A stretch of 64,000 nt of DNA from NCBI RefSeq assembly GCF_039939955.1, contig NZ_JBDVHS010000006.1:62580-126579 (forward strand). The letters are read 5' to 3'. Under the pieces are notes generated by a model. The model did not search any database. It was not told the DNA's origin and worked only from the letters and a program-made list of their open reading frames with translations. Below, one piece after another: positions 1 through 64,000 of the stretch; the stretch's first letter is position 1, and each line of letters opens with the position of its first letter. This stretch comes from Parasphingorhabdus sp. (GTDB lineage: Bacteria; Pseudomonadota; Alphaproteobacteria; Sphingomonadales; Sphingomonadaceae). The position numbers and the translations under genes were made by a program.

Positions 1-750
1 GCAGGTGGTGGTCTGGCTATAGCAGCGGCAATAGGCATTTGGTTCTGGCAAAGCAGCAGCGCTTCTACGACCGATGCGACAAGCAAAGCCGCACTGGCGG
101 CTGGCATTGACGCACAACAACAAAAGGCCATCGAGGGAATCGTCCGCGACTATATCCTGAAAAATCCAGAGATTATCCCTGAAGCAGTGGAATTGCTGCA
201 AAATCGCCAGAAGGCTGATGCGATTAGCGCTGTTCGAGCGACAATTGAGAAGCCCTTTGCCGGAAATGCCTTTGCCGGCAATCCCAATGGCGATGTCACT
301 GTCGTGGAATATTCGGACTTCGCCTGCCCTTATTGCAAACAGACCGAACGCGACATCGCCAGGCTGATTGCCGAAGACAAGAATGTGAAAGTCGTGTTTC
401 GCGAGCTTCCTATCCTGAGCGAAGCTAGCAACGATGCGGCGCTAATGGCGCTGGCAGCGGCGAAACAGGGCAAATATTATGCGTTCCACAAAACCATGTT
501 CGCTACCGGTCGCCCGACCCCGTCGACGATCAATGCCGCCGCCAATGAAATTGGTCTAGACATGGCAGCTGCGCGGGCCTTTATCGCTTCACCGGAAGCC
601 AAGCAGGAAATCCAGAGCAACATAGCCATCGCGCAGCAAATGCGCTTCACCGGCACGCCTGCCTGGGTGGTCGGCGATCAGTCGGAAGTCGGCGCGGTTG
701 GCTATGACGGATTGAAAGAAATGGTCGCGAAGGCGCGGGCAGCCAATTAG
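1..750 (+). CDS. DsbA/thioredoxin-fold protein (5' end outside window)
   Basis: Frame is open from position 1 (AGGGLAIAAAIGIWFWQ..., N-terminal TM). CPYC active site, VVFRELPIL, cis-Pro loop GTPAW. Confidence 0.9.
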   Translation, partial: AGGGLAIAAAIGIWFWQSSSASTTDATSKAALAAGIDAQQQKAIEGIVRDYILKNPEIIPEAVELLQNRQKADAISAVRATIEKPFAGNAFAGNPNGDVTVVEYSDFACPYCKQTERDIARLIAEDKNVKVVFRELPILSEASNDAALMALAAAKQGKYYAFHKTMFATGRPTPSTINAAANEIGLDMAAARAFIASPEAKQEIQSNIAIAQQMRFTGTPAWVVGDQSEVGAVGYDGLKEMVAKARAAN

Positions 751-1421
751 GCTTCGTCCGCCCTGCCCTTGAACCCTTGGGCAATTACATACCATTCCGA
801 TGATCCCTTACGGCTCGCCGGTGGTTTTGCATGTTTGACCACTTCAAAATGCTGCTTCAACAAAGTCAGCAGCTCATGATCCGTTCCACCCGCTAGCACC
901 TTGGCGACAAAAGCACCGCCTTTTTGCAGATTTTCAACCGCAAAATAGGCACCGGCTTCGACCAGTCCCATCGTCCGCAAATGGTCGGTTTGCTGATGGC
1001 CAACCGTATTGGCGGCCATATCGGACAGCACCAGATCCGGGGCGCACCCGAGCGCCTCTATCAACATATCTGGCGCGGCATCATCCATGAAGTCCATCTT
1101 GAAAATGGTCACTCCTTCGATCGGATCGACATCGAGCAGATCAATCCCGACAACCGCCGCCTTGGGCGCAAATTTTCGTACGACCTGAGCCCAGCCACCC
1201 GGCGCAATCCCGAGGTCAACAACCGCCTTCGCTTTGCGCACCAGCTTGAAGCGCTCGTCCAATTCCAGCAATTTATAGGCTGCGCGTGACCGATAGCCAT
1301 CGGCCCGGGCCTGTTTGACATAGGGATCGTTCAACTGCCGTTCGAGCCATCGGGTCGAACCAATTTTCCGGCCCTTTGCGGTTTTGACCCGTTGCTTGCC
1401 TCCTGACCGACCTCGGCTCAT
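747..1421 (-). CDS. rlmE: 23S rRNA U2552 2'-O-methyltransferase RlmE/FtsJ
   Basis: YRSRAAYKL, VVDLGIAPGGW, VLSDMAAN, KPPASRKGSSEWY. Start placed at MSRGR (ATG 1421), overlapping the ppx stop. Confidence 0.95.
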   Translation of the reverse strand: MSRGRSGGKQRVKTAKGRKIGSTRWLERQLNDPYVKQARADGYRSRAAYKLLELDERFKLVRKAKAVVDLGIAPGGWAQVVRKFAPKAAVVGIDLLDVDPIEGVTIFKMDFMDDAAPDMLIEALGCAPDLVLSDMAANTVGHQQTDHLRTMGLVEAGAYFAVENLQKGGAFVAKVLAGGTDHELLTLLKQHFEVVKHAKPPASRKGSSEWYVIAQGFKGRADEA

Positions 1422-2530
1422 CGGCCCACTCCCCGTTCGTTGGACGACATTAACGACCGCAATATACCTTCTCGGATGCCGCGATCTGCAACACCAACCC
1501 GTGAGGCCGGCCAAATATCAAGAATCGCTTCTAATATGGCACAGCCACCCACCACCAGATCGGCACGCTCCCGCCCGATACATGGGATATCCGCCCGCTC
1601 ATCCGGCGTCGCCTCAGCCAGCATCGCGCTAATATCCCGCATCGATTCTGTCGGAACAATCAACCCGTCGATCAGCTTGCGATCATATTGTGGTAATTTC
1701 AGATGCAGGCTGGCCAATGTCGTCACCGTGCCGCTGGTACCCAGCAACCGATAATCGCATTGCTCCATGCGCGGCAGGCGATCCGCAAAACTGGAGAAGC
1801 TTTCCGTGACCCGCTCCCGCATCGTTGCAAAAGCCTCGCGGCGCGCAACCGGGTCATCGCCGTCGAACCGCTCGCTTTCGGTCAAAGAAACCACGCCCCA
1901 CGGCGCACTTTGCCAGTCGATAATCTCCGGCGCTGCTCCGCTGGTATCCACCAGCACAAGCTCCGTCGAGCCGCCGCCTATGTCAAAAATCAAGGCTGGG
2001 CCATCGCCCGGCTCCAGCAATATCTGACATCCCAGAACCGCGAGCCGTGCTTCTTCTTCCGCTGTGATCACATCAAGCGCGATACCGGTTTCGCGGCGAA
2101 CGCGCTCGATAAATTTGTCGCCATTGCTAGCCCGTCGACAGGCTTCGGTCGCGACCGACCGGGCGAGCGTCACATTGCGCCGGCGCAGCTTATCCGCGCA
2201 GATCGATAAGGCAGCAACCGCCCGATCCATTGCCCGGCTGCTAATCCGACCGGTTTCAACCAATCCCTCGCCGAGCCGCACGACCCGCGAGAAAGCATCT
2301 GTAACGATGAAGCCGTCCGACGACGGTTTGGCGACCAGCAACCGGCAGTTGTTGGTGCCCAGATCTATTGCTGCATAAGATCGCAACTTGGGCCAACGCC
2401 CACCAGCTTGATGGACAGACGACGCAATACGACTCTGTCCTTTATGTGTCGCCGCATGTTTCGGGCGGGGTTTCCTCGCGGATGCTCCGCCTTTTGTATC
2501 TTGCGGCGATGGGGACGCATGATCCGCCAT
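1418..2530 (-). CDS. ppx: Ppx/GppA family exopolyphosphatase
   Basis: AAIDLGTNNCRL, VATEACRRA, EEEARL, DIGGGSTE, DRGIREG. Start placed at MADHA. Confidence 0.9.
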   Translation of the reverse strand: MADHASPSPQDTKGGASARKPRPKHAATHKGQSRIASSVHQAGGRWPKLRSYAAIDLGTNNCRLLVAKPSSDGFIVTDAFSRVVRLGEGLVETGRISSRAMDRAVAALSICADKLRRRNVTLARSVATEACRRASNGDKFIERVRRETGIALDVITAEEEARLAVLGCQILLEPGDGPALIFDIGGGSTELVLVDTSGAAPEIIDWQSAPWGVVSLTESERFDGDDPVARREAFATMRERVTESFSSFADRLPRMEQCDYRLLGTSGTVTTLASLHLKLPQYDRKLIDGLIVPTESMRDISAMLAEATPDERADIPCIGRERADLVVGGCAILEAILDIWPASRVGVADRGIREGILRSLMSSNERGVGR

Positions 2531-2792
2531 AACCGTACTCTTATATTCTCCGGATCGGATAATACCGCCGGTACTTGCGTCGGAAGATAACGCCGTGACC
2601 CCGCCGACGCAAGGGTAGCAAGCTCCCTCTAACGGTAAAATATCATATATAGCCGGAAATATGCGCGGAAGGGCTAGCCCAGACAGAATATCACCATTCA
2701 CCGGCAATCCGCATTTTCAGCGGGCTGAACCGCGAGCGGAGCCGGGGCATGAAATGTCTGATTTAATAGCCAGAAAATGGCCACCAAAAGGC

Positions 2793-2821
2793 TTGACCCT
2801 AAGCGAGTCCCTGCCTATTGC
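2793..2821 (+). promoter_or_regulatory. Putative sigma70 promoter of tRNA-Gln
   Basis: TTGACC-17 nt-TATTGC, 13 nt upstream of the tRNA. A -10 lacking the final T is common in alphaproteobacteria. Confidence 0.55.
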
Positions 2822-2834
2822 CGCGCACCGGTAC

Positions 2835-2908
2835 TCCCCTGTCGTCTAATGGTAAGACTACGGACTCTGACTCCGTCAATTGAGGTTCGAATCCTCACGG
2901 GGGATCCA
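2835..2908 (+). tRNA. tRNA-Gln (anticodon CTG)
   Basis: Acceptor stem TCCCCTG/CGGGGGA, anticodon arm ACGGA-CTCTGAC-TCCGT, T-loop GGTTCGAATCC, encoded CCA end. Confidence 0.97.
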
Positions 2909-2931
2909 ATATTTCCTTCAGAACCGCTGAA

Positions 2932-4203
2932 TTACGTCGACTTTGGCGTAAAGCCGATGTGCAGTTCCTTTAGCGAACGCAGCAGAAAATGCGGGTGGAT
3001 GGCAAAATCATTCTTGCCTTCAATGAACCACATATCTTCAAACCGATCGACCACGGCAGTGAAACCCCAGATCAGCTCGCGCCGGGCCAGTGGCGCGCCG
3101 AGGCAATGGTGGACACCGGAACCAAAGCCCATATGCGCCCCGGCCCGCTTGCGCTCGAGATCGATTTTCTCAGGACATTCAAAGATGCTCTCGTCGCGAT
3201 TGGCGGCGGCATAGCGGATGTTGATCAGCGCGCCCTCGGGAATGGTCACACCATGCATCTCCACCTCTTCTCCGGCAAAGCGCATCAAGCTCTGCACCGG
3301 CGATTCCAAGCGCACGACTTCCTCGACAAAGGTCTTCATATATTTGTCGGGGTCGCTTTTCAGCTGCTCCCAGACATCCTTATTCTCGATCAGCAGCCGG
3401 ATGCCCGAAGCCAGCGCGTTGGTTGTGGTCTCGCTGCCGCCAACGAAGGTGTCTGCCATCATCTCGGCATGCAGTTCGTTGTCGTTGAGCGGCCTGCCCC
3501 ATTCCTCGATCACTCGGTTGACCAGCTCGCTAAGTAGACTGTCATCGGGCTTCTGACGTAGTCGTTCGAAAATCGGATGGAAATAGTGCTGCCCTTCGAT
3601 CTCGCGATCGACCATCTCCAGCTCGGATTCCTCGTCCAGCATCATCGATATCCGGTGGAAAAAAGCGTCGGTCCAACTTTTGATTTTCCACATATCCTCG
3701 CGCGGTGCGCCCATCTGCTCGCCGATGATGTAGAGCGGCAACGGCACGGCGAATTGGCTGACCCAGTTGCACTGGCCGTCCTCTATGAAACCGTCGATCA
3801 GCTCATAGGCGAGATTCTCGACCAGCGGGTCCATGGTCTTGATCTTGCTGGGCTTGAATGCCTCGTTGAACATCGCCCGCATCTGCTTGTGATTGGGATC
3901 ATCCCGGCTCGATAGCGTCGGTTCGGGCAGCCAGCCCTTATCCTCGAAACGCTGCTGCACCACCAGTTGCCGCTCGGTTGCGCCGGTCTTGTTGAAAACA
4001 GCGAACTTCTTGGGACTGCTGGGAAAAGTTACCGGATCGAGCAGGACACGGCGCACATCTTCATAACGGGTGATGACGTAAATGTCGGTGCCGGGCTGTT
4101 TGTAGACCGGCGCTTCGTCGCGCAAGACCTTATAGGCATCATAAGGACATTTCTGCGTTTCCGCATCGAACAGATTGATATCAAGATTGGCCTTCGTAGC
4201 CAT
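2932..4203 (-). CDS. Cytochrome P450
   Basis: I-helix GGSETTT, EVVR (ExxR), heme motif FGSGVHHCLG. Start placed at MATKA. Confidence 0.95.
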   Translation of the reverse strand: MATKANLDINLFDAETQKCPYDAYKVLRDEAPVYKQPGTDIYVITRYEDVRRVLLDPVTFPSSPKKFAVFNKTGATERQLVVQQRFEDKGWLPEPTLSSRDDPNHKQMRAMFNEAFKPSKIKTMDPLVENLAYELIDGFIEDGQCNWVSQFAVPLPLYIIGEQMGAPREDMWKIKSWTDAFFHRISMMLDEESELEMVDREIEGQHYFHPIFERLRQKPDDSLLSELVNRVIEEWGRPLNDNELHAEMMADTFVGGSETTTNALASGIRLLIENKDVWEQLKSDPDKYMKTFVEEVVRLESPVQSLMRFAGEEVEMHGVTIPEGALINIRYAAANRDESIFECPEKIDLERKRAGAHMGFGSGVHHCLGAPLARRELIWGFTAVVDRFEDMWFIEGKNDFAIHPHFLLRSLKELHIGFTPKST

Positions 4204-4214
4204 GTCAGTTCTCC

Positions 4215-4802
4215 CTAGCGCACCTGAATTTTGTCTTGGCCCCATGGCGCAACGCTATCGGCTTTCTGAAAAGCCTCCGGCAGTTCGTCGACCATATGCC
4301 AGGTCGCTGCGAGACGTCCGAAACCGACGAAAAAGGCGCAGGTCATCCCCAGTTCGACAATTTGCGCTTCGCTGAAATGATCGCGCAAACCGGCATGAAC
4401 CGCATCATCGATCGCTAGATGATCGGTCGCCATTAGTTCGCCATAGTGGATCGCCGCTTTTTCCGCAGCGCTGAGATTATCGGCTTCCTGGGGTTTCTCT
4501 AGCGAGCAAACCGCGCCTTCGTCGACACCATCATTGACGGCATCGGTATAGCGGATCGCCATGCAGCTGCGGCACTGGTTGAAGAAGGCGATACGGAGCC
4601 GCACCAGTTCTACCAACCGTTCCGGCAGGCTGCGCGCCATCTTGAGCGCACCCCCAAATTGCATGAGGCCCAACGCCTGTTCCGGACAATGGGCGAAATA
4701 GCGGGTCAGCCCCTGCTCTAGATCAGTGGCCGCATCCGGTTTCACAGCATCCCTGATCCGGGGATCCCAATCCTCCGGTGGTACTTTCGATATCCGGGCC
4801 AT
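4215..4802 (-). CDS. Carboxymuconolactone decarboxylase/AhpD-like protein
   Basis: ELVRLRIAFFNQCRSCM (CxxC), FSEAQIVEL helix pattern. Confidence 0.85.
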   Translation of the reverse strand: MARISKVPPEDWDPRIRDAVKPDAATDLEQGLTRYFAHCPEQALGLMQFGGALKMARSLPERLVELVRLRIAFFNQCRSCMAIRYTDAVNDGVDEGAVCSLEKPQEADNLSAAEKAAIHYGELMATDHLAIDDAVHAGLRDHFSEAQIVELGMTCAFFVGFGRLAATWHMVDELPEAFQKADSVAPWGQDKIQVR

Positions 4803-4922
4803 CCGATCCTCTCCAATCCGTCCATGACGTTTGGGAGAGAGTAGATTTTACCGACAGCAAAGAAACTGTCGAATTGGACAAGGTTTAATTATGAGCATTG
4901 CAGGGCGTGACGAACGCAGATT

Positions 4923-5636
4923 CTATTCCGCTTCGGCGCTCTTGTCATATTTGAGTTCGAGGTATCGACCGCGGATCGAGAGATTGTCGATATCACCCTT
5001 TGCGATCTGCTCGGTCACACCGGAAATCTCTTTTTCGATCAGTGACAGGCCACCGATCAGCTGTTCATCCGGTGATTTCCCGATATCCGTCGCTTTCCCG
5101 CGCATTGATGCAGGAATGGCTTTATAGCCGTTGATCAATTCAGGCAGATGCTCCCCGACCAGCTTACGGACTTCATAAGCAGCCGCATCGCCTTCATTTA
5201 GTTTTTGCAGTTGCGGCGACAGCATATCCAGTTGGACGCCAATGCCGTTGACTATCTGCACAGCCGGAGCCGGCAGGGCCAGTCTTTGATTTTCCAGCCA
5301 GATTTCCGTCTTTCCCGCTAGCGACTTTAGATCAGACTGCACGATTGACTCGGGTGTCGGTATTTTCATTTTCGGGAATTTCATCGAGGCCCAGATACCA
5401 CCACCAATCAAAGCAGCGGATATCATCACACCCCAGAAACCGATGCCGCTCAATATGCCGCCAACAATGCTCGCGCCAACCAACACACCTGCCGTCCACA
5501 GAGCAGCGCGGCCCAGTTTCTTGAAAAAATGACCGCGTTTCAGTTCGTGCGAGCGGTTGCCGATTGAACGACGGAATTGGGAGTCGCGAAGCGCTCGCGA
5601 CGCACTGTCGAAGATTTGTTGATTGGATTCAGGCAC
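4923..5636 (-). CDS. Membrane-anchored XpaC-like protein (partner of TelA)
   Basis: Two N-terminal TM segments plus a helical C-terminus (HLPELINGY). Lies directly downstream of telA, the usual pairing. Confidence 0.6.
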   Translation of the reverse strand: MPESNQQIFDSASRALRDSQFRRSIGNRSHELKRGHFFKKLGRAALWTAGVLVGASIVGGILSGIGFWGVMISAALIGGGIWASMKFPKMKIPTPESIVQSDLKSLAGKTEIWLENQRLALPAPAVQIVNGIGVQLDMLSPQLQKLNEGDAAAYEVRKLVGEHLPELINGYKAIPASMRGKATDIGKSPDEQLIGGLSLIEKEISGVTEQIAKGDIDNLSIRGRYLELKYDKSAEAE

Positions 5637-5642
5637 CGGGCG

Positions 5643-6848
5643 TTATTCCTCCAGAGCCGACAAAGGATTTTCCGAAGGGGCCTCCAACTGCGCTTTCGCC
5701 TGCCCTTCAGAGCGGGCAATATAGCCTTTCGACTTTTCAATCTCACCGGATAGCGAATTGACCGTCGTCTTCATATTTTCCAACGCCTTGAGTTTGAACG
5801 TGTCGATATTGTCCATCGTATCATAAACATTCTGGAATGCCCGTTGCAGCGTTTCGAGCGGGATGGTCGAAGAAGCAGCCTGCTCGTGAATCTGGCCGGT
5901 CTGGTTTTTCAGCATCTCGCTGGTACTATCGATCACGCCCGCTGTGGTCGTGTTGAGCGCACCGATCTGGTCCAGAACCAGCTTCTGATTGGTCAGCGCC
6001 TGAGCGACGGTAACGCCAGTGCGCAGCGCGCCCACGGTCGTTGTGCTCGCCCGGTCAACGCCTTTGACCAATTCAACATTGTTGCGCTTCACCAGATCAA
6101 GCGCGAGATAGCCCTGCACCGTAACCGCCATTTGGGTCAGCAGGTCCTGCGTGCGCTGGCGCACATAGAAAAGCGCGCTTTCACGGATCGCTTTCGCTTT
6201 TGCGGGATCAGTAGCGTCCAGTTCTGCCGCTTTGTCTTCCAGTCGCTGATCCATGACCTTGGATACATGGATCATCTGCTCCAGCCGCCCCATGGCCGCC
6301 CAGAGATTCTTGCGTTCGACGTCAATGGCCGCATTATCCATCAACAATTCATCTTTGCCGGACCGCAAACGATCGAGGATCGAACCAATATGGCCTTGCG
6401 CGCTTTTATAGCCGTCAAAATAGTTGCGCATCTTGTTGCCGAAAGGAATGATCCCGAAAATCTTTCTTTTGGCCGTCAGATTGCCGCGCTTGCCCGGATC
6501 GAGATCTTCGACCGTACGGCGTAGCTCGGCAAGATCGGAACCAATACCGCTTTCTTCGTCCATCGACCGGATCGGGCGATCAAGAAAACGGTTGGACTGG
6601 CCTGCCGCTTCGGCAATCTCCTTGCGGCCCATATTGGTAATTTGGTCCACTTTTTTGCCAAATTCGGGGCTGTTTTCGTCTTGTTTGATCAAATCATCGA
6701 TAAAACCATCCACTTTTTCTTCAAGCTTCGACTTTATCTCTTCGCCAACCGGAACAAGGCCAGAGGCTTTTTCAGGAGCGACGGGCACCACCGGATCAGG
6801 CGGAGTCAATTTCAGGTCATCGGTCGCGGTGATTGTTTCGGTCGCCAT
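5643..6848 (-). CDS. telA: Toxic anion resistance protein TelA family
   Basis: Coiled-coil 401 aa protein with LDLVKRNNVELVKGVDRASTTTVGALRTGVTVAQAL signature. Confidence 0.85.
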   Translation of the reverse strand: MATETITATDDLKLTPPDPVVPVAPEKASGLVPVGEEIKSKLEEKVDGFIDDLIKQDENSPEFGKKVDQITNMGRKEIAEAAGQSNRFLDRPIRSMDEESGIGSDLAELRRTVEDLDPGKRGNLTAKRKIFGIIPFGNKMRNYFDGYKSAQGHIGSILDRLRSGKDELLMDNAAIDVERKNLWAAMGRLEQMIHVSKVMDQRLEDKAAELDATDPAKAKAIRESALFYVRQRTQDLLTQMAVTVQGYLALDLVKRNNVELVKGVDRASTTTVGALRTGVTVAQALTNQKLVLDQIGALNTTTAGVIDSTSEMLKNQTGQIHEQAASSTIPLETLQRAFQNVYDTMDNIDTFKLKALENMKTTVNSLSGEIEKSKGYIARSEGQAKAQLEAPSENPLSALEE

Positions 6849-7007
6849 GCTATTCAGCCTCCCTGCCCCGGCACCAGTGCGGGGCTTTCTCTATAAATGG
6901 ATATAAATGCCGCATTTTTCAAGCGTTTCAACTACTGTATTAGTAAAATAATACAGTTTTTACAAAACTGCGCAACATGCTTCCAACTCTTCCAGCTTTG
7001 CCAAAGC

Positions 7008-7724
7008 TCAGCCTTCCAGCAGTTCCGCCACTTGCGGTGTGATTTTTCCAACAATAACATCAATGCCTTCAGCCGTAGGGTGCAGGCCATCCGGCAGGAA
7101 AAGGTCAGGATTACCAACCACCCCATCCATGAAAAACGGATAGAGAGCGACATCATATTTTCTAGCAAGTGCAGGATAAATCACGTTAAACTCATCGATA
7201 AAGGCCGCTCCCAGATTGGGTGGGGCCAGCATACCGGTCAACAGAACCGCTATGCCGCGCTGTTCAAGACTTTGAACCATTGCTTCCATATTCGCCCGCG
7301 TGTCCGCCGGTTTCAGACCGCGCAGAAGATCGTTGCCACCCAAGCCCAATATCACCAGATCCGGCTTGCGCGGCATATTATCGAGGACGAAATCCATACG
7401 CCGCAAACCTGCCGCGGTCGTGTCGCCCGAAACGCCCGCATTGTGGACCCGCACATCTTTACCCGCCGCAGTTAACGCCGCCTGCAGCTCAGGAGCGAAG
7501 CCCTCTTTCTGGTCCAGACCATAGCCGGCATAGAGGCTGTCACCGAAGGCAACGATCAGGATATCCGCGTCTTTGGCATCCGCCGTTTGATCGCCTTGCA
7601 CCGCTGCATCCGTCGGCCCTGCGTCGGCGCTCGTGGCCGTTTCGTCGACGGGCGCTGGACCACATGCGATCAAAAGTTGCAGAAACGCCAGTGCGAACCC
7701 ATATACAGTCAAATTCTTCAACAT
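7008..7724 (-). CDS. tesA: Arylesterase/acyl-CoA thioesterase I (SGNH), lipoprotein
   Basis: FGDSLYAGY, NAGVSGDTT, GGND, DGLHP. Lipobox LIAC. Confidence 0.9.
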   Translation of the reverse strand: MLKNLTVYGFALAFLQLLIACGPAPVDETATSADAGPTDAAVQGDQTADAKDADILIVAFGDSLYAGYGLDQKEGFAPELQAALTAAGKDVRVHNAGVSGDTTAAGLRRMDFVLDNMPRKPDLVILGLGGNDLLRGLKPADTRANMEAMVQSLEQRGIAVLLTGMLAPPNLGAAFIDEFNVIYPALARKYDVALYPFFMDGVVGNPDLFLPDGLHPTAEGIDVIVGKITPQVAELLEG

Positions 7725-7741
7725 CGGATATCCTTACCCCC

Positions 7742-8467
7742 ATGATCGAGAAAACCGCCGCACCGAGCGACGCTGCCACCGTTGAACCCCATATTGCGAT
7801 TGCAGCCCAAAATGTCACCCTGTCTTTAGGAGAAGGGACAGCCCGGGTCGATATTTTACGTGGCATTGATCTATCGATCGAAGAAGGAAAGACCGTCGCG
7901 TTGCTGGGACCGTCCGGTTCCGGCAAATCATCGCTGATGGCCATCCTGTCCGGTCTGGAACGGGCAACCGGTGGCACGGTGAACATCGCAGGGGCTGATT
8001 TCGGTGCAATGAACGAGGATCAGCTGGCAGTTGCTCGTCGCGGCCGGGTCGGCATCGTGTTGCAAGCCTTTCATCTGTTACCAACCATGACCGCCCTCGA
8101 AAATGTCGCCGTACCGCTAGAACTGGACGGCCAGCCCGATCCTTTTGAAATCGCGGCAAAAGAGCTTACTGCGGTCGGTCTCGGCGACCGGCTGGGCCAT
8201 TATCCAACCCAGCTTTCCGGCGGTGAGCAGCAGCGCGTCGCTATTGCCCGCGCCATGGCATCCCGTCCAACAATCATCTTCGCCGACGAACCCACCGGCA
8301 ATCTCGACGGCGCAACGGGCGACAAGATTATCTCGCTGCTATTCGAACGTCAGAAAGCAACGTCTGCGACGCTATTGATCATCACCCATGACCCCGAACT
8401 GGCGAAACGCTGTGACCGGATCATCGAATTGCGCGATGGCCTGATCGAACGGGATAGCGCCGCGTGA
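7742..8467 (+). CDS. ABC transporter ATP-binding protein (YbbA-like)
   Basis: [29 protein letters not shown]. Start placed at MIEKT (7742). Confidence 0.93.
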
Positions 8468-10971
8468 GCGCTGAGCTGGGCAAAGCGTGGACGATTGCGC
8501 GCCGCGATCTGCGGGGCCGCTTTGTAGGACTCCGGCTGCTTATCATTTGCCTGTTTCTTGGCGTCGCGACGCTGGCAGCCATTGGTAGCCTGACCAATGC
8601 AATCACCGAAGAGCTGGCCAATCGTGGGCAAGCAATATTGGGCGGCGATCTGGAGATTGCGGTTGCACAGCGTGAAGCAACAGACGCAGAACTGGCCGCC
8701 CTCAAACAGGCTGGAACATTATCCGAAACCATAAGAATGCAAGCAATGGCCCGCTTGCCGGACGGCAGCGATACCCAATTGGTTGAGTTGAAAGGTGTCG
8801 ACAGTTCTTACCCATTATATGGTAGTTTCACACTGGAAAACGGCAAATCTGTCTCGGCGCCAAAACCGCAAGAAATCTATGTCACCCCTGCCCTGATGCA
8901 GCGCCTATCACTAAAAATCGGCGACCCGATTGCTTTTGGCGAGGCCAGTTTCACCATTTCCGGCATCATTGCGGATGAACCCGACCGGCTCAGCGAAGGC
9001 CTATCTCTTGGTCCGGTCGCGATCACCTCTCTGGAAAGCCTTCGAACCACCGAATTGATTCAACCCGGCAGTCTCTTCGAAAGCAAATATCGTCTTCAAT
9101 TCCCACCCACCGTCGATCCAGCTGAGATCGGCGACCAGCTTGTCGCGCAATTTCCCAATGCTTCATGGGAGACGAAGACGCGCGATGATGGCGCGCCCAG
9201 CACAAGGCGTTTCATTGAACGCATGGGGCAATTTCTAACATTGGTCGGCCTCGCCTCGCTTGTGATTGCGGGAATAGGCGTCGGTAACGGCGTCGCTTCC
9301 TATTTGCGGGGCAAACAGGGCGCCATTGCCACGCTCAAGATACTCGGCGCAGATAGCGCGATGATCTTCCGCATCTATCTCTTCCAGATCATGGCAGTGG
9401 CGCTTGCCGCGATTGCGTTCGGGCTGGTGGTTGGCGCTCTGGCACCGCTTGCGATCATCCAGATCGCCGGTGATGTCCTGCCGATCAAACCCGAGTTTGC
9501 TATATATCCACTGCCTTTACTGGTCAGCGTGCTTTACGGATTACTGATCGCGGTGATCTTTGCCCTGCCCCCATTATCACGAGCAAAAACAATCCCGGCG
9601 GCAGGCATCATTCGGGGTGAAGGCCGGTCCTGGCGCCAGATTGATCGGCAAAGCTGGATTGGTGTCGGCTTGGCAATTGCCGCCATTATCGCGCTTGCCC
9701 TTTTAACCGCCAACGAACCGCTATTTTCGGCCTCGTTCATTGCCGCAGCAGCGGGCATATTGTTGCTGTTAACTGCGCTGGGCTCGCTGATCCGCTGGAT
9801 AGCCAGCAAGGCGCCACGCCCGAAACAGCCATTGTTGCGCCTCGCGCTGACCAGTCTCCACCGTCCGGGTGCGCAAACCGGTCAGTTGGTCGTCGCTCTG
9901 GGGCTCGGGCTGACCCTGTTCGCGACGCTAGCAGCGATCCAGACCAGCCTCACCAACGAGATACGGTCTACCGTACCGACCGATGCACCAAGCTTTTTCG
10001 TTCTCGACATTCCAGTCGAACGCAAGGATGCATTCCGCTCGAAAGTCCTAGAGACGTCGAAAGACGCCGACGTCAACATCGTTCCCACATTGCGCGGCTC
10101 CATCACCGAATTCCGGGGTCTACGAGTATCCGAGCTGGAAACACTGCCAGAAGGCGCATGGGTATTGCGCGGCGACCGCGGGCTTACCTATAGCACGACC
10201 ATTCCCGAAGGCAGCGAAATTTCAGAGGGCGAATGGTGGGACGAAAATTATGACGGACCACCGTTGGTCTCCGTAGATGCCGAACAGGGCGCAGCAATGG
10301 GTCTAAAAATCGGGGACAGTCTGACCGTCAGTCTTCTTGGCGTCGAGATCCCAACCAAGGTTGCGTCGTTCCGGACGGTGAACTGGCGGAATTTCGGATT
10401 TAACTATGTGCTCGTCTTCCCGCCCAATGTGCTCGCAAATATACCCCATAATGTCGCCGCGACCATTCAGCTTGACGCGGAAAAAGAAGACCTGTTGCTG
10501 GGCACATTGCCACAAGAGTTCCCTTCTATTTCAATGGTCAAGGTCAAGGAGATTGCTTCCCAAATCGGCGACATATTGGACCAGATGGCCACGGCCATCG
10601 CCGCTGCCGCTTCGATAGCGATATTCTCTGGCATCGCTGTGCTGATCGGGGCCATTGCAGCCTCCCGCCAGGCCCGCGTTTACGACAGCGTCATTCTAAA
10701 ACTGCTCGGCGCGACCAGAACACAGATATTGTCAGCTCAGGCGATCGAATATGCACTTCTCGCCTTTCTGCTATCGGCTGTAGCGCTGGGACTGGGATTG
10801 TTCGCAGGCTGGTTCGTGATCACCCAGATTTTCGAATTTACCTGGCAACCGGATTGGGGAGTCGTCCTGCTAACGCTGGGCATCGGCGCGCTTGTAACTC
10901 TCGGCATTGGTTTGCTTGGTTCCATACCGGTATTGTCGGCTAAACCGGCAAGAGCGCTTCGGGAACTCTAG
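8464..10971 (+). CDS. ABC transporter permease, duplicated FtsX domain (YbbP-like)
   Basis: Two repeated TM bundles (ATLKILGA / VILKLLGA). Coupled to the ATPase gene. Confidence 0.9.
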   Translation: MSAELGKAWTIARRDLRGRFVGLRLLIICLFLGVATLAAIGSLTNAITEELANRGQAILGGDLEIAVAQREATDAELAALKQAGTLSETIRMQAMARLPDGSDTQLVELKGVDSSYPLYGSFTLENGKSVSAPKPQEIYVTPALMQRLSLKIGDPIAFGEASFTISGIIADEPDRLSEGLSLGPVAITSLESLRTTELIQPGSLFESKYRLQFPPTVDPAEIGDQLVAQFPNASWETKTRDDGAPSTRRFIERMGQFLTLVGLASLVIAGIGVGNGVASYLRGKQGAIATLKILGADSAMIFRIYLFQIMAVALAAIAFGLVVGALAPLAIIQIAGDVLPIKPEFAIYPLPLLVSVLYGLLIAVIFALPPLSRAKTIPAAGIIRGEGRSWRQIDRQSWIGVGLAIAAIIALALLTANEPLFSASFIAAAAGILLLLTALGSLIRWIASKAPRPKQPLLRLALTSLHRPGAQTGQLVVALGLGLTLFATLAAIQTSLTNEIRSTVPTDAPSFFVLDIPVERKDAFRSKVLETSKDADVNIVPTLRGSITEFRGLRVSELETLPEGAWVLRGDRGLTYSTTIPEGSEISEGEWWDENYDGPPLVSVDAEQGAAMGLKIGDSLTVSLLGVEIPTKVASFRTVNWRNFGFNYVLVFPPNVLANIPHNVAATIQLDAEKEDLLLGTLPQEFPSISMVKVKEIASQIGDILDQMATAIAAAASIAIFSGIAVLIGAIAASRQARVYDSVILKLLGATRTQILSAQAIEYALLAFLLSAVALGLGLFAGWFVITQIFEFTWQPDWGVVLLTLGIGALVTLGIGLLGSIPVLSAKPARALREL

Positions 10972-11954
10972 TCCTTCGCCAATCGCACAGCGACCGGTGC
11001 AGACAAAAACAATTGCGCAAGATGATAGAAAATCAGCGGCAATATGACCAGGCCGGCCCGTTCCGGTGCAAAGATGATCGCCGCCAAAGGCGCGCCGATA
11101 GCAACGCTTTTCTGTGCGCCAGAGAATAACAGAGTCTTCCGATCGGCTCGAGCAAACCCCATCACACCACCAAGCAGCCAACTACCGCCAAAGGCCAGCA
11201 CCAACCAGAACAGCAGCGCAGCGGCCAACCAAAGAAACTCCGCGCCACTTACCCGCGTCCACATGCCCGCAATAATGGCAGCAGAGAAGGACACATATAC
11301 CGCCAAGGCGATCGCTCCCTTGTCGAGCCAACCCGTAAGCTCCTTGTGGTGCATAACGAAGGGCCGCAGCCAAGGTTGAAAAACCTGCCCGATTGCAAAG
11401 GGCAGAACCAGAATCGCGGCAATTTTCATTATTGTATCGCTAGAAATCACCACGCCTGCCGCACTCGCCAGCAGAGCAAATAGCAAGGGCGAGAGAAACA
11501 CGCCCACCAGATTGATCGCGGCACTGGCGACAACAGACGCCGCCACATTGCCCTTTGCAATGGCACAATAGCTCGTGGCGGATTGGACGGTGCTGGGTAA
11601 TACAGCCAGAAAAAGGAAGCCGAGGGCAACATCGCTAGGCAATATCTGGTCCAATGCCTTGGATAGAGATAGTCCAATCAACAGCATCACCCCGAAGACC
11701 CAGACAAAGATCGTTCCTTGAAGCTTGATATTGCGCAATCCCGAACGGACTTCATGGCGCTCCAACCGGATACCGTGCAGCAAGAAAATCAAAAAAATAC
11801 CAATGTTGAAGGCTATTTTCGCAATCGCCTCCACCTGTCCCTGAACCGGAGCCAATGTCGCCAACAACACCGCTCCGCTAAGCAGCCAGATGAATTTGTC
11901 GGCAAGGATGAGGCGGATCGTTTGCATCTTGGTTGCGCCGAATGGATTGCTCAA
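10968..11954 (-). CDS. Bile acid:sodium symporter family (YfeH-like)
   Basis: Multi-TM, LPSTVQSA, GNVAASV, QKSVAIG motifs. Confidence 0.85.
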   Translation of the reverse strand: MSNPFGATKMQTIRLILADKFIWLLSGAVLLATLAPVQGQVEAIAKIAFNIGIFLIFLLHGIRLERHEVRSGLRNIKLQGTIFVWVFGVMLLIGLSLSKALDQILPSDVALGFLFLAVLPSTVQSATSYCAIAKGNVAASVVASAAINLVGVFLSPLLFALLASAAGVVISSDTIMKIAAILVLPFAIGQVFQPWLRPFVMHHKELTGWLDKGAIALAVYVSFSAAIIAGMWTRVSGAEFLWLAAALLFWLVLAFGGSWLLGGVMGFARADRKTLLFSGAQKSVAIGAPLAAIIFAPERAGLVILPLIFYHLAQLFLSAPVAVRLAKD

Positions 11955-12067
11955 GATGATTTGGCAAGCTTTCTAATGTTGCGGCGCAGCACCAAACAGG
12001 CTAAGGGCGCGGCAATATTGGGGCTTTGCCGATGGCCGCCCTATCCTCTCTTACGGTAGAATTTGAT

Positions 12068-13885
12068 ATGTCCCTTCGCAATATTGCAATCATTGCGCAC
12101 GTTGATCACGGCAAAACCACGCTGGTTGACCAGCTTTTCCGCCAATCCGGTACCTTTCGTGAAAACGAGCGGGTCGAAGAACGCGCGATGGATTCGAACG
12201 ATCTTGAAAAAGAACGTGGCATCACGATTCTTGCAAAATGCACCAGCGTCGAATGGAAAGGCACGCGGATCAATATTGTTGATACCCCGGGCCATGCCGA
12301 CTTTGGCGGCGAAGTGGAACGCATCCTGTCGATGGTCGATGGTGTTATCCTGCTCGTCGACAGCGCTGAAGGCGCAATGCCGCAGACCAAATTTGTGACC
12401 GGCAAAGCGCTGGCGCTGGGTCTCAAGCCCATTGTGGTCGTCAACAAGATCGACCGTCCAGATGGCCGGCCCGAGGAAGTGCTCGACGAAGTGTTCGACC
12501 TATTCGTCAATCTAGATGCCAATGATGAACAGCTTGATTTCCCATCGCTGTTCGCCAGCGGCCGCAATGGCTATGCAGGCGATACGCCCGACGTTCGCGA
12601 AGGCAACCTAACGCCGCTGCTCGACAAGATTATCGAACATGTCCCTGAACCAGATGTGGACCCAGACGCGGACTTCAAATTTCTCGTGACATTGCTCGAC
12701 CGCGATAATTTCGTTGGCCGTATTTTGACCGGTAAGGTCGAGAGCGGCAAGATCGATCTCAACATGCCGATCCATGCGATCGACATGGACGGCAAAGTCG
12801 TCGAAACGGGCCGTGCCACCAAGATCATGGCCTTTAACGGTCTTGAACGCGTCCCGGTAGAAAGCGCCAAGGCTGGTGATATCATCTCCCTTGCGGGTCT
12901 GACCGAAGCGACCGTGTCCAACACGATCTGTGATCCATCGGTGACCGAACCGATTGCCGCACAGCCGATTGATCCGCCAACCCTGTCGATGAACTTTTCG
13001 GTCAATGACAGCCCGATGGCTGGCCGCGAAGGCGACAAGGTCACGAGCCGCGTGATCCGCGATCGTTTGCTCCGTGAAGCCGAATCCAACGTCGCTATCA
13101 AAATTACCGAAAGCGCCGACAAGGATAGTTTCGAAGTCGCAGGCCGTGGCGAACTTCAGCTTGGCGTTTTGATTGAAACGATGCGCCGCGAAGGTTTTGA
13201 GCTGGGTATTTCACGTCCTCGCGTATTGTATCGTGAAGATGAAACTGGTCGCCAGGAACCTTATGAAACGGTCGTTATCGATGTTGATGACGAACATAGC
13301 AGCACGGTTGTTTCCAAGATGCAGCGCCGGAAGGCAGAACTGACCGAACAGCGTCCATCGGGCGGCGGCAAGACCCGCCTGACCTTCTCCGCACCGTCAC
13401 GCGGCCTTATTGGCTATCATGGCGAATTCCTGTCCGATACACGCGGCACCGGCATCATGAACCGCTTGTTCGAAAAATATGGTCCGTATAAAGGCGTGAT
13501 CGACGGTCGTCCCGTCGGCGTGCTTGTATCGAACGGCACCGGGAACGCTGTTCCCTATGCGCTTAATGCGCTTGAAGAACGGGGCATATTGTTCATTGGC
13601 GGCCAAACCCCGGTCTATGAAGGTATGGTGATTGGCGAAAATGCCAAACCGGGCGATCTTGACGTCAACCCAATGAAATCGAAACAGCTGACCAACTTCC
13701 GCTCGACCGGTAAGGATGATGCCGTCCGCCTGACTCCGCCAACGGTGATGACGCTGGAACAGGCAATTGCCTATATCGACAATGACGAACTGGTCGAAGT
13801 GACCCCGAAAAACGTCCGCTTGCGTAAACGTCATCTCGACCCCAATGATCGTAAGAAAGCAATGCGGAAGGCTGAGGCCGCTTAA
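12068..13885 (+). CDS. typA: Translational GTPase TypA/BipA
   Basis: [39 protein letters not shown]. Confidence 0.98.
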
Positions 13886-13982
13886 TCGGCTGATCTGTGT
13901 TAGGAAGCTCGGGTCTATTGCGGCTTGATTATCCAGTTGTTTATGGCAATGCGCTCTGATCATTAGAAAATGAGTATATATA

Positions 13983-14300
13983 ATGACCGAAGATCAAAAA
14001 CCGGATCCAGCCAATAGTGCAGCAGCTGGCCCGGACCTCCCGCCGGACCGTCTGGCCATAAATCCGCGCAGCCCACATTATGGCGGTGAACTGCTATCGC
14101 GCGGCATCGGCATTAATTTTCGCGGTGACCGCAAGCATAATATTGAAGAATATTGTGTTTCAGAAGGCTGGGTCAAAGTCCAAGCTGGCAAGACCATGGA
14201 CCGTAAGGGCAACCCCCTGCTGATCAAGCTCAACGGCGCGGTTGAGGCTTGGTTCGAAGACCTCGGCGATGATGCACCGAAAATAGGCAAAAGCGCGTAA
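13983..14300 (+). CDS. DUF3297-like small protein
   Basis: PPDRLAINPRSP...GINFRG...EEYCVSEGWV pattern recognised from memory. Confidence 0.7.
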   Translation: MTEDQKPDPANSAAAGPDLPPDRLAINPRSPHYGGELLSRGIGINFRGDRKHNIEEYCVSEGWVKVQAGKTMDRKGNPLLIKLNGAVEAWFEDLGDDAPKIGKSA

Positions 14301-14316
14301 CTGGCAGGCGTCCAAT

Positions 14317-14694
14317 ATGACCCCAAAGCGCATCCAATATTTCATTGCGCTGGTGTTCTTCCTAGCAGGTGGGTGGGCAGCTTTTTTCCCACAGCACGTA
14401 ATTGATACGGTGTTCGTTCCAGAATATCGCCAAAATGGCGGTCTACTGCCTTACCTGATTTGCTGCTTCGGCATACAGGAGCTGCTATTGGCGGTGTTCG
14501 CTGCCTTTTCCCGCTTCTCGTCGGTTACATTTCTGGTTTACGGCGTCGCGCTGCTCCCTTTCTTCGCGTTCAACTTCTATTTCATTTTTTACGACCCAGT
14601 GTTCTCAAACATTGGAACGCTCATAGCGGTGAGCAATGCCATCATGCTGATGCTTTGTTACATCGGTTGGGAGAAATCCAAAATAACTGAATAG
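14317..14694 (+). CDS. Hypothetical 4-TM membrane protein
   Basis: Hydrophobic ORF co-oriented with the SDR and ECH genes. Confidence 0.65.
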   Translation: MTPKRIQYFIALVFFLAGGWAAFFPQHVIDTVFVPEYRQNGGLLPYLICCFGIQELLLAVFAAFSRFSSVTFLVYGVALLPFFAFNFYFIFYDPVFSNIGTLIAVSNAIMLMLCYIGWEKSKITE

Positions 14695-14705
14695 GGAGGA
14701 AATGA

Positions 14706-15530
14706 ATGAAATTTTCCAACAAAATTGTCTGGATCACCGGAGCGTCGTCCGGAATTGGCGAAGCACTGGCCAAGGCCTTTGCTGCTGATGGCGCGCATAT
14801 CATATTATCGGGACGCCGCACCGAAGCGCTCGAACAAGTTGCCGCCGATCTGAAGACTGATACATTGATCCTGCCCTTTGAAACGACCGACTATGACGCG
14901 CTACCTGCACAAGTCGAGAAAGCCCGCGCTTGGAAGGGCAAAGTCGACATTCTCGTCAACAATGCAGGCATCAGTCAACGTAGCCTCGCGCTGGATACGC
15001 ATCCTGACGTACATTCCAAGATCATCAATGTTGATCTCCTCGCTCCAATCTGGCTGACCCAGCTCTTGCTGCCGCACATGATCGAAGACGGCGGCGGCCA
15101 TATCGTCGGAATCAGTTCAGTGGCTGGCCGCGTCGGCGTGCCCCTGCGCACAGCCTATTGCGCTGCCAAGCACGGCCTGATCGGATATATGGATGCCTTA
15201 CGTTCGGAAACCGAAGCTCTGCACAACATCCATGTCACCAATATTCTGCCCGGGGCCATTCGCACCAATGTGTCTCGCAACGCGCTGACCAAAGACGGCG
15301 AGCGCCGCGGCAAGTCGGACGCAGTAATCGACAACGGCATCGAACCAGCAGAATGTGCACGGCAAATTCTGGAAGCGGTTGCCAATAATGCTCCTGAGCT
15401 GCTCATTGCCGAAGGTGTCGAAGAACAGATCGCACTGTTGCGGCAGAGCGAACCAGATCAATGCTTCGCCATGACATCGGCATTTGGCGTACAGATTGCC
15501 AGCAAATATGAAGCGGGGGAAAGCGACTAA
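14706..15530 (+). CDS. SDR family oxidoreductase
   Basis: TGASSGIG, NNAG, YCAAK. Confidence 0.93.
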   Translation: MKFSNKIVWITGASSGIGEALAKAFAADGAHIILSGRRTEALEQVAADLKTDTLILPFETTDYDALPAQVEKARAWKGKVDILVNNAGISQRSLALDTHPDVHSKIINVDLLAPIWLTQLLLPHMIEDGGGHIVGISSVAGRVGVPLRTAYCAAKHGLIGYMDALRSETEALHNIHVTNILPGAIRTNVSRNALTKDGERRGKSDAVIDNGIEPAECARQILEAVANNAPELLIAEGVEEQIALLRQSEPDQCFAMTSAFGVQIASKYEAGESD

Positions 15531-16306
15531 TGGCTCTGGTATTACTAGAAAAGTCAGATGGAATTGCGACGATCACGCTGAATCGCCCCGACGCGATGAA
15601 TGCACTTTCCCATGACTTAAGAACAGAATTTTTTAACGCCTGCAAAGACATCGCCAATGATTCTGCTATGCGAGCAGTCGTTATCACGGGTGCCGGTGAC
15701 CGGGCATTTACCGCTGGCCTCGACCTCAAAGAACTTGGCCAACAAGGCCTTGGTGCAGCGACCGACCAGAACCCCGCGCGCAATCCCTGCCGTGCACTGG
15801 AATCGCTCGACATTCCTGTCATCGGTGCCATCAATGGCGTCGCGATCACCGGCGGTTTTGAACTGGCCTTGGCCTGCGATATCCGGATCGCATCAACCGG
15901 TGCACGCTTTGCCGACACTCACGCCCGGGTCGGAATCATTCCGGGCTGGGGGCTCTCCCAGAAACTATCCCGTTTCATAGGCTTGTCTCGCGCTTGTGAG
16001 CTCAGCTTTACTGGTCAATTTCTAGACGCCCAAACCGCTTGCGACTGGGGTTTGGTCAACCATGTCTACAAGCCCCAAGAGCTAATGCCCAAAGCGCACG
16101 CTTTGGCCACCGATATGGCCAGTATCGAACCGGAATTTCTCAAAGCCTATAAGAAACTGATCTTCGACGGCTATGACCGAAACTATAACGACGCCATGAT
16201 GCTGGAGAAACAAACCACTGATGCGTGGAATGGCACTGTGACGGCGGAAGAAGTCGAGCAACGGCGGCTAGCGGTCATTGAGCGCGGGCGGGCTTTAAAA
16301 ACCTAA
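15530..16306 (+). CDS. Enoyl-CoA hydratase/isomerase family
   Basis: LNRPDAMNAL, AFTAGLDL, GGFELALACD. Confidence 0.93.
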   Translation: MALVLLEKSDGIATITLNRPDAMNALSHDLRTEFFNACKDIANDSAMRAVVITGAGDRAFTAGLDLKELGQQGLGAATDQNPARNPCRALESLDIPVIGAINGVAITGGFELALACDIRIASTGARFADTHARVGIIPGWGLSQKLSRFIGLSRACELSFTGQFLDAQTACDWGLVNHVYKPQELMPKAHALATDMASIEPEFLKAYKKLIFDGYDRNYNDAMMLEKQTTDAWNGTVTAEEVEQRRLAVIERGRALKT

Positions 16307-16333
16307 GGCTGATCCTGGCATACAGCGTTAAAG

Positions 16334-17239
16334 CTACGATTTCGACGCAGCGAGAAAGTCTATAATTTCGGCCAATGCCTTCTTCGCTTCTGGAATAGGA
16401 AGCAGCATCCAGACATGCTGCATCCGATCATAGATTCTCAGTTCAATCCGCGCATCGCTGTCATCGCCCTTTTGTTTCAAGCGCAAGGAGTCCGAAAGCA
16501 GCACTTCATCGCTTCCCGCAAAAACCAGCATCGGCGGCAACCGATCAACCGGCTCGAACAGAGGGCTAACTGGGAAGACCGCAGGGTCTTCGCCTTCACG
16601 CGCCCACCATGTTCCAAGGCGCCGAATACCTTCAATCGAAATCAATATATCGGTCTTTTCCAGTGCCACTTGCTTTGGATCAGCCGCGGTCTGATCAAGA
16701 TAGGGGCTGAGCAACACCAGTTTGCTAGGCAACGTCTTGCCCTGATTTCGCAACATCTGAGACAAGCCCAGCGAGAAGCCACCACCTGCGCTGTCCCCCA
16801 TCACCACGATATTTTCTGCACCATGTCGGGAAACGGCCTGTTCAAAAGCCTCCATCACCATCGCATAGCTGCTGTCCCACTTATTTTCTGGCGACAAAGG
16901 GTAGATCGGAACGGTGACGCTGGCTCCCGTTTTGCGGATCAGTTTTTCTATGAAATGCCAATGAAGCGAGACAATGTTAAAAGCATAACCACCGCCATGC
17001 AGATAGAATATGTGCAGCGCACTAGCATTTTCCTTGGGGTTAAGTCGGAACAAGGGCTGACCATCAATTTCCGTCTTCTCGATATCGCAATGTTTGCGTA
17101 ACCAACGAACCGGAGATGCAGGCCCACGTGCGTGGTCACGGGCAGTATATTTTTCGGCTTTACCAGGCCTGAGAAGATAACGTTTCAATCCCGACATACG
17201 GACAATAGAAAACAGCAAACGCGCTCTTAAACTGATCAT
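16334..17239 (-). CDS. Alpha/beta hydrolase (HSL-family esterase)
   Basis: HGGGY, GDSAGG, QHVW. Start placed at MISLR. Confidence 0.9.
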   Translation of the reverse strand: MISLRARLLFSIVRMSGLKRYLLRPGKAEKYTARDHARGPASPVRWLRKHCDIEKTEIDGQPLFRLNPKENASALHIFYLHGGGYAFNIVSLHWHFIEKLIRKTGASVTVPIYPLSPENKWDSSYAMVMEAFEQAVSRHGAENIVVMGDSAGGGFSLGLSQMLRNQGKTLPSKLVLLSPYLDQTAADPKQVALEKTDILISIEGIRRLGTWWAREGEDPAVFPVSPLFEPVDRLPPMLVFAGSDEVLLSDSLRLKQKGDDSDARIELRIYDRMQHVWMLLPIPEAKKALAEIIDFLAASKS

Positions 17240-17270
17240 ATGGCCACCATCAATGTACGTCGGGCGATGA

Positions 17271-17675
17271 TCACCCGGGATTGCCTTCCATTTGCGCAAC
17301 ATTTGCATCAATCTCGACCCAAGGCTGCTTGCTTCCCGTCCAGAAGTGGATCTGGGGCTGCAAAACGCTCGTGTCATCCAGCGTTCCAGCCTTTATGTAT
17401 GTCATGCCCGGCTGCGTCGGAAGCGATGTCTTTACTGGCGAACCGCACGTTCCACAAAAATGGCGATGAACGACATTGCCGCTATCCGAATGATCATCAT
17501 ATGTCGTAAGATTGCCACTAATCTCGATTTGTTCATCCGCCACTGCGAACAGCACAGAATAGGAGCTGCCCGCCTGTCGTTGGCAATTTTTGCAGTGACA
17601 GACACCGCACATCTGCAAATCACCTTCGATTTTATAACTTACCGTACCGCATAGACATTGCCCCGTCATCGTCAT
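17271..17675 (-). CDS. GFA (glutathione-dependent formaldehyde-activating) family protein
   Basis: GQCLCG, CHCKNCQR, FCGTCGS. Confidence 0.9.
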   Translation of the reverse strand: MTMTGQCLCGTVSYKIEGDLQMCGVCHCKNCQRQAGSSYSVLFAVADEQIEISGNLTTYDDHSDSGNVVHRHFCGTCGSPVKTSLPTQPGMTYIKAGTLDDTSVLQPQIHFWTGSKQPWVEIDANVAQMEGNPG

Positions 17676-17690
17676 CTCAAATCCCCTTGA

Positions 17691-18824
17691 TCACGCAACT
17701 TTGCGCACAAAAACTGTTCCCGCCGAATAGCCTGCTCCAAAGGAACAGATGAGGCCAATGTCCCCGTCTACCAGATCATCGCTATGCTTGTGAAAAGCGA
17801 TGATCGAACCGGCCGATGATGTGTTCGCATATGTATCAAGGACCGTCGGACTTTCGTCATCATTGGCTTCATGACCAAGCACCCGCTGTGCAATCAACCG
17901 ATTCATACCGGCATTGGCCTGATGCAACCAAAGGCGGCGCAACGCAGTCGCTTCAATGCCCAGCCTCTCGGCTTGTTCATTGATCATATTTGCAACCATC
18001 GGCACCACTTCCTTGAACACTTTGCGTCCCTCTTGGACAAAGAGCTTGTCCTTTTCATCCCGGCTTTCCGGATTGGTGCGGTTGAGAAAACCGAAATTAT
18101 TGCGGATATTATTGGAAAATTGGGTCTTGAGCTTCGTCCCGACGATTTCCCAGTGCGCGGCAGGGGCAATATCTTTTGCCTCCACCAATATCGCGGTTGC
18201 CACATCGCCGAAGATGAAATGGCTATCCCGGTCACGCCAGTTAAGATGTCCGGAACAAATTTCTGGATTGATCACCAACACCGATTTTGCACTGCCCGAT
18301 CGGATATAATCCGCAGCCGTCTGGATACCGAATGTCGCAGAGGAGCAAGCGACGTTCATATCGAAACCAAAACCATCCTCCATGCCAAGAGCATCCTGAA
18401 TCTCAACAGCAATAGCCGGATAAGCCCGCTGCAAATTTGAACAGGCGCACAGCACAGCATCAACATCCTCTGGTTTCCGCCCTGCCCGTTCCAAAGCCTG
18501 CAACGCCGCTTTGACACCGATTTCTGCGAGCACAGAAATTTCCTCATTGGGTCGTTCGGGCAGACGGGGACACATAACCTCCGGATTCAGGATCGGTTCC
18601 TTGGAGAGCACAAAGCGCGATTTAATACCCGATGCTTTTTCGATAAATTCGACCGAACTATGGGGCATTTCTTCCATTTCACCGGCCGCAATTGCTTCGG
18701 CATTTTCACGATTGGTGAGATCCGCATAGGCATTAAAGCTGGCAACCAGTTCTTCGTTGCTAATACTGTCTTTCGGCGTGAACAGGCCGGTTGCGGAAAT
18801 GACGGGAATATTGCTGTCGGTCAT
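17691..18824 (-). CDS. fabH: Beta-ketoacyl-ACP synthase III family
   Basis: NVACSS, HQAN, GNT-equivalent ANTSSAG, SFGAG. Confidence 0.85.
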   Translation of the reverse strand: MTDSNIPVISATGLFTPKDSISNEELVASFNAYADLTNRENAEAIAAGEMEEMPHSSVEFIEKASGIKSRFVLSKEPILNPEVMCPRLPERPNEEISVLAEIGVKAALQALERAGRKPEDVDAVLCACSNLQRAYPAIAVEIQDALGMEDGFGFDMNVACSSATFGIQTAADYIRSGSAKSVLVINPEICSGHLNWRDRDSHFIFGDVATAILVEAKDIAPAAHWEIVGTKLKTQFSNNIRNNFGFLNRTNPESRDEKDKLFVQEGRKVFKEVVPMVANMINEQAERLGIEATALRRLWLHQANAGMNRLIAQRVLGHEANDDESPTVLDTYANTSSAGSIIAFHKHSDDLVDGDIGLICSFGAGYSAGTVFVRKVA

Positions 18825-18956
18825 GGGAGGCTGTTTTTCCTTCTGCGCTTGTGCTTTCTTATCGCACTATCGTGTGATGGTAATCTTCCTAGATGAAACT
18901 GGCAAGCAGGGTTGATCATGGCTTGCCTATCAATTTTGCCTTGCTATCAACGAGCC

Positions 18957-19661
18957 ATGAATGACCGTGTAAAACTCGACGACAGTTGGAAAGCCCCACT
19001 CGCTCGCGAGTTTTCTAGCGAATACATGGCAAGCTTGCGGGAATTCCTGCTGCAAGAAAAAGCCGCTGGCAAACAGATTTACCCCAAAGGCAATGAATAT
19101 TTTCGTGCACTCGATCTGACTCCACTCAATCAGGTTCGCGTGGTGATATTGGGGCAGGACCCCTATCATGGCCCGGACCAAGCCCACGGCCTATGCTTCA
19201 GTGTACAACCCGGTGTCCGACCCCCACCATCGCTGGTCAATATCTACAAGGAACTGGAGAGCGACCTCGGTCTTCCCCGCCCTGCCCACGGTTTTCTAGA
19301 ACATTGGGCTCAACAGGGCGTTTTGCTACTCAACAGCGTTTTAACGGTTCAGATGGCCAATGCGGCTTCCCATCGCGGTAAAGGATGGGAAAAATTTACC
19401 GATGCGATCATACGGCTGATTGCGCAGAAATCCGAACCGGTCGTTTTTCTACTGTGGGGGAATTATGCCCAGAAAAAAGCCGCATTTGTACAAAGCGTCG
19501 AGCAAGGCGGGCGGCATCTGGTGCTGAACGCCCCACACCCATCGCCGCTGTCAGCCTATAACGGGTTTTTCGGATGCAAGCATTTCAGCAAAGCCAATGC
19601 TTTTCTTGAGGAAAACGGGCTTCCCCCCATCGACTGGAGTTTGCCGGACATCAATTCCTAA
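18957..19661 (+). CDS. ung: Uracil-DNA glycosylase
   Basis: [26 protein letters not shown]. Confidence 0.97.
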
Positions 19662-20623
19662 TTCGGTGCAGCCACCTCCGCGATTACGCTCTGGATCCAG
19701 TCGTCAATATCCCGAGCGACCTGCGCCGGCGTTTCTTCCATCGGAAGATGTCCAGCATCTGCATAGGTGATCAGCTTGCTTCCCGGAATTGCGGCTTCAA
19801 AAGCCTTTGCATGGGACATAGGAATGATCTTGTCATGCTCCCCCCAAAGCAGCAATACGGGCATTTGCAGTGTGCCAACTTCCTCCCATTTCTCCGGTTC
19901 TCGCGGTGTTTTTCCTCGATCCACCGCCGCTTTTCGATTGCCGGGGAAGCGCAGCAATTCCCAATAGCGATCAACCAGTTCGTCCGTCAGCCGTTCGGAT
20001 TGCGCAAAATTCTCTTCCAAGGATGACCTAACCAAAGAACGCGGAGTGATTTCGGGGAGCAACATTTGCCCGATTGATGAGCGCGCCAGTCGAGCGGCGA
20101 GATAAGGTTGTATTTTTTCCTCTACCTGCGCGCCCGATGCATCAATCAAAACCAGTCCTGAAATCCGCTCCGGAACCGACAAACCAGCCCTCCAGGACAG
20201 CCAGCCGCCCATACTGTTGCCAACCCAATAAGCCTTATCGACACCCACTTTATCGAGCACTTGAACTGCCGCTGCTATATTGGTTTCGGCATCATAGGCA
20301 CCGGTCGGATTGGGACCCGTGAGCCCGTGACCGTAAAGGTCCAGCGAAATCAGGCGATATTGATCGCCGAGCAAAGCCACTAGGGGTTCCCACGTTTGCA
20401 GCAAACTGTTCGATCCATGGATCAGCAGAAGCGCCGGCCCATCTTTGTTGCCCTCATCCCGATAATGGATCTTGGCTCCATGACCGTCGTCAAGAAACTG
20501 CGAAGCTTCATTTCCATATTTGGCGATCATCTCGGCGCGATCGGTATCGGGCGTACGGAAAATCAAGAAAGCGGCCCCCAACAAAACCAGCAGCAACAGA
20601 ATGATACGGATCGTCTTTTTCAT
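19658..20623 (-). CDS. Alpha/beta fold hydrolase with N-terminal anchor
   Basis: LIHGS, GNSMGG, GHLPMEE. Start placed at MKKTIR. Confidence 0.9.
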
Positions 20624-20682
20624 GGGCTCACCTCTATTTCGACGGACTTTTTCTACCGAATATGTATCAAAACGCAAATGAC

Positions 20683-21228
20683 CTAGTCTCCCGCCTTCCA
20701 TTCTCCGAGGGGCAAACCTTCAAGCGACCACTCTCCTATGCTCCATCGCACCAGCCGCAATGTTGGATGGCCCACAGCAGCCGTCATCCGGCGGACTTGG
20801 CGGTTCCGGCCTTCCCTAATCGTGAGCTTAAGCCAGCAATCTGGTACACTCTTGCGCACCCGAATAGGCGGATCGCGCGGCCACAGGTCGGGTTCGGAAA
20901 TTCGTTCGACTTGGGCGGGCTTTGTCATGCCGTCTTTCAATTCCACGCCCCGCTGCAGCGTCAATAGGCTCTCGTCCTCAACATCGCCTTCAACTTGCAC
21001 CAGATAGGTTTTCGGCGTCTTGTATTTGGGGTCAGCGATCCTCGCCTGCAATTTTCCATCTTCGGTCAGCAGCATCAGTCCTTCACTGTCCCGGTCCAAC
21101 CGGCCAGCCGGGTAGACCCCAGGCAGATCGATAAAGTCAGAAAGCGTTGCTCGCATGGTTTCACTGCCGCGATCAGTGAATTGCGGCAACACGCCAAAGG
21201 GTTTGTTGAAAAGGATCAATTTGCTCAT
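20683..21228 (-). CDS. rluE: rRNA pseudouridine synthase, RluE-like
   Basis: [27 protein letters not shown]. Confidence 0.88.
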
Positions 21229-21351
21229 TCCTCTCTTTGCCAGCGGCGGTCAGAATGAGCAATGCAACAAGCGTGCTGCGAACAAAACTACATATCCGTC
21301 AGATAATCAGTGTCAGTATAGCTACCGGTTCCAAAGGAATATGTGTAACGC

Positions 21352-22506
21352 ATGCTGATGCAATTTGATAATTTCAATACCGACATGTTCCTGCGGGATT
21401 ATTGGCAAAAACGCCCGCTGTTGATCAAAAATCCGTGGCGATCCTGGCGCAATCCGTTGTCGCCGGACGAGTTGGGCGGACTAGCTTGCGAAGACCATGT
21501 GGAATCACGCTTGATCACCCAATCAAGCGACGATTGGAACGCCGAACATGGCCCCCTTCCCGAGGCGCGTTTTGGCGAGCTTGGAAAAACACCATGGACG
21601 TTGCTGGTTCAGGCGGTTGATCATCATGTTCCCGATGTCGCTGCGCTAATCGAGCCCTTTCGCTTCATTCCCAATTGGCGGATCGATGATGTGATGGTCA
21701 GCTACGCAAGCGATGGCGGCGGCGTGGGCCCGCATTTTGACCATTATGACGTATTCCTAGTCCAAGGTCTTGGTAAGCGTAGATGGCAAATCGGTAAAAT
21801 GTGCGACGATCAAACTGCCCTGCGTTCGCACGAAGATTTGTTACTGCTCGCAGATTTTGAAGTGGTAGATGAATGGATATTGGAACCGGGGGACATGCTC
21901 TACATTCCGCCTGGCATTGCGCATAATGGCGTCGCCATTGGCGAGGACTGCATGACCTATAGCATCGGTTTTCGTTCGCCGTCCCGCAAAGAACTAATCG
22001 GAAACTGGTGTGACGTTATGCTGCCTGAGTTGACCGATGACGATCGATATTCCGATCCCGATTTAACGGCCCAACAGAATCCCGGAGAAATATCCGCCGC
22101 CGCCGTCGAACGGCTACACGCGATGTTGACCGAGAAGTTCGCCGATCGCGCCGCTTTCGCACGATGGTTTGGGACATATAGCAGTACGCCGCGCTATCCA
22201 GAAACGGACTGGCGGCCAGAAAAGTTCATCGAAATCGAACAAATGCAAGATCTGCTGTCTGCCAAGCATCCGCTGCTCCGCAACCCGGCCAGCCGCTTTT
22301 CTTTCATTCGCGAGGGCAATGATAAGCTGCTGCTATTTGTGGATGGGGAATGTTTCCCTTGTGTGGATGAAGCAATCAAACTCGCTGAAATGCTGTGCGC
22401 AGAAGATCAGTGTATCGTCGATCCCGAACGGTCGAGGTCGGATGATGTCGTGGCACTGGTGACCGAACTATATAATCGGGGCAGCCTCGCCTTCGATTGG
22501 GGTTAG
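21352..22506 (+). CDS. roxA: JmjC-domain ribosomal oxygenase RoxA/YcfD-like
   Basis: WTLLVQAV, WRIDDVMVSY, GPHFDHYDVF, LEPGDMLYIPPGIAH. Confidence 0.85.
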   Translation: MLMQFDNFNTDMFLRDYWQKRPLLIKNPWRSWRNPLSPDELGGLACEDHVESRLITQSSDDWNAEHGPLPEARFGELGKTPWTLLVQAVDHHVPDVAALIEPFRFIPNWRIDDVMVSYASDGGGVGPHFDHYDVFLVQGLGKRRWQIGKMCDDQTALRSHEDLLLLADFEVVDEWILEPGDMLYIPPGIAHNGVAIGEDCMTYSIGFRSPSRKELIGNWCDVMLPELTDDDRYSDPDLTAQQNPGEISAAAVERLHAMLTEKFADRAAFARWFGTYSSTPRYPETDWRPEKFIEIEQMQDLLSAKHPLLRNPASRFSFIREGNDKLLLFVDGECFPCVDEAIKLAEMLCAEDQCIVDPERSRSDDVVALVTELYNRGSLAFDWG

Positions 22507-22525
22507 GCACAGAGTGCTGACACAT

Positions 22526-22565
22526 AAAAAAGGGGCGAGAATGCCAAGCATCCCCGCCCTTTTTT
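22526..22565 (-). terminator. Intrinsic terminator between convergent roxA and csp (likely bidirectional)
   Basis: AAAAAAGGGGCG...CGCCCTTTTTT hairpin with A/T tracts on both sides. Confidence 0.8.
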
Positions 22566-22581
22566 GTTCGGTATGTCCGGC

Positions 22582-22788
22582 TTATGCCTGCTGTAGGTTT
22601 ACAGCGGCTTTCTTGCCATTATTTCCGGTTTCAACATCATATGTAAGACGTTGTTCTTTTTCGAGCGTCTGCATTCCAGCAGCCTGAACTGCTGTAATGT
22701 GTACGAAGCTATCATCACCACCATCTTCAGGGGCAATGAAACCATAGCCCTTGTCGGTGTTGAAAAATTTTACGGTGCCTGTTGGCAT
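22582..22788 (-). CDS. cspA: Cold-shock protein
   Basis: GTVKFFNTDKGYGFI, FVHITA. Confidence 0.93.
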   Translation of the reverse strand: MPTGTVKFFNTDKGYGFIAPEDGGDDSFVHITAVQAAGMQTLEKEQRLTYDVETGNNGKKAAVNLQQA

Positions 22789-23023
22789 AGTCTTATTCCT
22801 ATTCATAACTTAATTATGCCCGATCATGCAAAATGCAGAACCGAACGGGAGTGGCCAACTTCGAGAAATGGGAAAAAGAGGATGCGACCGTAAGGGTTGC
22901 GAAATCTAGATTTCTTCGTAACGCGAGTTATTAGCTATCGCTCCTATAACAACCTAATCATGAATAAGCAAATAGATGCATTTCAAAGGTTTCATGGCCA
23001 GAAGAAATTGTGTAGCAATAGCG

Positions 23024-23668
23024 ATGATGAACAAGTCCATTTTGATCCACTCGGCAACGTTTTTTCTATGCATCCCATTGATTGCATGCGATTCATCTCC
23101 TGCTTCTGCACCAGAACCATCCCCACAGGATTTGTTTTTTGAACGGCTGAGCCTGCTCTGCGGCAAGGCTTATGCAGGAATATTGGTTTCCGAGCAGAAA
23201 GCCGATGCAGACATGGCCGGCAAGCCTATGATCATGCACGCGGCATCCTGTGATCTAAACGAAATCCAAATTCCTTTCCATATCGCCGAGGGCCCGAGCG
23301 AGTGGAACCGGTCGCGCACCTGGATTATCACCCGTACGGATCAGGGGCTTCGGTTAAAGCACCGTCATCGGCATCAAGATGGCAGTTTGGACAAGGTCAC
23401 CAACTATGGCGGTGATACGTATAGCGACGGCACAGCCGAACGACAGGAGTTTCCGGTCGATGCAGAATCCATCGCTTCGTTCAAGGCCAATAACCTCGAT
23501 CAATCAGTGACCAATATCTGGGCAATCGAAGTAAGCGAACCCGGCCAAGGCGATGCCAAATTTGCATATGAGTTACGCCGTCCACAATCGGCCGGCGGCC
23601 GTCATTTCCGTGTCGAGTTTGATCTGTCAAAATCTATCGCTACCCCGCCCGCTCCTTGGGGAGATTAA
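23024..23668 (+). CDS. Hypothetical lipoprotein
   Basis: Signal peptide with LIAC lipobox. SRTWIIT...LRLKHRHRH motif. Confidence 0.7.
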   Translation: MMNKSILIHSATFFLCIPLIACDSSPASAPEPSPQDLFFERLSLLCGKAYAGILVSEQKADADMAGKPMIMHAASCDLNEIQIPFHIAEGPSEWNRSRTWIITRTDQGLRLKHRHRHQDGSLDKVTNYGGDTYSDGTAERQEFPVDAESIASFKANNLDQSVTNIWAIEVSEPGQGDAKFAYELRRPQSAGGRHFRVEFDLSKSIATPPAPWGD

Positions 23669-23674
23669 ACCAAT

Positions 23675-24103
23675 ATGCTGGCACAGCTAGCCGTCGGAAC
23701 AACTATGATCCTGTTGACCGTACTAATCCACGGGGTCGGGATTTTTGGCTTAGGCCGATGGCTGCGGATCGAGGCGCGTGAGGAAGCAGAAGAAAATATC
23801 CATCCGATGTCCCTACGCGGAATTGCCGTAACCCTGGGCCTCGTGCTGGGCCTCTTCGTGCTCCACGGAATCGAAATTTGGTCCTATGCTGTGGTGTACC
23901 GGCTCGTCGATGCGATCCCGACTTTCGATCAAGCCATTTATTTCTCAACCATCACCTATTCGACCACCGGTTATAATAGTGAGGGCCTATCACTCGACTG
24001 GCAGATGGTCGCCGCGATAGAGGGATTAAACGGTTTCATCCTGCTGGGTTGGTCTACGGCATTTTTCGTCACCGTTATCGCTCGAATGAGGAACAGCAGA
24101 TGA
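23675..24103 (+). CDS. Small potassium-channel-like protein (Ion_trans_2)
   Basis: TM helices flanking pore helix AIYFSTITYSTTGYN. EGLNGFILLGWSTA. Confidence 0.75.
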   Translation: MLAQLAVGTTMILLTVLIHGVGIFGLGRWLRIEAREEAEENIHPMSLRGIAVTLGLVLGLFVLHGIEIWSYAVVYRLVDAIPTFDQAIYFSTITYSTTGYNSEGLSLDWQMVAAIEGLNGFILLGWSTAFFVTVIARMRNSR

Positions 24104-24528
24104 CCACAACCGAAAGTTCAACGCGTCGCTTTTTCCGTTGGTTGCTGGCAATATTCTACCTGCTGGCCGGTATCGCCCATATCCGCTCGCCCGGCGGCTT
24201 CCTTGCCATAACCCCCGATTGGGTGCCGTTTCCAGAACAGGTCATTCTGCTCACGGGCGTTGCAGAGATCGTCGGGGCAATCGGACTACTGGTTCCAACC
24301 AAAACCATTCCCTACGCCCGCTATGCCGCAGGTATTGGCCTCGCGCTCTATGCGCTCTGTGTCTATCCCGCGAATATCAACCATGCGATCAACAATATCG
24401 CGGTCGGCGGAGAGACCGCGAGTTGGCTCTATCATGGGCCTCGCCTTGCCTTCCAACCGATATTCATCTGGTGGGCGCTGATCGCTGGAGGCGTCACCAA
24501 CTGGCCGTTTCAGACCAAAAAACGGTGA
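24100..24528 (+). CDS. DoxX-like membrane protein
   Basis: AGIAH, TGVAEIVGA, VYPANI, RLAFQP. Confidence 0.75.
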   Translation: MTTTESSTRRFFRWLLAIFYLLAGIAHIRSPGGFLAITPDWVPFPEQVILLTGVAEIVGAIGLLVPTKTIPYARYAAGIGLALYALCVYPANINHAINNIAVGGETASWLYHGPRLAFQPIFIWWALIAGGVTNWPFQTKKR

Positions 24529-24597
24529 ACCTGCCCAAAAGAGCCCATTCATGCTATGATGCTGTTCGCAAATTTAGGAACGGCTAGGGAGGATGAA

Positions 24598-24750
24598 ATG
24601 GAAAAGCATGGCGATCAGATCGAAGTAAGCGAGCGCGAAGCAAGCAACAAACCGCGCGGGCCTCATGGCGTTAGAATTGTATTAGCAACCTCGTTGCTGC
24701 TTGCGATAGCGGTAATGTCGCTAGTCTGGATCATTCCAGCGCTAAGCTGA
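24598..24750 (+). CDS. Small single-TM hypothetical protein
   Basis: SD AGGGAGG upstream, 50 aa with C-terminal TM helix. Confidence 0.55.
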   Translation: MEKHGDQIEVSEREASNKPRGPHGVRIVLATSLLLAIAVMSLVWIIPALS

Positions 24751-24841
24751 ATAGCGGCAAGATATTCAAAACTAGGATCAACAGCGGTCTTTCTGGAGAA
24801 TACCGTGCCACCATAGAATCGCATTAATCAGAGCTTATTGA

Positions 24842-25273
24842 TCAGCGACGGCCACGGCCGGTGCCGGTATTGGGAGAACCGCGTGAACTACCGCCGGAAC
24901 TCGAACTATTGCCAGCAGAGCCAGCAGAGCCAGCATCGCCGCTCGAGCTGCTACTTCCAGACGAGGTTGAACTGCTACCGCTGCTACCAGAGCTGCTACC
25001 AACCGAAGAGCTTGAACCGCCTCCAGTCGGACCGCCAGTTGAGCCACTACCTGAAGATGATGATGGGCCATTGCCCTCCGCACCGCCTACATTTCCTGCA
25101 ATGTCCGCGCACTCGCCAGCCAAACAGGCTTCAACATTTGTCATAGTGTTGTCGACTGCTTCACCAGTGCCTGTAAGAGCAACTACCAGACCGACGCCAA
25201 TAAGCGCGGCCAGCAAACCATATTCAATGGCCGAGGCGCCAGAGCTATCCTTCATGATTTTTTTGATGACCAT
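24842..25273 (-). CDS. Flp family type IVb pilin with Gly/Ser-rich C-terminal extension
   Basis: Prepilin motif DSSG|ASAIEYGLLAALI, then CLAGEC and an ~80 aa G/S tail. Confidence 0.85.
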   Translation of the reverse strand: MVIKKIMKDSSGASAIEYGLLAALIGVGLVVALTGTGEAVDNTMTNVEACLAGECADIAGNVGGAEGNGPSSSSGSGSTGGPTGGGSSSSVGSSSGSSGSSSTSSGSSSSSGDAGSAGSAGNSSSSGGSSRGSPNTGTGRGRR

Positions 25274-25466
25274 AGCCCGTTCCTCTATCCATCTTCCCGC
25301 TCGGCAGAGTGGATAAATAAACAGAAAATGGCTAAAATTCGTTTAATGATGCCGTATCACCGATCTTAGGCAGTTTCTTGAAATATGAAGTCGACCATCA
25401 ATGGCGCCATATGCACAGGGACAGGATAAGCACTGTTCCATCACTAGGGTTTCCCGTCATGATTAA

Positions 25467-25482
25467 TGTAAATATATTTACA
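25467..25482. promoter_or_regulatory. Perfect 16-bp palindrome TGTAAATATATTTACA upstream of aceA (candidate operator)
   Basis: Self-complementary, located in the AT-rich flp/aceA intergenic region. Confidence 0.6.
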
Positions 25483-25642
25483 AATATACATCGGAAAAAC
25501 GAATTTCCCTGACATTCCGACTCGAAAATTGACAAAAATCTATAGCGCAATTCCCTAAACCCGGCCAAACATTGTCCCAGAAGCTGCAAATAAATTGACA
25601 GCATAACGGATAACCACCTCCCCCAGTTTAAGGAAGAAGCCT

Positions 25643-27235
25643 ATGTCCTATCAAGATTTCAAGAATTCTGCAGATAACCTTATCAGCAGCCAGAACGGCG
25701 CATGGAGCGGTATTGATTCTGAATCAGTCGCCCGGATGCAGTTGCAGAACCGGTTTAAGACTGGCCTCGACGTTGCTAAATATACCGCAGCAATCATGCG
25801 CGAAGACATGGCTGCCTATGATGCAGACAGCTCACAATATACCCAATCACTGGGTTGCTGGCACGGATTTATCGCGCAGCAGAAGATGATTTCGATCAAG
25901 AAGCATTTCGGCAATACCAAACGCCGCTATCTCTATCTGTCCGGTTGGATGGTCGCCGCACTGCGCAGCGAATTTGGCCCTCTGCCCGACCAGTCGATGC
26001 ATGAGAAAACTTCGGTACCTGCGTTGATCGAAGAGCTATATACATTCCTCCGTCAGGCTGACTCCCGTGAACTCAACCTGTTGTTCCGCGACATTGATGC
26101 GGCACGCGAAGCGGGTGATGCAGCGGCAGAAAAAGCCGCCATGGACAAGGTCGAAAATTTCCAGACCCATGTTGTTCCGATCATCGCCGATATTGACGCT
26201 GGTTTTGGTAATGCGGAAGCCACTTACTTGCTCGCCAAGAAAATGATCGAAGCGGGCGCCTGTGCTTTGCAAATCGAGAACCAAGTGTCGGACGAGAAAC
26301 AATGCGGTCACCAAGACGGCAAGGTTACCGTGCCACATGAAGACTTTATCGCAAAGATCCGGGCCTGCCGCTATGCCTTTCTTGAGCTGGGCGTAACCGA
26401 TGGCATCATCGTCACCCGTACCGACTCACTCGGCGCTGGCCTGACCAAGCAGATTGCGGTTTCCAACGAACCTGGTGATCTGGGTGACCAATATAACAGC
26501 TTCCTCGATTGCGAAGAAATTGATCCGGCCACCGCGCAAAATGGCGATGTCATCCTCAATCGTGATGGCAAGTTGATGCGTCCTAAGCGGCTTCCTTCGA
26601 ACCTGTTCCAGTTCAAACCGGGTACCGGCGAAGATCGTTGCGTTCTCGACAGCATCACCTCGCTGCAAAATGGTGCTGACCTACTCTGGATCGAAACCGA
26701 AAAGCCTCATGTTGAACAGATTGCTGGCATGATGGACCGGGTACGTGAAGTCGTTCCAAACGCGAAATTGGTTTACAACAACTCACCTTCGTTCAACTGG
26801 ACCCTGAACTTCCGCCAGCAGGTCTATGATGCGATGGCTGCAGAAGGCCTTGATGTTACGGGATATAATCGGGACGATCTGATGGATGCCAAATATGATG
26901 ATACCGAGCTGGGTGAAGCGGCTGACAAACGCATCCGTACATTCCAGGCCGATGGTTCGAAGCGCGCCGGCATTTTCCATCACTTGATCACTCTGCCAAC
27001 CTATCACACCGCCGCATTGTCGACCGACAACCTCGCCAAGGAATATTTCGGTGACGCTGGCATGCTGGGCTACGTTCTTGGCGTGCAGCGCAAAGAAATT
27101 CGCGAAGGCATTGCCTGTGTGAAACATCAAAACATGTCGGGCAGCGACATTGGTGATGATCACAAGGAATATTTCGCTGGTGACGCCGCTCTAAAAGCTG
27201 GCGGCGCGCATAACACGATGAACCAATTTGGGTAA
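25643..27235 (+). CDS. aceA: Isocitrate lyase
   Basis: YLSGWMVAA, IIADIDAGFG, catalytic KQCGH, WIETEKP. Confidence 0.97.
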   Translation: MSYQDFKNSADNLISSQNGAWSGIDSESVARMQLQNRFKTGLDVAKYTAAIMREDMAAYDADSSQYTQSLGCWHGFIAQQKMISIKKHFGNTKRRYLYLSGWMVAALRSEFGPLPDQSMHEKTSVPALIEELYTFLRQADSRELNLLFRDIDAAREAGDAAAEKAAMDKVENFQTHVVPIIADIDAGFGNAEATYLLAKKMIEAGACALQIENQVSDEKQCGHQDGKVTVPHEDFIAKIRACRYAFLELGVTDGIIVTRTDSLGAGLTKQIAVSNEPGDLGDQYNSFLDCEEIDPATAQNGDVILNRDGKLMRPKRLPSNLFQFKPGTGEDRCVLDSITSLQNGADLLWIETEKPHVEQIAGMMDRVREVVPNAKLVYNNSPSFNWTLNFRQQVYDAMAAEGLDVTGYNRDDLMDAKYDDTELGEAADKRIRTFQADGSKRAGIFHHLITLPTYHTAALSTDNLAKEYFGDAGMLGYVLGVQRKEIREGIACVKHQNMSGSDIGDDHKEYFAGDAALKAGGAHNTMNQFG

Positions 27236-27309
27236 TTCAGAATAGGTCGGGTGCTCCCACCCCTTTCGGGGCACCCGATCAAACCAGTTTTCCTGGGGAG
27301 GAAAAAACT

Positions 27310-27340
27310 ATCCGTCGGCAGCAATGTCGGCGGATTTTTT
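27310..27340 (+). terminator. Intrinsic terminator after aceA
   Basis: ATCCGTCGGCA-GCAA-TGTCGGCGGAT followed by a T-tract. Confidence 0.8.
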
Positions 27341-27434
27341 CTGTGTAAACAAATGTCCTCAACGCTATCGGGGTTGATCACATTGGGTTAAGACTATTGG
27401 CTCTAATATTGAATCAATCGTAAAAGGGGACAGC

Positions 27435-28910
27435 ATGACATTACGGAAATCCGGTTCTGTATTGGCATTGGCAGCTTTGTTAGCATCCTGTGGCAGCGGT
27501 AGCGGCAGCAACAACAATGTCAGCCTGCCCGGTGGTGGTGGAGCAAGCCCGACACCCTCACCGACCAGCACGGCCTGTTCGCTACGCAACCGACAGCTAT
27601 GGGCCTTTGATCAGATCAACGAATGGTATCTGTTTCCGGAAACACTTCCGGCTAGCCTTGATCCCGCGCCTTATAGCTCCGTACAAGATTATATTGACGC
27701 GCTTACCGCCACGGCGCGGGGCCAAGGCCGCGACCGGTTCTTCACCTATATTACCTCCATTGCAGAGGAGAACGCCTTCCTCAACTCCGGCGCGACAGCA
27801 GGCTTCGGGATACGATTGAACTATGACAGTAGCGCATCGCGGGTATTCATTCTTGATGCCTTCGAAGGCGCTCCCGCTCTTGCTGCCGGACTTGACCGCG
27901 GCGGCGAGCTATTGGCGATCGGGACCAGCACAGCCAATTTGCAAACCGTCACGTCACTCTTTGCCCAAGGCGGCGCGGGAGCGGTTAGTGATGCACTTGG
28001 GCCATCAACCGAAGGCACCAGCCGCGTTCTGCGCTTTCGTGACGCTGCGGGCGTAGAGACCACCACGACGATCAGCAAGGCCAACTATGCGATCCAGCCA
28101 GTCTCGCCGCGCTATGGCGTGCAGATCATCGACAATGGTGGCACCCAGGTTGGCTATGTCAACCTGCGCACTTTTATCGATAGTGCCGAGCAGCAATTGC
28201 GTGATGCGTTCTTGCAGTTCCGCAACGCTGGCGTGACCGAACTGGTCATCGACCTGCGCTATAATGGCGGCGGACTGGTGCGGACCGCTGAATTGTTCAA
28301 CGACCTGTTAGGCCGAGAGCGCTTTACCAATCAAGTGCAGTCGATCACCCGTTTCCGCGCTAGCAAGTCTTCACAAAACGAAACCCGCAATTTCCAACCG
28401 CGAACGGAGTCCGTCGCACCAACACGGATTGCCTTCATCACCACGGGTAGCTCGGCTTCGGCCAGCGAATTGGTGATCAACGCGATGATCCCCTATCATG
28501 ACGCCAATATGGCGTTGGTTGGCAGTGACACATTTGGCAAGCCGGTTGGCCAGATCGGGCTGGACCGCGCCGCCTGTGATGACCGGATCCGGATCCTCGC
28601 CTTTGCCACCGAAAATGCCGATGGCAATGCCAATTATTTTGACGGTCTAGCCAGCTCGCTCACCAACAGCTGCCAGGCAGCCGATGATATCAGCCGGCCG
28701 CTGGGCGACCCTGCCGAAGCATCGACGGCCAGCGCGCTCGGTTTTCTCTCTGGCGCTGCCTGCACGCCGATCAGCGGCGTGCTCGATGGCGCAATCGCCA
28801 GCACCAGCCGGGCTCCGACCGGACGCAGCCAAGCGCTTTCCGAGCCGCGCGAGCTGCTGATGCCAGCACAGCCAACCCCGGCCCAGCGCGAGGTTCCGGG
28901 ATCATTCTGA
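27435..28910 (+). CDS. S41 family peptidase lipoprotein (PDZ + tail-specific protease domain)
   Basis: Lipobox LLASC, IDLRYNGGG, SASASELV, TFGK. Confidence 0.88.
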   Translation: MTLRKSGSVLALAALLASCGSGSGSNNNVSLPGGGGASPTPSPTSTACSLRNRQLWAFDQINEWYLFPETLPASLDPAPYSSVQDYIDALTATARGQGRDRFFTYITSIAEENAFLNSGATAGFGIRLNYDSSASRVFILDAFEGAPALAAGLDRGGELLAIGTSTANLQTVTSLFAQGGAGAVSDALGPSTEGTSRVLRFRDAAGVETTTTISKANYAIQPVSPRYGVQIIDNGGTQVGYVNLRTFIDSAEQQLRDAFLQFRNAGVTELVIDLRYNGGGLVRTAELFNDLLGRERFTNQVQSITRFRASKSSQNETRNFQPRTESVAPTRIAFITTGSSASASELVINAMIPYHDANMALVGSDTFGKPVGQIGLDRAACDDRIRILAFATENADGNANYFDGLASSLTNSCQAADDISRPLGDPAEASTASALGFLSGAACTPISGVLDGAIASTSRAPTGRSQALSEPRELLMPAQPTPAQREVPGSF

Positions 28911-28917
28911 CGCGGCA

Positions 28918-29349
28918 ATGGAGCTGACCGATCACCAATTGATGGAGGCCAGCCTTGAAGCGCTCGCCCCGCGTTATGACGGCATGGCGGCCGAACTGTT
29001 CGACCGCTATATCGCCGGTCACCCGCACTATGCCGCCGCCTTCCTCAATCCCGCAGCCGCGCAGGAGCGGATGACGCGAGAGACGCTGGAGGTGATGCTC
29101 GGTCTCGCAGCAGACGAAAATTGGGTTGATCACACCGTCACCAATTTCATCGACCTGCATCACAATTATGCCGACTTCACCCCCCAAGATTATGCCATCT
29201 GGTTCGCGCTGGTGATCGAGACCATGGCCCGCCGTACCGGTGCCGATTGGCCCGAAGGTGCCAGCGCCGCATGGCAGCGACAGGCCGATGGACTGGTCGC
29301 CAAAGTCGCCGCGGTCGAGCGCAATGATGAGGTTCCGACGCGGTCATAA
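28918..29349 (+). CDS. Single-domain globin-like protein
   Basis: Globin helix pattern (SL..., LF..HP..F) and candidate proximal His in DLHHNY. Confidence 0.6.
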   Translation: MELTDHQLMEASLEALAPRYDGMAAELFDRYIAGHPHYAAAFLNPAAAQERMTRETLEVMLGLAADENWVDHTVTNFIDLHHNYADFTPQDYAIWFALVIETMARRTGADWPEGASAAWQRQADGLVAKVAAVERNDEVPTRS

Positions 29350-29352
29350 GTT

Positions 29353-29859
29353 TCACCCCGCCCCATAGAATAAGGGATGAAAGGCCACCACGGCCTTCGG
29401 TTCCTGCACCCGCAACGGGAGTATCTGATAATAAGCGGCTGGCTCGCCTTCGGGGCAAAGGTCGGAAAATATCCGAAAGCCGAAGCGGCTGTAATAGGCC
29501 GGATTGCCGGTCAGCACACAGCCTGCCGCATCCCGTTCCCGCAGCATCGCGATGCCCGTTTCGATCAGCTGGCTGCCGATATGCTGCGCCTGCAAGTCCG
29601 GTTCCACCGCCACCGGCCCCAGCGTGTACCAGCCCGGCGACCCGTCGGCGGCGAAGGCCTCGGTAAAGGTCACCTGCCCGACCACCGCGCCGTCTTGCTC
29701 CGCCACCAATGAGATTGCCAGCGCTCCGGCATCGCGAAAGCGGTCGATCAGATCCTGCTCATTGCCGTCGGCAAAGTCCATCGGCGCAAAGGCGCGTTTG
29801 GTGATATGATAGATCGCAGCCTGATCAGCGGGCTTTTCCGGGCGAATGACAAGGCTCAT
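29353..29859 (-). CDS. GNAT acetyltransferase (YhbS-like)
   Basis: IRPEKPAD, LGPVAVEPDLQAQHIGS, GNPAYYSRFGF. True start MSLVIR overlaps the DUF1772 stop. Confidence 0.88.
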   Translation of the reverse strand: MSLVIRPEKPADQAAIYHITKRAFAPMDFADGNEQDLIDRFRDAGALAISLVAEQDGAVVGQVTFTEAFAADGSPGWYTLGPVAVEPDLQAQHIGSQLIETGIAMLRERDAAGCVLTGNPAYYSRFGFRIFSDLCPEGEPAAYYQILPLRVQEPKAVVAFHPLFYGAG

Positions 29860-30338
29860 CGCGCCGCAATCCCGGCGATCAGCAGGATCAGCGCCACAGT
29901 GCAGCTCACCGTCCGGACATGGTTCCACGGCAACCAGCGCTGCATATAGCGACGCCACATGGCCTCGGCATCCGGTCCCGCCGCATCGGTCGCTTCGAGC
30001 GCATTGTTCAGCGGCACATTGCCGACCATCGTCACCACCAACATGCCCAGCACATAAAGCGCCCCGCCGCCAACCATCTGCCAGGCGCCAGCATTGCCCC
30101 ATTGCATCACGCCAAAGACCGCGAGCAATAGACAAGCCAGACTGCTCAGAAAGAACAGCGGCAGAAACAACGACCGCAAGATGATCCGGTTGATCGACTG
30201 CATCGCCAGCATGCCGACCGGCCGCCCCGCCGCGTCGAGCGATTGCAGGACAAAGGCCGAGAAGGTGAAATAGACCCCCGCCATGATGCCCACCGATATC
30301 GTGGCGAACCAGAGCGTTGCGGTGATCACTTGTTCCAT
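29856..30338 (-). CDS. DUF1772/anthrone oxygenase family membrane protein
   Basis: AGVYFTFS, MQSIN, GNVPLNNAL, WNHVRT. Confidence 0.85.
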   Translation of the reverse strand: MEQVITATLWFATISVGIMAGVYFTFSAFVLQSLDAAGRPVGMLAMQSINRIILRSLFLPLFFLSSLACLLLAVFGVMQWGNAGAWQMVGGGALYVLGMLVVTMVGNVPLNNALEATDAAGPDAEAMWRRYMQRWLPWNHVRTVSCTVALILLIAGIAAR

Positions 30339-30341
30339 CCT

Positions 30342-30674
30342 TTAGGCGTCCCGTTCCTTCATCTGCCGCATCCGCAACAGCAGATAGAGCGCAAAGCCGA
30401 CGGCGACACCGGGAATGATTCCCAGCAACGCGCAAATCCAGCCATGGCGAATATCCAAAGCCTTTGCTTCATAAGCGATCCAGGCGGCCAATATGACCCA
30501 GCAGGCCAATACATCGGAAGAATAGCCGCTGGCATAAGGATTGACGAACCCGGCGGCAAAAGCGCCGATAACATCCGGCTCGGCGATCAGGGGCGGGATC
30601 ACCAGCATGATGAATATCCCGAGAAACACCGCAGCAGCGGCGATGATCGTGGCTTTAAACAATGGTTCGCTCAT
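30342..30674 (-). CDS. DUF2834-like membrane protein
   Basis: NPYASGYSSDV, GVAVGFALYLLLR. Confidence 0.65.
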   Translation of the reverse strand: MSEPLFKATIIAAAAVFLGIFIMLVIPPLIAEPDVIGAFAAGFVNPYASGYSSDVLACWVILAAWIAYEAKALDIRHGWICALLGIIPGVAVGFALYLLLRMRQMKERDA

Positions 30675-30790
30675 AATATCATCTCTCTCCTATTGCCCGC
30701 CTGTTCCCGGCGGACTGGCCGGCAAGCTAGGCCGGAAGCGCGGCCTTGGCAAATCGCGCACCGCGCCGAACTTTACACAATCACGCGCTT

Positions 30791-31270
30791 TTATTTTCTG
30801 TCACCTTCCGGCCCCTCGCCCCCATCCTCCTCCGGCGGCAGCATCCGGTCAAGCCGCCCGAGTAGCGTCAAAAGCGCGCTATTGTCGGCTTTTCGGACCG
30901 TCCCGACATAGCGGCCGCCGCGCAGGACGGGCCGGTAGCTGCCCTGCTTTAGCCGCTGGAACAGCGTTTCTAGTGTGACCTTTCGCCGCTGACCTGCTGG
31001 CACACCCATTATCATATCCCAGGCCGCAACAAATTCCTCAGCGCCGGGCTTGCGGCGGAGCCGATAAGCGCTCTCCCTGCTCATCCCGACCAGCGCCGCC
31101 GCCTTTTTGACGCAGCGGGTCTGCGCCAGCAGCCCAATAAATTCCGCCTGCCGGACCGGCGACCAGCCGTCGGCGCGCGGGCGCAGCGGCACGGGCGTAA
31201 AAGCAGGGACGCGAGAAATGGTGCGTTCTTGCACAGAACGGCTGCGGGGGTCGGGACGGAAGTCTAACAT
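30791..31270 (-). CDS. Hypothetical HTH-like protein of sphingomonads
   Basis: FTPVPLRPRADGWSPVRQAEFI...AAALVGMSRESAYRLR (HTH-like). Start uncertain. Confidence 0.6.
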   Translation of the reverse strand: MLDFRPDPRSRSVQERTISRVPAFTPVPLRPRADGWSPVRQAEFIGLLAQTRCVKKAAALVGMSRESAYRLRRKPGAEEFVAAWDMIMGVPAGQRRKVTLETLFQRLKQGSYRPVLRGGRYVGTVRKADNSALLTLLGRLDRMLPPEEDGGEGPEGDRK

Positions 31271-31394
31271 GATCGGGATTAAGGCATATCGGGAGCGGTG
31301 TAGGAAAGGGAATTGAACTCAAATTTGGATATACCAAATTCGCTAGCCTTGGAAAAATCATGTATCTGATCATCATCGACAACAAACGAAAGAG

Positions 31395-31940
31395 TCAGCC
31401 TGGCGATAACGTGCAAGCAATCTCACGAACGGCTGGCCAAACCCGTATCAGAATTTGAACCAAGAAGAACAAGAATGCACAAAGCCATATAGCTATTGAG
31501 ACTATCGATAAGATAATCATGTGATACGACACTGATGGTTTTTTTACTATCTGCTGGTCAACCCAACGTCGGAAAAACGACTGCTTCTTGCTACCCTTAA
31601 GTGATTGACGAACCTGTTCCTTGATATCTTTCATAGGACGTTCAAAGGAAGTTACCCCGAGCTTTTCTGCTAGTTCATTGACTTCAACTTCCCAGCTTTC
31701 TTGCCAAAAACGCGACCCTAGATTTGTTCTAAACCATAAAAACGAGGTGATCGTTCCAAACACCGTAATAATTAACGCCAGCAGATTATCGTCAACTGCA
31801 ATCGCTCCAATTCCTAATGCAGTGATCAACACTAGAAAATAGTTTGAACGCTGCCAGAACAGCTGAATCTCAAAAGCTCGGTTTTCCAATGCAATATCGA
31901 GCTCTTTTAGACGATCAGATTTGGTTTTCTTGCTAGCCAA
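31395..31940 (-). CDS. 3-TM membrane protein, candidate effector (resembles 'RipA family octameric membrane protein', from memory)
   Basis: RAFEIQLFWQRSNYF, TM-TM, GSRFWQESWE, SVS, TM. TTG start overlaps the upstream stop. Confidence 0.75.
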   Translation of the reverse strand: MASKKTKSDRLKELDIALENRAFEIQLFWQRSNYFLVLITALGIGAIAVDDNLLALIITVFGTITSFLWFRTNLGSRFWQESWEVEVNELAEKLGVTSFERPMKDIKEQVRQSLKGSKKQSFFRRWVDQQIVKKPSVSYHMIILSIVSIAIWLCAFLFFLVQILIRVWPAVREIACTLSPG

Positions 31941-32919
31941 AGGATTTAGCTCGAGGAAGTTTAATTTTACCTGTATATATGTTTCTCAAAATCATTTCTG
32001 ACCAAAGATCAAACGATGACAGGTCGTTCAAACGATGACTTAAATCCAACCAACTCAGTTGGTTTATTGAAAGCTCGCCTTTTTTCGGAATCTCATCATT
32101 TTTGTGGTGAAATGCAACCAAGACCGCAATGTGGTGTCGAGCATCAAAATTGTCGTCAACATTCACGTATCCAAGGATTTCCGTGCGTTCTTCCGTATCA
32201 GTAACGTCTGCATAAACATCGTCTAGAAAAAGCTCTTCGCGCAGCTCTCGGACCGCGTTATTTCGAAATGCATCCGATCCCATATTAAATAGGTCAAAAT
32301 CTTGGTCATTTATATGGCCACCAAACCCTACGCTAAGCTGCCCCTTTAACTCGTCGCTGGTTGTTGTGAATTTTCCTCTCTTATAGATCAGCAACTTTGA
32401 CCCGTAATACACCAAGGTAAAAGTAACAAATTGCTTTAATGTATCGTCTGTCTCTGCGGATGCACGATCCACAAATTTGCACTCTCGTTCGTAAAGGTTT
32501 TTAAATTCATCGTCGCTGAAAGGGGTATACTCGCCGTAGATAAGAGAATTTAGTTGGTCTTTAGGAGCCACTAGAACATTCTCTTTACGGATAGACTTCG
32601 TTCGTAAATGTCCAGCGTAGGCTTGCTTATATTCTTCGGGAGTTCCAACTAAGGAAGCCACTTCGTGCAAAAAATACTTGGCTGGCCCTGTCCTATAAAA
32701 CGCTGAACGACTACTTTTCTGACGAATGTTTTCAGAGAGCCTCGCTGCCAAAGTCTTATCCATTCTCAGTCCGGATAAATGAGATGGCAGGAAACCTTCC
32801 TCACGAGCGAAATCAAGAATCTCAGAAGGGCTTAGCGGCGTTTTCTTTTGCAAGATGGCTTGATAGGCCACGTTCAAATAAGCGTTGTCGCCGAAAGAGG
32901 ATGGAGCACTCTCAGCCAT
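31933..32919 (-). CDS. HARE-HTH winged helix fused to Nudix-fold (COG4112-like) phosphoesterase
   Basis: N-terminal AYQAILQKKTPLSPSEIL...KTLAARLSENI...FYRTGPAKYFL. C-terminal KQFVTF...YKRG...LSVGFGGHI...AVRELREEL. Confidence 0.75.
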   Translation of the reverse strand: MAESAPSSFGDNAYLNVAYQAILQKKTPLSPSEILDFAREEGFLPSHLSGLRMDKTLAARLSENIRQKSSRSAFYRTGPAKYFLHEVASLVGTPEEYKQAYAGHLRTKSIRKENVLVAPKDQLNSLIYGEYTPFSDDEFKNLYERECKFVDRASAETDDTLKQFVTFTLVYYGSKLLIYKRGKFTTTSDELKGQLSVGFGGHINDQDFDLFNMGSDAFRNNAVRELREELFLDDVYADVTDTEERTEILGYVNVDDNFDARHHIAVLVAFHHKNDEIPKKGELSINQLSWLDLSHRLNDLSSFDLWSEMILRNIYTGKIKLPRAKSFG

Positions 32920-33586
32920 TGGCCTTTTGATTTCTAAATATTAACCCATACACTCGCTTGGACCCTATCGATCGTTCGGTAAATACTTTCAACGAAAACC
33001 CCATCTGCATAACGCAGTCTATGATTCGTTCCAAACGGTCAGCGATGAAGGGATACTCTTCTCCTGTAAACCGGTCAACTTTGTCCAAAGTGATCGGGTT
33101 ATCCAAAAACTCAGAAACAATGTTCGATGAGCCTAGTTCAATCGCTTCTGCCAGAATATCCTGCCATACGTCCGGTACAATCAAAATTAAACTGCCATCC
33201 GAAGTACAAAGAGAGCAGATCTTTTTTATCACAGATGGCGATGTTCCCAATTCCAACAATGAAAAACTAACTAACACTGCTTCAAAATGAGCATTATCTA
33301 GTATCGCTTCAAGGACGTCACCACATATAATTTTTTGCTGCATATCGTTCGGTTTAAGTTTTTCCGCATGATCCAATCTACGCTGATTACTGTCAACGAG
33401 TGTCCAAAAAGCTTCATGGGAAAGCCCTCGATCGATTTCACGAGATAAATGACCGGTTGCAGCACCGACGTCAACAATAGACGAAACCAACTCCTTATTG
33501 AGGTAATCTCTAACAAAAGGTATTATAAAACTGGTACGAATTGGATCAATATTTGAACCATTTTCCCATTGCAGCACTTCGTCCAA
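32912..33586 (-). CDS. Class I SAM-dependent methyltransferase (small-molecule type)
   Basis: Motif I IVDVGAATGHL, acidic motif II LVDSN, GD, GSLILIVP. TTG start. Confidence 0.8.
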   Translation of the reverse strand: MDEVLQWENGSNIDPIRTSFIIPFVRDYLNKELVSSIVDVGAATGHLSREIDRGLSHEAFWTLVDSNQRRLDHAEKLKPNDMQQKIICGDVLEAILDNAHFEAVLVSFSLLELGTSPSVIKKICSLCTSDGSLILIVPDVWQDILAEAIELGSSNIVSEFLDNPITLDKVDRFTGEEYPFIADRLERIIDCVMQMGFSLKVFTERSIGSKRVYGLIFRNQKANG

Positions 33587-33795
33587 ATTTAAATAACCCC
33601 ACTATTTATATCTAGAGTATCTGTTTTTGTTACTACACGTTTCTTACTATTTCAATTTTTTTGATTTGCGCCAATTGTAAGAGAAAAATTTGTCATTGGA
33701 AATTTTCGCTAGCAGAATCAAAAACAATTCACCCAATGCAAAACCAACACAGATTTGATACCCTCCTCCCAACCACCACAACAGGAGGCCCCACC

Positions 33796-34242
33796 ATGAC
33801 CACCCCCCAACCAACCCACCGCCAGGGCCATTGCCTCTGCGGCGCCATCACGATCACCGCCGCACAGGCCGTTAGCCATGTCGATTCCTGTCATTGCCGG
33901 ATGTGCCGGCGTTGGGGTGGCGGGCCGTTTGTCGAGATTGATTGCGGGACGGATGTGGTGATTGACGGGGCGGAGAAGATGACCGTCTACAGCTCGTCGG
34001 AATGGGCGGAGCGGGCCTTTTGCGGGGATTGCGGCTCGCATCTCTTCTATCGCCTGAAGGGTTCGGGCGAGCATATGGTCTGCGCCGGGCTGTTCGACGA
34101 TGCGACGGACAAGGATGACGGGCTGGCCCTCCGCCGACAGGTGTTTATCGATGAGAAGCCCTCTTATTACAGCTTTGCCGGGGATAGCGAGATGCTGACC
34201 GGTGCGGAGCTGTTTGCGCAGGCTGGCGTAGAGCAGGAATAG
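33796..34242 (+). CDS. GFA family protein
   Basis: GHCLCG, CHCRMCRR, FCGDCGS. SD AGGAGG at 33783. Confidence 0.9.
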   Translation: MTTPQPTHRQGHCLCGAITITAAQAVSHVDSCHCRMCRRWGGGPFVEIDCGTDVVIDGAEKMTVYSSSEWAERAFCGDCGSHLFYRLKGSGEHMVCAGLFDDATDKDDGLALRRQVFIDEKPSYYSFAGDSEMLTGAELFAQAGVEQE

Positions 34243-34269
34243 GAACGCCAGTCCGGTTCGTGCCGGGTC

Positions 34270-34560
34270 CTTCGACCGGCTCAGGACGAACGGTGGGGTG
34301 TGGACGCACCTGCTCTAGTCTCAACCAATCCGTTCGTGCTGAGCCTGTCGAAGCATGAGTGGGAAAAACTGAACCTGCCTCATAGACGCGGCCCAACAGG
34401 CTCACGATGAACGGTTGGGGGTGGAAGCGTCTTGTTCTTGCCTCAACCACTCCGTTCGTGCTGAGCTTGTCGAAGTACGGGTTGGAAGATCTGGGCCTGC
34501 CTCATAGACGCCGCCGTTGACCTGCGGTCGCCTTCGGCCCGACAAGCTCGGGACGAACGG
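34270..34560. repeat. BIME-like array of five alternating REP-type repeats (consensus CCGTTCGTGCTGAGCYTGTCGAAG)
   Basis: Copies at 34270(-), 34330(+), 34391(-), 34452(+), 34537(-). Linkers CTCAACCA and CTGCCTCATAGACG recur with ~121-122 bp period. Confidence 0.85.
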
Positions 34561-34582
34561 GGTTTTTCGCTTTCCCGCACCC

Positions 34583-35434
34583 CTAGCCGCGCTTCAGCAT
34601 TCGTTCCGCCCGCGCCAAAGCGCGCTGGCTATAGCTTTTGAGGCGATTGTCTGCGGGATATATACGCGGCGAGGACGGGCGCAGGCCGATTTGGCGCAGG
34701 CGGCTGTTAAAGCGGCAGGCATCGGCGTGGTGAAAACTCCACTCGCTGCGCCAGGTCAGCGATAGCGAGACCGAGACCTCGTCATGGACCTTCACCCAAT
34801 GCGGGCTAAGGATCGGTACATAGATGGCCTCGCCGGGGGTGACGGTGATCGGCTGGCCGCGTTCTTCCCATTCCGGTTGCCACGGCAGATTGCGCGGGCC
34901 GCCATTGAAATATTGCTCGAAAAACGGGTCCCCGATCATGTCCGGGTCGGCGGCCGGGAAAACGGTCATCGTCTTTTTGCCCAGCGCCTGGAACATGATA
35001 TTATATTCCGGGTCAAAATGCAGCGGCGTGACCGCTTGCGGTGAGGAGATGAAGATAAAGCCCTCCAGCCGCATCATCTCTCCGGTACGCGGCTCGACCA
35101 CCGGCTCAATCGCGGACAGCACATCGCGCATCAACTGCGCATAGGCCGGGTCCTGATCGATGGTCTTGAGCAAAACCCAGGAGCCACAGCTGTCGATCTG
35201 CGCAATCGTTTCGTGGACGTCCAGCCCGGTATAAGGCGTTTCTTCATAGGCTATACCAAGCGGCAAATCGGTCGCGGCGTTAAATTCAATCGATTCCGGG
35301 CGCAGCCGCCGCGCGAGCGCCGCCAACGCGTCCAGCTCCAGCAAAGGGTGGCTTGCAATTTCGTGCGTCAACTGACGCGGCATATGCGGATAGGCAGCGC
35401 TCAGCGCGCCCAATGTTTCGGTAGAAAATGGCAT
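34583..35434 (-). CDS. Cupin-like/JmjC domain protein
   Basis: FISSPQAVTPLHFDPE, PGEAIYVP..HWV. Start placed at MPFST. Confidence 0.75.
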   Translation of the reverse strand: MPFSTETLGALSAAYPHMPRQLTHEIASHPLLELDALAALARRLRPESIEFNAATDLPLGIAYEETPYTGLDVHETIAQIDSCGSWVLLKTIDQDPAYAQLMRDVLSAIEPVVEPRTGEMMRLEGFIFISSPQAVTPLHFDPEYNIMFQALGKKTMTVFPAADPDMIGDPFFEQYFNGGPRNLPWQPEWEERGQPITVTPGEAIYVPILSPHWVKVHDEVSVSLSLTWRSEWSFHHADACRFNSRLRQIGLRPSSPRIYPADNRLKSYSQRALARAERMLKRG

Positions 35435-35624
35435 CCTAACCATCGTCATCATATTCCCGTTATTTGCGACCATCCTCACGATAGGCAAAGATCGTTAAAA
35501 TACGATAAAATGGAGACAGTTGGGTGGATATCCGCGATCAGTTCGCAAGGTGGCGGGTACGAATGCCCTACGCGGCGTAGCGCACCGGATCGAAGCGATC
35601 GCACCGATTTTTGCAAGTCGGTCA

Positions 35625-35659
35625 TTGACAATTTCAATTAGGAATAATACATTCGTATT
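35625..35659 (+). promoter_or_regulatory. Sigma70 promoter TTGACA-17-TACATT with overlapping inverted repeat (candidate Rrf2 operator)
   Basis: -35 at 35625-35630, -10 at 35648-35653. TAGGAAT-N5-ATTCGTA at 35639-35657. Confidence 0.6.
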
Positions 35660-35660
35660 T

Positions 35661-36152
35661 ATGAAAACCAACAGCTCTCTTGAACCCGCCCTTCATATCA
35701 TGCTGCTGCTGGCCGCTGCCCCGGCCGGGCGCGAGCTAGCGGCCCATGATCTGGCCGACTTCCATGAATTGCGGCGCTCGACGCTTGCAAAAGTGTTACA
35801 GCAGCTCGGCGCAGCGGGATTGGTTGCCGGATCTGCGGGGCGCTATGGCGGCTACCAGCTGACACGTCGTCCGGCGGAGATCAGCGTCTATCAGGTCGCC
35901 GCCGCGATTGAAGGCGTCGAGCCCAGTTTCCACTGCCACGAAATTCGCCGCAACGGCCCCTGCGCCGGTGCCAAGGGCGATTATTCGCCCCGCTGTGCGA
36001 TTGCCCAGGCCATGGACGCCGCCACCCTCGCCTGGCGCCGCGCGTTGGAGGACGTAAGCATCGCCGACCTTCTCCAGACAACCGGCGACACCACCGCACC
36101 GGCGATCCAGCAAAAGACCAAAGACTGGTTTGTCGAACATCTTAGAAATTAG
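35661..36152 (+). CDS. Rrf2 family transcriptional regulator
   Basis: LAKVLQQL..AGLV..GRYGGYQL, ISVYQV, three Cys (FHC...GPC...RC). Confidence 0.9.
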   Translation: MKTNSSLEPALHIMLLLAAAPAGRELAAHDLADFHELRRSTLAKVLQQLGAAGLVAGSAGRYGGYQLTRRPAEISVYQVAAAIEGVEPSFHCHEIRRNGPCAGAKGDYSPRCAIAQAMDAATLAWRRALEDVSIADLLQTTGDTTAPAIQQKTKDWFVEHLRN

Positions 36153-36164
36153 AAAGGGCCTGAT

Positions 36165-36596
36165 ATGACCACCCGCGAGATCAACCAACAATGTTTGCTG
36201 CGCCACATGAAGGCGGAAGCCGAGCATGACATGGCCGGCACATTGGCCACCATCCATCTCGATGCGCTGTTTGAGGATCAGCCGATTGGCCTGATATTGA
36301 ACGGACGCGAGGAAACTGCGCGCCATTATGATCTGTGGTGGAGCGCCTTTGGTATCCAGACCGACGGTGGCGCCTTGCACTGGGTCCGCGATGATTTCGT
36401 CATCGGCGACGCCTATTTTATCGGCAAACATATCGGCCCGTTTCTGGGCATCGAGCCAACCGGGCGCGCGGTCCGCTTCCCCTTCACCGTCTATGTCCGG
36501 TTCAAGGACGGCCTGCTTTCGGGCGAACGGTTTTTCTATGATCTGAACATGATCATGGCGCAGCTTGGCCAGCCAAGCGTTCCCCTCGCGGCATGA
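36165..36596 (+). CDS. SnoaL/NTF2-like ester cyclase family
   Basis: H..AE..HD, HIGPFLGIEPTGRAV, ERFFYD. Confidence 0.82.
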   Translation: MTTREINQQCLLRHMKAEAEHDMAGTLATIHLDALFEDQPIGLILNGREETARHYDLWWSAFGIQTDGGALHWVRDDFVIGDAYFIGKHIGPFLGIEPTGRAVRFPFTVYVRFKDGLLSGERFFYDLNMIMAQLGQPSVPLAA

Positions 36597-37045
36597 GCGC
36601 ACCAGCAAAACCGCCCGCATTGTTCCTGCTCTGGCCGGAGGGCCGCGACGCGATGATCGCGGTGGATCGGCTGTGCGAGGCTGAGGGGCTATCGCTGCGG
36701 TCGCTGGAGCTGGTGCGGCTCTGGTGCTCGGTGCTCAACCGCTGCAGTTTTTGTATCACCATGCATAGCGCCCTGGCGGAGGCTGCCGGCGTTCCCCCCG
36801 CCCTGCTCGAATACCTGACCGAGCGACGCGTACCGGCCGCTCTCGACGATGGCGATCGGGCACTGCTCGGACTGGCCAGCGCGATGACGAAGCTGGACGA
36901 CAACGCATCCCTAAAGGCCGCACAACAAGCGATGGCGCTGCATTTTAGCGAGCGGGAAACCGCGCTATTCAGCTATGCCATCGCCCAGATCAACGCGTGG
37001 AACCGGCTCGCCCTCACCAGCGAGGCCATGGCGGCGCGGGACTAG
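36593..37045 (+). CDS. Carboxymuconolactone decarboxylase/AhpD-like protein
   Basis: ELVRLWCSVLNRCSFCITMH, INAWNRL. Confidence 0.85.
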   Translation: MSAPAKPPALFLLWPEGRDAMIAVDRLCEAEGLSLRSLELVRLWCSVLNRCSFCITMHSALAEAAGVPPALLEYLTERRVPAALDDGDRALLGLASAMTKLDDNASLKAAQQAMALHFSERETALFSYAIAQINAWNRLALTSEAMAARD

Positions 37046-37050
37046 CCCCC

Positions 37051-37962
37051 TTACGCCGCGTAGCGCACCGGATAGCTCGGCAGGTTCATGATTTCTGCTG
37101 CCTGCGCCGGTGTCGCGATGGGTCGGCCCAGCCGCGTGGCGAGCGCCACCACTTCTTCGACCAGTTCGACATTCTGCGGCGTACGCGGACCGCCATAGGG
37201 TTCGATCCCGACCTGCACATGGCCGCCACGCAGGATCGCTTCCTCGGCCAGACCGCAGCCGACACAATCCGCGCCAAAGCTCGACACCAGCCACGGCAGG
37301 CCACTGCCCTCGATCATCTCGAGATAAGCATCGAGCGCTTTTGCGGTCGGCGGCAGGCCAAAGGGTTGATCCTCGGTGCCGAAATAGAATTTCATAATCC
37401 CGCCCGGCGGCAGCTTGCCCGCGCGGTGCAGCGCCATGATGAACTTCACAAAGCCGGGTTCAAAAATCGAGATGCTCATCCCCAGCTTCAACCGGCGGCA
37501 TGCTTCGACATAATAGTGACTATCGTGCATGTCGTTGCGATAGATCAGCTGCGTCGGAGCGAAGACGCCGTCAGGACCGGGCACCGCAACATTGAAACTG
37601 CCGGGATCGCACAGACCCTGCGCGATCAGGCCCTCGTCCGCCATCGCCTCGATATGCGAGAAACGCTCCTCGACCGGCACGCCCTCTTTCCCCGGCATGG
37701 TCGGGGTGAGAATGGCATCGGGGCGTAGTTTGAGCAATTTCCGCCACGGCCGCGCGTAATTTTCCGCGTCCATCACCCCGGTGCCGCCAAAGACCGGCGC
37801 CTCGGTATGATTGTGCACGAGGGCCGCGCCCGCCTCCATACAGGCCACCGCCTGCGAGACAATTTCGTCATCGCTATAGGGCACATGTGGGTTCTGCGCC
37901 TTTTTGACGGAACCGTTGAGCGAGACTTCGATGATGAGCGGAATATCGGAGATTTGAGTCAT
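37051..37962 (-). CDS. Beta-keto acid cleavage enzyme (3-keto-5-aminohexanoate cleavage family)
   Basis: IIEVSLNG, NPHVP, GAALVHNH, GHVQVGIE, NVELVE. Confidence 0.85.
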   Translation of the reverse strand: MTQISDIPLIIEVSLNGSVKKAQNPHVPYSDDEIVSQAVACMEAGAALVHNHTEAPVFGGTGVMDAENYARPWRKLLKLRPDAILTPTMPGKEGVPVEERFSHIEAMADEGLIAQGLCDPGSFNVAVPGPDGVFAPTQLIYRNDMHDSHYYVEACRRLKLGMSISIFEPGFVKFIMALHRAGKLPPGGIMKFYFGTEDQPFGLPPTAKALDAYLEMIEGSGLPWLVSSFGADCVGCGLAEEAILRGGHVQVGIEPYGGPRTPQNVELVEEVVALATRLGRPIATPAQAAEIMNLPSYPVRYAA

Positions 37963-38037
37963 GACAATCTCCTAGCATAAGCCCCTCGTCATCCCCAGCC
38001 CTCTTGACGTCCCACCGTATCGCTGTATTAATACAGT

Positions 38038-38478
38038 ATGAAAAGAAAACTCGCCATCACCATCTGTCTCGTCTTCCTCGCATCCGGCCTGATCCGTATC
38101 GGTGTCAGCCTGCTGATGATCGGGCAAACCCTGGGCTGGTGGGCCTTTGGTGGCGAAGCGACCGAAGCGCTCGCCGAGACGCAGCGCTTCATTGCCGAAC
38201 GGGAGTATAATCTCGTCGGCTTCACCCCCCTCACCTATTTTGGCTTCATCATGTTCATGGGAATAACCATCAGCCTCGGCGCGATCGGGCAGATGTGGCG
38301 CAAGCATTGGGGTCTGGTGCTGATCGGCATCTACCTGCTGAGCCACGGGGCGCTGTTCGTCAATTTCATGACGGTGAATCTGAAGATATTCCTGTGGGGA
38401 TTGTCGGTGGTGGCCACGATGGTGCTGGTCTGGGCCAATCGGGAAGCGCCGCCGGAGAGCCAGTCGCTCGCGACATGA
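38038..38478 (+). CDS. Hypothetical membrane protein
   Basis: Four hydrophobic segments and coding-like codon bias. Confidence 0.65.
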   Translation: MKRKLAITICLVFLASGLIRIGVSLLMIGQTLGWWAFGGEATEALAETQRFIAEREYNLVGFTPLTYFGFIMFMGITISLGAIGQMWRKHWGLVLIGIYLLSHGALFVNFMTVNLKIFLWGLSVVATMVLVWANREAPPESQSLAT

Positions 38479-38484
38479 TTGGCT

Positions 38485-38507
38485 CACGATAGGCTCTAAA
38501 CGAACGG
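38485..38507 (-). repeat. Degenerate single copy of the 34.3 kb REP
   Basis: CACGATAGGCTCTAAACGAACGG aligns without gaps to TTCGACAGGCTCAGCACGAACGG. Confidence 0.5.
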
Positions 38508-38577
38508 TATCGCCACCGCGCCGTTGGTAAGGGGCATTAGCATCCGGCCCCGCTTCCGTGCCCGCCAGCAAATGCCG

Positions 38578-39024
38578 TTATTTTTTCCAGCCATGCGAGA
38601 GCAGCTTCACCGTCACCCGCCCGGTGGCGACATGGATACCGCCCGCGCCGTGCATCGGGAATTCGGCGACATAGCCAGCGCTGCCCTTGCGCTCCAGATC
38701 GGCGAGCAGGCTTGCGATCTCGTCTTCTGACAAGCGATATTCGGCGGTGACATCGCTGTCGGCAGGCTTGTGGAAATCGACGTAAATATCTTTCAGGATC
38801 GGAAAATGGAGCGCCGCGTCAAGAAACGAAATACCCGGCAGTGCCGCCACTGCCTCCGCCAGCACCGTATAAGCGCCCATATAAAGCACGCCGACATGGT
38901 TCTCATTCCCCGCCAACGGCATCAACAAATGCGCATAGCCATGGCTTTCTTCAAGCCGCTTGAGTCCGGTGCGCTCGACAAATTCGACACGAAATTTGGG
39001 TTTGTTGTCGCCTTGCTCGCTCAT
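38578..39024 (-). CDS. Hotdog-fold thioesterase (PaaI/DUF4442-like)
   Basis: NENHVGVLYMGA..LAE, VDFHKPA. Confidence 0.78.
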   Translation of the reverse strand: MSEQGDNKPKFRVEFVERTGLKRLEESHGYAHLLMPLAGNENHVGVLYMGAYTVLAEAVAALPGISFLDAALHFPILKDIYVDFHKPADSDVTAEYRLSEDEIASLLADLERKGSAGYVAEFPMHGAGGIHVATGRVTVKLLSHGWKK

Positions 39025-39214
39025 GATGACCTCTCCCTGTAGTGCACCGTCACGACGGGACGGCGTGCGGTTCTGGCGGTGAGTTTATCAGCCAATCTGG
39101 GGCGCTATAGGCTTGCTTTTGATAGGGGGATGGGGACGGTTGCACCTGTCACCGTAATTCCAACTGGCCAGATAGTAGATTGACTCTCAGGGTGTTCACC
39201 GGATAGCCATCCCT

Positions 39215-39628
39215 ATGGCCATACCAGACCCAGCAATGGTTCCAACCGAACCCGTATCAGCAAACGTATGCGCGCAAATGGTAGAATCGGCTACACGCTC
39301 TTGTCAGCCATTGTTTCAAATACCTCCTGAGCCGGTCAATAGCACGGCGGACTCTCTCGCAATGTTGTCTACAGCCTTCACGTTCGGTTCAATTATACTT
39401 GCTATAATAGCAGTCATTGCTGGCTTCGCTTGGTCTAAGGTTGTGGCCTACAAAGCGGAGGAAGAGGCAAAAAAAGTAGCAAAAGACTGCGCGGATGTAT
39501 ATATAGAGGATTGGTTAGCCAAAAAGGCTCCTGGAATAATCCGAAGTAGAGTAGACTTTATCTTGGACGCGACTTTAGGTCCAGGCGATGACGCCAAGGC
39601 CGCAGATGATATCGGAAAGGAGGCATAG
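39215..39628 (+). CDS. Hypothetical single-TM protein
   Basis: One TM helix (IILAIIAVIAGFAW) plus a helical tail. 2 nt from the ImmA/IrrE start. Confidence 0.6.
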   Translation: MAIPDPAMVPTEPVSANVCAQMVESATRSCQPLFQIPPEPVNSTADSLAMLSTAFTFGSIILAIIAVIAGFAWSKVVAYKAEEEAKKVAKDCADVYIEDWLAKKAPGIIRSRVDFILDATLGPGDDAKAADDIGKEA

Positions 39629-39630
39629 TT

Positions 39631-40092
39631 ATGACAGACCACATGCAAGTTATTAAACGGCATTGGGACAAGACGCCCGTGCCGATCAACGAAATCATCT
39701 GTGATATAGGCCTGCCCATTGAGTACAAGCCGTTGCCCGATGATATTTCAGGTTATATTGAACGCGAGAACGGCGATTACCGGATCGTAGTTAATGCCAA
39801 TCATGCGCAAACGCGCCAACGCTTCACTGCGGCGCACGAACTAGGGCATTATATCTACCACCGCGATCTCCTTGGAGAGGGCGTTGGCGATAATCGTGCA
39901 TATCGGACAGAGGGAACAGACCGCCCAAATATGAATATCCGGCCAATTCATGAGCGGCAGGCAAACAGCTTCGCTGCCAACGTTTTAATGCCTAAACACA
40001 GGCTGGTGGATGTTGCCGGAGAAACCACGCTAGGATTGGCTAACAGATTTGGCGTTTCACAAGAGGCTATGCGGATTAGATTGGGCCGATAG
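39631..40092 (+). CDS. ImmA/IrrE family metallo-endopeptidase
   Basis: RQRFTAAHELGHY (HExxH), ERQANSFAANVLMP, FGVSQEAMRIRL. Confidence 0.92.
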   Translation: MTDHMQVIKRHWDKTPVPINEIICDIGLPIEYKPLPDDISGYIERENGDYRIVVNANHAQTRQRFTAAHELGHYIYHRDLLGEGVGDNRAYRTEGTDRPNMNIRPIHERQANSFAANVLMPKHRLVDVAGETTLGLANRFGVSQEAMRIRLGR

Positions 40093-40098
40093 GGGAGG

Positions 40099-40392
40099 CT
40101 ATTCAATAATTCGGTTCATTTCATCGAATAGATAGGGCGCGGCGGTCACGGTTTTTTGACGGCGGGCAACTTTCTTGAAGTGCTCAATATCACTGCACAT
40201 TTCCATAACACCCTCTATCTTCCCGATCTGGCGCGTGAGGATTGTGCGACCCTCACCAGTTAGTCATTGATGGAATCGTGCTCGGCGCTTTCCTTCATCA
40301 GTGACGTTCAATTTGTCGAGTTCCGCCTTCACATAACCGTTCTCAATTGGTTCGTAGACATATTTATTGATGAATTTCCCATAGTATTGGGA
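40099..40392 (-). pseudogene. 5'-truncated P63C-domain-like gene remnant with internal stop
   Basis: Manual translation SQYYGKFINKYVYEPIENGYVKAELDKLNVTDEGKRRARFHQ*LTGEGRTILTRQIGKIEGVMEMCSDIEHFKKVARRQKTVTAAPYLFDEMNRIIE*, with in-frame TGA at 40264-40266. Confidence 0.65.
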
Positions 40393-40458
40393 ATTATCGT
40401 GACAATGCACTTAATCCGGATGCCCGCTCAGATTTGGGTGGCGCACAGTCTGCGTAAT

Positions 40459-41835
40459 TCATAAAGGCAACCGAAGTTTCCAATTTGGGTGAATTTCTCT
40501 CGGATCATCAATGAGATCACGGTTCAATTCGTAAATCTCGTTTGCACGGATCGGGTCATCGAAGTATTTACGTGCAATCGTTGGCAGATCTTCTCCGGGC
40601 TCAACCAAATGAAAGTCCACAGACTTTGTTTCAAGATCACATTGACGAAGTTTGTTAAGCTTTAAAAGCATTTTTTCAATCTCGTCGCTTAAACGAGCTA
40701 AGGGTTTTGGCCTATATTCCAGACCTTCCGGCAAATCGGTAGCCTTAAGCGACCACCGCCGAAATGCGAAAGCACTGACATCTTTCATAAACGTCGGACC
40801 TTGTCGGGGTGCATGAAGCAGTTTTCTATTCAACCAGCCAATTCCTCCCCTTTCATAAAAGGGGCGGTCTGGATCGTTTTGAAGCGGAGAAAGATAGTCT
40901 GGCTCAACGCCAAACACCCTAGAGTTTTTCGCCACATTTATTTCTAAACCGGCCCGTCTTGCTCCAACTAAAATCCACGAAAACGCAGAATCCGATAGGC
41001 CTCTCATAGGTCCGCCTCCCCCGACGGCGCTGTGCACCCCTGGGAACCATTTTTGCTGATATGGTGCCTCTGCATCATAAGGGGAAATACCTTTGTCAGA
41101 GTTTAACTCATTGACGTTTCCCCAAATCGTAGGCCGAAACAATTTCCGAGTTTCATCAATAGCCAGTGCATGCCGCGCGCTGTGAACCTTACTGGTCAGA
41201 CGAACATCATGGAACCCTTTGCGACGATTCAGCCAATTTGCCCCTGGAAGGACATTCGGCCATCCCAACGCACCAACAGTATCCCAAACACCTACATATT
41301 TAATGTTTAACTTTGTCGAGTGTTCTTTAACAAAATCGTCCACATTCTCACAACGCCAGTCCTCATCAAATTCACTGACACAAACTTTTGAGGAATGTTC
41401 GGCGCGAAATTCTAACGCATCTAAATGATCATCGCCATCAGCACCCATGGCTGCTTCATAAAGCTCAATAGCTCTATCGATTTCTTTAGCGCTATTAACG
41501 TCCAAAATTCCGACATGGCGAACAAACCCTGCAAACGAGCGGGCTGTAAAAGCCCCTCTAGAAAAACCAAAAATGAAGATTTCATCTGCTGGCTCGTGAT
41601 TAAAAATCAGAAACCGATAGGCTTCTCTCAGATTTGTAACCAAGCCGACGCCAAACAAAGTACCCCGAACTCGATCAAGTTTTCCAGTTCCAACGCCCTC
41701 ATCATAATGAACCAGCTGAGGCGTGCCATCTGGAGCAGTAGGTAATATGCTCTCCGCCATAAGTACAACATTCGTTGGATTCACAGCAGCAAGCTTATTT
41801 GTAGTGCCATCGAAACAGAATACTAGTCGTTTCAT
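40459..41835 (-). CDS. DUF2235 (Tle1-like alpha/beta hydrolase) with C-terminal LysM domain
   Basis: RLVFCFDGT, YDEGVGT, GFSRGA, GVWDTV, WFPGVHSAVGGG. C-terminal HLVEPGEDLPTIARKY...IYELN...IHPNWKLRLP. Confidence 0.88.
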   Translation of the reverse strand: MKRLVFCFDGTTNKLAAVNPTNVVLMAESILPTAPDGTPQLVHYDEGVGTGKLDRVRGTLFGVGLVTNLREAYRFLIFNHEPADEIFIFGFSRGAFTARSFAGFVRHVGILDVNSAKEIDRAIELYEAAMGADGDDHLDALEFRAEHSSKVCVSEFDEDWRCENVDDFVKEHSTKLNIKYVGVWDTVGALGWPNVLPGANWLNRRKGFHDVRLTSKVHSARHALAIDETRKLFRPTIWGNVNELNSDKGISPYDAEAPYQQKWFPGVHSAVGGGGPMRGLSDSAFSWILVGARRAGLEINVAKNSRVFGVEPDYLSPLQNDPDRPFYERGGIGWLNRKLLHAPRQGPTFMKDVSAFAFRRWSLKATDLPEGLEYRPKPLARLSDEIEKMLLKLNKLRQCDLETKSVDFHLVEPGEDLPTIARKYFDDPIRANEIYELNRDLIDDPREIHPNWKLRLPL

Positions 41836-41924
41836 AACATCGGGCCTCTGTTCCGAATATTCTTAATACGCTATACTGTAAAATTGCAATGAAAAAACTA
41901 TTCCCGCTTCAAATCACTCCGCCG

Positions 41925-43844
<1,920 letters not shown>

Positions 43845-44249
43845 TTAAACTTGAAGCCGGAGCAAGCCGGCGAAGGATGCGGCAAGGCCGACGATGATAG
43901 CAAGGACAGCCCATATTCGCGCGCCTTTCGGCATTATGCGGCTGGCAAAGCCCATGAACCAGTTGCCAAAGGCGAGGATCAGCATGCCTTCGACCACTAT
44001 CCAGCCGCCGATGACAGTGATCAGGATCGACAGCCAGTCGGCGGGATCGAACGGATTGACGAGATAGATGGTCGCACCAAGAATCAGGGTGACCAGGCCG
44101 GTGATGAATTGCAGCGCGCTGCTTTCTTGGACTTCACTGACCATCTTGGTCCAGAAACCGGGATTGCGAAACTCGCCCACGCCAGCGGCCAGGCCGTAAA
44201 GGCCGATAAAAAGGGTGATCCAACCGGTAATGTCGCCTACACTGCCCAT
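43845..44249 (-). CDS. Small 4-TM membrane protein (DUF2065-like) between TPP riboswitch and thiC
   Basis: Hydrophobic ORF with SD AGGAG. Start placed at MGSVG. Confidence 0.7.
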   Translation of the reverse strand: MGSVGDITGWITLFIGLYGLAAGVGEFRNPGFWTKMVSEVQESSALQFITGLVTLILGATIYLVNPFDPADWLSILITVIGGWIVVEGMLILAFGNWFMGFASRIMPKGARIWAVLAIIVGLAASFAGLLRLQV

Positions 44250-44306
44250 CGCGTCTCTCCTTCTATCCTGATGGAGAAAGAGCGTATTCGGGACAACCCA
44301 ATGACC

Positions 44307-44408
44307 GCTCCCTCCCTCCGCCGGTAAGCCCATGAATGGTGCCGGATCAGGTTCTGCGGGTCGGGCGACGTTACGCGCCCCTCTCAGTCAAACGACTCCC
44401 CGGGGAAG
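44307..44408 (-). promoter_or_regulatory. TPP riboswitch
   Basis: Minus strand: CCCCGGGGAG...CTGAGAGG...GACCCGCAGAACCTGATCCGG...ACCGGCGGAGGGA, upstream of the thiC operon. Confidence 0.92.
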
Positions 44409-44489
44409 ACCGGAGTTTAGGACGAAGCGAAGGTGAGGTCCAGCGAAGTTTACGCGAAGTTTGCGGGCCGAGATCAGCGGCCAGCGAAA

Positions 44490-44957
44490 TCACAATATAT
44501 ATTTCATCTTCACCGAATATTGCGCATCATCGGTGCCGATGGTGAATTGCGCCGATTTAAATTTTGGCGGGCCCACACCGATCTTGGGGTTGCGAGAGAA
44601 ACCAAAGCCTTCGCGCGGCAAAAACAGTCGCAAGTCCATTTTGCCATTGGCATTTTCATCGTGGATCAGCGCGACCGCATAAGTTCCCGGCTTCACATCG
44701 GCAATCTGTATGGCGGCGGCCTGACCAGCGGAGATTTTCAACTTGCGCGCTTTCTTGTCCTTGCGGCAGTCGGGGAAATATTTGGGATTGGCGCTTAGAC
44801 AAACCAGCACATCGCCCTTGTCGGAACGCAGGCCGCTGATCGCCAGATCAATGGAGGCCGAGACCGCTGCTGCGACGGGCACTGGTGCGGCCGGAGCCGG
44901 CGCTTCACTCGCCGACGCGCTTGCGCCGAGCAGCATCACCGAAGCCGCGCCCAGCAT
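44490..44957 (-). CDS. DUF2141 domain protein
   Basis: PGTYAVALIHDENANGKMD...PREGFGFSRNP..PPKF. Start uncertain (44936-45014). Confidence 0.82.
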   Translation of the reverse strand: MLGAASVMLLGASASASEAPAPAAPVPVAAAVSASIDLAISGLRSDKGDVLVCLSANPKYFPDCRKDKKARKLKISAGQAAAIQIADVKPGTYAVALIHDENANGKMDLRLFLPREGFGFSRNPKIGVGPPKFKSAQFTIGTDDAQYSVKMKYIL

Positions 44958-45669
44958 TGGCAAGGCCGATATCCGTGCCGCAGATCTTGTCCCAAAAGCG
45001 AAAATATAACCCATAATTTCCTCGATATAATTCATGATGCTTCTCGTGGTGGGTCGCGGTTATCAGCCACTGTCCCAATCGTCCGCGAACAAGCCAGCGC
45101 GGGAACATTTCCCACCCCATATGGTTAGACACGCCCATAATCGTCATCAGCAGCAATACCAGCCCCAATATGCCGACATGAATCGGTATTGCGATGACCA
45201 GAGCCGGAATGACGATGGCGCCACTGATTGCCTCAACCGGATGAAAGCTCATCGCGGCCCAAGCGGTCGGCGGACGACTGTCATGGTGGACCGCGTGCGC
45301 GACCTTGAACCATTGCGGCCGGTGAAACAGCCGGTGAGTCCAGTAGAACCAAGTGTCATGCAGCAAGAGATAGAGAAAAAACGATAGCGGTAAATACCAC
45401 CATGAGTACATATTGGGATCGGTGTAAATCCGGGTCCAGCCAGCATTCTGCCAGCCCCATGCGACGACACCAGCAGGAACCCCATAGATGGCCGCAGAAA
45501 GCAACGACCACCGAATTTCGCGGCCAATCTGGGGCTTCAACAGATCATATTGCCCCGGCCGCAGCCGGTTGGTGAGCCATGCAAAAAAGCCGCTGCTCAG
45601 CAGATAGCGGCCGCCAACGATAAACGTCATCGCAACAGCAGAGAGCAGGATCGCAAATGCATAGTCCAT
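44905..45669 (-). CDS. crtG: Sterol-desaturase family, carotenoid 2,2'-beta-hydroxylase CrtG-like
   Basis: His boxes HDTWFYWTHR, HAVHH, NHMG, THHEKHH..GNYGLYF. Divergent from crtYIB. Confidence 0.78.
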   Translation of the reverse strand: MDYAFAILLSAVAMTFIVGGRYLLSSGFFAWLTNRLRPGQYDLLKPQIGREIRWSLLSAAIYGVPAGVVAWGWQNAGWTRIYTDPNMYSWWYLPLSFFLYLLLHDTWFYWTHRLFHRPQWFKVAHAVHHDSRPPTAWAAMSFHPVEAISGAIVIPALVIAIPIHVGILGLVLLLMTIMGVSNHMGWEMFPRWLVRGRLGQWLITATHHEKHHELYRGNYGLYFRFWDKICGTDIGLANAGRGFGDAARRKRVGE

Positions 45670-45778
45670 GGCGACGGAATATGCCGCCGATTGCCAAGGA
45701 GCAAGGCTTAAAGCAGGAAGGGACTATGGGCTTTCGGACAGGCTTTCCCCTGCCCCCAGCTTCGGCTAAGGCAAGGCA

Positions 45779-46951
45779 ATGCCGAAGCACGCTCGTTCCT
45801 CAGACCAGTATGATCTGGCTATCGCTGGCGGTGGACTGGCGGGTGGGCTGGTTGCTCTGGCACTGGCAAAAAAGCGCCCAGAGCTAAAGCTATTGCTGAT
45901 CGAAGCCGAGGAGCAATTCGGCGGCAATCATATCTGGTCCTTTTTCGAAAGCGATGTCGAACCAGAGCATCGCTGGCTGGTCGATCCGCTCATCTCCCGT
46001 CAATGGGATAGCTATGATGTGCATTTCCCTCAATATAGCCGCCGACTGAGCAACGGCTATTGCTCGATTGAATCGAAAAATCTCGACCGGGAATTGCGGC
46101 AGCAACTGCCTGCAGAGGCACTGCAAACCGGACAGAAAGCCAAGAAGGTCGAAAATGGTCTGGTCCAACTGGCAGATGGCACGGAGGTTCGAGCAGGAGC
46201 CGTGCTGGATGTTCGCGGGAGCGGCGATATTTCAGCGCTGGAAATAGGCTGGCAGAAATTCTGCGGCCAGATGCTCAAACTCAAAAAGCCGCATGGACTT
46301 GATCGCCCGATCATCATGGACGCGAATGTCGAGCAGATTGATGGATATCGGTTTCTTTATTGCTTGCCGTTTGGCGAAACAGAGCTTTTCGTCGAAGACA
46401 CATATTATGCGGACAGCGCCACACTCGACCGCGCGGCATCCCACGACCGGATTGCAAAATATGTGGCCTCTAAGGGGTGGGCCATCGACAGGATATTGAG
46501 CGAGGAAGACGGCCAACTTCCCGTCATTTACGGCGGTGACTTCGAGGCTTTTTGGAACGCCAACAAGGGCGTTGATGCACGGGCCGGCGCAAGAGCCGCG
46601 CTGATCCAGCCAATTACCAGCTATTCCCTGCCCATGGCCGTCAAAACCGCAATGATGATCACCGACATGCCGGAGATCACGCAGGACGCGCTTAACAAGA
46701 TGTTACGCAATCTGGCGACCGAACATTGGAAAGATGGCAAATTTTATCGTATGTTATGTGCCATGCTATTCAAAGCCGCAAAACCGGAAAAACGTTATCT
46801 CACGCTGCAACATACCTATGCCAAACCAGAAGAGCTGATAGAGCGTTTCTATGCTGGAAAAACGACGCTATTGGACAAATTTTCAATGCTTTCAGGCAAA
46901 CCGCCTGTGCCGATTAGCAAGGCTCTATCGATCATGATGAGATACCGATGA
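45779..46951 (+). CDS. crtY: Lycopene beta-cyclase
   Basis: GGGLAG, GGNHIWSF, WQKFCG, IIMDANV, EDTYY. Confidence 0.95.
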   Translation: MPKHARSSDQYDLAIAGGGLAGGLVALALAKKRPELKLLLIEAEEQFGGNHIWSFFESDVEPEHRWLVDPLISRQWDSYDVHFPQYSRRLSNGYCSIESKNLDRELRQQLPAEALQTGQKAKKVENGLVQLADGTEVRAGAVLDVRGSGDISALEIGWQKFCGQMLKLKKPHGLDRPIIMDANVEQIDGYRFLYCLPFGETELFVEDTYYADSATLDRAASHDRIAKYVASKGWAIDRILSEEDGQLPVIYGGDFEAFWNANKGVDARAGARAALIQPITSYSLPMAVKTAMMITDMPEITQDALNKMLRNLATEHWKDGKFYRMLCAMLFKAAKPEKRYLTLQHTYAKPEELIERFYAGKTTLLDKFSMLSGKPPVPISKALSIMMRYR

Positions 46952-48462
46952 CAGGCGTGACCCAATCCAATCTGTTCAAGAAAGCAGCCGTAATCGGTTC
47001 CGGCTTTGGCGGACTGGCGCTCGCCATTCGCTTGCAATCTGCCGGTGTCCAGACGACGATATTGGAAAGCCGGGACAAACCCGGTGGACGGGCCTATTAT
47101 TGGGAGAAAGAAGGCTTTATCTTCGATGGCGGCCCGACCGTCATCACCGACCCCGATTGTCTCTCCCAACTATGGGATCTCACCGGCCATGATATGGCGA
47201 AAGATATCGAGTTGATGCCGGTGTCGCCTTTCTACCGGCTCAACTGGCCGGACGGCACCAATTTCGATTATGTGAATGATCCCGAAGAGCTTTATGCCAA
47301 CATAGCGGCCATCGAACCTGACGATGTCGAGGGTTATAAGAAGTTCCTAGAATATAGCGGCGGCCTATATGAAGAAGGCTATGTCAAGCTCGGCACCAAG
47401 GCGTTTCTCGATTTCAAATCGATGATCAAGGCGGCCCCTGCCCTGATGAAATTCGAAGCCTATCGCTCTGTCTATGCCAAGGTTTCCGGCTTTGTTAAAA
47501 ATGAGAAGCTGCGCGAATTCCTGTCCTTTCAATCGCTACTGGTCGGCGGCAATCCGATGAAAACCAGCGCAATTTACGGTTTGATCCATAAGCTGGAAAG
47601 ACTGGGCGGGGTCTGGTTTGCCAAGGGAGGGACCAATATGCTGGTCGCTGCGATGGTCAAACATTTCGAGCGGATTGGCGGTGTCATCCGGCTTGATGAT
47701 CCGGTCACAAAAATCGATACAACTGGCGATCGCGCGTCGGGTATCACCTGCAAATCCGGCTGGAGCGAACATTTTGATGCGGTCGCCTCCAACGCAGATA
47801 TCATGCACAGCTACCGCGATCTTCTTGGCCACAAACATCGCAGCGAAACCGTCACGGGCAAGCTGATGAACAAGAAATATTCACCGTCACTTTTCGTCGT
47901 ACATTTTGGCGTCAAAGGCAGTTGGCCCGGCATCCCGCACCATATGATCCTCTTTGGCCCGCGCTACAAAGGACTGCTGGAGGATATCTACGACAATGGC
48001 GTGCTACCGAATGACTTCTCTCTCTATCTGCACCATCCTACGATCACCGACCCGGAAATGGCACCGGAAGGCCACAGCACATTCTACGTGCTGGCACCGG
48101 TACCACATCAGGGGAAACTGCCGATCGACTGGGAAGAAATGGGACCGATCTACGAGAAGCGTATTCTCGATGAAATCGGTCATCGCCTGATCCCCGATAT
48201 TCATGACCGGATTGTCACAAGTTTTCATTATACGCCTCAGGATTTCGGCAGCGACCTCAACGCCCATCTCGGCAGCGCGTTCAGCCTGGAACCCTTGCTG
48301 ACGCAAAGCGCCTGGTTCCGGGTCCATAATCGCGATGATGTGATCGACAATCTCTATTTTGTCGGTGCAGGCACCCATCCGGGTGCGGGAATTCCCGGTG
48401 TCGTAGGGAGCGCGAAAGCGACGGCCGAACTGATGCTGGAAGATCTCGGACAGCCTGAATGA
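46948..48462 (+). CDS. crtI: Phytoene desaturase
   Basis: VIGSGFGGLA, FDGGPTVIT, LYFVGAGTHPGAGIPGV. Confidence 0.96.
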   Translation: MTGVTQSNLFKKAAVIGSGFGGLALAIRLQSAGVQTTILESRDKPGGRAYYWEKEGFIFDGGPTVITDPDCLSQLWDLTGHDMAKDIELMPVSPFYRLNWPDGTNFDYVNDPEELYANIAAIEPDDVEGYKKFLEYSGGLYEEGYVKLGTKAFLDFKSMIKAAPALMKFEAYRSVYAKVSGFVKNEKLREFLSFQSLLVGGNPMKTSAIYGLIHKLERLGGVWFAKGGTNMLVAAMVKHFERIGGVIRLDDPVTKIDTTGDRASGITCKSGWSEHFDAVASNADIMHSYRDLLGHKHRSETVTGKLMNKKYSPSLFVVHFGVKGSWPGIPHHMILFGPRYKGLLEDIYDNGVLPNDFSLYLHHPTITDPEMAPEGHSTFYVLAPVPHQGKLPIDWEEMGPIYEKRILDEIGHRLIPDIHDRIVTSFHYTPQDFGSDLNAHLGSAFSLEPLLTQSAWFRVHNRDDVIDNLYFVGAGTHPGAGIPGVVGSAKATAELMLEDLGQPE

Positions 48463-49382
48463 ACCGTACGAACCTCGTCCTACACGCCAGAACCAGTATC
48501 GAGCGCGGATCAAAGTCCTTTGCGCGGGCCTCAAAGCTATTCTCCCGGCAGACGCGGGAGCGGGCATGGTTGCTCTATAGCTGGTGCCGGGCCTGCGACG
48601 ATCTGGCCGATGGGCAGGACCATGGACAAGAGATGTCGCGGGTTCAAAATCCGGAGAAGGTCATTGCGGCTATGCGGATGATGACAGCCCGCGCCCATGG
48701 TGGAGAGAAAACCGGCAATCCGCCATTTGATGCTTTTGGCGTCGTCGCACAGGAATGCGACATTCCAATTTCACTCGCCAATGACATGATCGATGGCTTT
48801 TCACTGGATGCCAAAGGATGGCGACCGGAAACCGAGAATGATCTGCTGCAATATTGCTATCATGTGGCGGGCACGGTCGGCTGTATGATGGCAGTCGTGA
48901 TGGGCATTTCTGCGCGCAATCAAGAAGTTCTCGACCGCGCCTGTGATCTGGGCTTAGCATTTCAACTGGCAAATATTGCCCGCGACGTGACCGAAGATGC
49001 AGAAGCGGGCCGATGTTATTTGCCCAAAACATGGCTGGCGGAGATGCGGATCGATCCCGACAACATCATGGCCCCGGAACGCCGGGAGGCACTTGTGCTG
49101 CTGATCGACCGGCTTTGCGATTTAGCAGGAGATTATGAGGCTTCAGCTCGTGTTGGGGCATCCAACCTGCCATTCCGGTCCCGCTGGGCGGTTCTGGCGG
49201 CAGCGGGAATCTATGGTGATATCGCCCGGGCCATTAAAAAGAGTGACGGAGCCTCGCTTGAACAGCGCATATATACCAGCAAGAGCAAAAAACTCGGCTG
49301 GATATTGAAGGCCTTTGGACAAGCTATATTCAATCTGGCTCGACGTGATCGCCAAGGTCTATGGACAAGAAAACGCGCTTAA
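48459..49382 (+). CDS. crtB: Phytoene synthase
   Basis: GSKSF, CRACDDLAD, YCYHVAG, FQLANIARDVTED. Confidence 0.95.
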   Translation: MNRTNLVLHARTSIERGSKSFARASKLFSRQTRERAWLLYSWCRACDDLADGQDHGQEMSRVQNPEKVIAAMRMMTARAHGGEKTGNPPFDAFGVVAQECDIPISLANDMIDGFSLDAKGWRPETENDLLQYCYHVAGTVGCMMAVVMGISARNQEVLDRACDLGLAFQLANIARDVTEDAEAGRCYLPKTWLAEMRIDPDNIMAPERREALVLLIDRLCDLAGDYEASARVGASNLPFRSRWAVLAAAGIYGDIARAIKKSDGASLEQRIYTSKSKKLGWILKAFGQAIFNLARRDRQGLWTRKRA

Positions 49383-49395
49383 ACGGCTTAGCCGT

Positions 49396-50184
49396 TTATT
49401 CGCTGGCCCCGTTTTCGGTGACATATCCACTGATACGGCGAACGGCGACTTCATATAGATTTTGCGAACAACATATCACGCCAAGCGCTTTGCCGTGCGT
49501 GCCATTATAGACCAGCCGTTCGCCCATCGCGCTGGTGACACTGGCACCCGCTTCGGCAGCAATCACATGAGCAGCGGCAATATCCCATTCATGGCCCCAG
49601 CGGGTCGAGGCGACGACGTCCGCCCGATCATCTGCGACCATCGCCATGCGTAGCGCGATACTATTCGGCTTGGTCACGGCTGTCAGGTTAAGCTCGGGTG
49701 GCAATTCTTCTGCAGGTATGCGGCAACCGTCATATTCGTGACGCGTACTGGCGACCAAGGCTCTACCGTTAACGGTGGCATGGTTGCCCGCTTTTGCGGC
49801 CCAGACTTCTTCCATTGCAGGAGCAACGAGTATTCCGAAAATTGGCGCTTCATTTTGGACTAATGCAACCGACACGCACCAGCCTGTCTTACCCGCCACA
49901 AAATCCTTCGTGCCGTCGATCGGATCAACCACCCATGTCAGTTCATCACCAGCGCCGCTGTGATCAATATGGGTTTCTTCCGAAAGCCAGCCCGCTTCGG
50001 GCAGCAGTTTCTCAAGCTCGCTCCGCAGGAACCGATCAACCGCCAAATCTGCATCGCTGACAATCTGGCCCGGTGATTTTTCCCACGTCTTGTCGGCCTT
50101 CCGGCCCAGCTGCCAATCGCGCATGGCGAGTGCCCCGCCCTCTTCAGCAATTGCAATCACACGGTCAAAATCGATATCAGCCAA
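49396..50184 (-). CDS. Inositol monophosphatase/CysQ family
   Basis: WLSEE, WVVDPIDGTKDF, WDIAAA. Confidence 0.9.
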   Translation of the reverse strand: MADIDFDRVIAIAEEGGALAMRDWQLGRKADKTWEKSPGQIVSDADLAVDRFLRSELEKLLPEAGWLSEETHIDHSGAGDELTWVVDPIDGTKDFVAGKTGWCVSVALVQNEAPIFGILVAPAMEEVWAAKAGNHATVNGRALVASTRHEYDGCRIPAEELPPELNLTAVTKPNSIALRMAMVADDRADVVASTRWGHEWDIAAAHVIAAEAGASVTSAMGERLVYNGTHGKALGVICCSQNLYEVAVRRISGYVTENGASE

Positions 50185-50192
50185 GAGTTTCT

Positions 50193-50263
50193 CCGTTAAT
50201 CCAGAGCCTGTCGAGAGAAGCGTTCGCCTAATAGGTACGGTTCGACGGGCGCACCACTAACGG
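50193..50263. repeat. Degenerate inverted REP doublet of the 34.3 kb family
   Basis: CCGTTAATCCAGAGCCTGTCGA (50193-50214) and TTCGACGGGCGCACCACTAACGG (50241-50263) keep consensus spacing. Confidence 0.6.
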
Positions 50264-50269
50264 ATTTGG

Positions 50270-51616
50270 TCAGCCACCCGCGACCGTCATACTGTCCGTG
50301 CGCAAGGTTGGCACATTGATGCTGTACCGATATTCCAGATCATCGGCCGCGATCAGGCTTTTGAACATATCTTTCAAATTGCCCGCGATCGTGATTTCCG
50401 AAATCGGTGGACCAATTTCTCCATCAACGATCAAAAATCCGCCCGCGCCCCGGCTATAGTCGCCGGTCACCGGATTGACGCCCATGCCGATCAATTCGGT
50501 GATATAGACGCCATGTTTGATATCTTTGATCAAATCCGCCTTGCTGACCGCGCCGTTGCACATATGCAAATTGGTCACGCTGACACCGGGTGATCCGCCA
50601 ACCCCGCGGGAGGCATGTCCGGTCGGTTGCATCCCCAATTGACGGGCTGAGGCGCTTTCCATGAGCCATTGAGTCAGCCGACCATTGTCGATCAATTTGG
50701 CCTTCGCCGTCGGCAGTCCTTCCCCGTCAAATGCCTTGGAACGGAGACCGCGTTTGCGATGCGGGCAGTCGATAACGGTCAAGGCGCTATCAAATACTTC
50801 TGTATCCAGTGCATCTTGCAAGAAACTGGTTTTGCGCGCGATGCTGCTGCCGGCAATCGCGCCCACAAAATGCCCCAGCAGACTATTGCCTACCCGTGGA
50901 TCGTAAACGACCGGCATTGCGCCCGCGTCAAATTCCACCGGATTGAGCCTTGAAACGGCCCGTTCTCCAGCTTCCTGGCCAATGTCTTCCGGTGCTCCTA
51001 GATCTTCCAGAAAACGCACGCTGTCATAGGCATAGTCGCGTTCCATGCCATCGCCTTCACCTGCGATAACGCTAGCCGACAGACTATAGCCACTGGTTGA
51101 ATAAGCGCCGGAAAATCCATGGCTAGTCGCGAGTGCAACGATGCTGCGCCCCGCGCTTGCTCCGCCACCTTCGCTATTCGTAACGCCCTTTACGGCCCGC
51201 GCGCTGTCCTCTGCCTTTAGTGCCAGTTCACGCAATATCTCCGGCTCTGGGTCTTGTCCGTCATCGCCATCAATTGGGTGCGGTTCGGATTTCAAAAGCA
51301 GCTCTTCGGGCGCGAGACCGGCATATTGGTCTTCCGGTGCTTCTCTGGCCATGTCCAGTGCACGCCCTACTAGCGATGATAGTATCTCGGGGTCCATATC
51401 GGATGAAGAAACAGTCGCAGAACGCTTTCCAGCGAACACCCGAAGGCCAATTTCTTCGCCTTCCGATCGCTCGACATCTTCCAGATTTCCGAGACGGATT
51501 TGGACCTGTGTCGCGGCATCGCAGACATAAATGGCGTCGGCAGCATCAGCTCCGGCTTTTTTGGCTTGGGAAATTAGGGCGTCGGCGCGGTCTTGCGCTT
51601 CGGAAGGTTTTAGCAT
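50270..51616 (-). CDS. pmbA: PmbA/TldE metalloprotease subunit
   Basis: IGLRVF, FDGEG, TGDYSRG, ITIAGNL. Confidence 0.9.
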   Translation of the reverse strand: MLKPSEAQDRADALISQAKKAGADAADAIYVCDAATQVQIRLGNLEDVERSEGEEIGLRVFAGKRSATVSSSDMDPEILSSLVGRALDMAREAPEDQYAGLAPEELLLKSEPHPIDGDDGQDPEPEILRELALKAEDSARAVKGVTNSEGGGASAGRSIVALATSHGFSGAYSTSGYSLSASVIAGEGDGMERDYAYDSVRFLEDLGAPEDIGQEAGERAVSRLNPVEFDAGAMPVVYDPRVGNSLLGHFVGAIAGSSIARKTSFLQDALDTEVFDSALTVIDCPHRKRGLRSKAFDGEGLPTAKAKLIDNGRLTQWLMESASARQLGMQPTGHASRGVGGSPGVSVTNLHMCNGAVSKADLIKDIKHGVYITELIGMGVNPVTGDYSRGAGGFLIVDGEIGPPISEITIAGNLKDMFKSLIAADDLEYRYSINVPTLRTDSMTVAGG

Positions 51617-51705
51617 GAACCGGACATAGGTGCGGCACCCTGCAAGGTCAACGATCTGCTGTTAAATGGTGAGGAAACGATAGTCGTGTTTCTGGAAACG
51701 ACTTT

Positions 51706-52098
51706 TTAAAGCACCGTCGCAACGGCTTTGATCAGCGCGATATAAACAATAGGCAGGCCGATAGCCAAGCTCCAGAGGATTACCTGGTCAGATCGAAATT
51801 TTGCAGCGAGACTTTGTTCGGACAGGCCAGCGCTGCTCATGTCAGACCAACGCTTTTCAAACTTGCGGCAGAATGGGATGATAACAGCTACCAACAATAT
51901 CAAACCAAAATAGGGAGCGATCGACATGCCCTTGGTTTCGATAAAGCTGAGCACGAAGAAAATCTGAGCCATTGTGTAGACCAACAAGGCCGCTGCACAA
52001 TTGTTGCTCATTTTCTTGTCCCAGCGGATGCCGCTGTTCCGCATATCCTGACGTGCGTGATGTTTGCTAATCGTTTTGCGAGACGCTGCTGCGACCAT
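51706..52098 (-). CDS. Hypothetical membrane protein
   Basis: Three TM segments, FEKRW motif. Start uncertain. Confidence 0.6.
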   Translation of the reverse strand: MVAAASRKTISKHHARQDMRNSGIRWDKKMSNNCAAALLVYTMAQIFFVLSFIETKGMSIAPYFGLILLVAVIIPFCRKFEKRWSDMSSAGLSEQSLAAKFRSDQVILWSLAIGLPIVYIALIKAVATVL

Positions 52099-52306
52099 AG
52101 TCTATTCCCCTCAGAATATCATCTCCGTCGATCGTCGTAAGTTTGCCCCGTACGATCAACGCAGACACTATAACCGATTTATCGTAAAAGCCAAATCGCT
52201 AGTTTTCCGGTATTTTATATCGCAAAAACATAGTTCCGCTTGCCAAAAATTACCGAATGCGACAGAATCAGTTTCCATTCGCAATTTATTTTTGGAGCCT
52301 GCCCGC

Positions 52307-53602
52307 ATGACCATTGCCCTTTCTGATCCGCTGACATTGCCCTGCGGCGCGGTGCTGCCGAACCGGCTTTCCAAGGCCGCGATGACCGAAGGCATGGCAA
52401 CGCCCGATGGCATTCCCACTCCGGAGCTAGAACTGCTATATGGCCTCTGGTCCGACGGCGGAACCGGAATGTTGTTGAGTGGCAATATTCAGATTGACCG
52501 TGACCATCTCGAACGACCCGGAAATGTGGTGATCGATCGCCCGGCTGATGACGCGATGATGACAATGTTAAAACGCATGGCCCAAGCTGCCACGCGCAAT
52601 GGCAATCATTTCTGGGCGCAGATCAGCCATGCAGGTCGGCAAACACAAAGCAATGTCAACAAACATCCCAAAGCCCCATCCGCTGTCAAACTTGGCCTGC
52701 CCGGCGGACAATTTGGTGAACCCGTCGCCTTGACCGGAGAAGAGATTGAAGAGCTCATCGGCCGTTTTGCGCTAGCGGCAAAAACGTGTCAGGCTGCGGG
52801 TTTTACCGGCGCGCAAATCCATGCCGCTCATGGCTATCTGCTCAGCAGCTTCCTCAGTCCACGATCCAACCAGCGCACCGACGAATATGGCGGTAGCCTG
52901 GAGAACCGGGCGCGCTTTCTGCTCGCGGCGGTCGCGGCCGTCCGGGCAGCGGTCGGGCCCGACTTCCCTATTTCGGTGAAGCTCAACAGCGCCGATTTCC
53001 AGAAAGGCGGGTTTAACTTCGACGACAGTTTGCAGGTGGTCAAATGGCTCGAAGAAGCCAGCGTCGATCTGGTCGAAATTTCTGGCGGCACTTATGAGCA
53101 GCCGGCGCTCATGGGCGCAGATGGGATGGAAGAGAAAGAGGAACAGAATGTTGCGCCTTCAACCAAGGCACGAGAAGCCTATTTCGTCGATTTCGCCAAG
53201 GCAATGCAGGATGCGGTCAAGGTTCCACTGATGGTGACCGGCGGTTTCCGGACCCGAGCGGCTATGGAATCCGCGCTCTCCAGTGGTGCCGCCGATCTGA
53301 TCGGATTGGGCCGTCCGATGTGCGTGATGACCGATGCCCCCAAACAATTGCTGGAAGGATTGGAAGCACTACCACGCTATGAGGATGAATTGCGCCTCAT
53401 TCCCGACTGGCTCGGCTTCCTCATGCGGGTACAGATGGTCAAGGCCGTCGCCAGTTTTGCCGTCATCTACTGGTTCTACGAACAGCTGGAAAACCTTGGC
53501 CAAAGCGGAAAAACCGATCCGCGCCTCAGCGTATTCAAGGCATTTCAAGCCGTCGAGAAACGCAACAAACGTATATTGGCAGCGCGCAGCCCCAGTGAAT
53601 GA
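52307..53602 (+). CDS. NADH:flavin oxidoreductase (OYE-like)
   Basis: PNRLSKAAMTE, QISHAGRQ, GAQIHAAHGYLLSSFLSP..NQRTDEYGGSLENR. Confidence 0.92.
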   Translation: MTIALSDPLTLPCGAVLPNRLSKAAMTEGMATPDGIPTPELELLYGLWSDGGTGMLLSGNIQIDRDHLERPGNVVIDRPADDAMMTMLKRMAQAATRNGNHFWAQISHAGRQTQSNVNKHPKAPSAVKLGLPGGQFGEPVALTGEEIEELIGRFALAAKTCQAAGFTGAQIHAAHGYLLSSFLSPRSNQRTDEYGGSLENRARFLLAAVAAVRAAVGPDFPISVKLNSADFQKGGFNFDDSLQVVKWLEEASVDLVEISGGTYEQPALMGADGMEEKEEQNVAPSTKAREAYFVDFAKAMQDAVKVPLMVTGGFRTRAAMESALSSGAADLIGLGRPMCVMTDAPKQLLEGLEALPRYEDELRLIPDWLGFLMRVQMVKAVASFAVIYWFYEQLENLGQSGKTDPRLSVFKAFQAVEKRNKRILAARSPSE

Positions 53603-53622
53603 ACGCCAGCGGCTAGCCGCCT

Positions 53623-55602
53623 CTAGATATTGGTGCTGGTCGGGATAAGGCTGGGCTGCAAATAGCTATAAGGATGCATCCGCCGACTGTTGCGCGCGAC
53701 AATCCGCGCCTCGACTGCCCTCAATCCAGCCTGAAACCGTACCAACGGCCCTTCATCGCCGGTAATCGCTGGATCGCGGAACCACTTGCTATACGGCAAG
53801 CGATTGGTGCGATAGTCGCCGAGCGGCCGATAATAGACCGATCCCAGCAATACCAGAGAGGACATTTGTTCCAGCGCCAATGACATGGGCGGCATATAGT
53901 CCAGCCATTCCTGCTTGCTGTGACCGCCTTGATCCGCCGGAGCCGCTTCCCAACCTGCGCCGGAATAGGCCGGAATGAAGGTCATGATCGAACGCTGCGG
54001 AAAATTCACGGCGGCATGCTGAGCACTGGCCGTAAAAATGATCATCGTGCAGACTTCGACCAACTGCGCGCGGGACGTGATCGCTTTAAAGCCATCGATA
54101 TGCCCCTCCAAAGCAATGGATGATGCCCATTGCGCCAATTCGGTATCACCGGTCACCGCATCATCATCGGCATAATAGATATCGATATATTGTTTGACCC
54201 AGTCCTGGATCGCATTCCAGACCAGCAAGGCATCGTCGCGATAAGGATAGTCGGCCAGTTTGTTCGGATCAGCGACCTTCCGCTCTGCGAAATCGACCGG
54301 AGTCATTTTCTTGTAGAAGTCAAAAGACAGGCGCGCCTGTACTGCGGCCAATTGGCTGGACGTGATCGTGCCACCAAAAAATGCATCAATCGGACCACCT
54401 TTGTTGATCAGCGTTTTTGCCGCCATATTGTTGATGAACAAAGTTCCCTCGAAATGCGGGACGAGCAAGGACCAGAGTGGATGCACATTGGCCAGATTAC
54501 GGCGGGTTGCCACGGCAATAGCCTCACTGACCAGATGCGTGCCGGCGAGATGCACGAAAAGTTCATGATAGTTGATATCAGAAACCTGGACGACAAATTT
54601 TGCCATTTCCCAGCCCCATTTTTCCGAGGCCGCGGCCGATGGAGTCATGATGGGATATTGGCTGCTATCCTGCCCGCATTGGATTGCGACAGGCTTCAGC
54701 GACGCTCCGCCCGGCGGCACTGCGAACAGAGCCATCGGTTGATAGACATATTTGGCTATACCTTTCCAAACACCCGCAGAAAGAACCTCTAATTCTTTGT
54801 AATCGCTTAGATATATACGGCCGTCTGCCAATGCATCGGCTAGCGTGTCTCCGCTGATGGCTGCTGCATATTGCGCGGGCGTCACCGGGAAATTCTCTGG
54901 AATTTCATCAATGCCCCGAAGCAACATCGGATTAGGCCCCGCAACCCGCAGTCGGGCAAATTCATCATCATTTTGAAACGTGTAGCCGATTTCCGGAACG
55001 GGATAGGTTTGGAACAGATCGCGATAGGCCTCTATCGATCGGTCATCTGAAGCCTCTTCGGCTTTCAAAACATCAAAAATCACCGCAATAATATCACGAA
55101 GGGCAATATCATGCGCTTCAAGCGCTTCGAGATCCGTCGCCTGTGCCGCCTCTTCAATGCTGTTTTCAAGGATAGACAATTCGCCATTTTTGGCATGTTT
55201 TTCGAACAGCGCATCCACCTCCGTTCGTACCTTGCTGGCATCTTCCAACGCATCTTTGATGATCTGTTGCGCCGCTTTGTCGAAACCCGAGAATATGGGA
55301 TGGAGCAGTACTGCTTCGATATTCTTCAGAATACCGAGACTAACCTTTAACACCTTGAACCACCATGCCATTGAAGGCTTGTCATCAGACGGCACGTCAG
55401 TAGCCAAAGGCACTCCGGGCAATGCCGGTATCTCCCGGGTCCATTGATATTTTGTACAGGTGGCAGAAATTTGTTCACGGCGTTTCGTACGCTGCTCTGG
55501 GCTGTCATTTTGTGGCAAGCTTGGATGGCGCGCTCCGTGTTTTACCAACTCCTCCGCCATATCTTGTTGCGGTACGATCGACTTTGCGTTTTCGAAGGAC
55601 AT
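53623..55602 (-). CDS. Lipoxygenase
   Basis: RVAGPNP, WEMAK...YHELFVHLAGTHL, HPLWSLLVPH, QHAAVNF, C-terminal ...STNI (Fe-ligating Ile). Confidence 0.93.
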   Translation of the reverse strand: MSFENAKSIVPQQDMAEELVKHGARHPSLPQNDSPEQRTKRREQISATCTKYQWTREIPALPGVPLATDVPSDDKPSMAWWFKVLKVSLGILKNIEAVLLHPIFSGFDKAAQQIIKDALEDASKVRTEVDALFEKHAKNGELSILENSIEEAAQATDLEALEAHDIALRDIIAVIFDVLKAEEASDDRSIEAYRDLFQTYPVPEIGYTFQNDDEFARLRVAGPNPMLLRGIDEIPENFPVTPAQYAAAISGDTLADALADGRIYLSDYKELEVLSAGVWKGIAKYVYQPMALFAVPPGGASLKPVAIQCGQDSSQYPIMTPSAAASEKWGWEMAKFVVQVSDINYHELFVHLAGTHLVSEAIAVATRRNLANVHPLWSLLVPHFEGTLFINNMAAKTLINKGGPIDAFFGGTITSSQLAAVQARLSFDFYKKMTPVDFAERKVADPNKLADYPYRDDALLVWNAIQDWVKQYIDIYYADDDAVTGDTELAQWASSIALEGHIDGFKAITSRAQLVEVCTMIIFTASAQHAAVNFPQRSIMTFIPAYSGAGWEAAPADQGGHSKQEWLDYMPPMSLALEQMSSLVLLGSVYYRPLGDYRTNRLPYSKWFRDPAITGDEGPLVRFQAGLRAVEARIVARNSRRMHPYSYLQPSLIPTSTNI

Positions 55603-55773
55603 GATTGCTCCTGAATCTGGTTTCAGACAGTATCATTTTGTAACAACATGGTTAATTATGAGTAAAAATCGTAATCTAGATAAATGGTTACAGATTCTGC
55701 GTATATGTAAAGAGATGTTATCCTGCATCTATACTTAACGCACTTTTCACGATTTACTGCTAGCGCGTTAGTC

Positions 55774-56934
55774 ATGCAGTCAGCCATTCGCCAATTTGTT
55801 CAGAGACTCGTTCCCCCGATTCCAGAAGCGGTTCAGGATGAATTTGCGATTCTGAGCGCGACCCGTCTGCAAAGCCAATCGCGTGCGTTGTTTCTGGCGA
55901 TGTTCCTGACTATTCCCTTCGTGCTCTACGCTTCCAGTGTCGGTGCCGATCCATGGATCCGCTATGGCATGCCGCTCGCCATGGGCAGCTGTTGCCTGAT
56001 TGGTTACATTTCGCTGATCAAGGACCGCAACGCTTCTGGTAGTCCCGATCTGGCGCGCAGCTTTATCGCCGAAGCCACTTTTTTCTCGGCAACCATCTGC
56101 GTCCTTGTCAGTGTCTGGTGCGTATTGAGCTGGGTCAATGCGCCTAGCGAACTAAGGCTATTCTATCCGTTCACGCTCGCCATGGGTTCCTTGACGACCA
56201 TCTATACGCTGGCAACAATCCGGCTGGCGGCAATTCTCAACATCATAATCGGTATAGCGCCGATCACCATCATCATGCTGCTCTCGGGCGATCCCATTGG
56301 CTGGTCTGCTGCGGCAAGCCTGATCATGGTGACAACATTCCTCTTCCGATTGATCACAAAGCAGAATGATGAGTTTATCAACCTGCTGGTTCTGCAAAAT
56401 GAAATGCGCGAACTGGCGCATACCGATCCCCTAACCGGCCTGTTCAATCGCAGGGTTTTGGCGAAACATCTCGAACAGCAGATTGCGGCGAAAGATCAAG
56501 AAAACCGTTTCACCTTGGCCTTGGTTGATCTGGACGATTTCAAACCGGTCAATGACCAGTTCGGCCATGCCGTTGGCGATCAATTGCTGATCGAAGTGGC
56601 CAAACGCCTCCAGGCTGCCTGCGGGGAAAACGGAATTGTCGCCCGCATAGGCGGCGATGAATTTGCGATTCTACTGTCCCCAGAATCTAGCATTTCCAGC
56701 GCGGCCTGCGCGGATCATATGCTCGCTGCTCTGGTTCCACCCTGCATGATTTCTGAACATGTCATTCGTGTCGGGGCGAGCATCGGTACCGCTACATGGC
56801 CGATTGATGGCAAAACCGCAGAAGCCCTGTTCGACGCCGCAGACACCCAGCTTTATGCCCTCAAGAACCGCAGTGACAAGGCAGTAGCGCGGGAATCAAG
56901 ACAGCCAAGCGAACTGCGGTCCAAAACCGCATAA
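55774..56934 (+). CDS. Membrane-bound diguanylate cyclase (GGDEF)
   Basis: Multi-TM N-terminus, TDPLTGLFNRR, DLDDFKPVNDQFGH, ARIGGDEF. Confidence 0.92.
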   Translation: MQSAIRQFVQRLVPPIPEAVQDEFAILSATRLQSQSRALFLAMFLTIPFVLYASSVGADPWIRYGMPLAMGSCCLIGYISLIKDRNASGSPDLARSFIAEATFFSATICVLVSVWCVLSWVNAPSELRLFYPFTLAMGSLTTIYTLATIRLAAILNIIIGIAPITIIMLLSGDPIGWSAAASLIMVTTFLFRLITKQNDEFINLLVLQNEMRELAHTDPLTGLFNRRVLAKHLEQQIAAKDQENRFTLALVDLDDFKPVNDQFGHAVGDQLLIEVAKRLQAACGENGIVARIGGDEFAILLSPESSISSAACADHMLAALVPPCMISEHVIRVGASIGTATWPIDGKTAEALFDAADTQLYALKNRSDKAVARESRQPSELRSKTA

Positions 56935-56951
56935 CGGCAGTGCCGTCGGAA

Positions 56952-58637
56952 CTAGCCTAATTCTTCTGCCCGAAGCGTCTTGCGGTCCAGCTTTCCGATC
57001 ATTGTTTTAGGCAGGCTTTCACGCACCACGACATCCGTCACTCGTTCATGTTTGCCGAGTTGGGGATTGAGCCACGTTTTCAGCTCTTCGCCGGTTACAC
57101 TCACGCCAGCTTCCAACGCCACATAGGCTTGGGGACTCTCACCACGATAGTCATCCGGAACGCCAATCACGAGCGCTTCTTTGACCGCTTCATGCTTGTA
57201 GAGCACTTCTTCAACCTGACTCGGGAACACTTTGAAGCCGCCAACAGCGATCATATCCTTCAACCGGTCAACAATCTTGATATAGCCATCTTCATCAATG
57301 GTCGCGACATCACCCGTGCGCAGGAAGCCGTCGACGAATACTTTCTCGTCTTCGTCCGGCAGGTTCCAATATCCCTGCATCACCTGAGGACCAGAGAATA
57401 TCAATTCGCCTGGCTCACCTTCTGGTACGGCGAGGGTCGGGTCGCTCTTGTCGACCAGTTTCACCAAAGTGCCCGGGACCGGTTGGCCGATTGTGCCGGG
57501 TTTGTTGAGCGCTTCATAGGGGTTGGCTGCAACCACGCCACAGCTTTCCGTCAGACCATAGCCCTCGACCAGCTTCGCCCCTGTCATCGCCTCGAACTTA
57601 TTCTTCAATTCCATCGCCAGAGGGGCACCACCCGAAACACAGACGTTGAGCGAGGAGAAATCGGTCTTCTCAATGTCCGGATGATCGAGCAAAGCCTGAT
57701 ACATGGTCGGCACGCCGGGCATAGCGGTAATCTTCGTCCGGGTAATCGCCTGTAATGTCTGCTTCGCATCAAAGCGCGGCAGCATGACGATCTCTCCGCC
57801 CCGTTCGATCGTGCGGTTAAGTACGGCGCTGTTCGCGAAGACGTGGAAGAAAGGTAGAACACCCATCAACCGGTCATCCTCTCCAATAGATGGATCGATG
57901 CTGTTAATCTGCCGCGCATTGGCGGTTAGATTCTGGTGGCTGCACATCGCGCCCTTCGGGGTACCGGTGGTGCCGCCGGTATATTGCAGCAATGCAATAT
58001 CCTTTTCCGCATCAATATCGGGCGCTTCATAATCGCCAGCATTCTTGGTCAAATCCGTGAAGCGGGTAATCCGGTCATCCTTGGGCACCGGGCTGTTTTC
58101 CTTGCGACGGAACAGCGAGTAGAGCAACGCTTTACCGGTGGGCAGCGCCTTTGCAATGCTTCCCACCACAAGCCGCTCCAGACTGGATTGTTCAAGCACT
58201 TGATAAGCAGTCGGAAACAGAGCTTTGGCCGAAAGCGTGAACAGGATTTTGGTACCGCTATCCTCTACCTGATGACTCAGCTCATCTACGGTATAGAGCG
58301 GTGAGAAATTCACGATCGTCGCGCCAACCGCCATCGCACCATAATAAGCGCTGACATATTGCGGTACATTGGGCAGGAACAGACCGACCCGATCGCCTTT
58401 CTTGACGCCCATATCCTGCAGCCCCTTGGCCACCCGGGCGACATCGACGGCAACAGCCGCGTAACTATATTTCCGTCCCATGAAATCCAGCAGATGCGCA
58501 TCGCCGCGTTGCCCGACCGAACGGAAGAACATCCCCGGCATCGACAGAGGTGGATAGATCTGATCCCATTGCGTGGGATGATTATAGCTAGATGTCCAGA
58601 TTGGTCGCTGGTCTGAGTGTATATTGGTCATTAACAT
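56952..58637 (-). CDS. fadD: Long-chain fatty acid--CoA ligase
   Basis: LQYTGGTTGTPKG, EGYGLTE, TGD, IGKLDRK. Confidence 0.9.
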   Translation of the reverse strand: MLMTNIHSDQRPIWTSSYNHPTQWDQIYPPLSMPGMFFRSVGQRGDAHLLDFMGRKYSYAAVAVDVARVAKGLQDMGVKKGDRVGLFLPNVPQYVSAYYGAMAVGATIVNFSPLYTVDELSHQVEDSGTKILFTLSAKALFPTAYQVLEQSSLERLVVGSIAKALPTGKALLYSLFRRKENSPVPKDDRITRFTDLTKNAGDYEAPDIDAEKDIALLQYTGGTTGTPKGAMCSHQNLTANARQINSIDPSIGEDDRLMGVLPFFHVFANSAVLNRTIERGGEIVMLPRFDAKQTLQAITRTKITAMPGVPTMYQALLDHPDIEKTDFSSLNVCVSGGAPLAMELKNKFEAMTGAKLVEGYGLTESCGVVAANPYEALNKPGTIGQPVPGTLVKLVDKSDPTLAVPEGEPGELIFSGPQVMQGYWNLPDEDEKVFVDGFLRTGDVATIDEDGYIKIVDRLKDMIAVGGFKVFPSQVEEVLYKHEAVKEALVIGVPDDYRGESPQAYVALEAGVSVTGEELKTWLNPQLGKHERVTDVVVRESLPKTMIGKLDRKTLRAEELG

Positions 58638-58728
58638 TCATGTAAGTGAAGCAGCACGAACTGACAATGGAAATCGCGCATCATATTGGGTTCCCTTTCG
58701 CTTAGAACACAGTGTAGGGATAGCGCGA

Positions 58729-60012
58729 ATGTCCGACTCCTCAAATCTCCCCGCACCAAAATCTTCCTTGGTCTTTGTTTTCCTTGTCGTGCTGATCGAC
58801 ATGATGGGATTCGGCATCATCATGCCGGTTTTGCCGAAATTGATTACCAGCATCACCGGCGAGACAATTTCAAATGCAGCGGTCTATGCAGGCTGGCTCG
58901 CCTTTGCTTATGCCGCGATGCAATTTGTCTTCGGACCGATCATCGGGAACCTGTCAGATCGCTATGGTCGCCGTCCAGTCTTGTTGGGCGCGCTGGCCGG
59001 CTATGCCATCGCCTATACGCTAATGGGGTTCGCATCCTCCCTAATATGGCTATTCGCTGCGCGGATCATCGCCGGGATCATGGGGGCCAGTTTCAGCACC
59101 GCCTATGCCTATATCGCCGATATATCTCCTCCCGAAAAACGGGCACAGAATTTCGGGCTTATCGGTGCGGCTTTCGGACTGGGCTTCATCATCGGCCCAG
59201 CGGTGGGTGGCATATTGGGTGAATATGGAACCCGCCTGCCCTTTTTCGGCGCCGGTGTGCTGGCTGCGCTCAATTTAGTTTTCGGCTTTTTCATGCTCAA
59301 AGAAAGTCTGCCTGCCGAAAAACGACGAGCTTTCAAACTGGCGCGCGCCAATGCTTTCGCAGCCCTCAAGGCGCTGAACGGCCAGAATAAGGTTGTTTTC
59401 TGGTATGCAGCCGCACTGACAATATGGATGACGGCCCATGTCGTATTTCCCATTATTTTTGCTTTCTACCTCATTGAGTCCTTCGGATGGAGCGAATTGC
59501 GCGTGGGGCTGGCTTTTGCGGCCGTCGGGCTCGGTTCTGCGGTTGTCCAAGGCGGTCTGATCCGCTTGTTGATCCCGCGGATCGGCGAATGCAATGCTGC
59601 CATTCTTGGGGCCGTTGGGATGGCAGTCAGTTGCGTCCTCTACGTCGTTGCGGGGCAAGGAGAAGGATGGTTGATTTTCATCGCTATCCCCGTCGGCGCA
59701 ATACAGGGTCTGTTTCAGCCTTCCCTCAACGGCCTGATGAGCAACGCCGTGTCCGATGATACACAGGGCGAATTGCAAGGCGCAGTGGCCAGCTTGCAAA
59801 GCGTTGCCTCGGTTATCGGGCCACCGATGTTTGCCGCCGTGTTCGCGGCCTTCACGGTCGCAGGCGGCCTATACTATCTCCCCGGCGCACCATTCGGATT
59901 GGCCGGAATCATTTGCCTGATTGCTCTGCTGATATTCCTGCGCGGCTACGCACTGCACCGGACCAGTACTGACATGAAACCGCCAACAGATACCAAAGGC
60001 CTGGCCGCTTAA
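58729..60012 (+). CDS. MFS transporter, TCR/Tet (DHA1) family
   Basis: GNLSDRYGRRPV, RIIAG, GPAVGG. Start placed at MSDSS. Confidence 0.92.
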   Translation: MSDSSNLPAPKSSLVFVFLVVLIDMMGFGIIMPVLPKLITSITGETISNAAVYAGWLAFAYAAMQFVFGPIIGNLSDRYGRRPVLLGALAGYAIAYTLMGFASSLIWLFAARIIAGIMGASFSTAYAYIADISPPEKRAQNFGLIGAAFGLGFIIGPAVGGILGEYGTRLPFFGAGVLAALNLVFGFFMLKESLPAEKRRAFKLARANAFAALKALNGQNKVVFWYAAALTIWMTAHVVFPIIFAFYLIESFGWSELRVGLAFAAVGLGSAVVQGGLIRLLIPRIGECNAAILGAVGMAVSCVLYVVAGQGEGWLIFIAIPVGAIQGLFQPSLNGLMSNAVSDDTQGELQGAVASLQSVASVIGPPMFAAVFAAFTVAGGLYYLPGAPFGLAGIICLIALLIFLRGYALHRTSTDMKPPTDTKGLAA

Positions 60013-60031
60013 ATAGCCGCATGGCGCAGGG

Positions 60032-61150
60032 TCAACTGGCGCTATACCAGGCGGTACCATCCTTCATTTCCAACTGGGCGCGGCCGGTATATTCAAGATG
60101 CCGCAGCGTCGCCATCGCCTCGCCACTGGCCATGCCGATAACATCAGGGGTGATCGGACGGCGGAATAGATAGGGAAAACTGTCAACGACCCGCTTGGGA
60201 CTTTCGCGCAACCCCTGCTCGAGATCATCAAGCGCCTCATTATGCCGTTCAGCCAACGCATCGAGCCGCTGATGTGCGCCCAGAAAAGGCCGTCCATGCG
60301 CGGGCAATATCAGCAAGTCATTATCCAGTTCAGCCCGGAACCGGTCGATGCTCGCCAACCATTCGCCAAGCGGATCGGCGGTCGGCTCGCTCAGCAGAGT
60401 CGAGATATTTGAAGTAATCCGCGGCAATATCTGATCGCCAGAGATCATCACCTTGGCGGTGTCATCAATCAGGCAGGCATGTTCAGGCGTGTGACCATTG
60501 CCAATCATCACGCGCCATTCATGGTCGCCGGTTTTCAATCTGGTACCCTCTTCCATCCGGACGTGACCAATTGGCAAATCCGAAACGGCCCGCGCAAAAC
60601 GGCCCCATCCTTTGGCAGCAAAATCGTCAATCAGATGCTGCTCCCAGCCGCAGAAAAGCCATTCATCCAGCGCTTCTTGCGGCACGCCTTCGCGCTTGTC
60701 CGCGATCAACAGGCGGGTCATCAACCATTCCGTACGGTTCATGTGCAAGGGCACTTTAAACCGGTTGGCCAGCCAGCCCGCGCAGCCGACATGATCGGGG
60801 TGATAATGGGTGACAATGATCTTGGTCGCACGCTGTCCTAGCAGCGCACCTTCTTCGAACAAATGCTTCCAGGCCTCGACAACCTCGGACATGAACAGTC
60901 CGGTATCGGCAATAGCAAAGCCTTCACTGCCATCGGCATGCTTGTCTGCCAGCACCCAATTGTTGATATGACCAAGCGGCCCCGGAACCGGTGTCCGGGT
61001 CCAGCCGATGCCGGGCATCAATTCAAAATATTCACCATATTTCGGTTCATAGTCGCCGAGCGGATAGGTCAGGCCGTCCGATTCAATCGGATCAAAACCA
61101 TGATCAGCGAGCATCGCATCATAAGCAGGTCGTTTTAGAGGAGCATCCAT
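60032..61150 (-). CDS. MBL-fold metallo-hydrolase
   Basis: THYHPDHVG, GHTPEH, GDQILP, PAHG. Confidence 0.9.
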   Translation of the reverse strand: MDAPLKRPAYDAMLADHGFDPIESDGLTYPLGDYEPKYGEYFELMPGIGWTRTPVPGPLGHINNWVLADKHADGSEGFAIADTGLFMSEVVEAWKHLFEEGALLGQRATKIIVTHYHPDHVGCAGWLANRFKVPLHMNRTEWLMTRLLIADKREGVPQEALDEWLFCGWEQHLIDDFAAKGWGRFARAVSDLPIGHVRMEEGTRLKTGDHEWRVMIGNGHTPEHACLIDDTAKVMISGDQILPRITSNISTLLSEPTADPLGEWLASIDRFRAELDNDLLILPAHGRPFLGAHQRLDALAERHNEALDDLEQGLRESPKRVVDSFPYLFRRPITPDVIGMASGEAMATLRHLEYTGRAQLEMKDGTAWYSAS

Positions 61151-61263
61151 ATACCAGCCATAGCCCCTTGCCGACAAGAAGCGCAAGCTGGTTTAATCAG
61201 CTAGTTAAACCCAGTGATCGCCGAGCGGTAACCGCCAAACAATGCCCTGCTGGGCAATGAAGC

Positions 61264-61974
61264 CTAGCTGTCTTTGAAAAGCGTCTCTGCTGTATGCTCA
61301 ACAGGTGCCGCATCTTCTTCGCCGTCTTTGCCAGACAGCGCAGCTTCCGCATCACGTTCCGCTTGTGCCCGTTCTTCGTGCAGTTCGGCGATCAAGGCTT
61401 CCTTGTCTCCGCCCAGTTTCGCGTCATCGGCGACTTCAGGTTCAATCCCCGCTTTTTTCGCGGCCTTCGCAACAACAACGTCCAGCTCGCGCTGCGAACA
61501 GAGGCCGAGGGTCACAGGATCTTTCGGAACGATGTTAGCAATGTTCCAATGTTCACGCTCGCGAATGGCGTTGATGGTTGTCCGGGTGGTCCCGATCAAC
61601 TTGCCAACCTGCGCATCGGAAATTTCCGGATGATTGCGCAAGAGCCACGCGATGCCATCGGGTTTATCCTGACGCTTGGAAACTGGCGTATAGCGTGGTC
61701 CCTTGGTCCGGCGCACCTGTTCAGGGCCTTTTTGAATGACCATGCGATAGTCCGAATCTTTCTCGGCTTTCTCGATTTCTTCATGGGTCAGTTCCTGCGC
61801 CTGTATTGGATCGCGGCCCGTATATTTGGAACTTGCGAGATCATCCGCCATCGCGTTGACTTCCAGAATATGGATACCGCAAAATTCAGCGATCTGTTCA
61901 AAACTGAGCGCCGTGTGGTCCACCAACCAGCTAGCGGTTGCATGCTGCATAAGAGGGGTTGCTTGTTCGGCCAT
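61264..61974 (-). CDS. DUF1013 domain protein
   Basis: PLMQHATASWLVDHTALSFEQIAEFC, RYTPVSKRQDKPD, DPVTLGLCSQ. Confidence 0.88.
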   Translation of the reverse strand: MAEQATPLMQHATASWLVDHTALSFEQIAEFCGIHILEVNAMADDLASSKYTGRDPIQAQELTHEEIEKAEKDSDYRMVIQKGPEQVRRTKGPRYTPVSKRQDKPDGIAWLLRNHPEISDAQVGKLIGTTRTTINAIREREHWNIANIVPKDPVTLGLCSQRELDVVVAKAAKKAGIEPEVADDAKLGGDKEALIAELHEERAQAERDAEAALSGKDGEEDAAPVEHTAETLFKDS

Positions 61975-62015
61975 GATGGCATCCTTCTGATAGCTGGCGC
62001 CTTGGGACCAGCGGC

Positions 62016-62053
62016 AATAAAAAATAAAGGGCCGCCCCCTTGCGGAGACGGCC
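62016..62053 (-). terminator. Terminator-like hairpin between the glycosyltransferase and DUF1013 genes
   Basis: Minus strand: GGCCGTCTCC-GCAA-GGGGGCGGCC followed by CTTTATTTTTT. Confidence 0.7.
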
Positions 62054-62102
62054 TGTTGGAAGCTTATGTAGGATATTTGTAGGGAGTCGGCAAGATATTT
62101 GG

Positions 62103-63167
62103 CTAAACGCGCGCAAAAACCGCCTTTGCCAGCATCCGTCGTGACAAATGATAGTCCAGACGCAGCGCTTGCGGGACCAAACCGTTGAGAAACTGGTTTG
62201 CACTTGCCTCCCAGCTATAGCTCTCGCCATGCGCTGTGCAATCCGCCGGGTTCAGCCTCAAAGCGCATTTTATCGCCACATTCAGATCCCGATCCATCGC
62301 GCCGCTTTCGTCCGTCAAAATGTCTATTGGCCCGGTCACCGGATAAGCCGCCACGGGCGTCCCGCAAGCCAAAGCTTCAATAATCACCAGACCGAATGTG
62401 TCGGTCTTGCTGGGGAAGATAAAAACATCCGCGCCGGCGTAGTAACCAGCCAGTTCACGACCCGATTTTCTCCCGACAAAATGAACACCAGGATAGCGCG
62501 TTTTCAGATTCTCTAACGCCGGTCCATCGCCGACGACAACTTTCGACCCCGGCTGGTCGCTGTCGAGGAAACCCTCGATATTTTTTTCCACGGCCACCCG
62601 GCCGACGTAGAGCTGGATTGGTCTTTGCAGTTCACCATAGATCGCGGGCGTCGGCGTATCAGGGCGAAAATTCTCCAGATCGACACCACGACTCCAGTGA
62701 TGGACATGATCCAGCCTTTCACTACGCAACTGCGCGCATATGCTCTCGGTAGAAACCATGATCGCTTCCGATCGTTGGTGAAACCAGCGAATATAAGGCC
62801 AGAACACACGCGGCGACAATTTGGTTCGCTTGGCAAGATATTCTGGAAATTGTGTGTGATAGGCCGTTGTAAACGGATGACCTGTCTTACGGCACCAGCG
62901 ACGGGCCTGAACACAGAGCGGTCCTTCGGTCGCGAGATGCACCGCTTCAGCTCCAAATTCCTCGATTTGCCTGCCAATGGTGCGGGCACGGGTGAAAGCC
63001 ATGCGGATTTCTGGATAGCTCGGTGCGGGTATGGAGCGATATTGATCTGGTGAAATCACCAATATCTCGTGCCCCCAGCCCCGCAACAACCCGATCACCG
63101 TGTCCAGGGTTCGGACCACACCATTGACTTGTGGATGCCATGCATCCGTCACCAGCGCGATCTTCAT
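62103..63167 (-). CDS. GT4/GT-B glycosyltransferase
   Basis: MKIALVTDAWHPQVNGV, YVGRVAVEKN, DTFGLVIIEALACG. Confidence 0.92.
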   Translation of the reverse strand: MKIALVTDAWHPQVNGVVRTLDTVIGLLRGWGHEILVISPDQYRSIPAPSYPEIRMAFTRARTIGRQIEEFGAEAVHLATEGPLCVQARRWCRKTGHPFTTAYHTQFPEYLAKRTKLSPRVFWPYIRWFHQRSEAIMVSTESICAQLRSERLDHVHHWSRGVDLENFRPDTPTPAIYGELQRPIQLYVGRVAVEKNIEGFLDSDQPGSKVVVGDGPALENLKTRYPGVHFVGRKSGRELAGYYAGADVFIFPSKTDTFGLVIIEALACGTPVAAYPVTGPIDILTDESGAMDRDLNVAIKCALRLNPADCTAHGESYSWEASANQFLNGLVPQALRLDYHLSRRMLAKAVFARV

Positions 63168-64000
63168 GCTGCTTGCTCCACAGGATCGGCCTTCTCCGAC
63201 ATCACGCGAGCGGGCTGCGCTCGCTCCGCCTTTCGCGCCGCGATTTCGTCGGCCCAATGGAGTATTTCCATAGTGCCATCATCGCACTCCACCAAAGCGG
63301 TACAGCCCTCGACCCAATCGCCGTCATTATAATATTCGATACCTTTGATATCGCGATGCTCCGCCGTATGGATATGACCGCACACCACGCCATCAACACC
63401 GCGATTTTCCGCTGCCTTGGCGACAAGCTCTTCATAGCGGCCGATAAATTCAACCGCATTTTTAACCTTATGCTTGGCCATTTTGGACAGCGACCAATAG
63501 GGCAAGCCCATGCGATTGCGCAGCTTGTTGACCAGCCAGTTCAAGCGCATCAGCGTCACATAGGCAAAATCACCGACAACCGCGAGCCAGCGATGCGCCA
63601 GCATGACGGCATCAAATTCATCACCGTGCAAGACCAGCAAACGGCGCCCATCGGCAGTTTCATGGATCGCCGAGCGCCGGATTTCTACCCCACCAAAGTT
63701 CAGTCCACTGAACTGGCGAAACATCTCGTCATGGTTCCCCGGGATATAGACAATACGCGTGCCACGCTTTGCCCGCTTCAATATGCGCCAGATGATGTCA
63801 TTATGGCTATCCGGCCAAAAGAACCGCTTTTTCATCCGCCAACCGTCGATAATATCGCCAACCAGATAGAGGGTATCACTATCCACATGGTCTAGAAAAT
63901 CGATCAAAAGGTCGGCGTTGCAGCCCCGTGTGCCGAGGTGAATATCAGATATCCAGATCGTACGGTATCGCGTCCGATCATGAGACCGGACCCTCGGCCT
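63164..64000 (-). CDS. UDP-2,3-diacylglucosamine diphosphatase (LpxH-like metallophosphoesterase), 5' end outside window
   Basis: Frame is open to the window edge: IWISDIHLG, GDIIDGW, GNHDE, HGD, CGHIH. Confidence 0.88.
   Translation of the reverse strand, partial: RPRVRSHDRTRYRTIWISDIHLGTRGCNADLLIDFLDHVDSDTLYLVGDIIDGWRMKKRFFWPDSHNDIIWRILKRAKRGTRIVYIPGNHDEMFRQFSGLNFGGVEIRRSAIHETADGRRLLVLHGDEFDAVMLAHRWLAVVGDFAYVTLMRLNWLVNKLRNRMGLPYWSLSKMAKHKVKNAVEFIGRYEELVAKAAENRGVDGVVCGHIHTAEHRDIKGIEYYNDGDWVEGCTALVECDDGTMEILHWADEIAARKAERAQPARVMSEKADPVEQAA

Follow-up and report, generated by a model that had tools for sequence, protein, structure and literature searches.

What do the three overlapping genes in a low-G+C patch of this Parasphingorhabdus contig do, and do they form, as was proposed when the DNA was first read, an anti-phage system that has no name? 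The window referred to here is the whole 64,000-nucleotide stretch in which they lie. The genes encode a methyltransferase (MT), a HARE-HTH/Nudix protein (NUD) and a membrane protein (TM), and are listed with their domains and neighbours in Table 1. The co-orientation, the 8-nt overlaps and the TTG starts of the outer two genes described in the original prediction are exact in the ORF list and the sequence, and so are the G+C counts by which the block was called AT-rich (22/60 at 33541 and 24/60 at 32401, against 40/60 at 31021). The domain calls likewise stood: a class I SAM methyltransferase, a HARE-HTH plus Nudix protein with a conserved RELxEE, and a membrane protein of about three helices. 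The stop codon of MT falls within the start region of NUD, an arrangement that suggests translational coupling. The MT start itself is ambiguous, one gene caller having chosen a GTG at codon 4 to give a protein of 221 aa. The exact 8-nt overlaps are peculiar to this lineage; in other hosts the genes overlap by 1-26 nt or are separated by gaps of 4-10 nt.

Table 1. Positions of the trio, its domains and its surroundings in the window.
Feature	Position	Strand	Remarks
MT gene	33586..32912	-	224 aa, TTG start (ORF list + sequence)
NUD (HARE-HTH/Nudix) gene	32919..31933	-	328 aa, ATG start (ORF list + sequence)
TM (membrane protein) gene	31940..31395	-	181 aa, TTG start (ORF list + sequence)
MT/NUD 8-nt overlap, ATGGCTGA	32912..32919	-	MT stop codon within NUD start region
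NUD/TM 8-nt overlap, TTGGCTAG	31933..31940	-	NUD stop codon within TM start region
HARE-HTH winged-helix domain of NUD (predicted)	32650..32892	-	~aa 10-90; Pfam PF05066
Nudix-fold domain of NUD (predicted)	31975..32601	-	~aa 107-315; YmaB/TM1382 (COG4112-like) type
Nudix box with insertion, GFGGHIND...(insert)...AVRELREELFLD	32227..32328	-	aa 198-231
AT-rich spacer upstream of operon	33587..33702	-	carries the sole promoter-like match ahead of the operon
Low-G+C islet	31395..33700	.	0.42 G+C; between GFA-family gene and 159-aa gene
GFA-family gene, islet neighbour	33661-34242	+	
159-aa gene, islet neighbour	30791-31270	-	

The three ORFs are real genes under purifying selection. Compared with a relative about 80% identical (L022), dN/dS is 0.18 for MT, 0.024 for NUD and 0.058 for TM; because these values are well below 1 and the same three genes recur in the same order in other loci, the ORFs are not chance readings. 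Regulatory signals were less evident: the promoter-like match in the upstream spacer (TTTCCA-17-TACAAT, 33702-33674) is weak, at or below shuffled expectation, and promoter and terminator scans of the locus gave nothing that exceeded that expectation. A conserved upstream motif, sought across 20 trio loci, was not found. In three RNA runs checked for expression this organism was absent (0 reads).

The prediction had asked that the trio recur as a unit elsewhere, and it does. The order MT-NUD-TM was found in 7/7 genome loci, and in metagenome loci MT was present in 14/14 and TM in the 11/11 that can be assessed. The trio is found at L022, L027 and L028 too. In all, some two dozen genomes or metagenome contigs of Alphaproteobacteria have this order, with no assessable exception. 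The genome loci were detected with an alignment of NUD, a single NUD sequence having given no matches; the search covered 185,579 species representatives, of which 7 carry the trio. The hosts are mostly marine and soil Alphaproteobacteria, with sphingomonads the main hosts. The trio block has a G+C fraction of 0.42 versus 0.55 in the remaining window, and when the 64-kb window is cut into 1-kb bins, the bin with the least G+C (0.43) falls in the block; in 11/11 distinct loci measured, the trio is 9-19 points below its flanks or host. The trio is strictly co-inherited, tightly coupled and, in all 11 distinct loci measured, compositionally foreign. Its neighbours are metabolic genes (at L022, L027 and L028, for example), and these flanking genes vary among host lineages, except at the site shared with the syntenic relative L022, where the islet occupies the same position. 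The varying flanks, the low G+C relative to those flanks and the distribution of 7 in 185,579 point to a horizontally acquired, mobile operon. Flanking direct repeats, a tRNA gene and an integrase were sought at the islet and none was found. Phage records and IMG/VR contigs contained YmaB-type homologues that were Nudix-only, with no HARE-HTH fusion and no trio, and the cassette is therefore not evidently phage-borne.

NUD is the most conserved component, its homologues being 61-64% identical across orders, versus 26-37% for MT, the fastest-evolving of the three. An AF2 model of NUD (pLDDT 83.6) had as its top Foldseek match 3e57 (TM1382; E 1.7e-11, TM-score 0.80); there were 44 matches at E <= 1e-3, those listed being almost all Nudix proteins, and a NUD profile run against the PDB also found 3e57 (7e-10). 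Judged from the model, NUD has a Nudix alpha/beta/alpha fold of the YmaB/TM1382 subgroup. The Nudix domain matches phrog_8902 at 2e-17, and tblastn aligned NUD (25% identity, E 1e-5) to the gene directly 3' of nrdI-nrdE-nrdF in Bacillus velezensis, the position of ymaB; the Pfam NUDIX profile gave 0.03 only, under its cutoff. Set against the canonical Gx5Ex7REUxEExGU, the REL(R/K)EEL half of the box is invariant, whereas the Gx5E half is replaced, as elsewhere in the subgroup, by GFGGH(I/V)ND and an insertion. In 25 homologues, residues G198, F199, G200, G201, H202, R224, E225, L226, E228, E229 and L230 do not vary, and the domain is apparently catalytically competent. YmaB (of the B. subtilis nrdI-nrdE-nrdF-ymaB operon) and TM1382 (PDB 3E57), which are of COG4112 type, share with NUD the Nudix fold with an N-terminal extension and the GGH...RE..EE box, but they are stand-alone proteins of ~200 aa that lack a HARE-HTH domain and an MT or membrane partner. 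They occur in the context of dNTP synthesis or phage nucleotide metabolism, and their substrate assignment is provisional, a preliminary dNTP pyrophosphohydrolase activity having been reported for YmaB (PMC5960316).

The N-terminal domain of the window's NUD scores 2.5e-4 and 21.8 bits with PF05066, under the gathering cutoff of 25.9. Homologues pass that profile at 29.6-43 bits (6e-11 for L009, 3e-10 for L105), many trio homologues carry a precomputed match, and the modelled region consists of three helices and a beta-hairpin wing (H13-25, H31-41, H53-71, E74-78, E81-84). From the homologue matches and the modelled winged-helix fold, the domain is predicted to be HARE-HTH. HARE-HTH is described as a conflict-associated module that is found fused to restriction nucleases (PMC12839542), and that paper cites the proposal of Aravind & Iyer (2012) that it reads DNA modification.

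The relatives of NUD keep other company. An intact Nudix box defines a clade comprising the trio, L009, L155 and L219, while the box is degenerate in a second clade, of 61 genome loci plus plasmid loci, that is linked to CHAT proteins. In the latter, which is made up of two-gene operons on alphaproteobacterial plasmids and chromosomes (L101-L166), the first protein is a full-length NUD homologue with the same two domains (25-28% identity, 90-95% coverage) and its gene, like those of the trio, overlaps the downstream partner gene; these operons differ from the trio in that the catalytic box is lost (xVLxxDLDLS) and that neither an MT nor an 8xMP protein (the family of TM, below) is present. Among the downstream partners of >= 200 aa, 34/36 are of one family of ~490-580 aa, in which Pfam CHAT was detected in two members tested and not in a third (L105). 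At one of these loci, which is carried by an Agrobacterium Ti plasmid, the surrounding genes include TIR, caspase, S8-peptidase and further CHAT genes. Within the intact-box clade, L155 and L219 pair the NUD relative with a 625-aa protein with a PNP_UDP_1 domain, and have no MT. Lastly, a NUD relative of this clade, from Roizmanbacteria (candidate phyla radiation, CPR), is joined through 4-nt overlaps to a Dam-like DNA methyltransferase and an unrelated 3-TM protein; used as a query, this NUD retrieved itself alone, so the variant is a single locus. The NUD family is modular, with effector-type partners swapped, and such partner swapping is typical of conflict systems. Defence-type systems are marked by the exchange of effector modules round a conserved sensor, by patchy occurrence and by traces of horizontal transfer, and all three are seen in the trio and the NUD family. 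A role in defence or conflict, as originally proposed, thereby gains independent support from homologues that occur with CHAT, PNP, or Dam plus another TM protein. The YmaB-like Nudix domain and the PNP partners of these relatives may be likened to defences that deplete nucleotides, such as dGTPase, dCTP deaminase and the PNP effector of Detocs, as a functional analogy only.

MT matches Methyltransf_25 (2e-7) and Methyltransf_11 (9e-5) of Pfam. Its AF2 model (pLDDT 89.8) gave 1,373 structural matches at E <= 1e-3, those listed being all SAM-dependent methyltransferases or proteins of that fold, and the best are small-molecule or peptide enzymes: 3sm3, CypM, RdmB, ChlM, NodS, BioC and Trm9. The conserved motifs are W-E-x-G...D..R..F..P, DIGxGTG, FTLLE and K.DKFT..YPF.A.R; motif I is VDVGAATG in the window's protein and DIGxGTG in homologues, and beta-2 is WTLVD. 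On the Pfam matches, the modelled fold, motif I and beta-2, MT is predicted to be a class I SAM-dependent methyltransferase. The Roizmanbacteria operon, in which a D12 N6-adenine DNA methyltransferase (1e-48) holds the position of MT, brings to mind restriction-modification: MT would mark host nucleic acid, the HARE-HTH domain, which the source cited above presents as a proposed modification reader found fused to restriction nucleases, would read the mark, and invader DNA that lacks it would be attacked by the Nudix and membrane proteins or would set off a response from them. MT has features that argue otherwise. A (D/N/S)PP(Y/F/W) motif IV was sought and is absent, there was no N6_Mtase or D12 Pfam match, the beta-4 region reads FSLLE or FTLLE as in small-molecule methyltransferases, and no DNA methyltransferase was among the best structural matches listed. 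We rejected MT as a DNA methylase on the missing motif IV, the missing DNA-methyltransferase profile and the non-DNA nature of the best listed folds; as modelled, it resembles small-molecule or peptide methylases. Since, in addition, the cassette has no nuclease and intact-box relatives can be without any MT, a restriction-modification-like role is improbable.

TM matches the Pfam 8xMP profile PF24838 with E 4.3e-24 and 85.3 bits (cutoff 30), and a homologue 86% identical to it carries the UniRef name 'RipA family octameric membrane protein'. The profile score, above gathering, and the conserved motifs IALxNRAFEIQLFWQRSNYF, NLGSKFWQESWE and KKPSV place TM in the 8xMP/RipA family. Hydropathy predicts a TM1-TM2 hairpin at aa 33-71, a soluble loop of ~65 aa and TM3 at aa 136-172. 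Sequence and profile searches of the PDB found no relatives of TM, and the octamer is one by family name only; a literature search on the 8xMP structure, a RipA octamer or cryo-EM found nothing, the 'RipA' of one Francisella cryo-EM paper being RIPA buffer and not the protein. Of this family only RipA of Francisella has been studied, and it has been tied to LpxA and the cell envelope (PMC4322802; PMC12444477). RipA of F. tularensis (PF24838) shares the FWQRSNYF and GSKFWQ..WE motifs with TM, but the work on it concerns the envelope, virulence and its interaction with LpxA, and no Nudix or MT partner is reported.

The family is large (1,813 clusters at 50% identity) and its settings are mixed. 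Many 8xMP genes adjoin housekeeping genes such as rpoC, gyrB, ftsH and murG, some of the proteins carry a fused periplasmic domain of OmpA or CD39-apyrase type, and many homologues are solitary, without partners. Some non-trio members directly adjoin genes for AIPR, a HEPN-like protein, a retron-type reverse transcriptase, an SNF2-PLD helicase or an AAA-TIR protein; an Rfam scan for retron RNA near the 8xMP-associated reverse transcriptase of L094 gave no match. The original prediction had made TM a membrane effector; it is not an anonymous one, being a RipA/8xMP protein with many kin beside housekeeping genes.

These settings raise the possibility that the trio has no part in defence. A RipA-type octamer might anchor the Nudix and MT proteins in a module that trims or sanitises the nucleotide pool (dNTPs, a role suggested for YmaB) or a nucleotide-linked envelope precursor, with the HARE-HTH domain serving autoregulation only. 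The homology of NUD to YmaB of the nrd operon, the link of RipA to LpxA, the housekeeping contexts and the OmpA and CD39-apyrase fusions in the family, the strong purifying selection on NUD and the metabolic neighbours of the trio are all consistent with this. The regulatory part has a parallel in NrtR-type regulators, which likewise join a Nudix-fold ligand-binding domain to a winged helix and whose Nudix domain (3gz8) was among the structural matches of NUD. The Nudix domain of NrtR proteins is as a rule an inactive sensor of ADP-ribose. In NUD, however, the two domains come in the opposite order and the HTH is of a different type, and no conserved operator motif lies upstream of the trio. 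Sphingomonads, the main hosts, moreover have no lipid A, which makes an LpxA-type role unlikely in them. With the very patchy distribution, the invariably foreign composition and the pairing of NUD homologues with CHAT and PNP effector-type proteins also against it, we regard a non-defence module as unlikely.

A small, tightly coupled, mobile, AT-rich operon that ends in a membrane protein could also be kept through addiction, as in toxin-antitoxin pairs, with the 8xMP protein as toxin, MT and/or NUD neutralising it and the cassette retained without an immune role; plasmid-borne relatives adjoin CcdAB and HipA modules. The trio is nevertheless chromosomal, and two species whose nucleotide sequences differ by ~20% keep it at one site; a pair of enzymes whose active sites are intact would be odd as antitoxins, and the many solitary 8xMP homologues argue against intrinsic toxicity. 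We consider addiction quite improbable.

The original prediction offered a specific mechanism, modelled on CBASS, Pycsar and Thoeris: upon infection MT would make a methylated nucleotide or small-molecule signal, the Nudix protein would sense or clear it, and TM would depolarise the membrane as the signal built up. The trio resembles those systems, as a functional analogy only, in combining an enzyme or sensor with a small membrane protein in one operon. The small-molecule type of the MT fold, the intact Nudix box and the membrane protein at the end of the operon suit the scheme, and so does the general knowledge that defence systems based on signalling can include Nudix proteins or other enzymes that degrade the signal. 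The trio differs in lacking a signal synthase: no CD-NTase, pyrimidine cyclase, TIR or other synthase domain was found in its proteins with Pfam and PADLOC, and it had no match to PADLOC effector or sensor models. An accessory clearing enzyme is also not what NUD looks like; it is the most constrained of the three, and stays while its partners change, even where MT is gone (L155, L219), which fits a core sensor or enzyme better. TM, for its part, has no recognisable ligand-sensing domain, and Pfam gave no SLATT, CARF or SAVED match. The messenger mechanism thus found no support and is very improbable.

Is the trio already known, or does it keep company with defence genes? Against PADLOC-DB v2.0.0 (2023), NUD and TM had no match at E <= 1, and MT matched only mad2 of MADS (PDLC04134, 1.5e-9), a generic match limited to the SAM-binding core (positions 278-402 of a profile of 492). 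Nor did a literature search for the trio, including HARE-HTH with Nudix and defence, find anything, which agrees with the statement that the trio is not a named system. The expectation that it would lie near known defence genes failed at all nine loci. Among 100 neighbour ORFs at these 9 loci no defence-island enrichment was found, and all PADLOC matches but one came from one UvrA-like ABC ATPase at L028; the other was to mad2, weak (5e-7), its ORF of origin not traced. A link to MADS through the neighbouring mad3/mad8 matches was rejected, as all of these derive from that single UvrA-like protein.

What, then, is the trio? At about even chances, we take it to be a self-contained, horizontally mobile conflict cassette, which most likely acts against phages or mobile elements through abortive infection or growth arrest. 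At its core would be a DNA- or nucleic-acid-binding HARE-HTH protein whose apparently competent YmaB/TM1382-type Nudix domain may act as a (d)NTP or NDP-X pyrophosphohydrolase. The RipA/8xMP protein, in the inner membrane, would provide the output or the anchor; its N-terminal segment and ~65-aa loop are probably cytoplasmic and free to dock soluble partners. The fast-evolving MT may be a cassette-specific modifier that marks either the Nudix substrate or some component of self, or holds the system off. What we infer here is the defence role, the substrates, the topology, the assignment of sensor and killer, and any physical complex. The conflict reading is supported by the strict co-occurrence and order of the genes, the foreign composition and signs of mobility, the partner swapping of NUD, the association of HARE-HTH with conflict (PMC12839542), the defence-type genes beside some 8xMP genes, the invariant Nudix box, and the homology of the Nudix domain to YmaB. 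It is weakened by the want of known defence genes near the trio and of an integrase, tRNA gene or repeats; by the housekeeping-like conservation of NUD (dN/dS 0.024); by the size of the 8xMP family, with its many housekeeping contexts and the tie of RipA to LpxA and the envelope; and by the fact that the Dam plus 3-TM parallel is one locus and that the CHAT-linked relatives are distant and have lost the box, so that they bear on the trio indirectly.

A broader reading is possible, and we advance it tentatively, at less than even chances. HARE-HTH+Nudix proteins may be an undescribed immune or conflict superfamily, in which a core that senses nucleic acid and nucleotides is joined to interchangeable outputs, namely CHAT protease, PNP nucleosidase or membrane proteins; the 8xMP octamer of the trio would then represent a new kind of membrane effector for abortive infection, under the control of a dNTP-type pyrophosphohydrolase and of an MT dedicated to a small molecule. 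If true, this would hint at what the large 8xMP/RipA family, so far studied only in Francisella, does. Should the trio not act in defence, it would still be an unusually well-defined mobile three-gene module. If it is an immune system, HARE-HTH fused to a YmaB-like Nudix domain would be a new type of sensor with at least four alternative partner sets, which would themselves provide a comparative framework for finding what is sensed. It would also give a first functional handle on the RipA/8xMP family, and would tie a housekeeping-type dNTP pyrophosphohydrolase fold to conflict, beside nucleotide depletion of the dGTPase, dCTP deaminase and PNP types.

The three minus-strand genes proposed as an anti-phage operon encode a class I SAM methyltransferase (MT), a HARE-HTH plus Nudix protein (NUD) and a RipA/8xMP-family membrane protein (TM). 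Their reading frames matched the ORF list exactly, the overlaps ATGGCTGA and TTGGCTAG, read from the window sequence, were present as described, and recounting the G+C of three 60-nt lines returned the same values (22/60, 24/60 and 40/60). The block has a G+C content of 0.42 versus 0.55 in the rest of the window, and it takes in the kilobase poorest in G+C (0.43) anywhere in the 64-kb window. The MT start is ambiguous, being either the TTG at 33586 or the GTG at codon 4 (33577), which gives the 221-aa protein of the public gene call (P0241); the TTG start of TM agrees with the aligned N-termini of its homologues. L022, an 80%-identical syntenic relative whose products one source labels Parasphingorhabdus sp., has the operon at the corresponding site. 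In pairwise comparison with L022, dN/dS was 0.18 for MT, 0.024 for NUD and 0.058 for TM, and 0.03-0.23 for neighbouring housekeeping genes. The trio genes are real and under selection.

Positions of the features discussed; L-numbers denote loci on other contigs, all other positions refer to the window
Feature	Position	Strand	Description
MT	33586..32912	-	224 aa, TTG start
NUD	32919..31933	-	328 aa, ATG start
TM	31940..31395	-	181 aa, TTG start
Repeat	34273-34563		tandem ~120-nt units that each contain a 24-nt inverted repeat (families D1/D2, I1/I2)
Islet	39215-41835		137-aa hydrophobic protein, then IrrE/ImmA-type Peptidase_M78 (7e-21)
Islet	39215-41835	opposite	458-aa Tle1-like (DUF2235) phospholipase-type hydrolase, C-terminal LysM domain (5e-70)
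L009 (Candidatus Roizmanbacteria MAG, CPR)	2958-5520		D12 Dam-like DNA methyltransferase (1e-48), HARE-HTH + active-box Nudix, 279-aa protein; 4-nt overlaps throughout
L155	3995-6831		NUD, then co-directional ~625-aa PNP_UDP_1 nucleoside-phosphorylase-domain protein; Nudix box intact
L219	1018-3377		as L155
L103	6025-8813		HARE-HTH+Nudix gene convergent with gene for ~620-aa PNP_UDP_1 protein; AAA ATPase and HD-domain genes after
L101 (of L101-L166)	5998-8606		two-gene operon, HARE-HTH + degenerate Nudix with ~490-580 aa partner
L102 (of L101-L166)	5998-8615		as L101
L094	3386-5684		8xMP gene directly adjoining defence-type gene
L055	2723-4614		as L094
L051	3737-5459		as L094
L080	1010-5378		as L094
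L033	2969-5495		as L094
L025 (Kordiimonadales contig)	12739-16110		three tandem genes, 266-aa products without Pfam match, after trio and HTH_3 gene
L008 (Caulobacterales MAG, contig end)	54-623		189-aa ORF matching only NUD residues 93-272, at 48% identity

The three genes recur as a unit, which was one of the checks proposed. Wherever a close NUD homologue occurs, MT lies upstream of it and an 8xMP gene downstream, with genes overlapping or separated by no more than ~10 nt everywhere. The trio was found in 7/7 species genomes (Sphingomonadales, Kordiimonadales, Emcibacteraceae and unclassified alphaproteobacterial MAGs), on three more contigs, and on 14 metagenome contigs, where MT was present in 14/14 and TM in 11/11, the remaining three contigs stopping inside NUD. 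Apart from L022, which has the window's site, the flanks vary by host lineage and consist of ordinary metabolic or housekeeping genes, e.g., thiC, gcrA, uvrA-like and GFA. The composition is foreign: trio G+C lay 9-19 points under that of the flanks in 11/11 distinct loci measured. The trio was present in only 7 of 185,579 species representatives searched, and in the window its islet is not marked by an integrase, a tRNA gene or flanking repeats. The other proposed check, for known defence genes nearby, came out negative. A single UvrA-like ABC ATPase accounted for nearly all the PADLOC matches among 100 ORFs flanking the trio at 9 loci, beside one weak mad2 match whose ORF was not traced; the trio is thus not in defence islands. 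The tandem genes of L025 follow one copy of the trio. The L008 ORF may be a decayed or truncated NUD copy; it lies at a contig end, and neither MT nor an 8xMP gene was detectable downstream.

Two other features of the window were recorded. About 6 kb from the trio, just before thiC, is a second low-G+C islet (0.46-0.51), which may have been acquired as a further conflict or toxin module. The repeat at 34273-34563 coincides with a contig break in the isolate assembly, where word depth rises from ~72 to ~257, and looks like a multi-copy REP/MITE-like element of the host genome.

The N-terminal domain of NUD is a winged helix, identified as HARE-HTH through its homologues, and HARE-HTH is listed among conflict-associated modules (PMC12839542). 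The C-terminal domain belongs to the TM1382/3E57 type of Nudix fold (Foldseek E 1.7e-11, TM-score 0.80; profile search 7e-10). Its Nudix box appears intact, with the half-motif REL(R/K)EEL and the GFGGH motif invariant in 25 NUD homologues. The Nudix domain is homologous to the product of the gene after nrdI-nrdE-nrdF in Bacillus, the ymaB position, and YmaB is reported to show dNTP pyrophosphohydrolase activity, a preliminary finding (PMC5960316). Phage homologues of NUD have the stand-alone Nudix form only.

Full-length HARE-HTH+Nudix homologues, 25-28% identical to NUD, occur on alphaproteobacterial plasmids, and 61 further genome loci carry homologues of this architecture. The alignment divides the family cleanly into two clades. 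Clade A, comprising the trio, the Roizmanbacteria operon (L009), L155 and L219, keeps an active-type box (GFGGH..., RELxEEL). The Roizmanbacteria operon, the single example found, parallels the trio in architecture with non-homologous outer genes; its 279-aa protein, which has three TM helices at the N-terminus and a C-terminal domain lacking an assignment, is unrelated to the trio's TM. In Clade B the box is degenerate (xVLxxDLDLS), and 34/36 downstream proteins of at least 200 aa belong to one family. Pfam found CHAT in two Clade B partners tested (5e-8 and 1e-9); a third, L105, gave a weak HEAT-repeat match only. On an Agrobacterium Ti plasmid a Clade B pair sits amid TIR, caspase, S8-peptidase and further CHAT genes, and on a Leisingera plasmid a pair adjoins an integrase and ccdAB. 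The two-gene operons with a degenerate Nudix box (L101-L166) are widespread in alphaproteobacteria, and no description of them was found. At L103 the HARE-HTH+Nudix gene converges on its phosphorylase-domain neighbour.

Prokaryotic conflict systems classically show a conserved core whose effector-type partners are exchanged, and their standard effectors include CHAT proteases, PNP nucleosidases and small membrane proteins. This pattern identifies NUD, rather than MT, as the hub. The original prediction had, by analogy with CBASS, Pycsar and Thoeris, supposed that MT may make a methylated nucleotide or small-molecule signal, that the Nudix protein may sense or clear it, and that TM may depolarise the membrane. 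That mechanism has only the analogy in its favour and looks very unlikely: the trio contains no signal synthase, the conserved hub is NUD, and Clade A includes relatives without any MT.

MT has a small-molecule-type methyltransferase fold. It matches Methyltransf_25 and Methyltransf_11 in Pfam, its AF2 model has a pLDDT of 89.8, and the best structural matches listed are methylases acting on small molecules, peptides or tRNA (3sm3, CypM, RdmB, ChlM, NodS, BioC and Trm9). No DNA-methyltransferase motif IV was found in MT, and its PADLOC match to MADS mad2 is restricted to the SAM-binding core. Across trio hosts MT is only 26-37% identical, versus 61-64% for NUD and 50-58% for TM, and hence evolves much faster than its partners. 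MT might mark self in the manner of a restriction-modification system, which we regard as improbable, or the cassette might be a toxin-antitoxin-like addiction module, for which the chances appear slimmer still.

TM scores 85 bits against Pfam PF24838 ('8xMP, octameric membrane protein family'), and in UniRef a homologue goes by the name 'RipA family octameric membrane protein'. Of this family only Francisella RipA has been studied; it interacts with LpxA and is required for intracellular growth (PMC4322802; PMC12444477). Searches of the PDB gave no solved structure for the family. Hydropathy suggests a TM1-TM2 hairpin, a soluble loop of ~65 aa, and TM3. Some 8xMP proteins (P0295, P0310) continue at the C-terminus into a fused domain, either OmpA peptidoglycan-binding or GDA1/CD39 nucleoside phosphatase (CD39-apyrase), and several others have 150-300 aa extensions without a Pfam match. 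The fusions suggest that the C-terminus is periplasmic and hence that the loop is cytoplasmic; together with the extensions they also suggest diverse roles within this very large family (1,813 clusters at E <= 1e-3). Around 68 non-trio members, the neighbouring genes included no recurrent partner. Many are housekeeping genes (rpoC, gyrB, ftsH, murG, a Mur ligase), and a minority are defence-like, encoding an AIPR protein, a HEPN-like protein, an SNF2-PLD helicase, an AAA-TIR protein and a retron-type reverse transcriptase. The last, at L094, adjoins a Pfam-confirmed 8xMP gene and is most probably the source of the PADLOC retron RT_III-A match (2.6e-160); Rfam gave no match to a retron RNA near it.

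The constraint on NUD is that of a core enzyme, which counts against a conflict reading. The trio could instead be a nucleotide-pool or envelope module with no part in defence, which we judge unlikely; an LpxA-type role is itself unlikely in sphingomonads, which have no lipid A. Our preferred reading, at about even odds, is a mobile conflict cassette with a predicted immune role. In such a cassette NUD would be the sensing and enzymatic core, its winged helix binding nucleic acid and its Nudix domain hydrolysing a (d)NTP or NDP-X substrate; TM would be the membrane output or anchor, and MT a cassette-specific modifier or safety component. The immune role, these substrates, the TM topology, any complex among the products and the order of triggering are inferred. 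The logic would be similar to that of sensor-plus-effector conflict operons.

The trio is unnamed, as the original prediction held, and its parts come from known families (Nudix/YmaB, HARE-HTH, RipA/8xMP and class I methyltransferase). PADLOC-DB v2 (2023) contains no model matching NUD or TM, and searching the literature for 8xMP or for this combination of domains returned no description. We find the trio less striking than first estimated because the mechanism is unsupported and the defence-island signal absent, yet its strict linkage and the exchange of effectors in the wider family set it well above the ordinary. In sum, the trio is a candidate defence system and a good subject for experiment.
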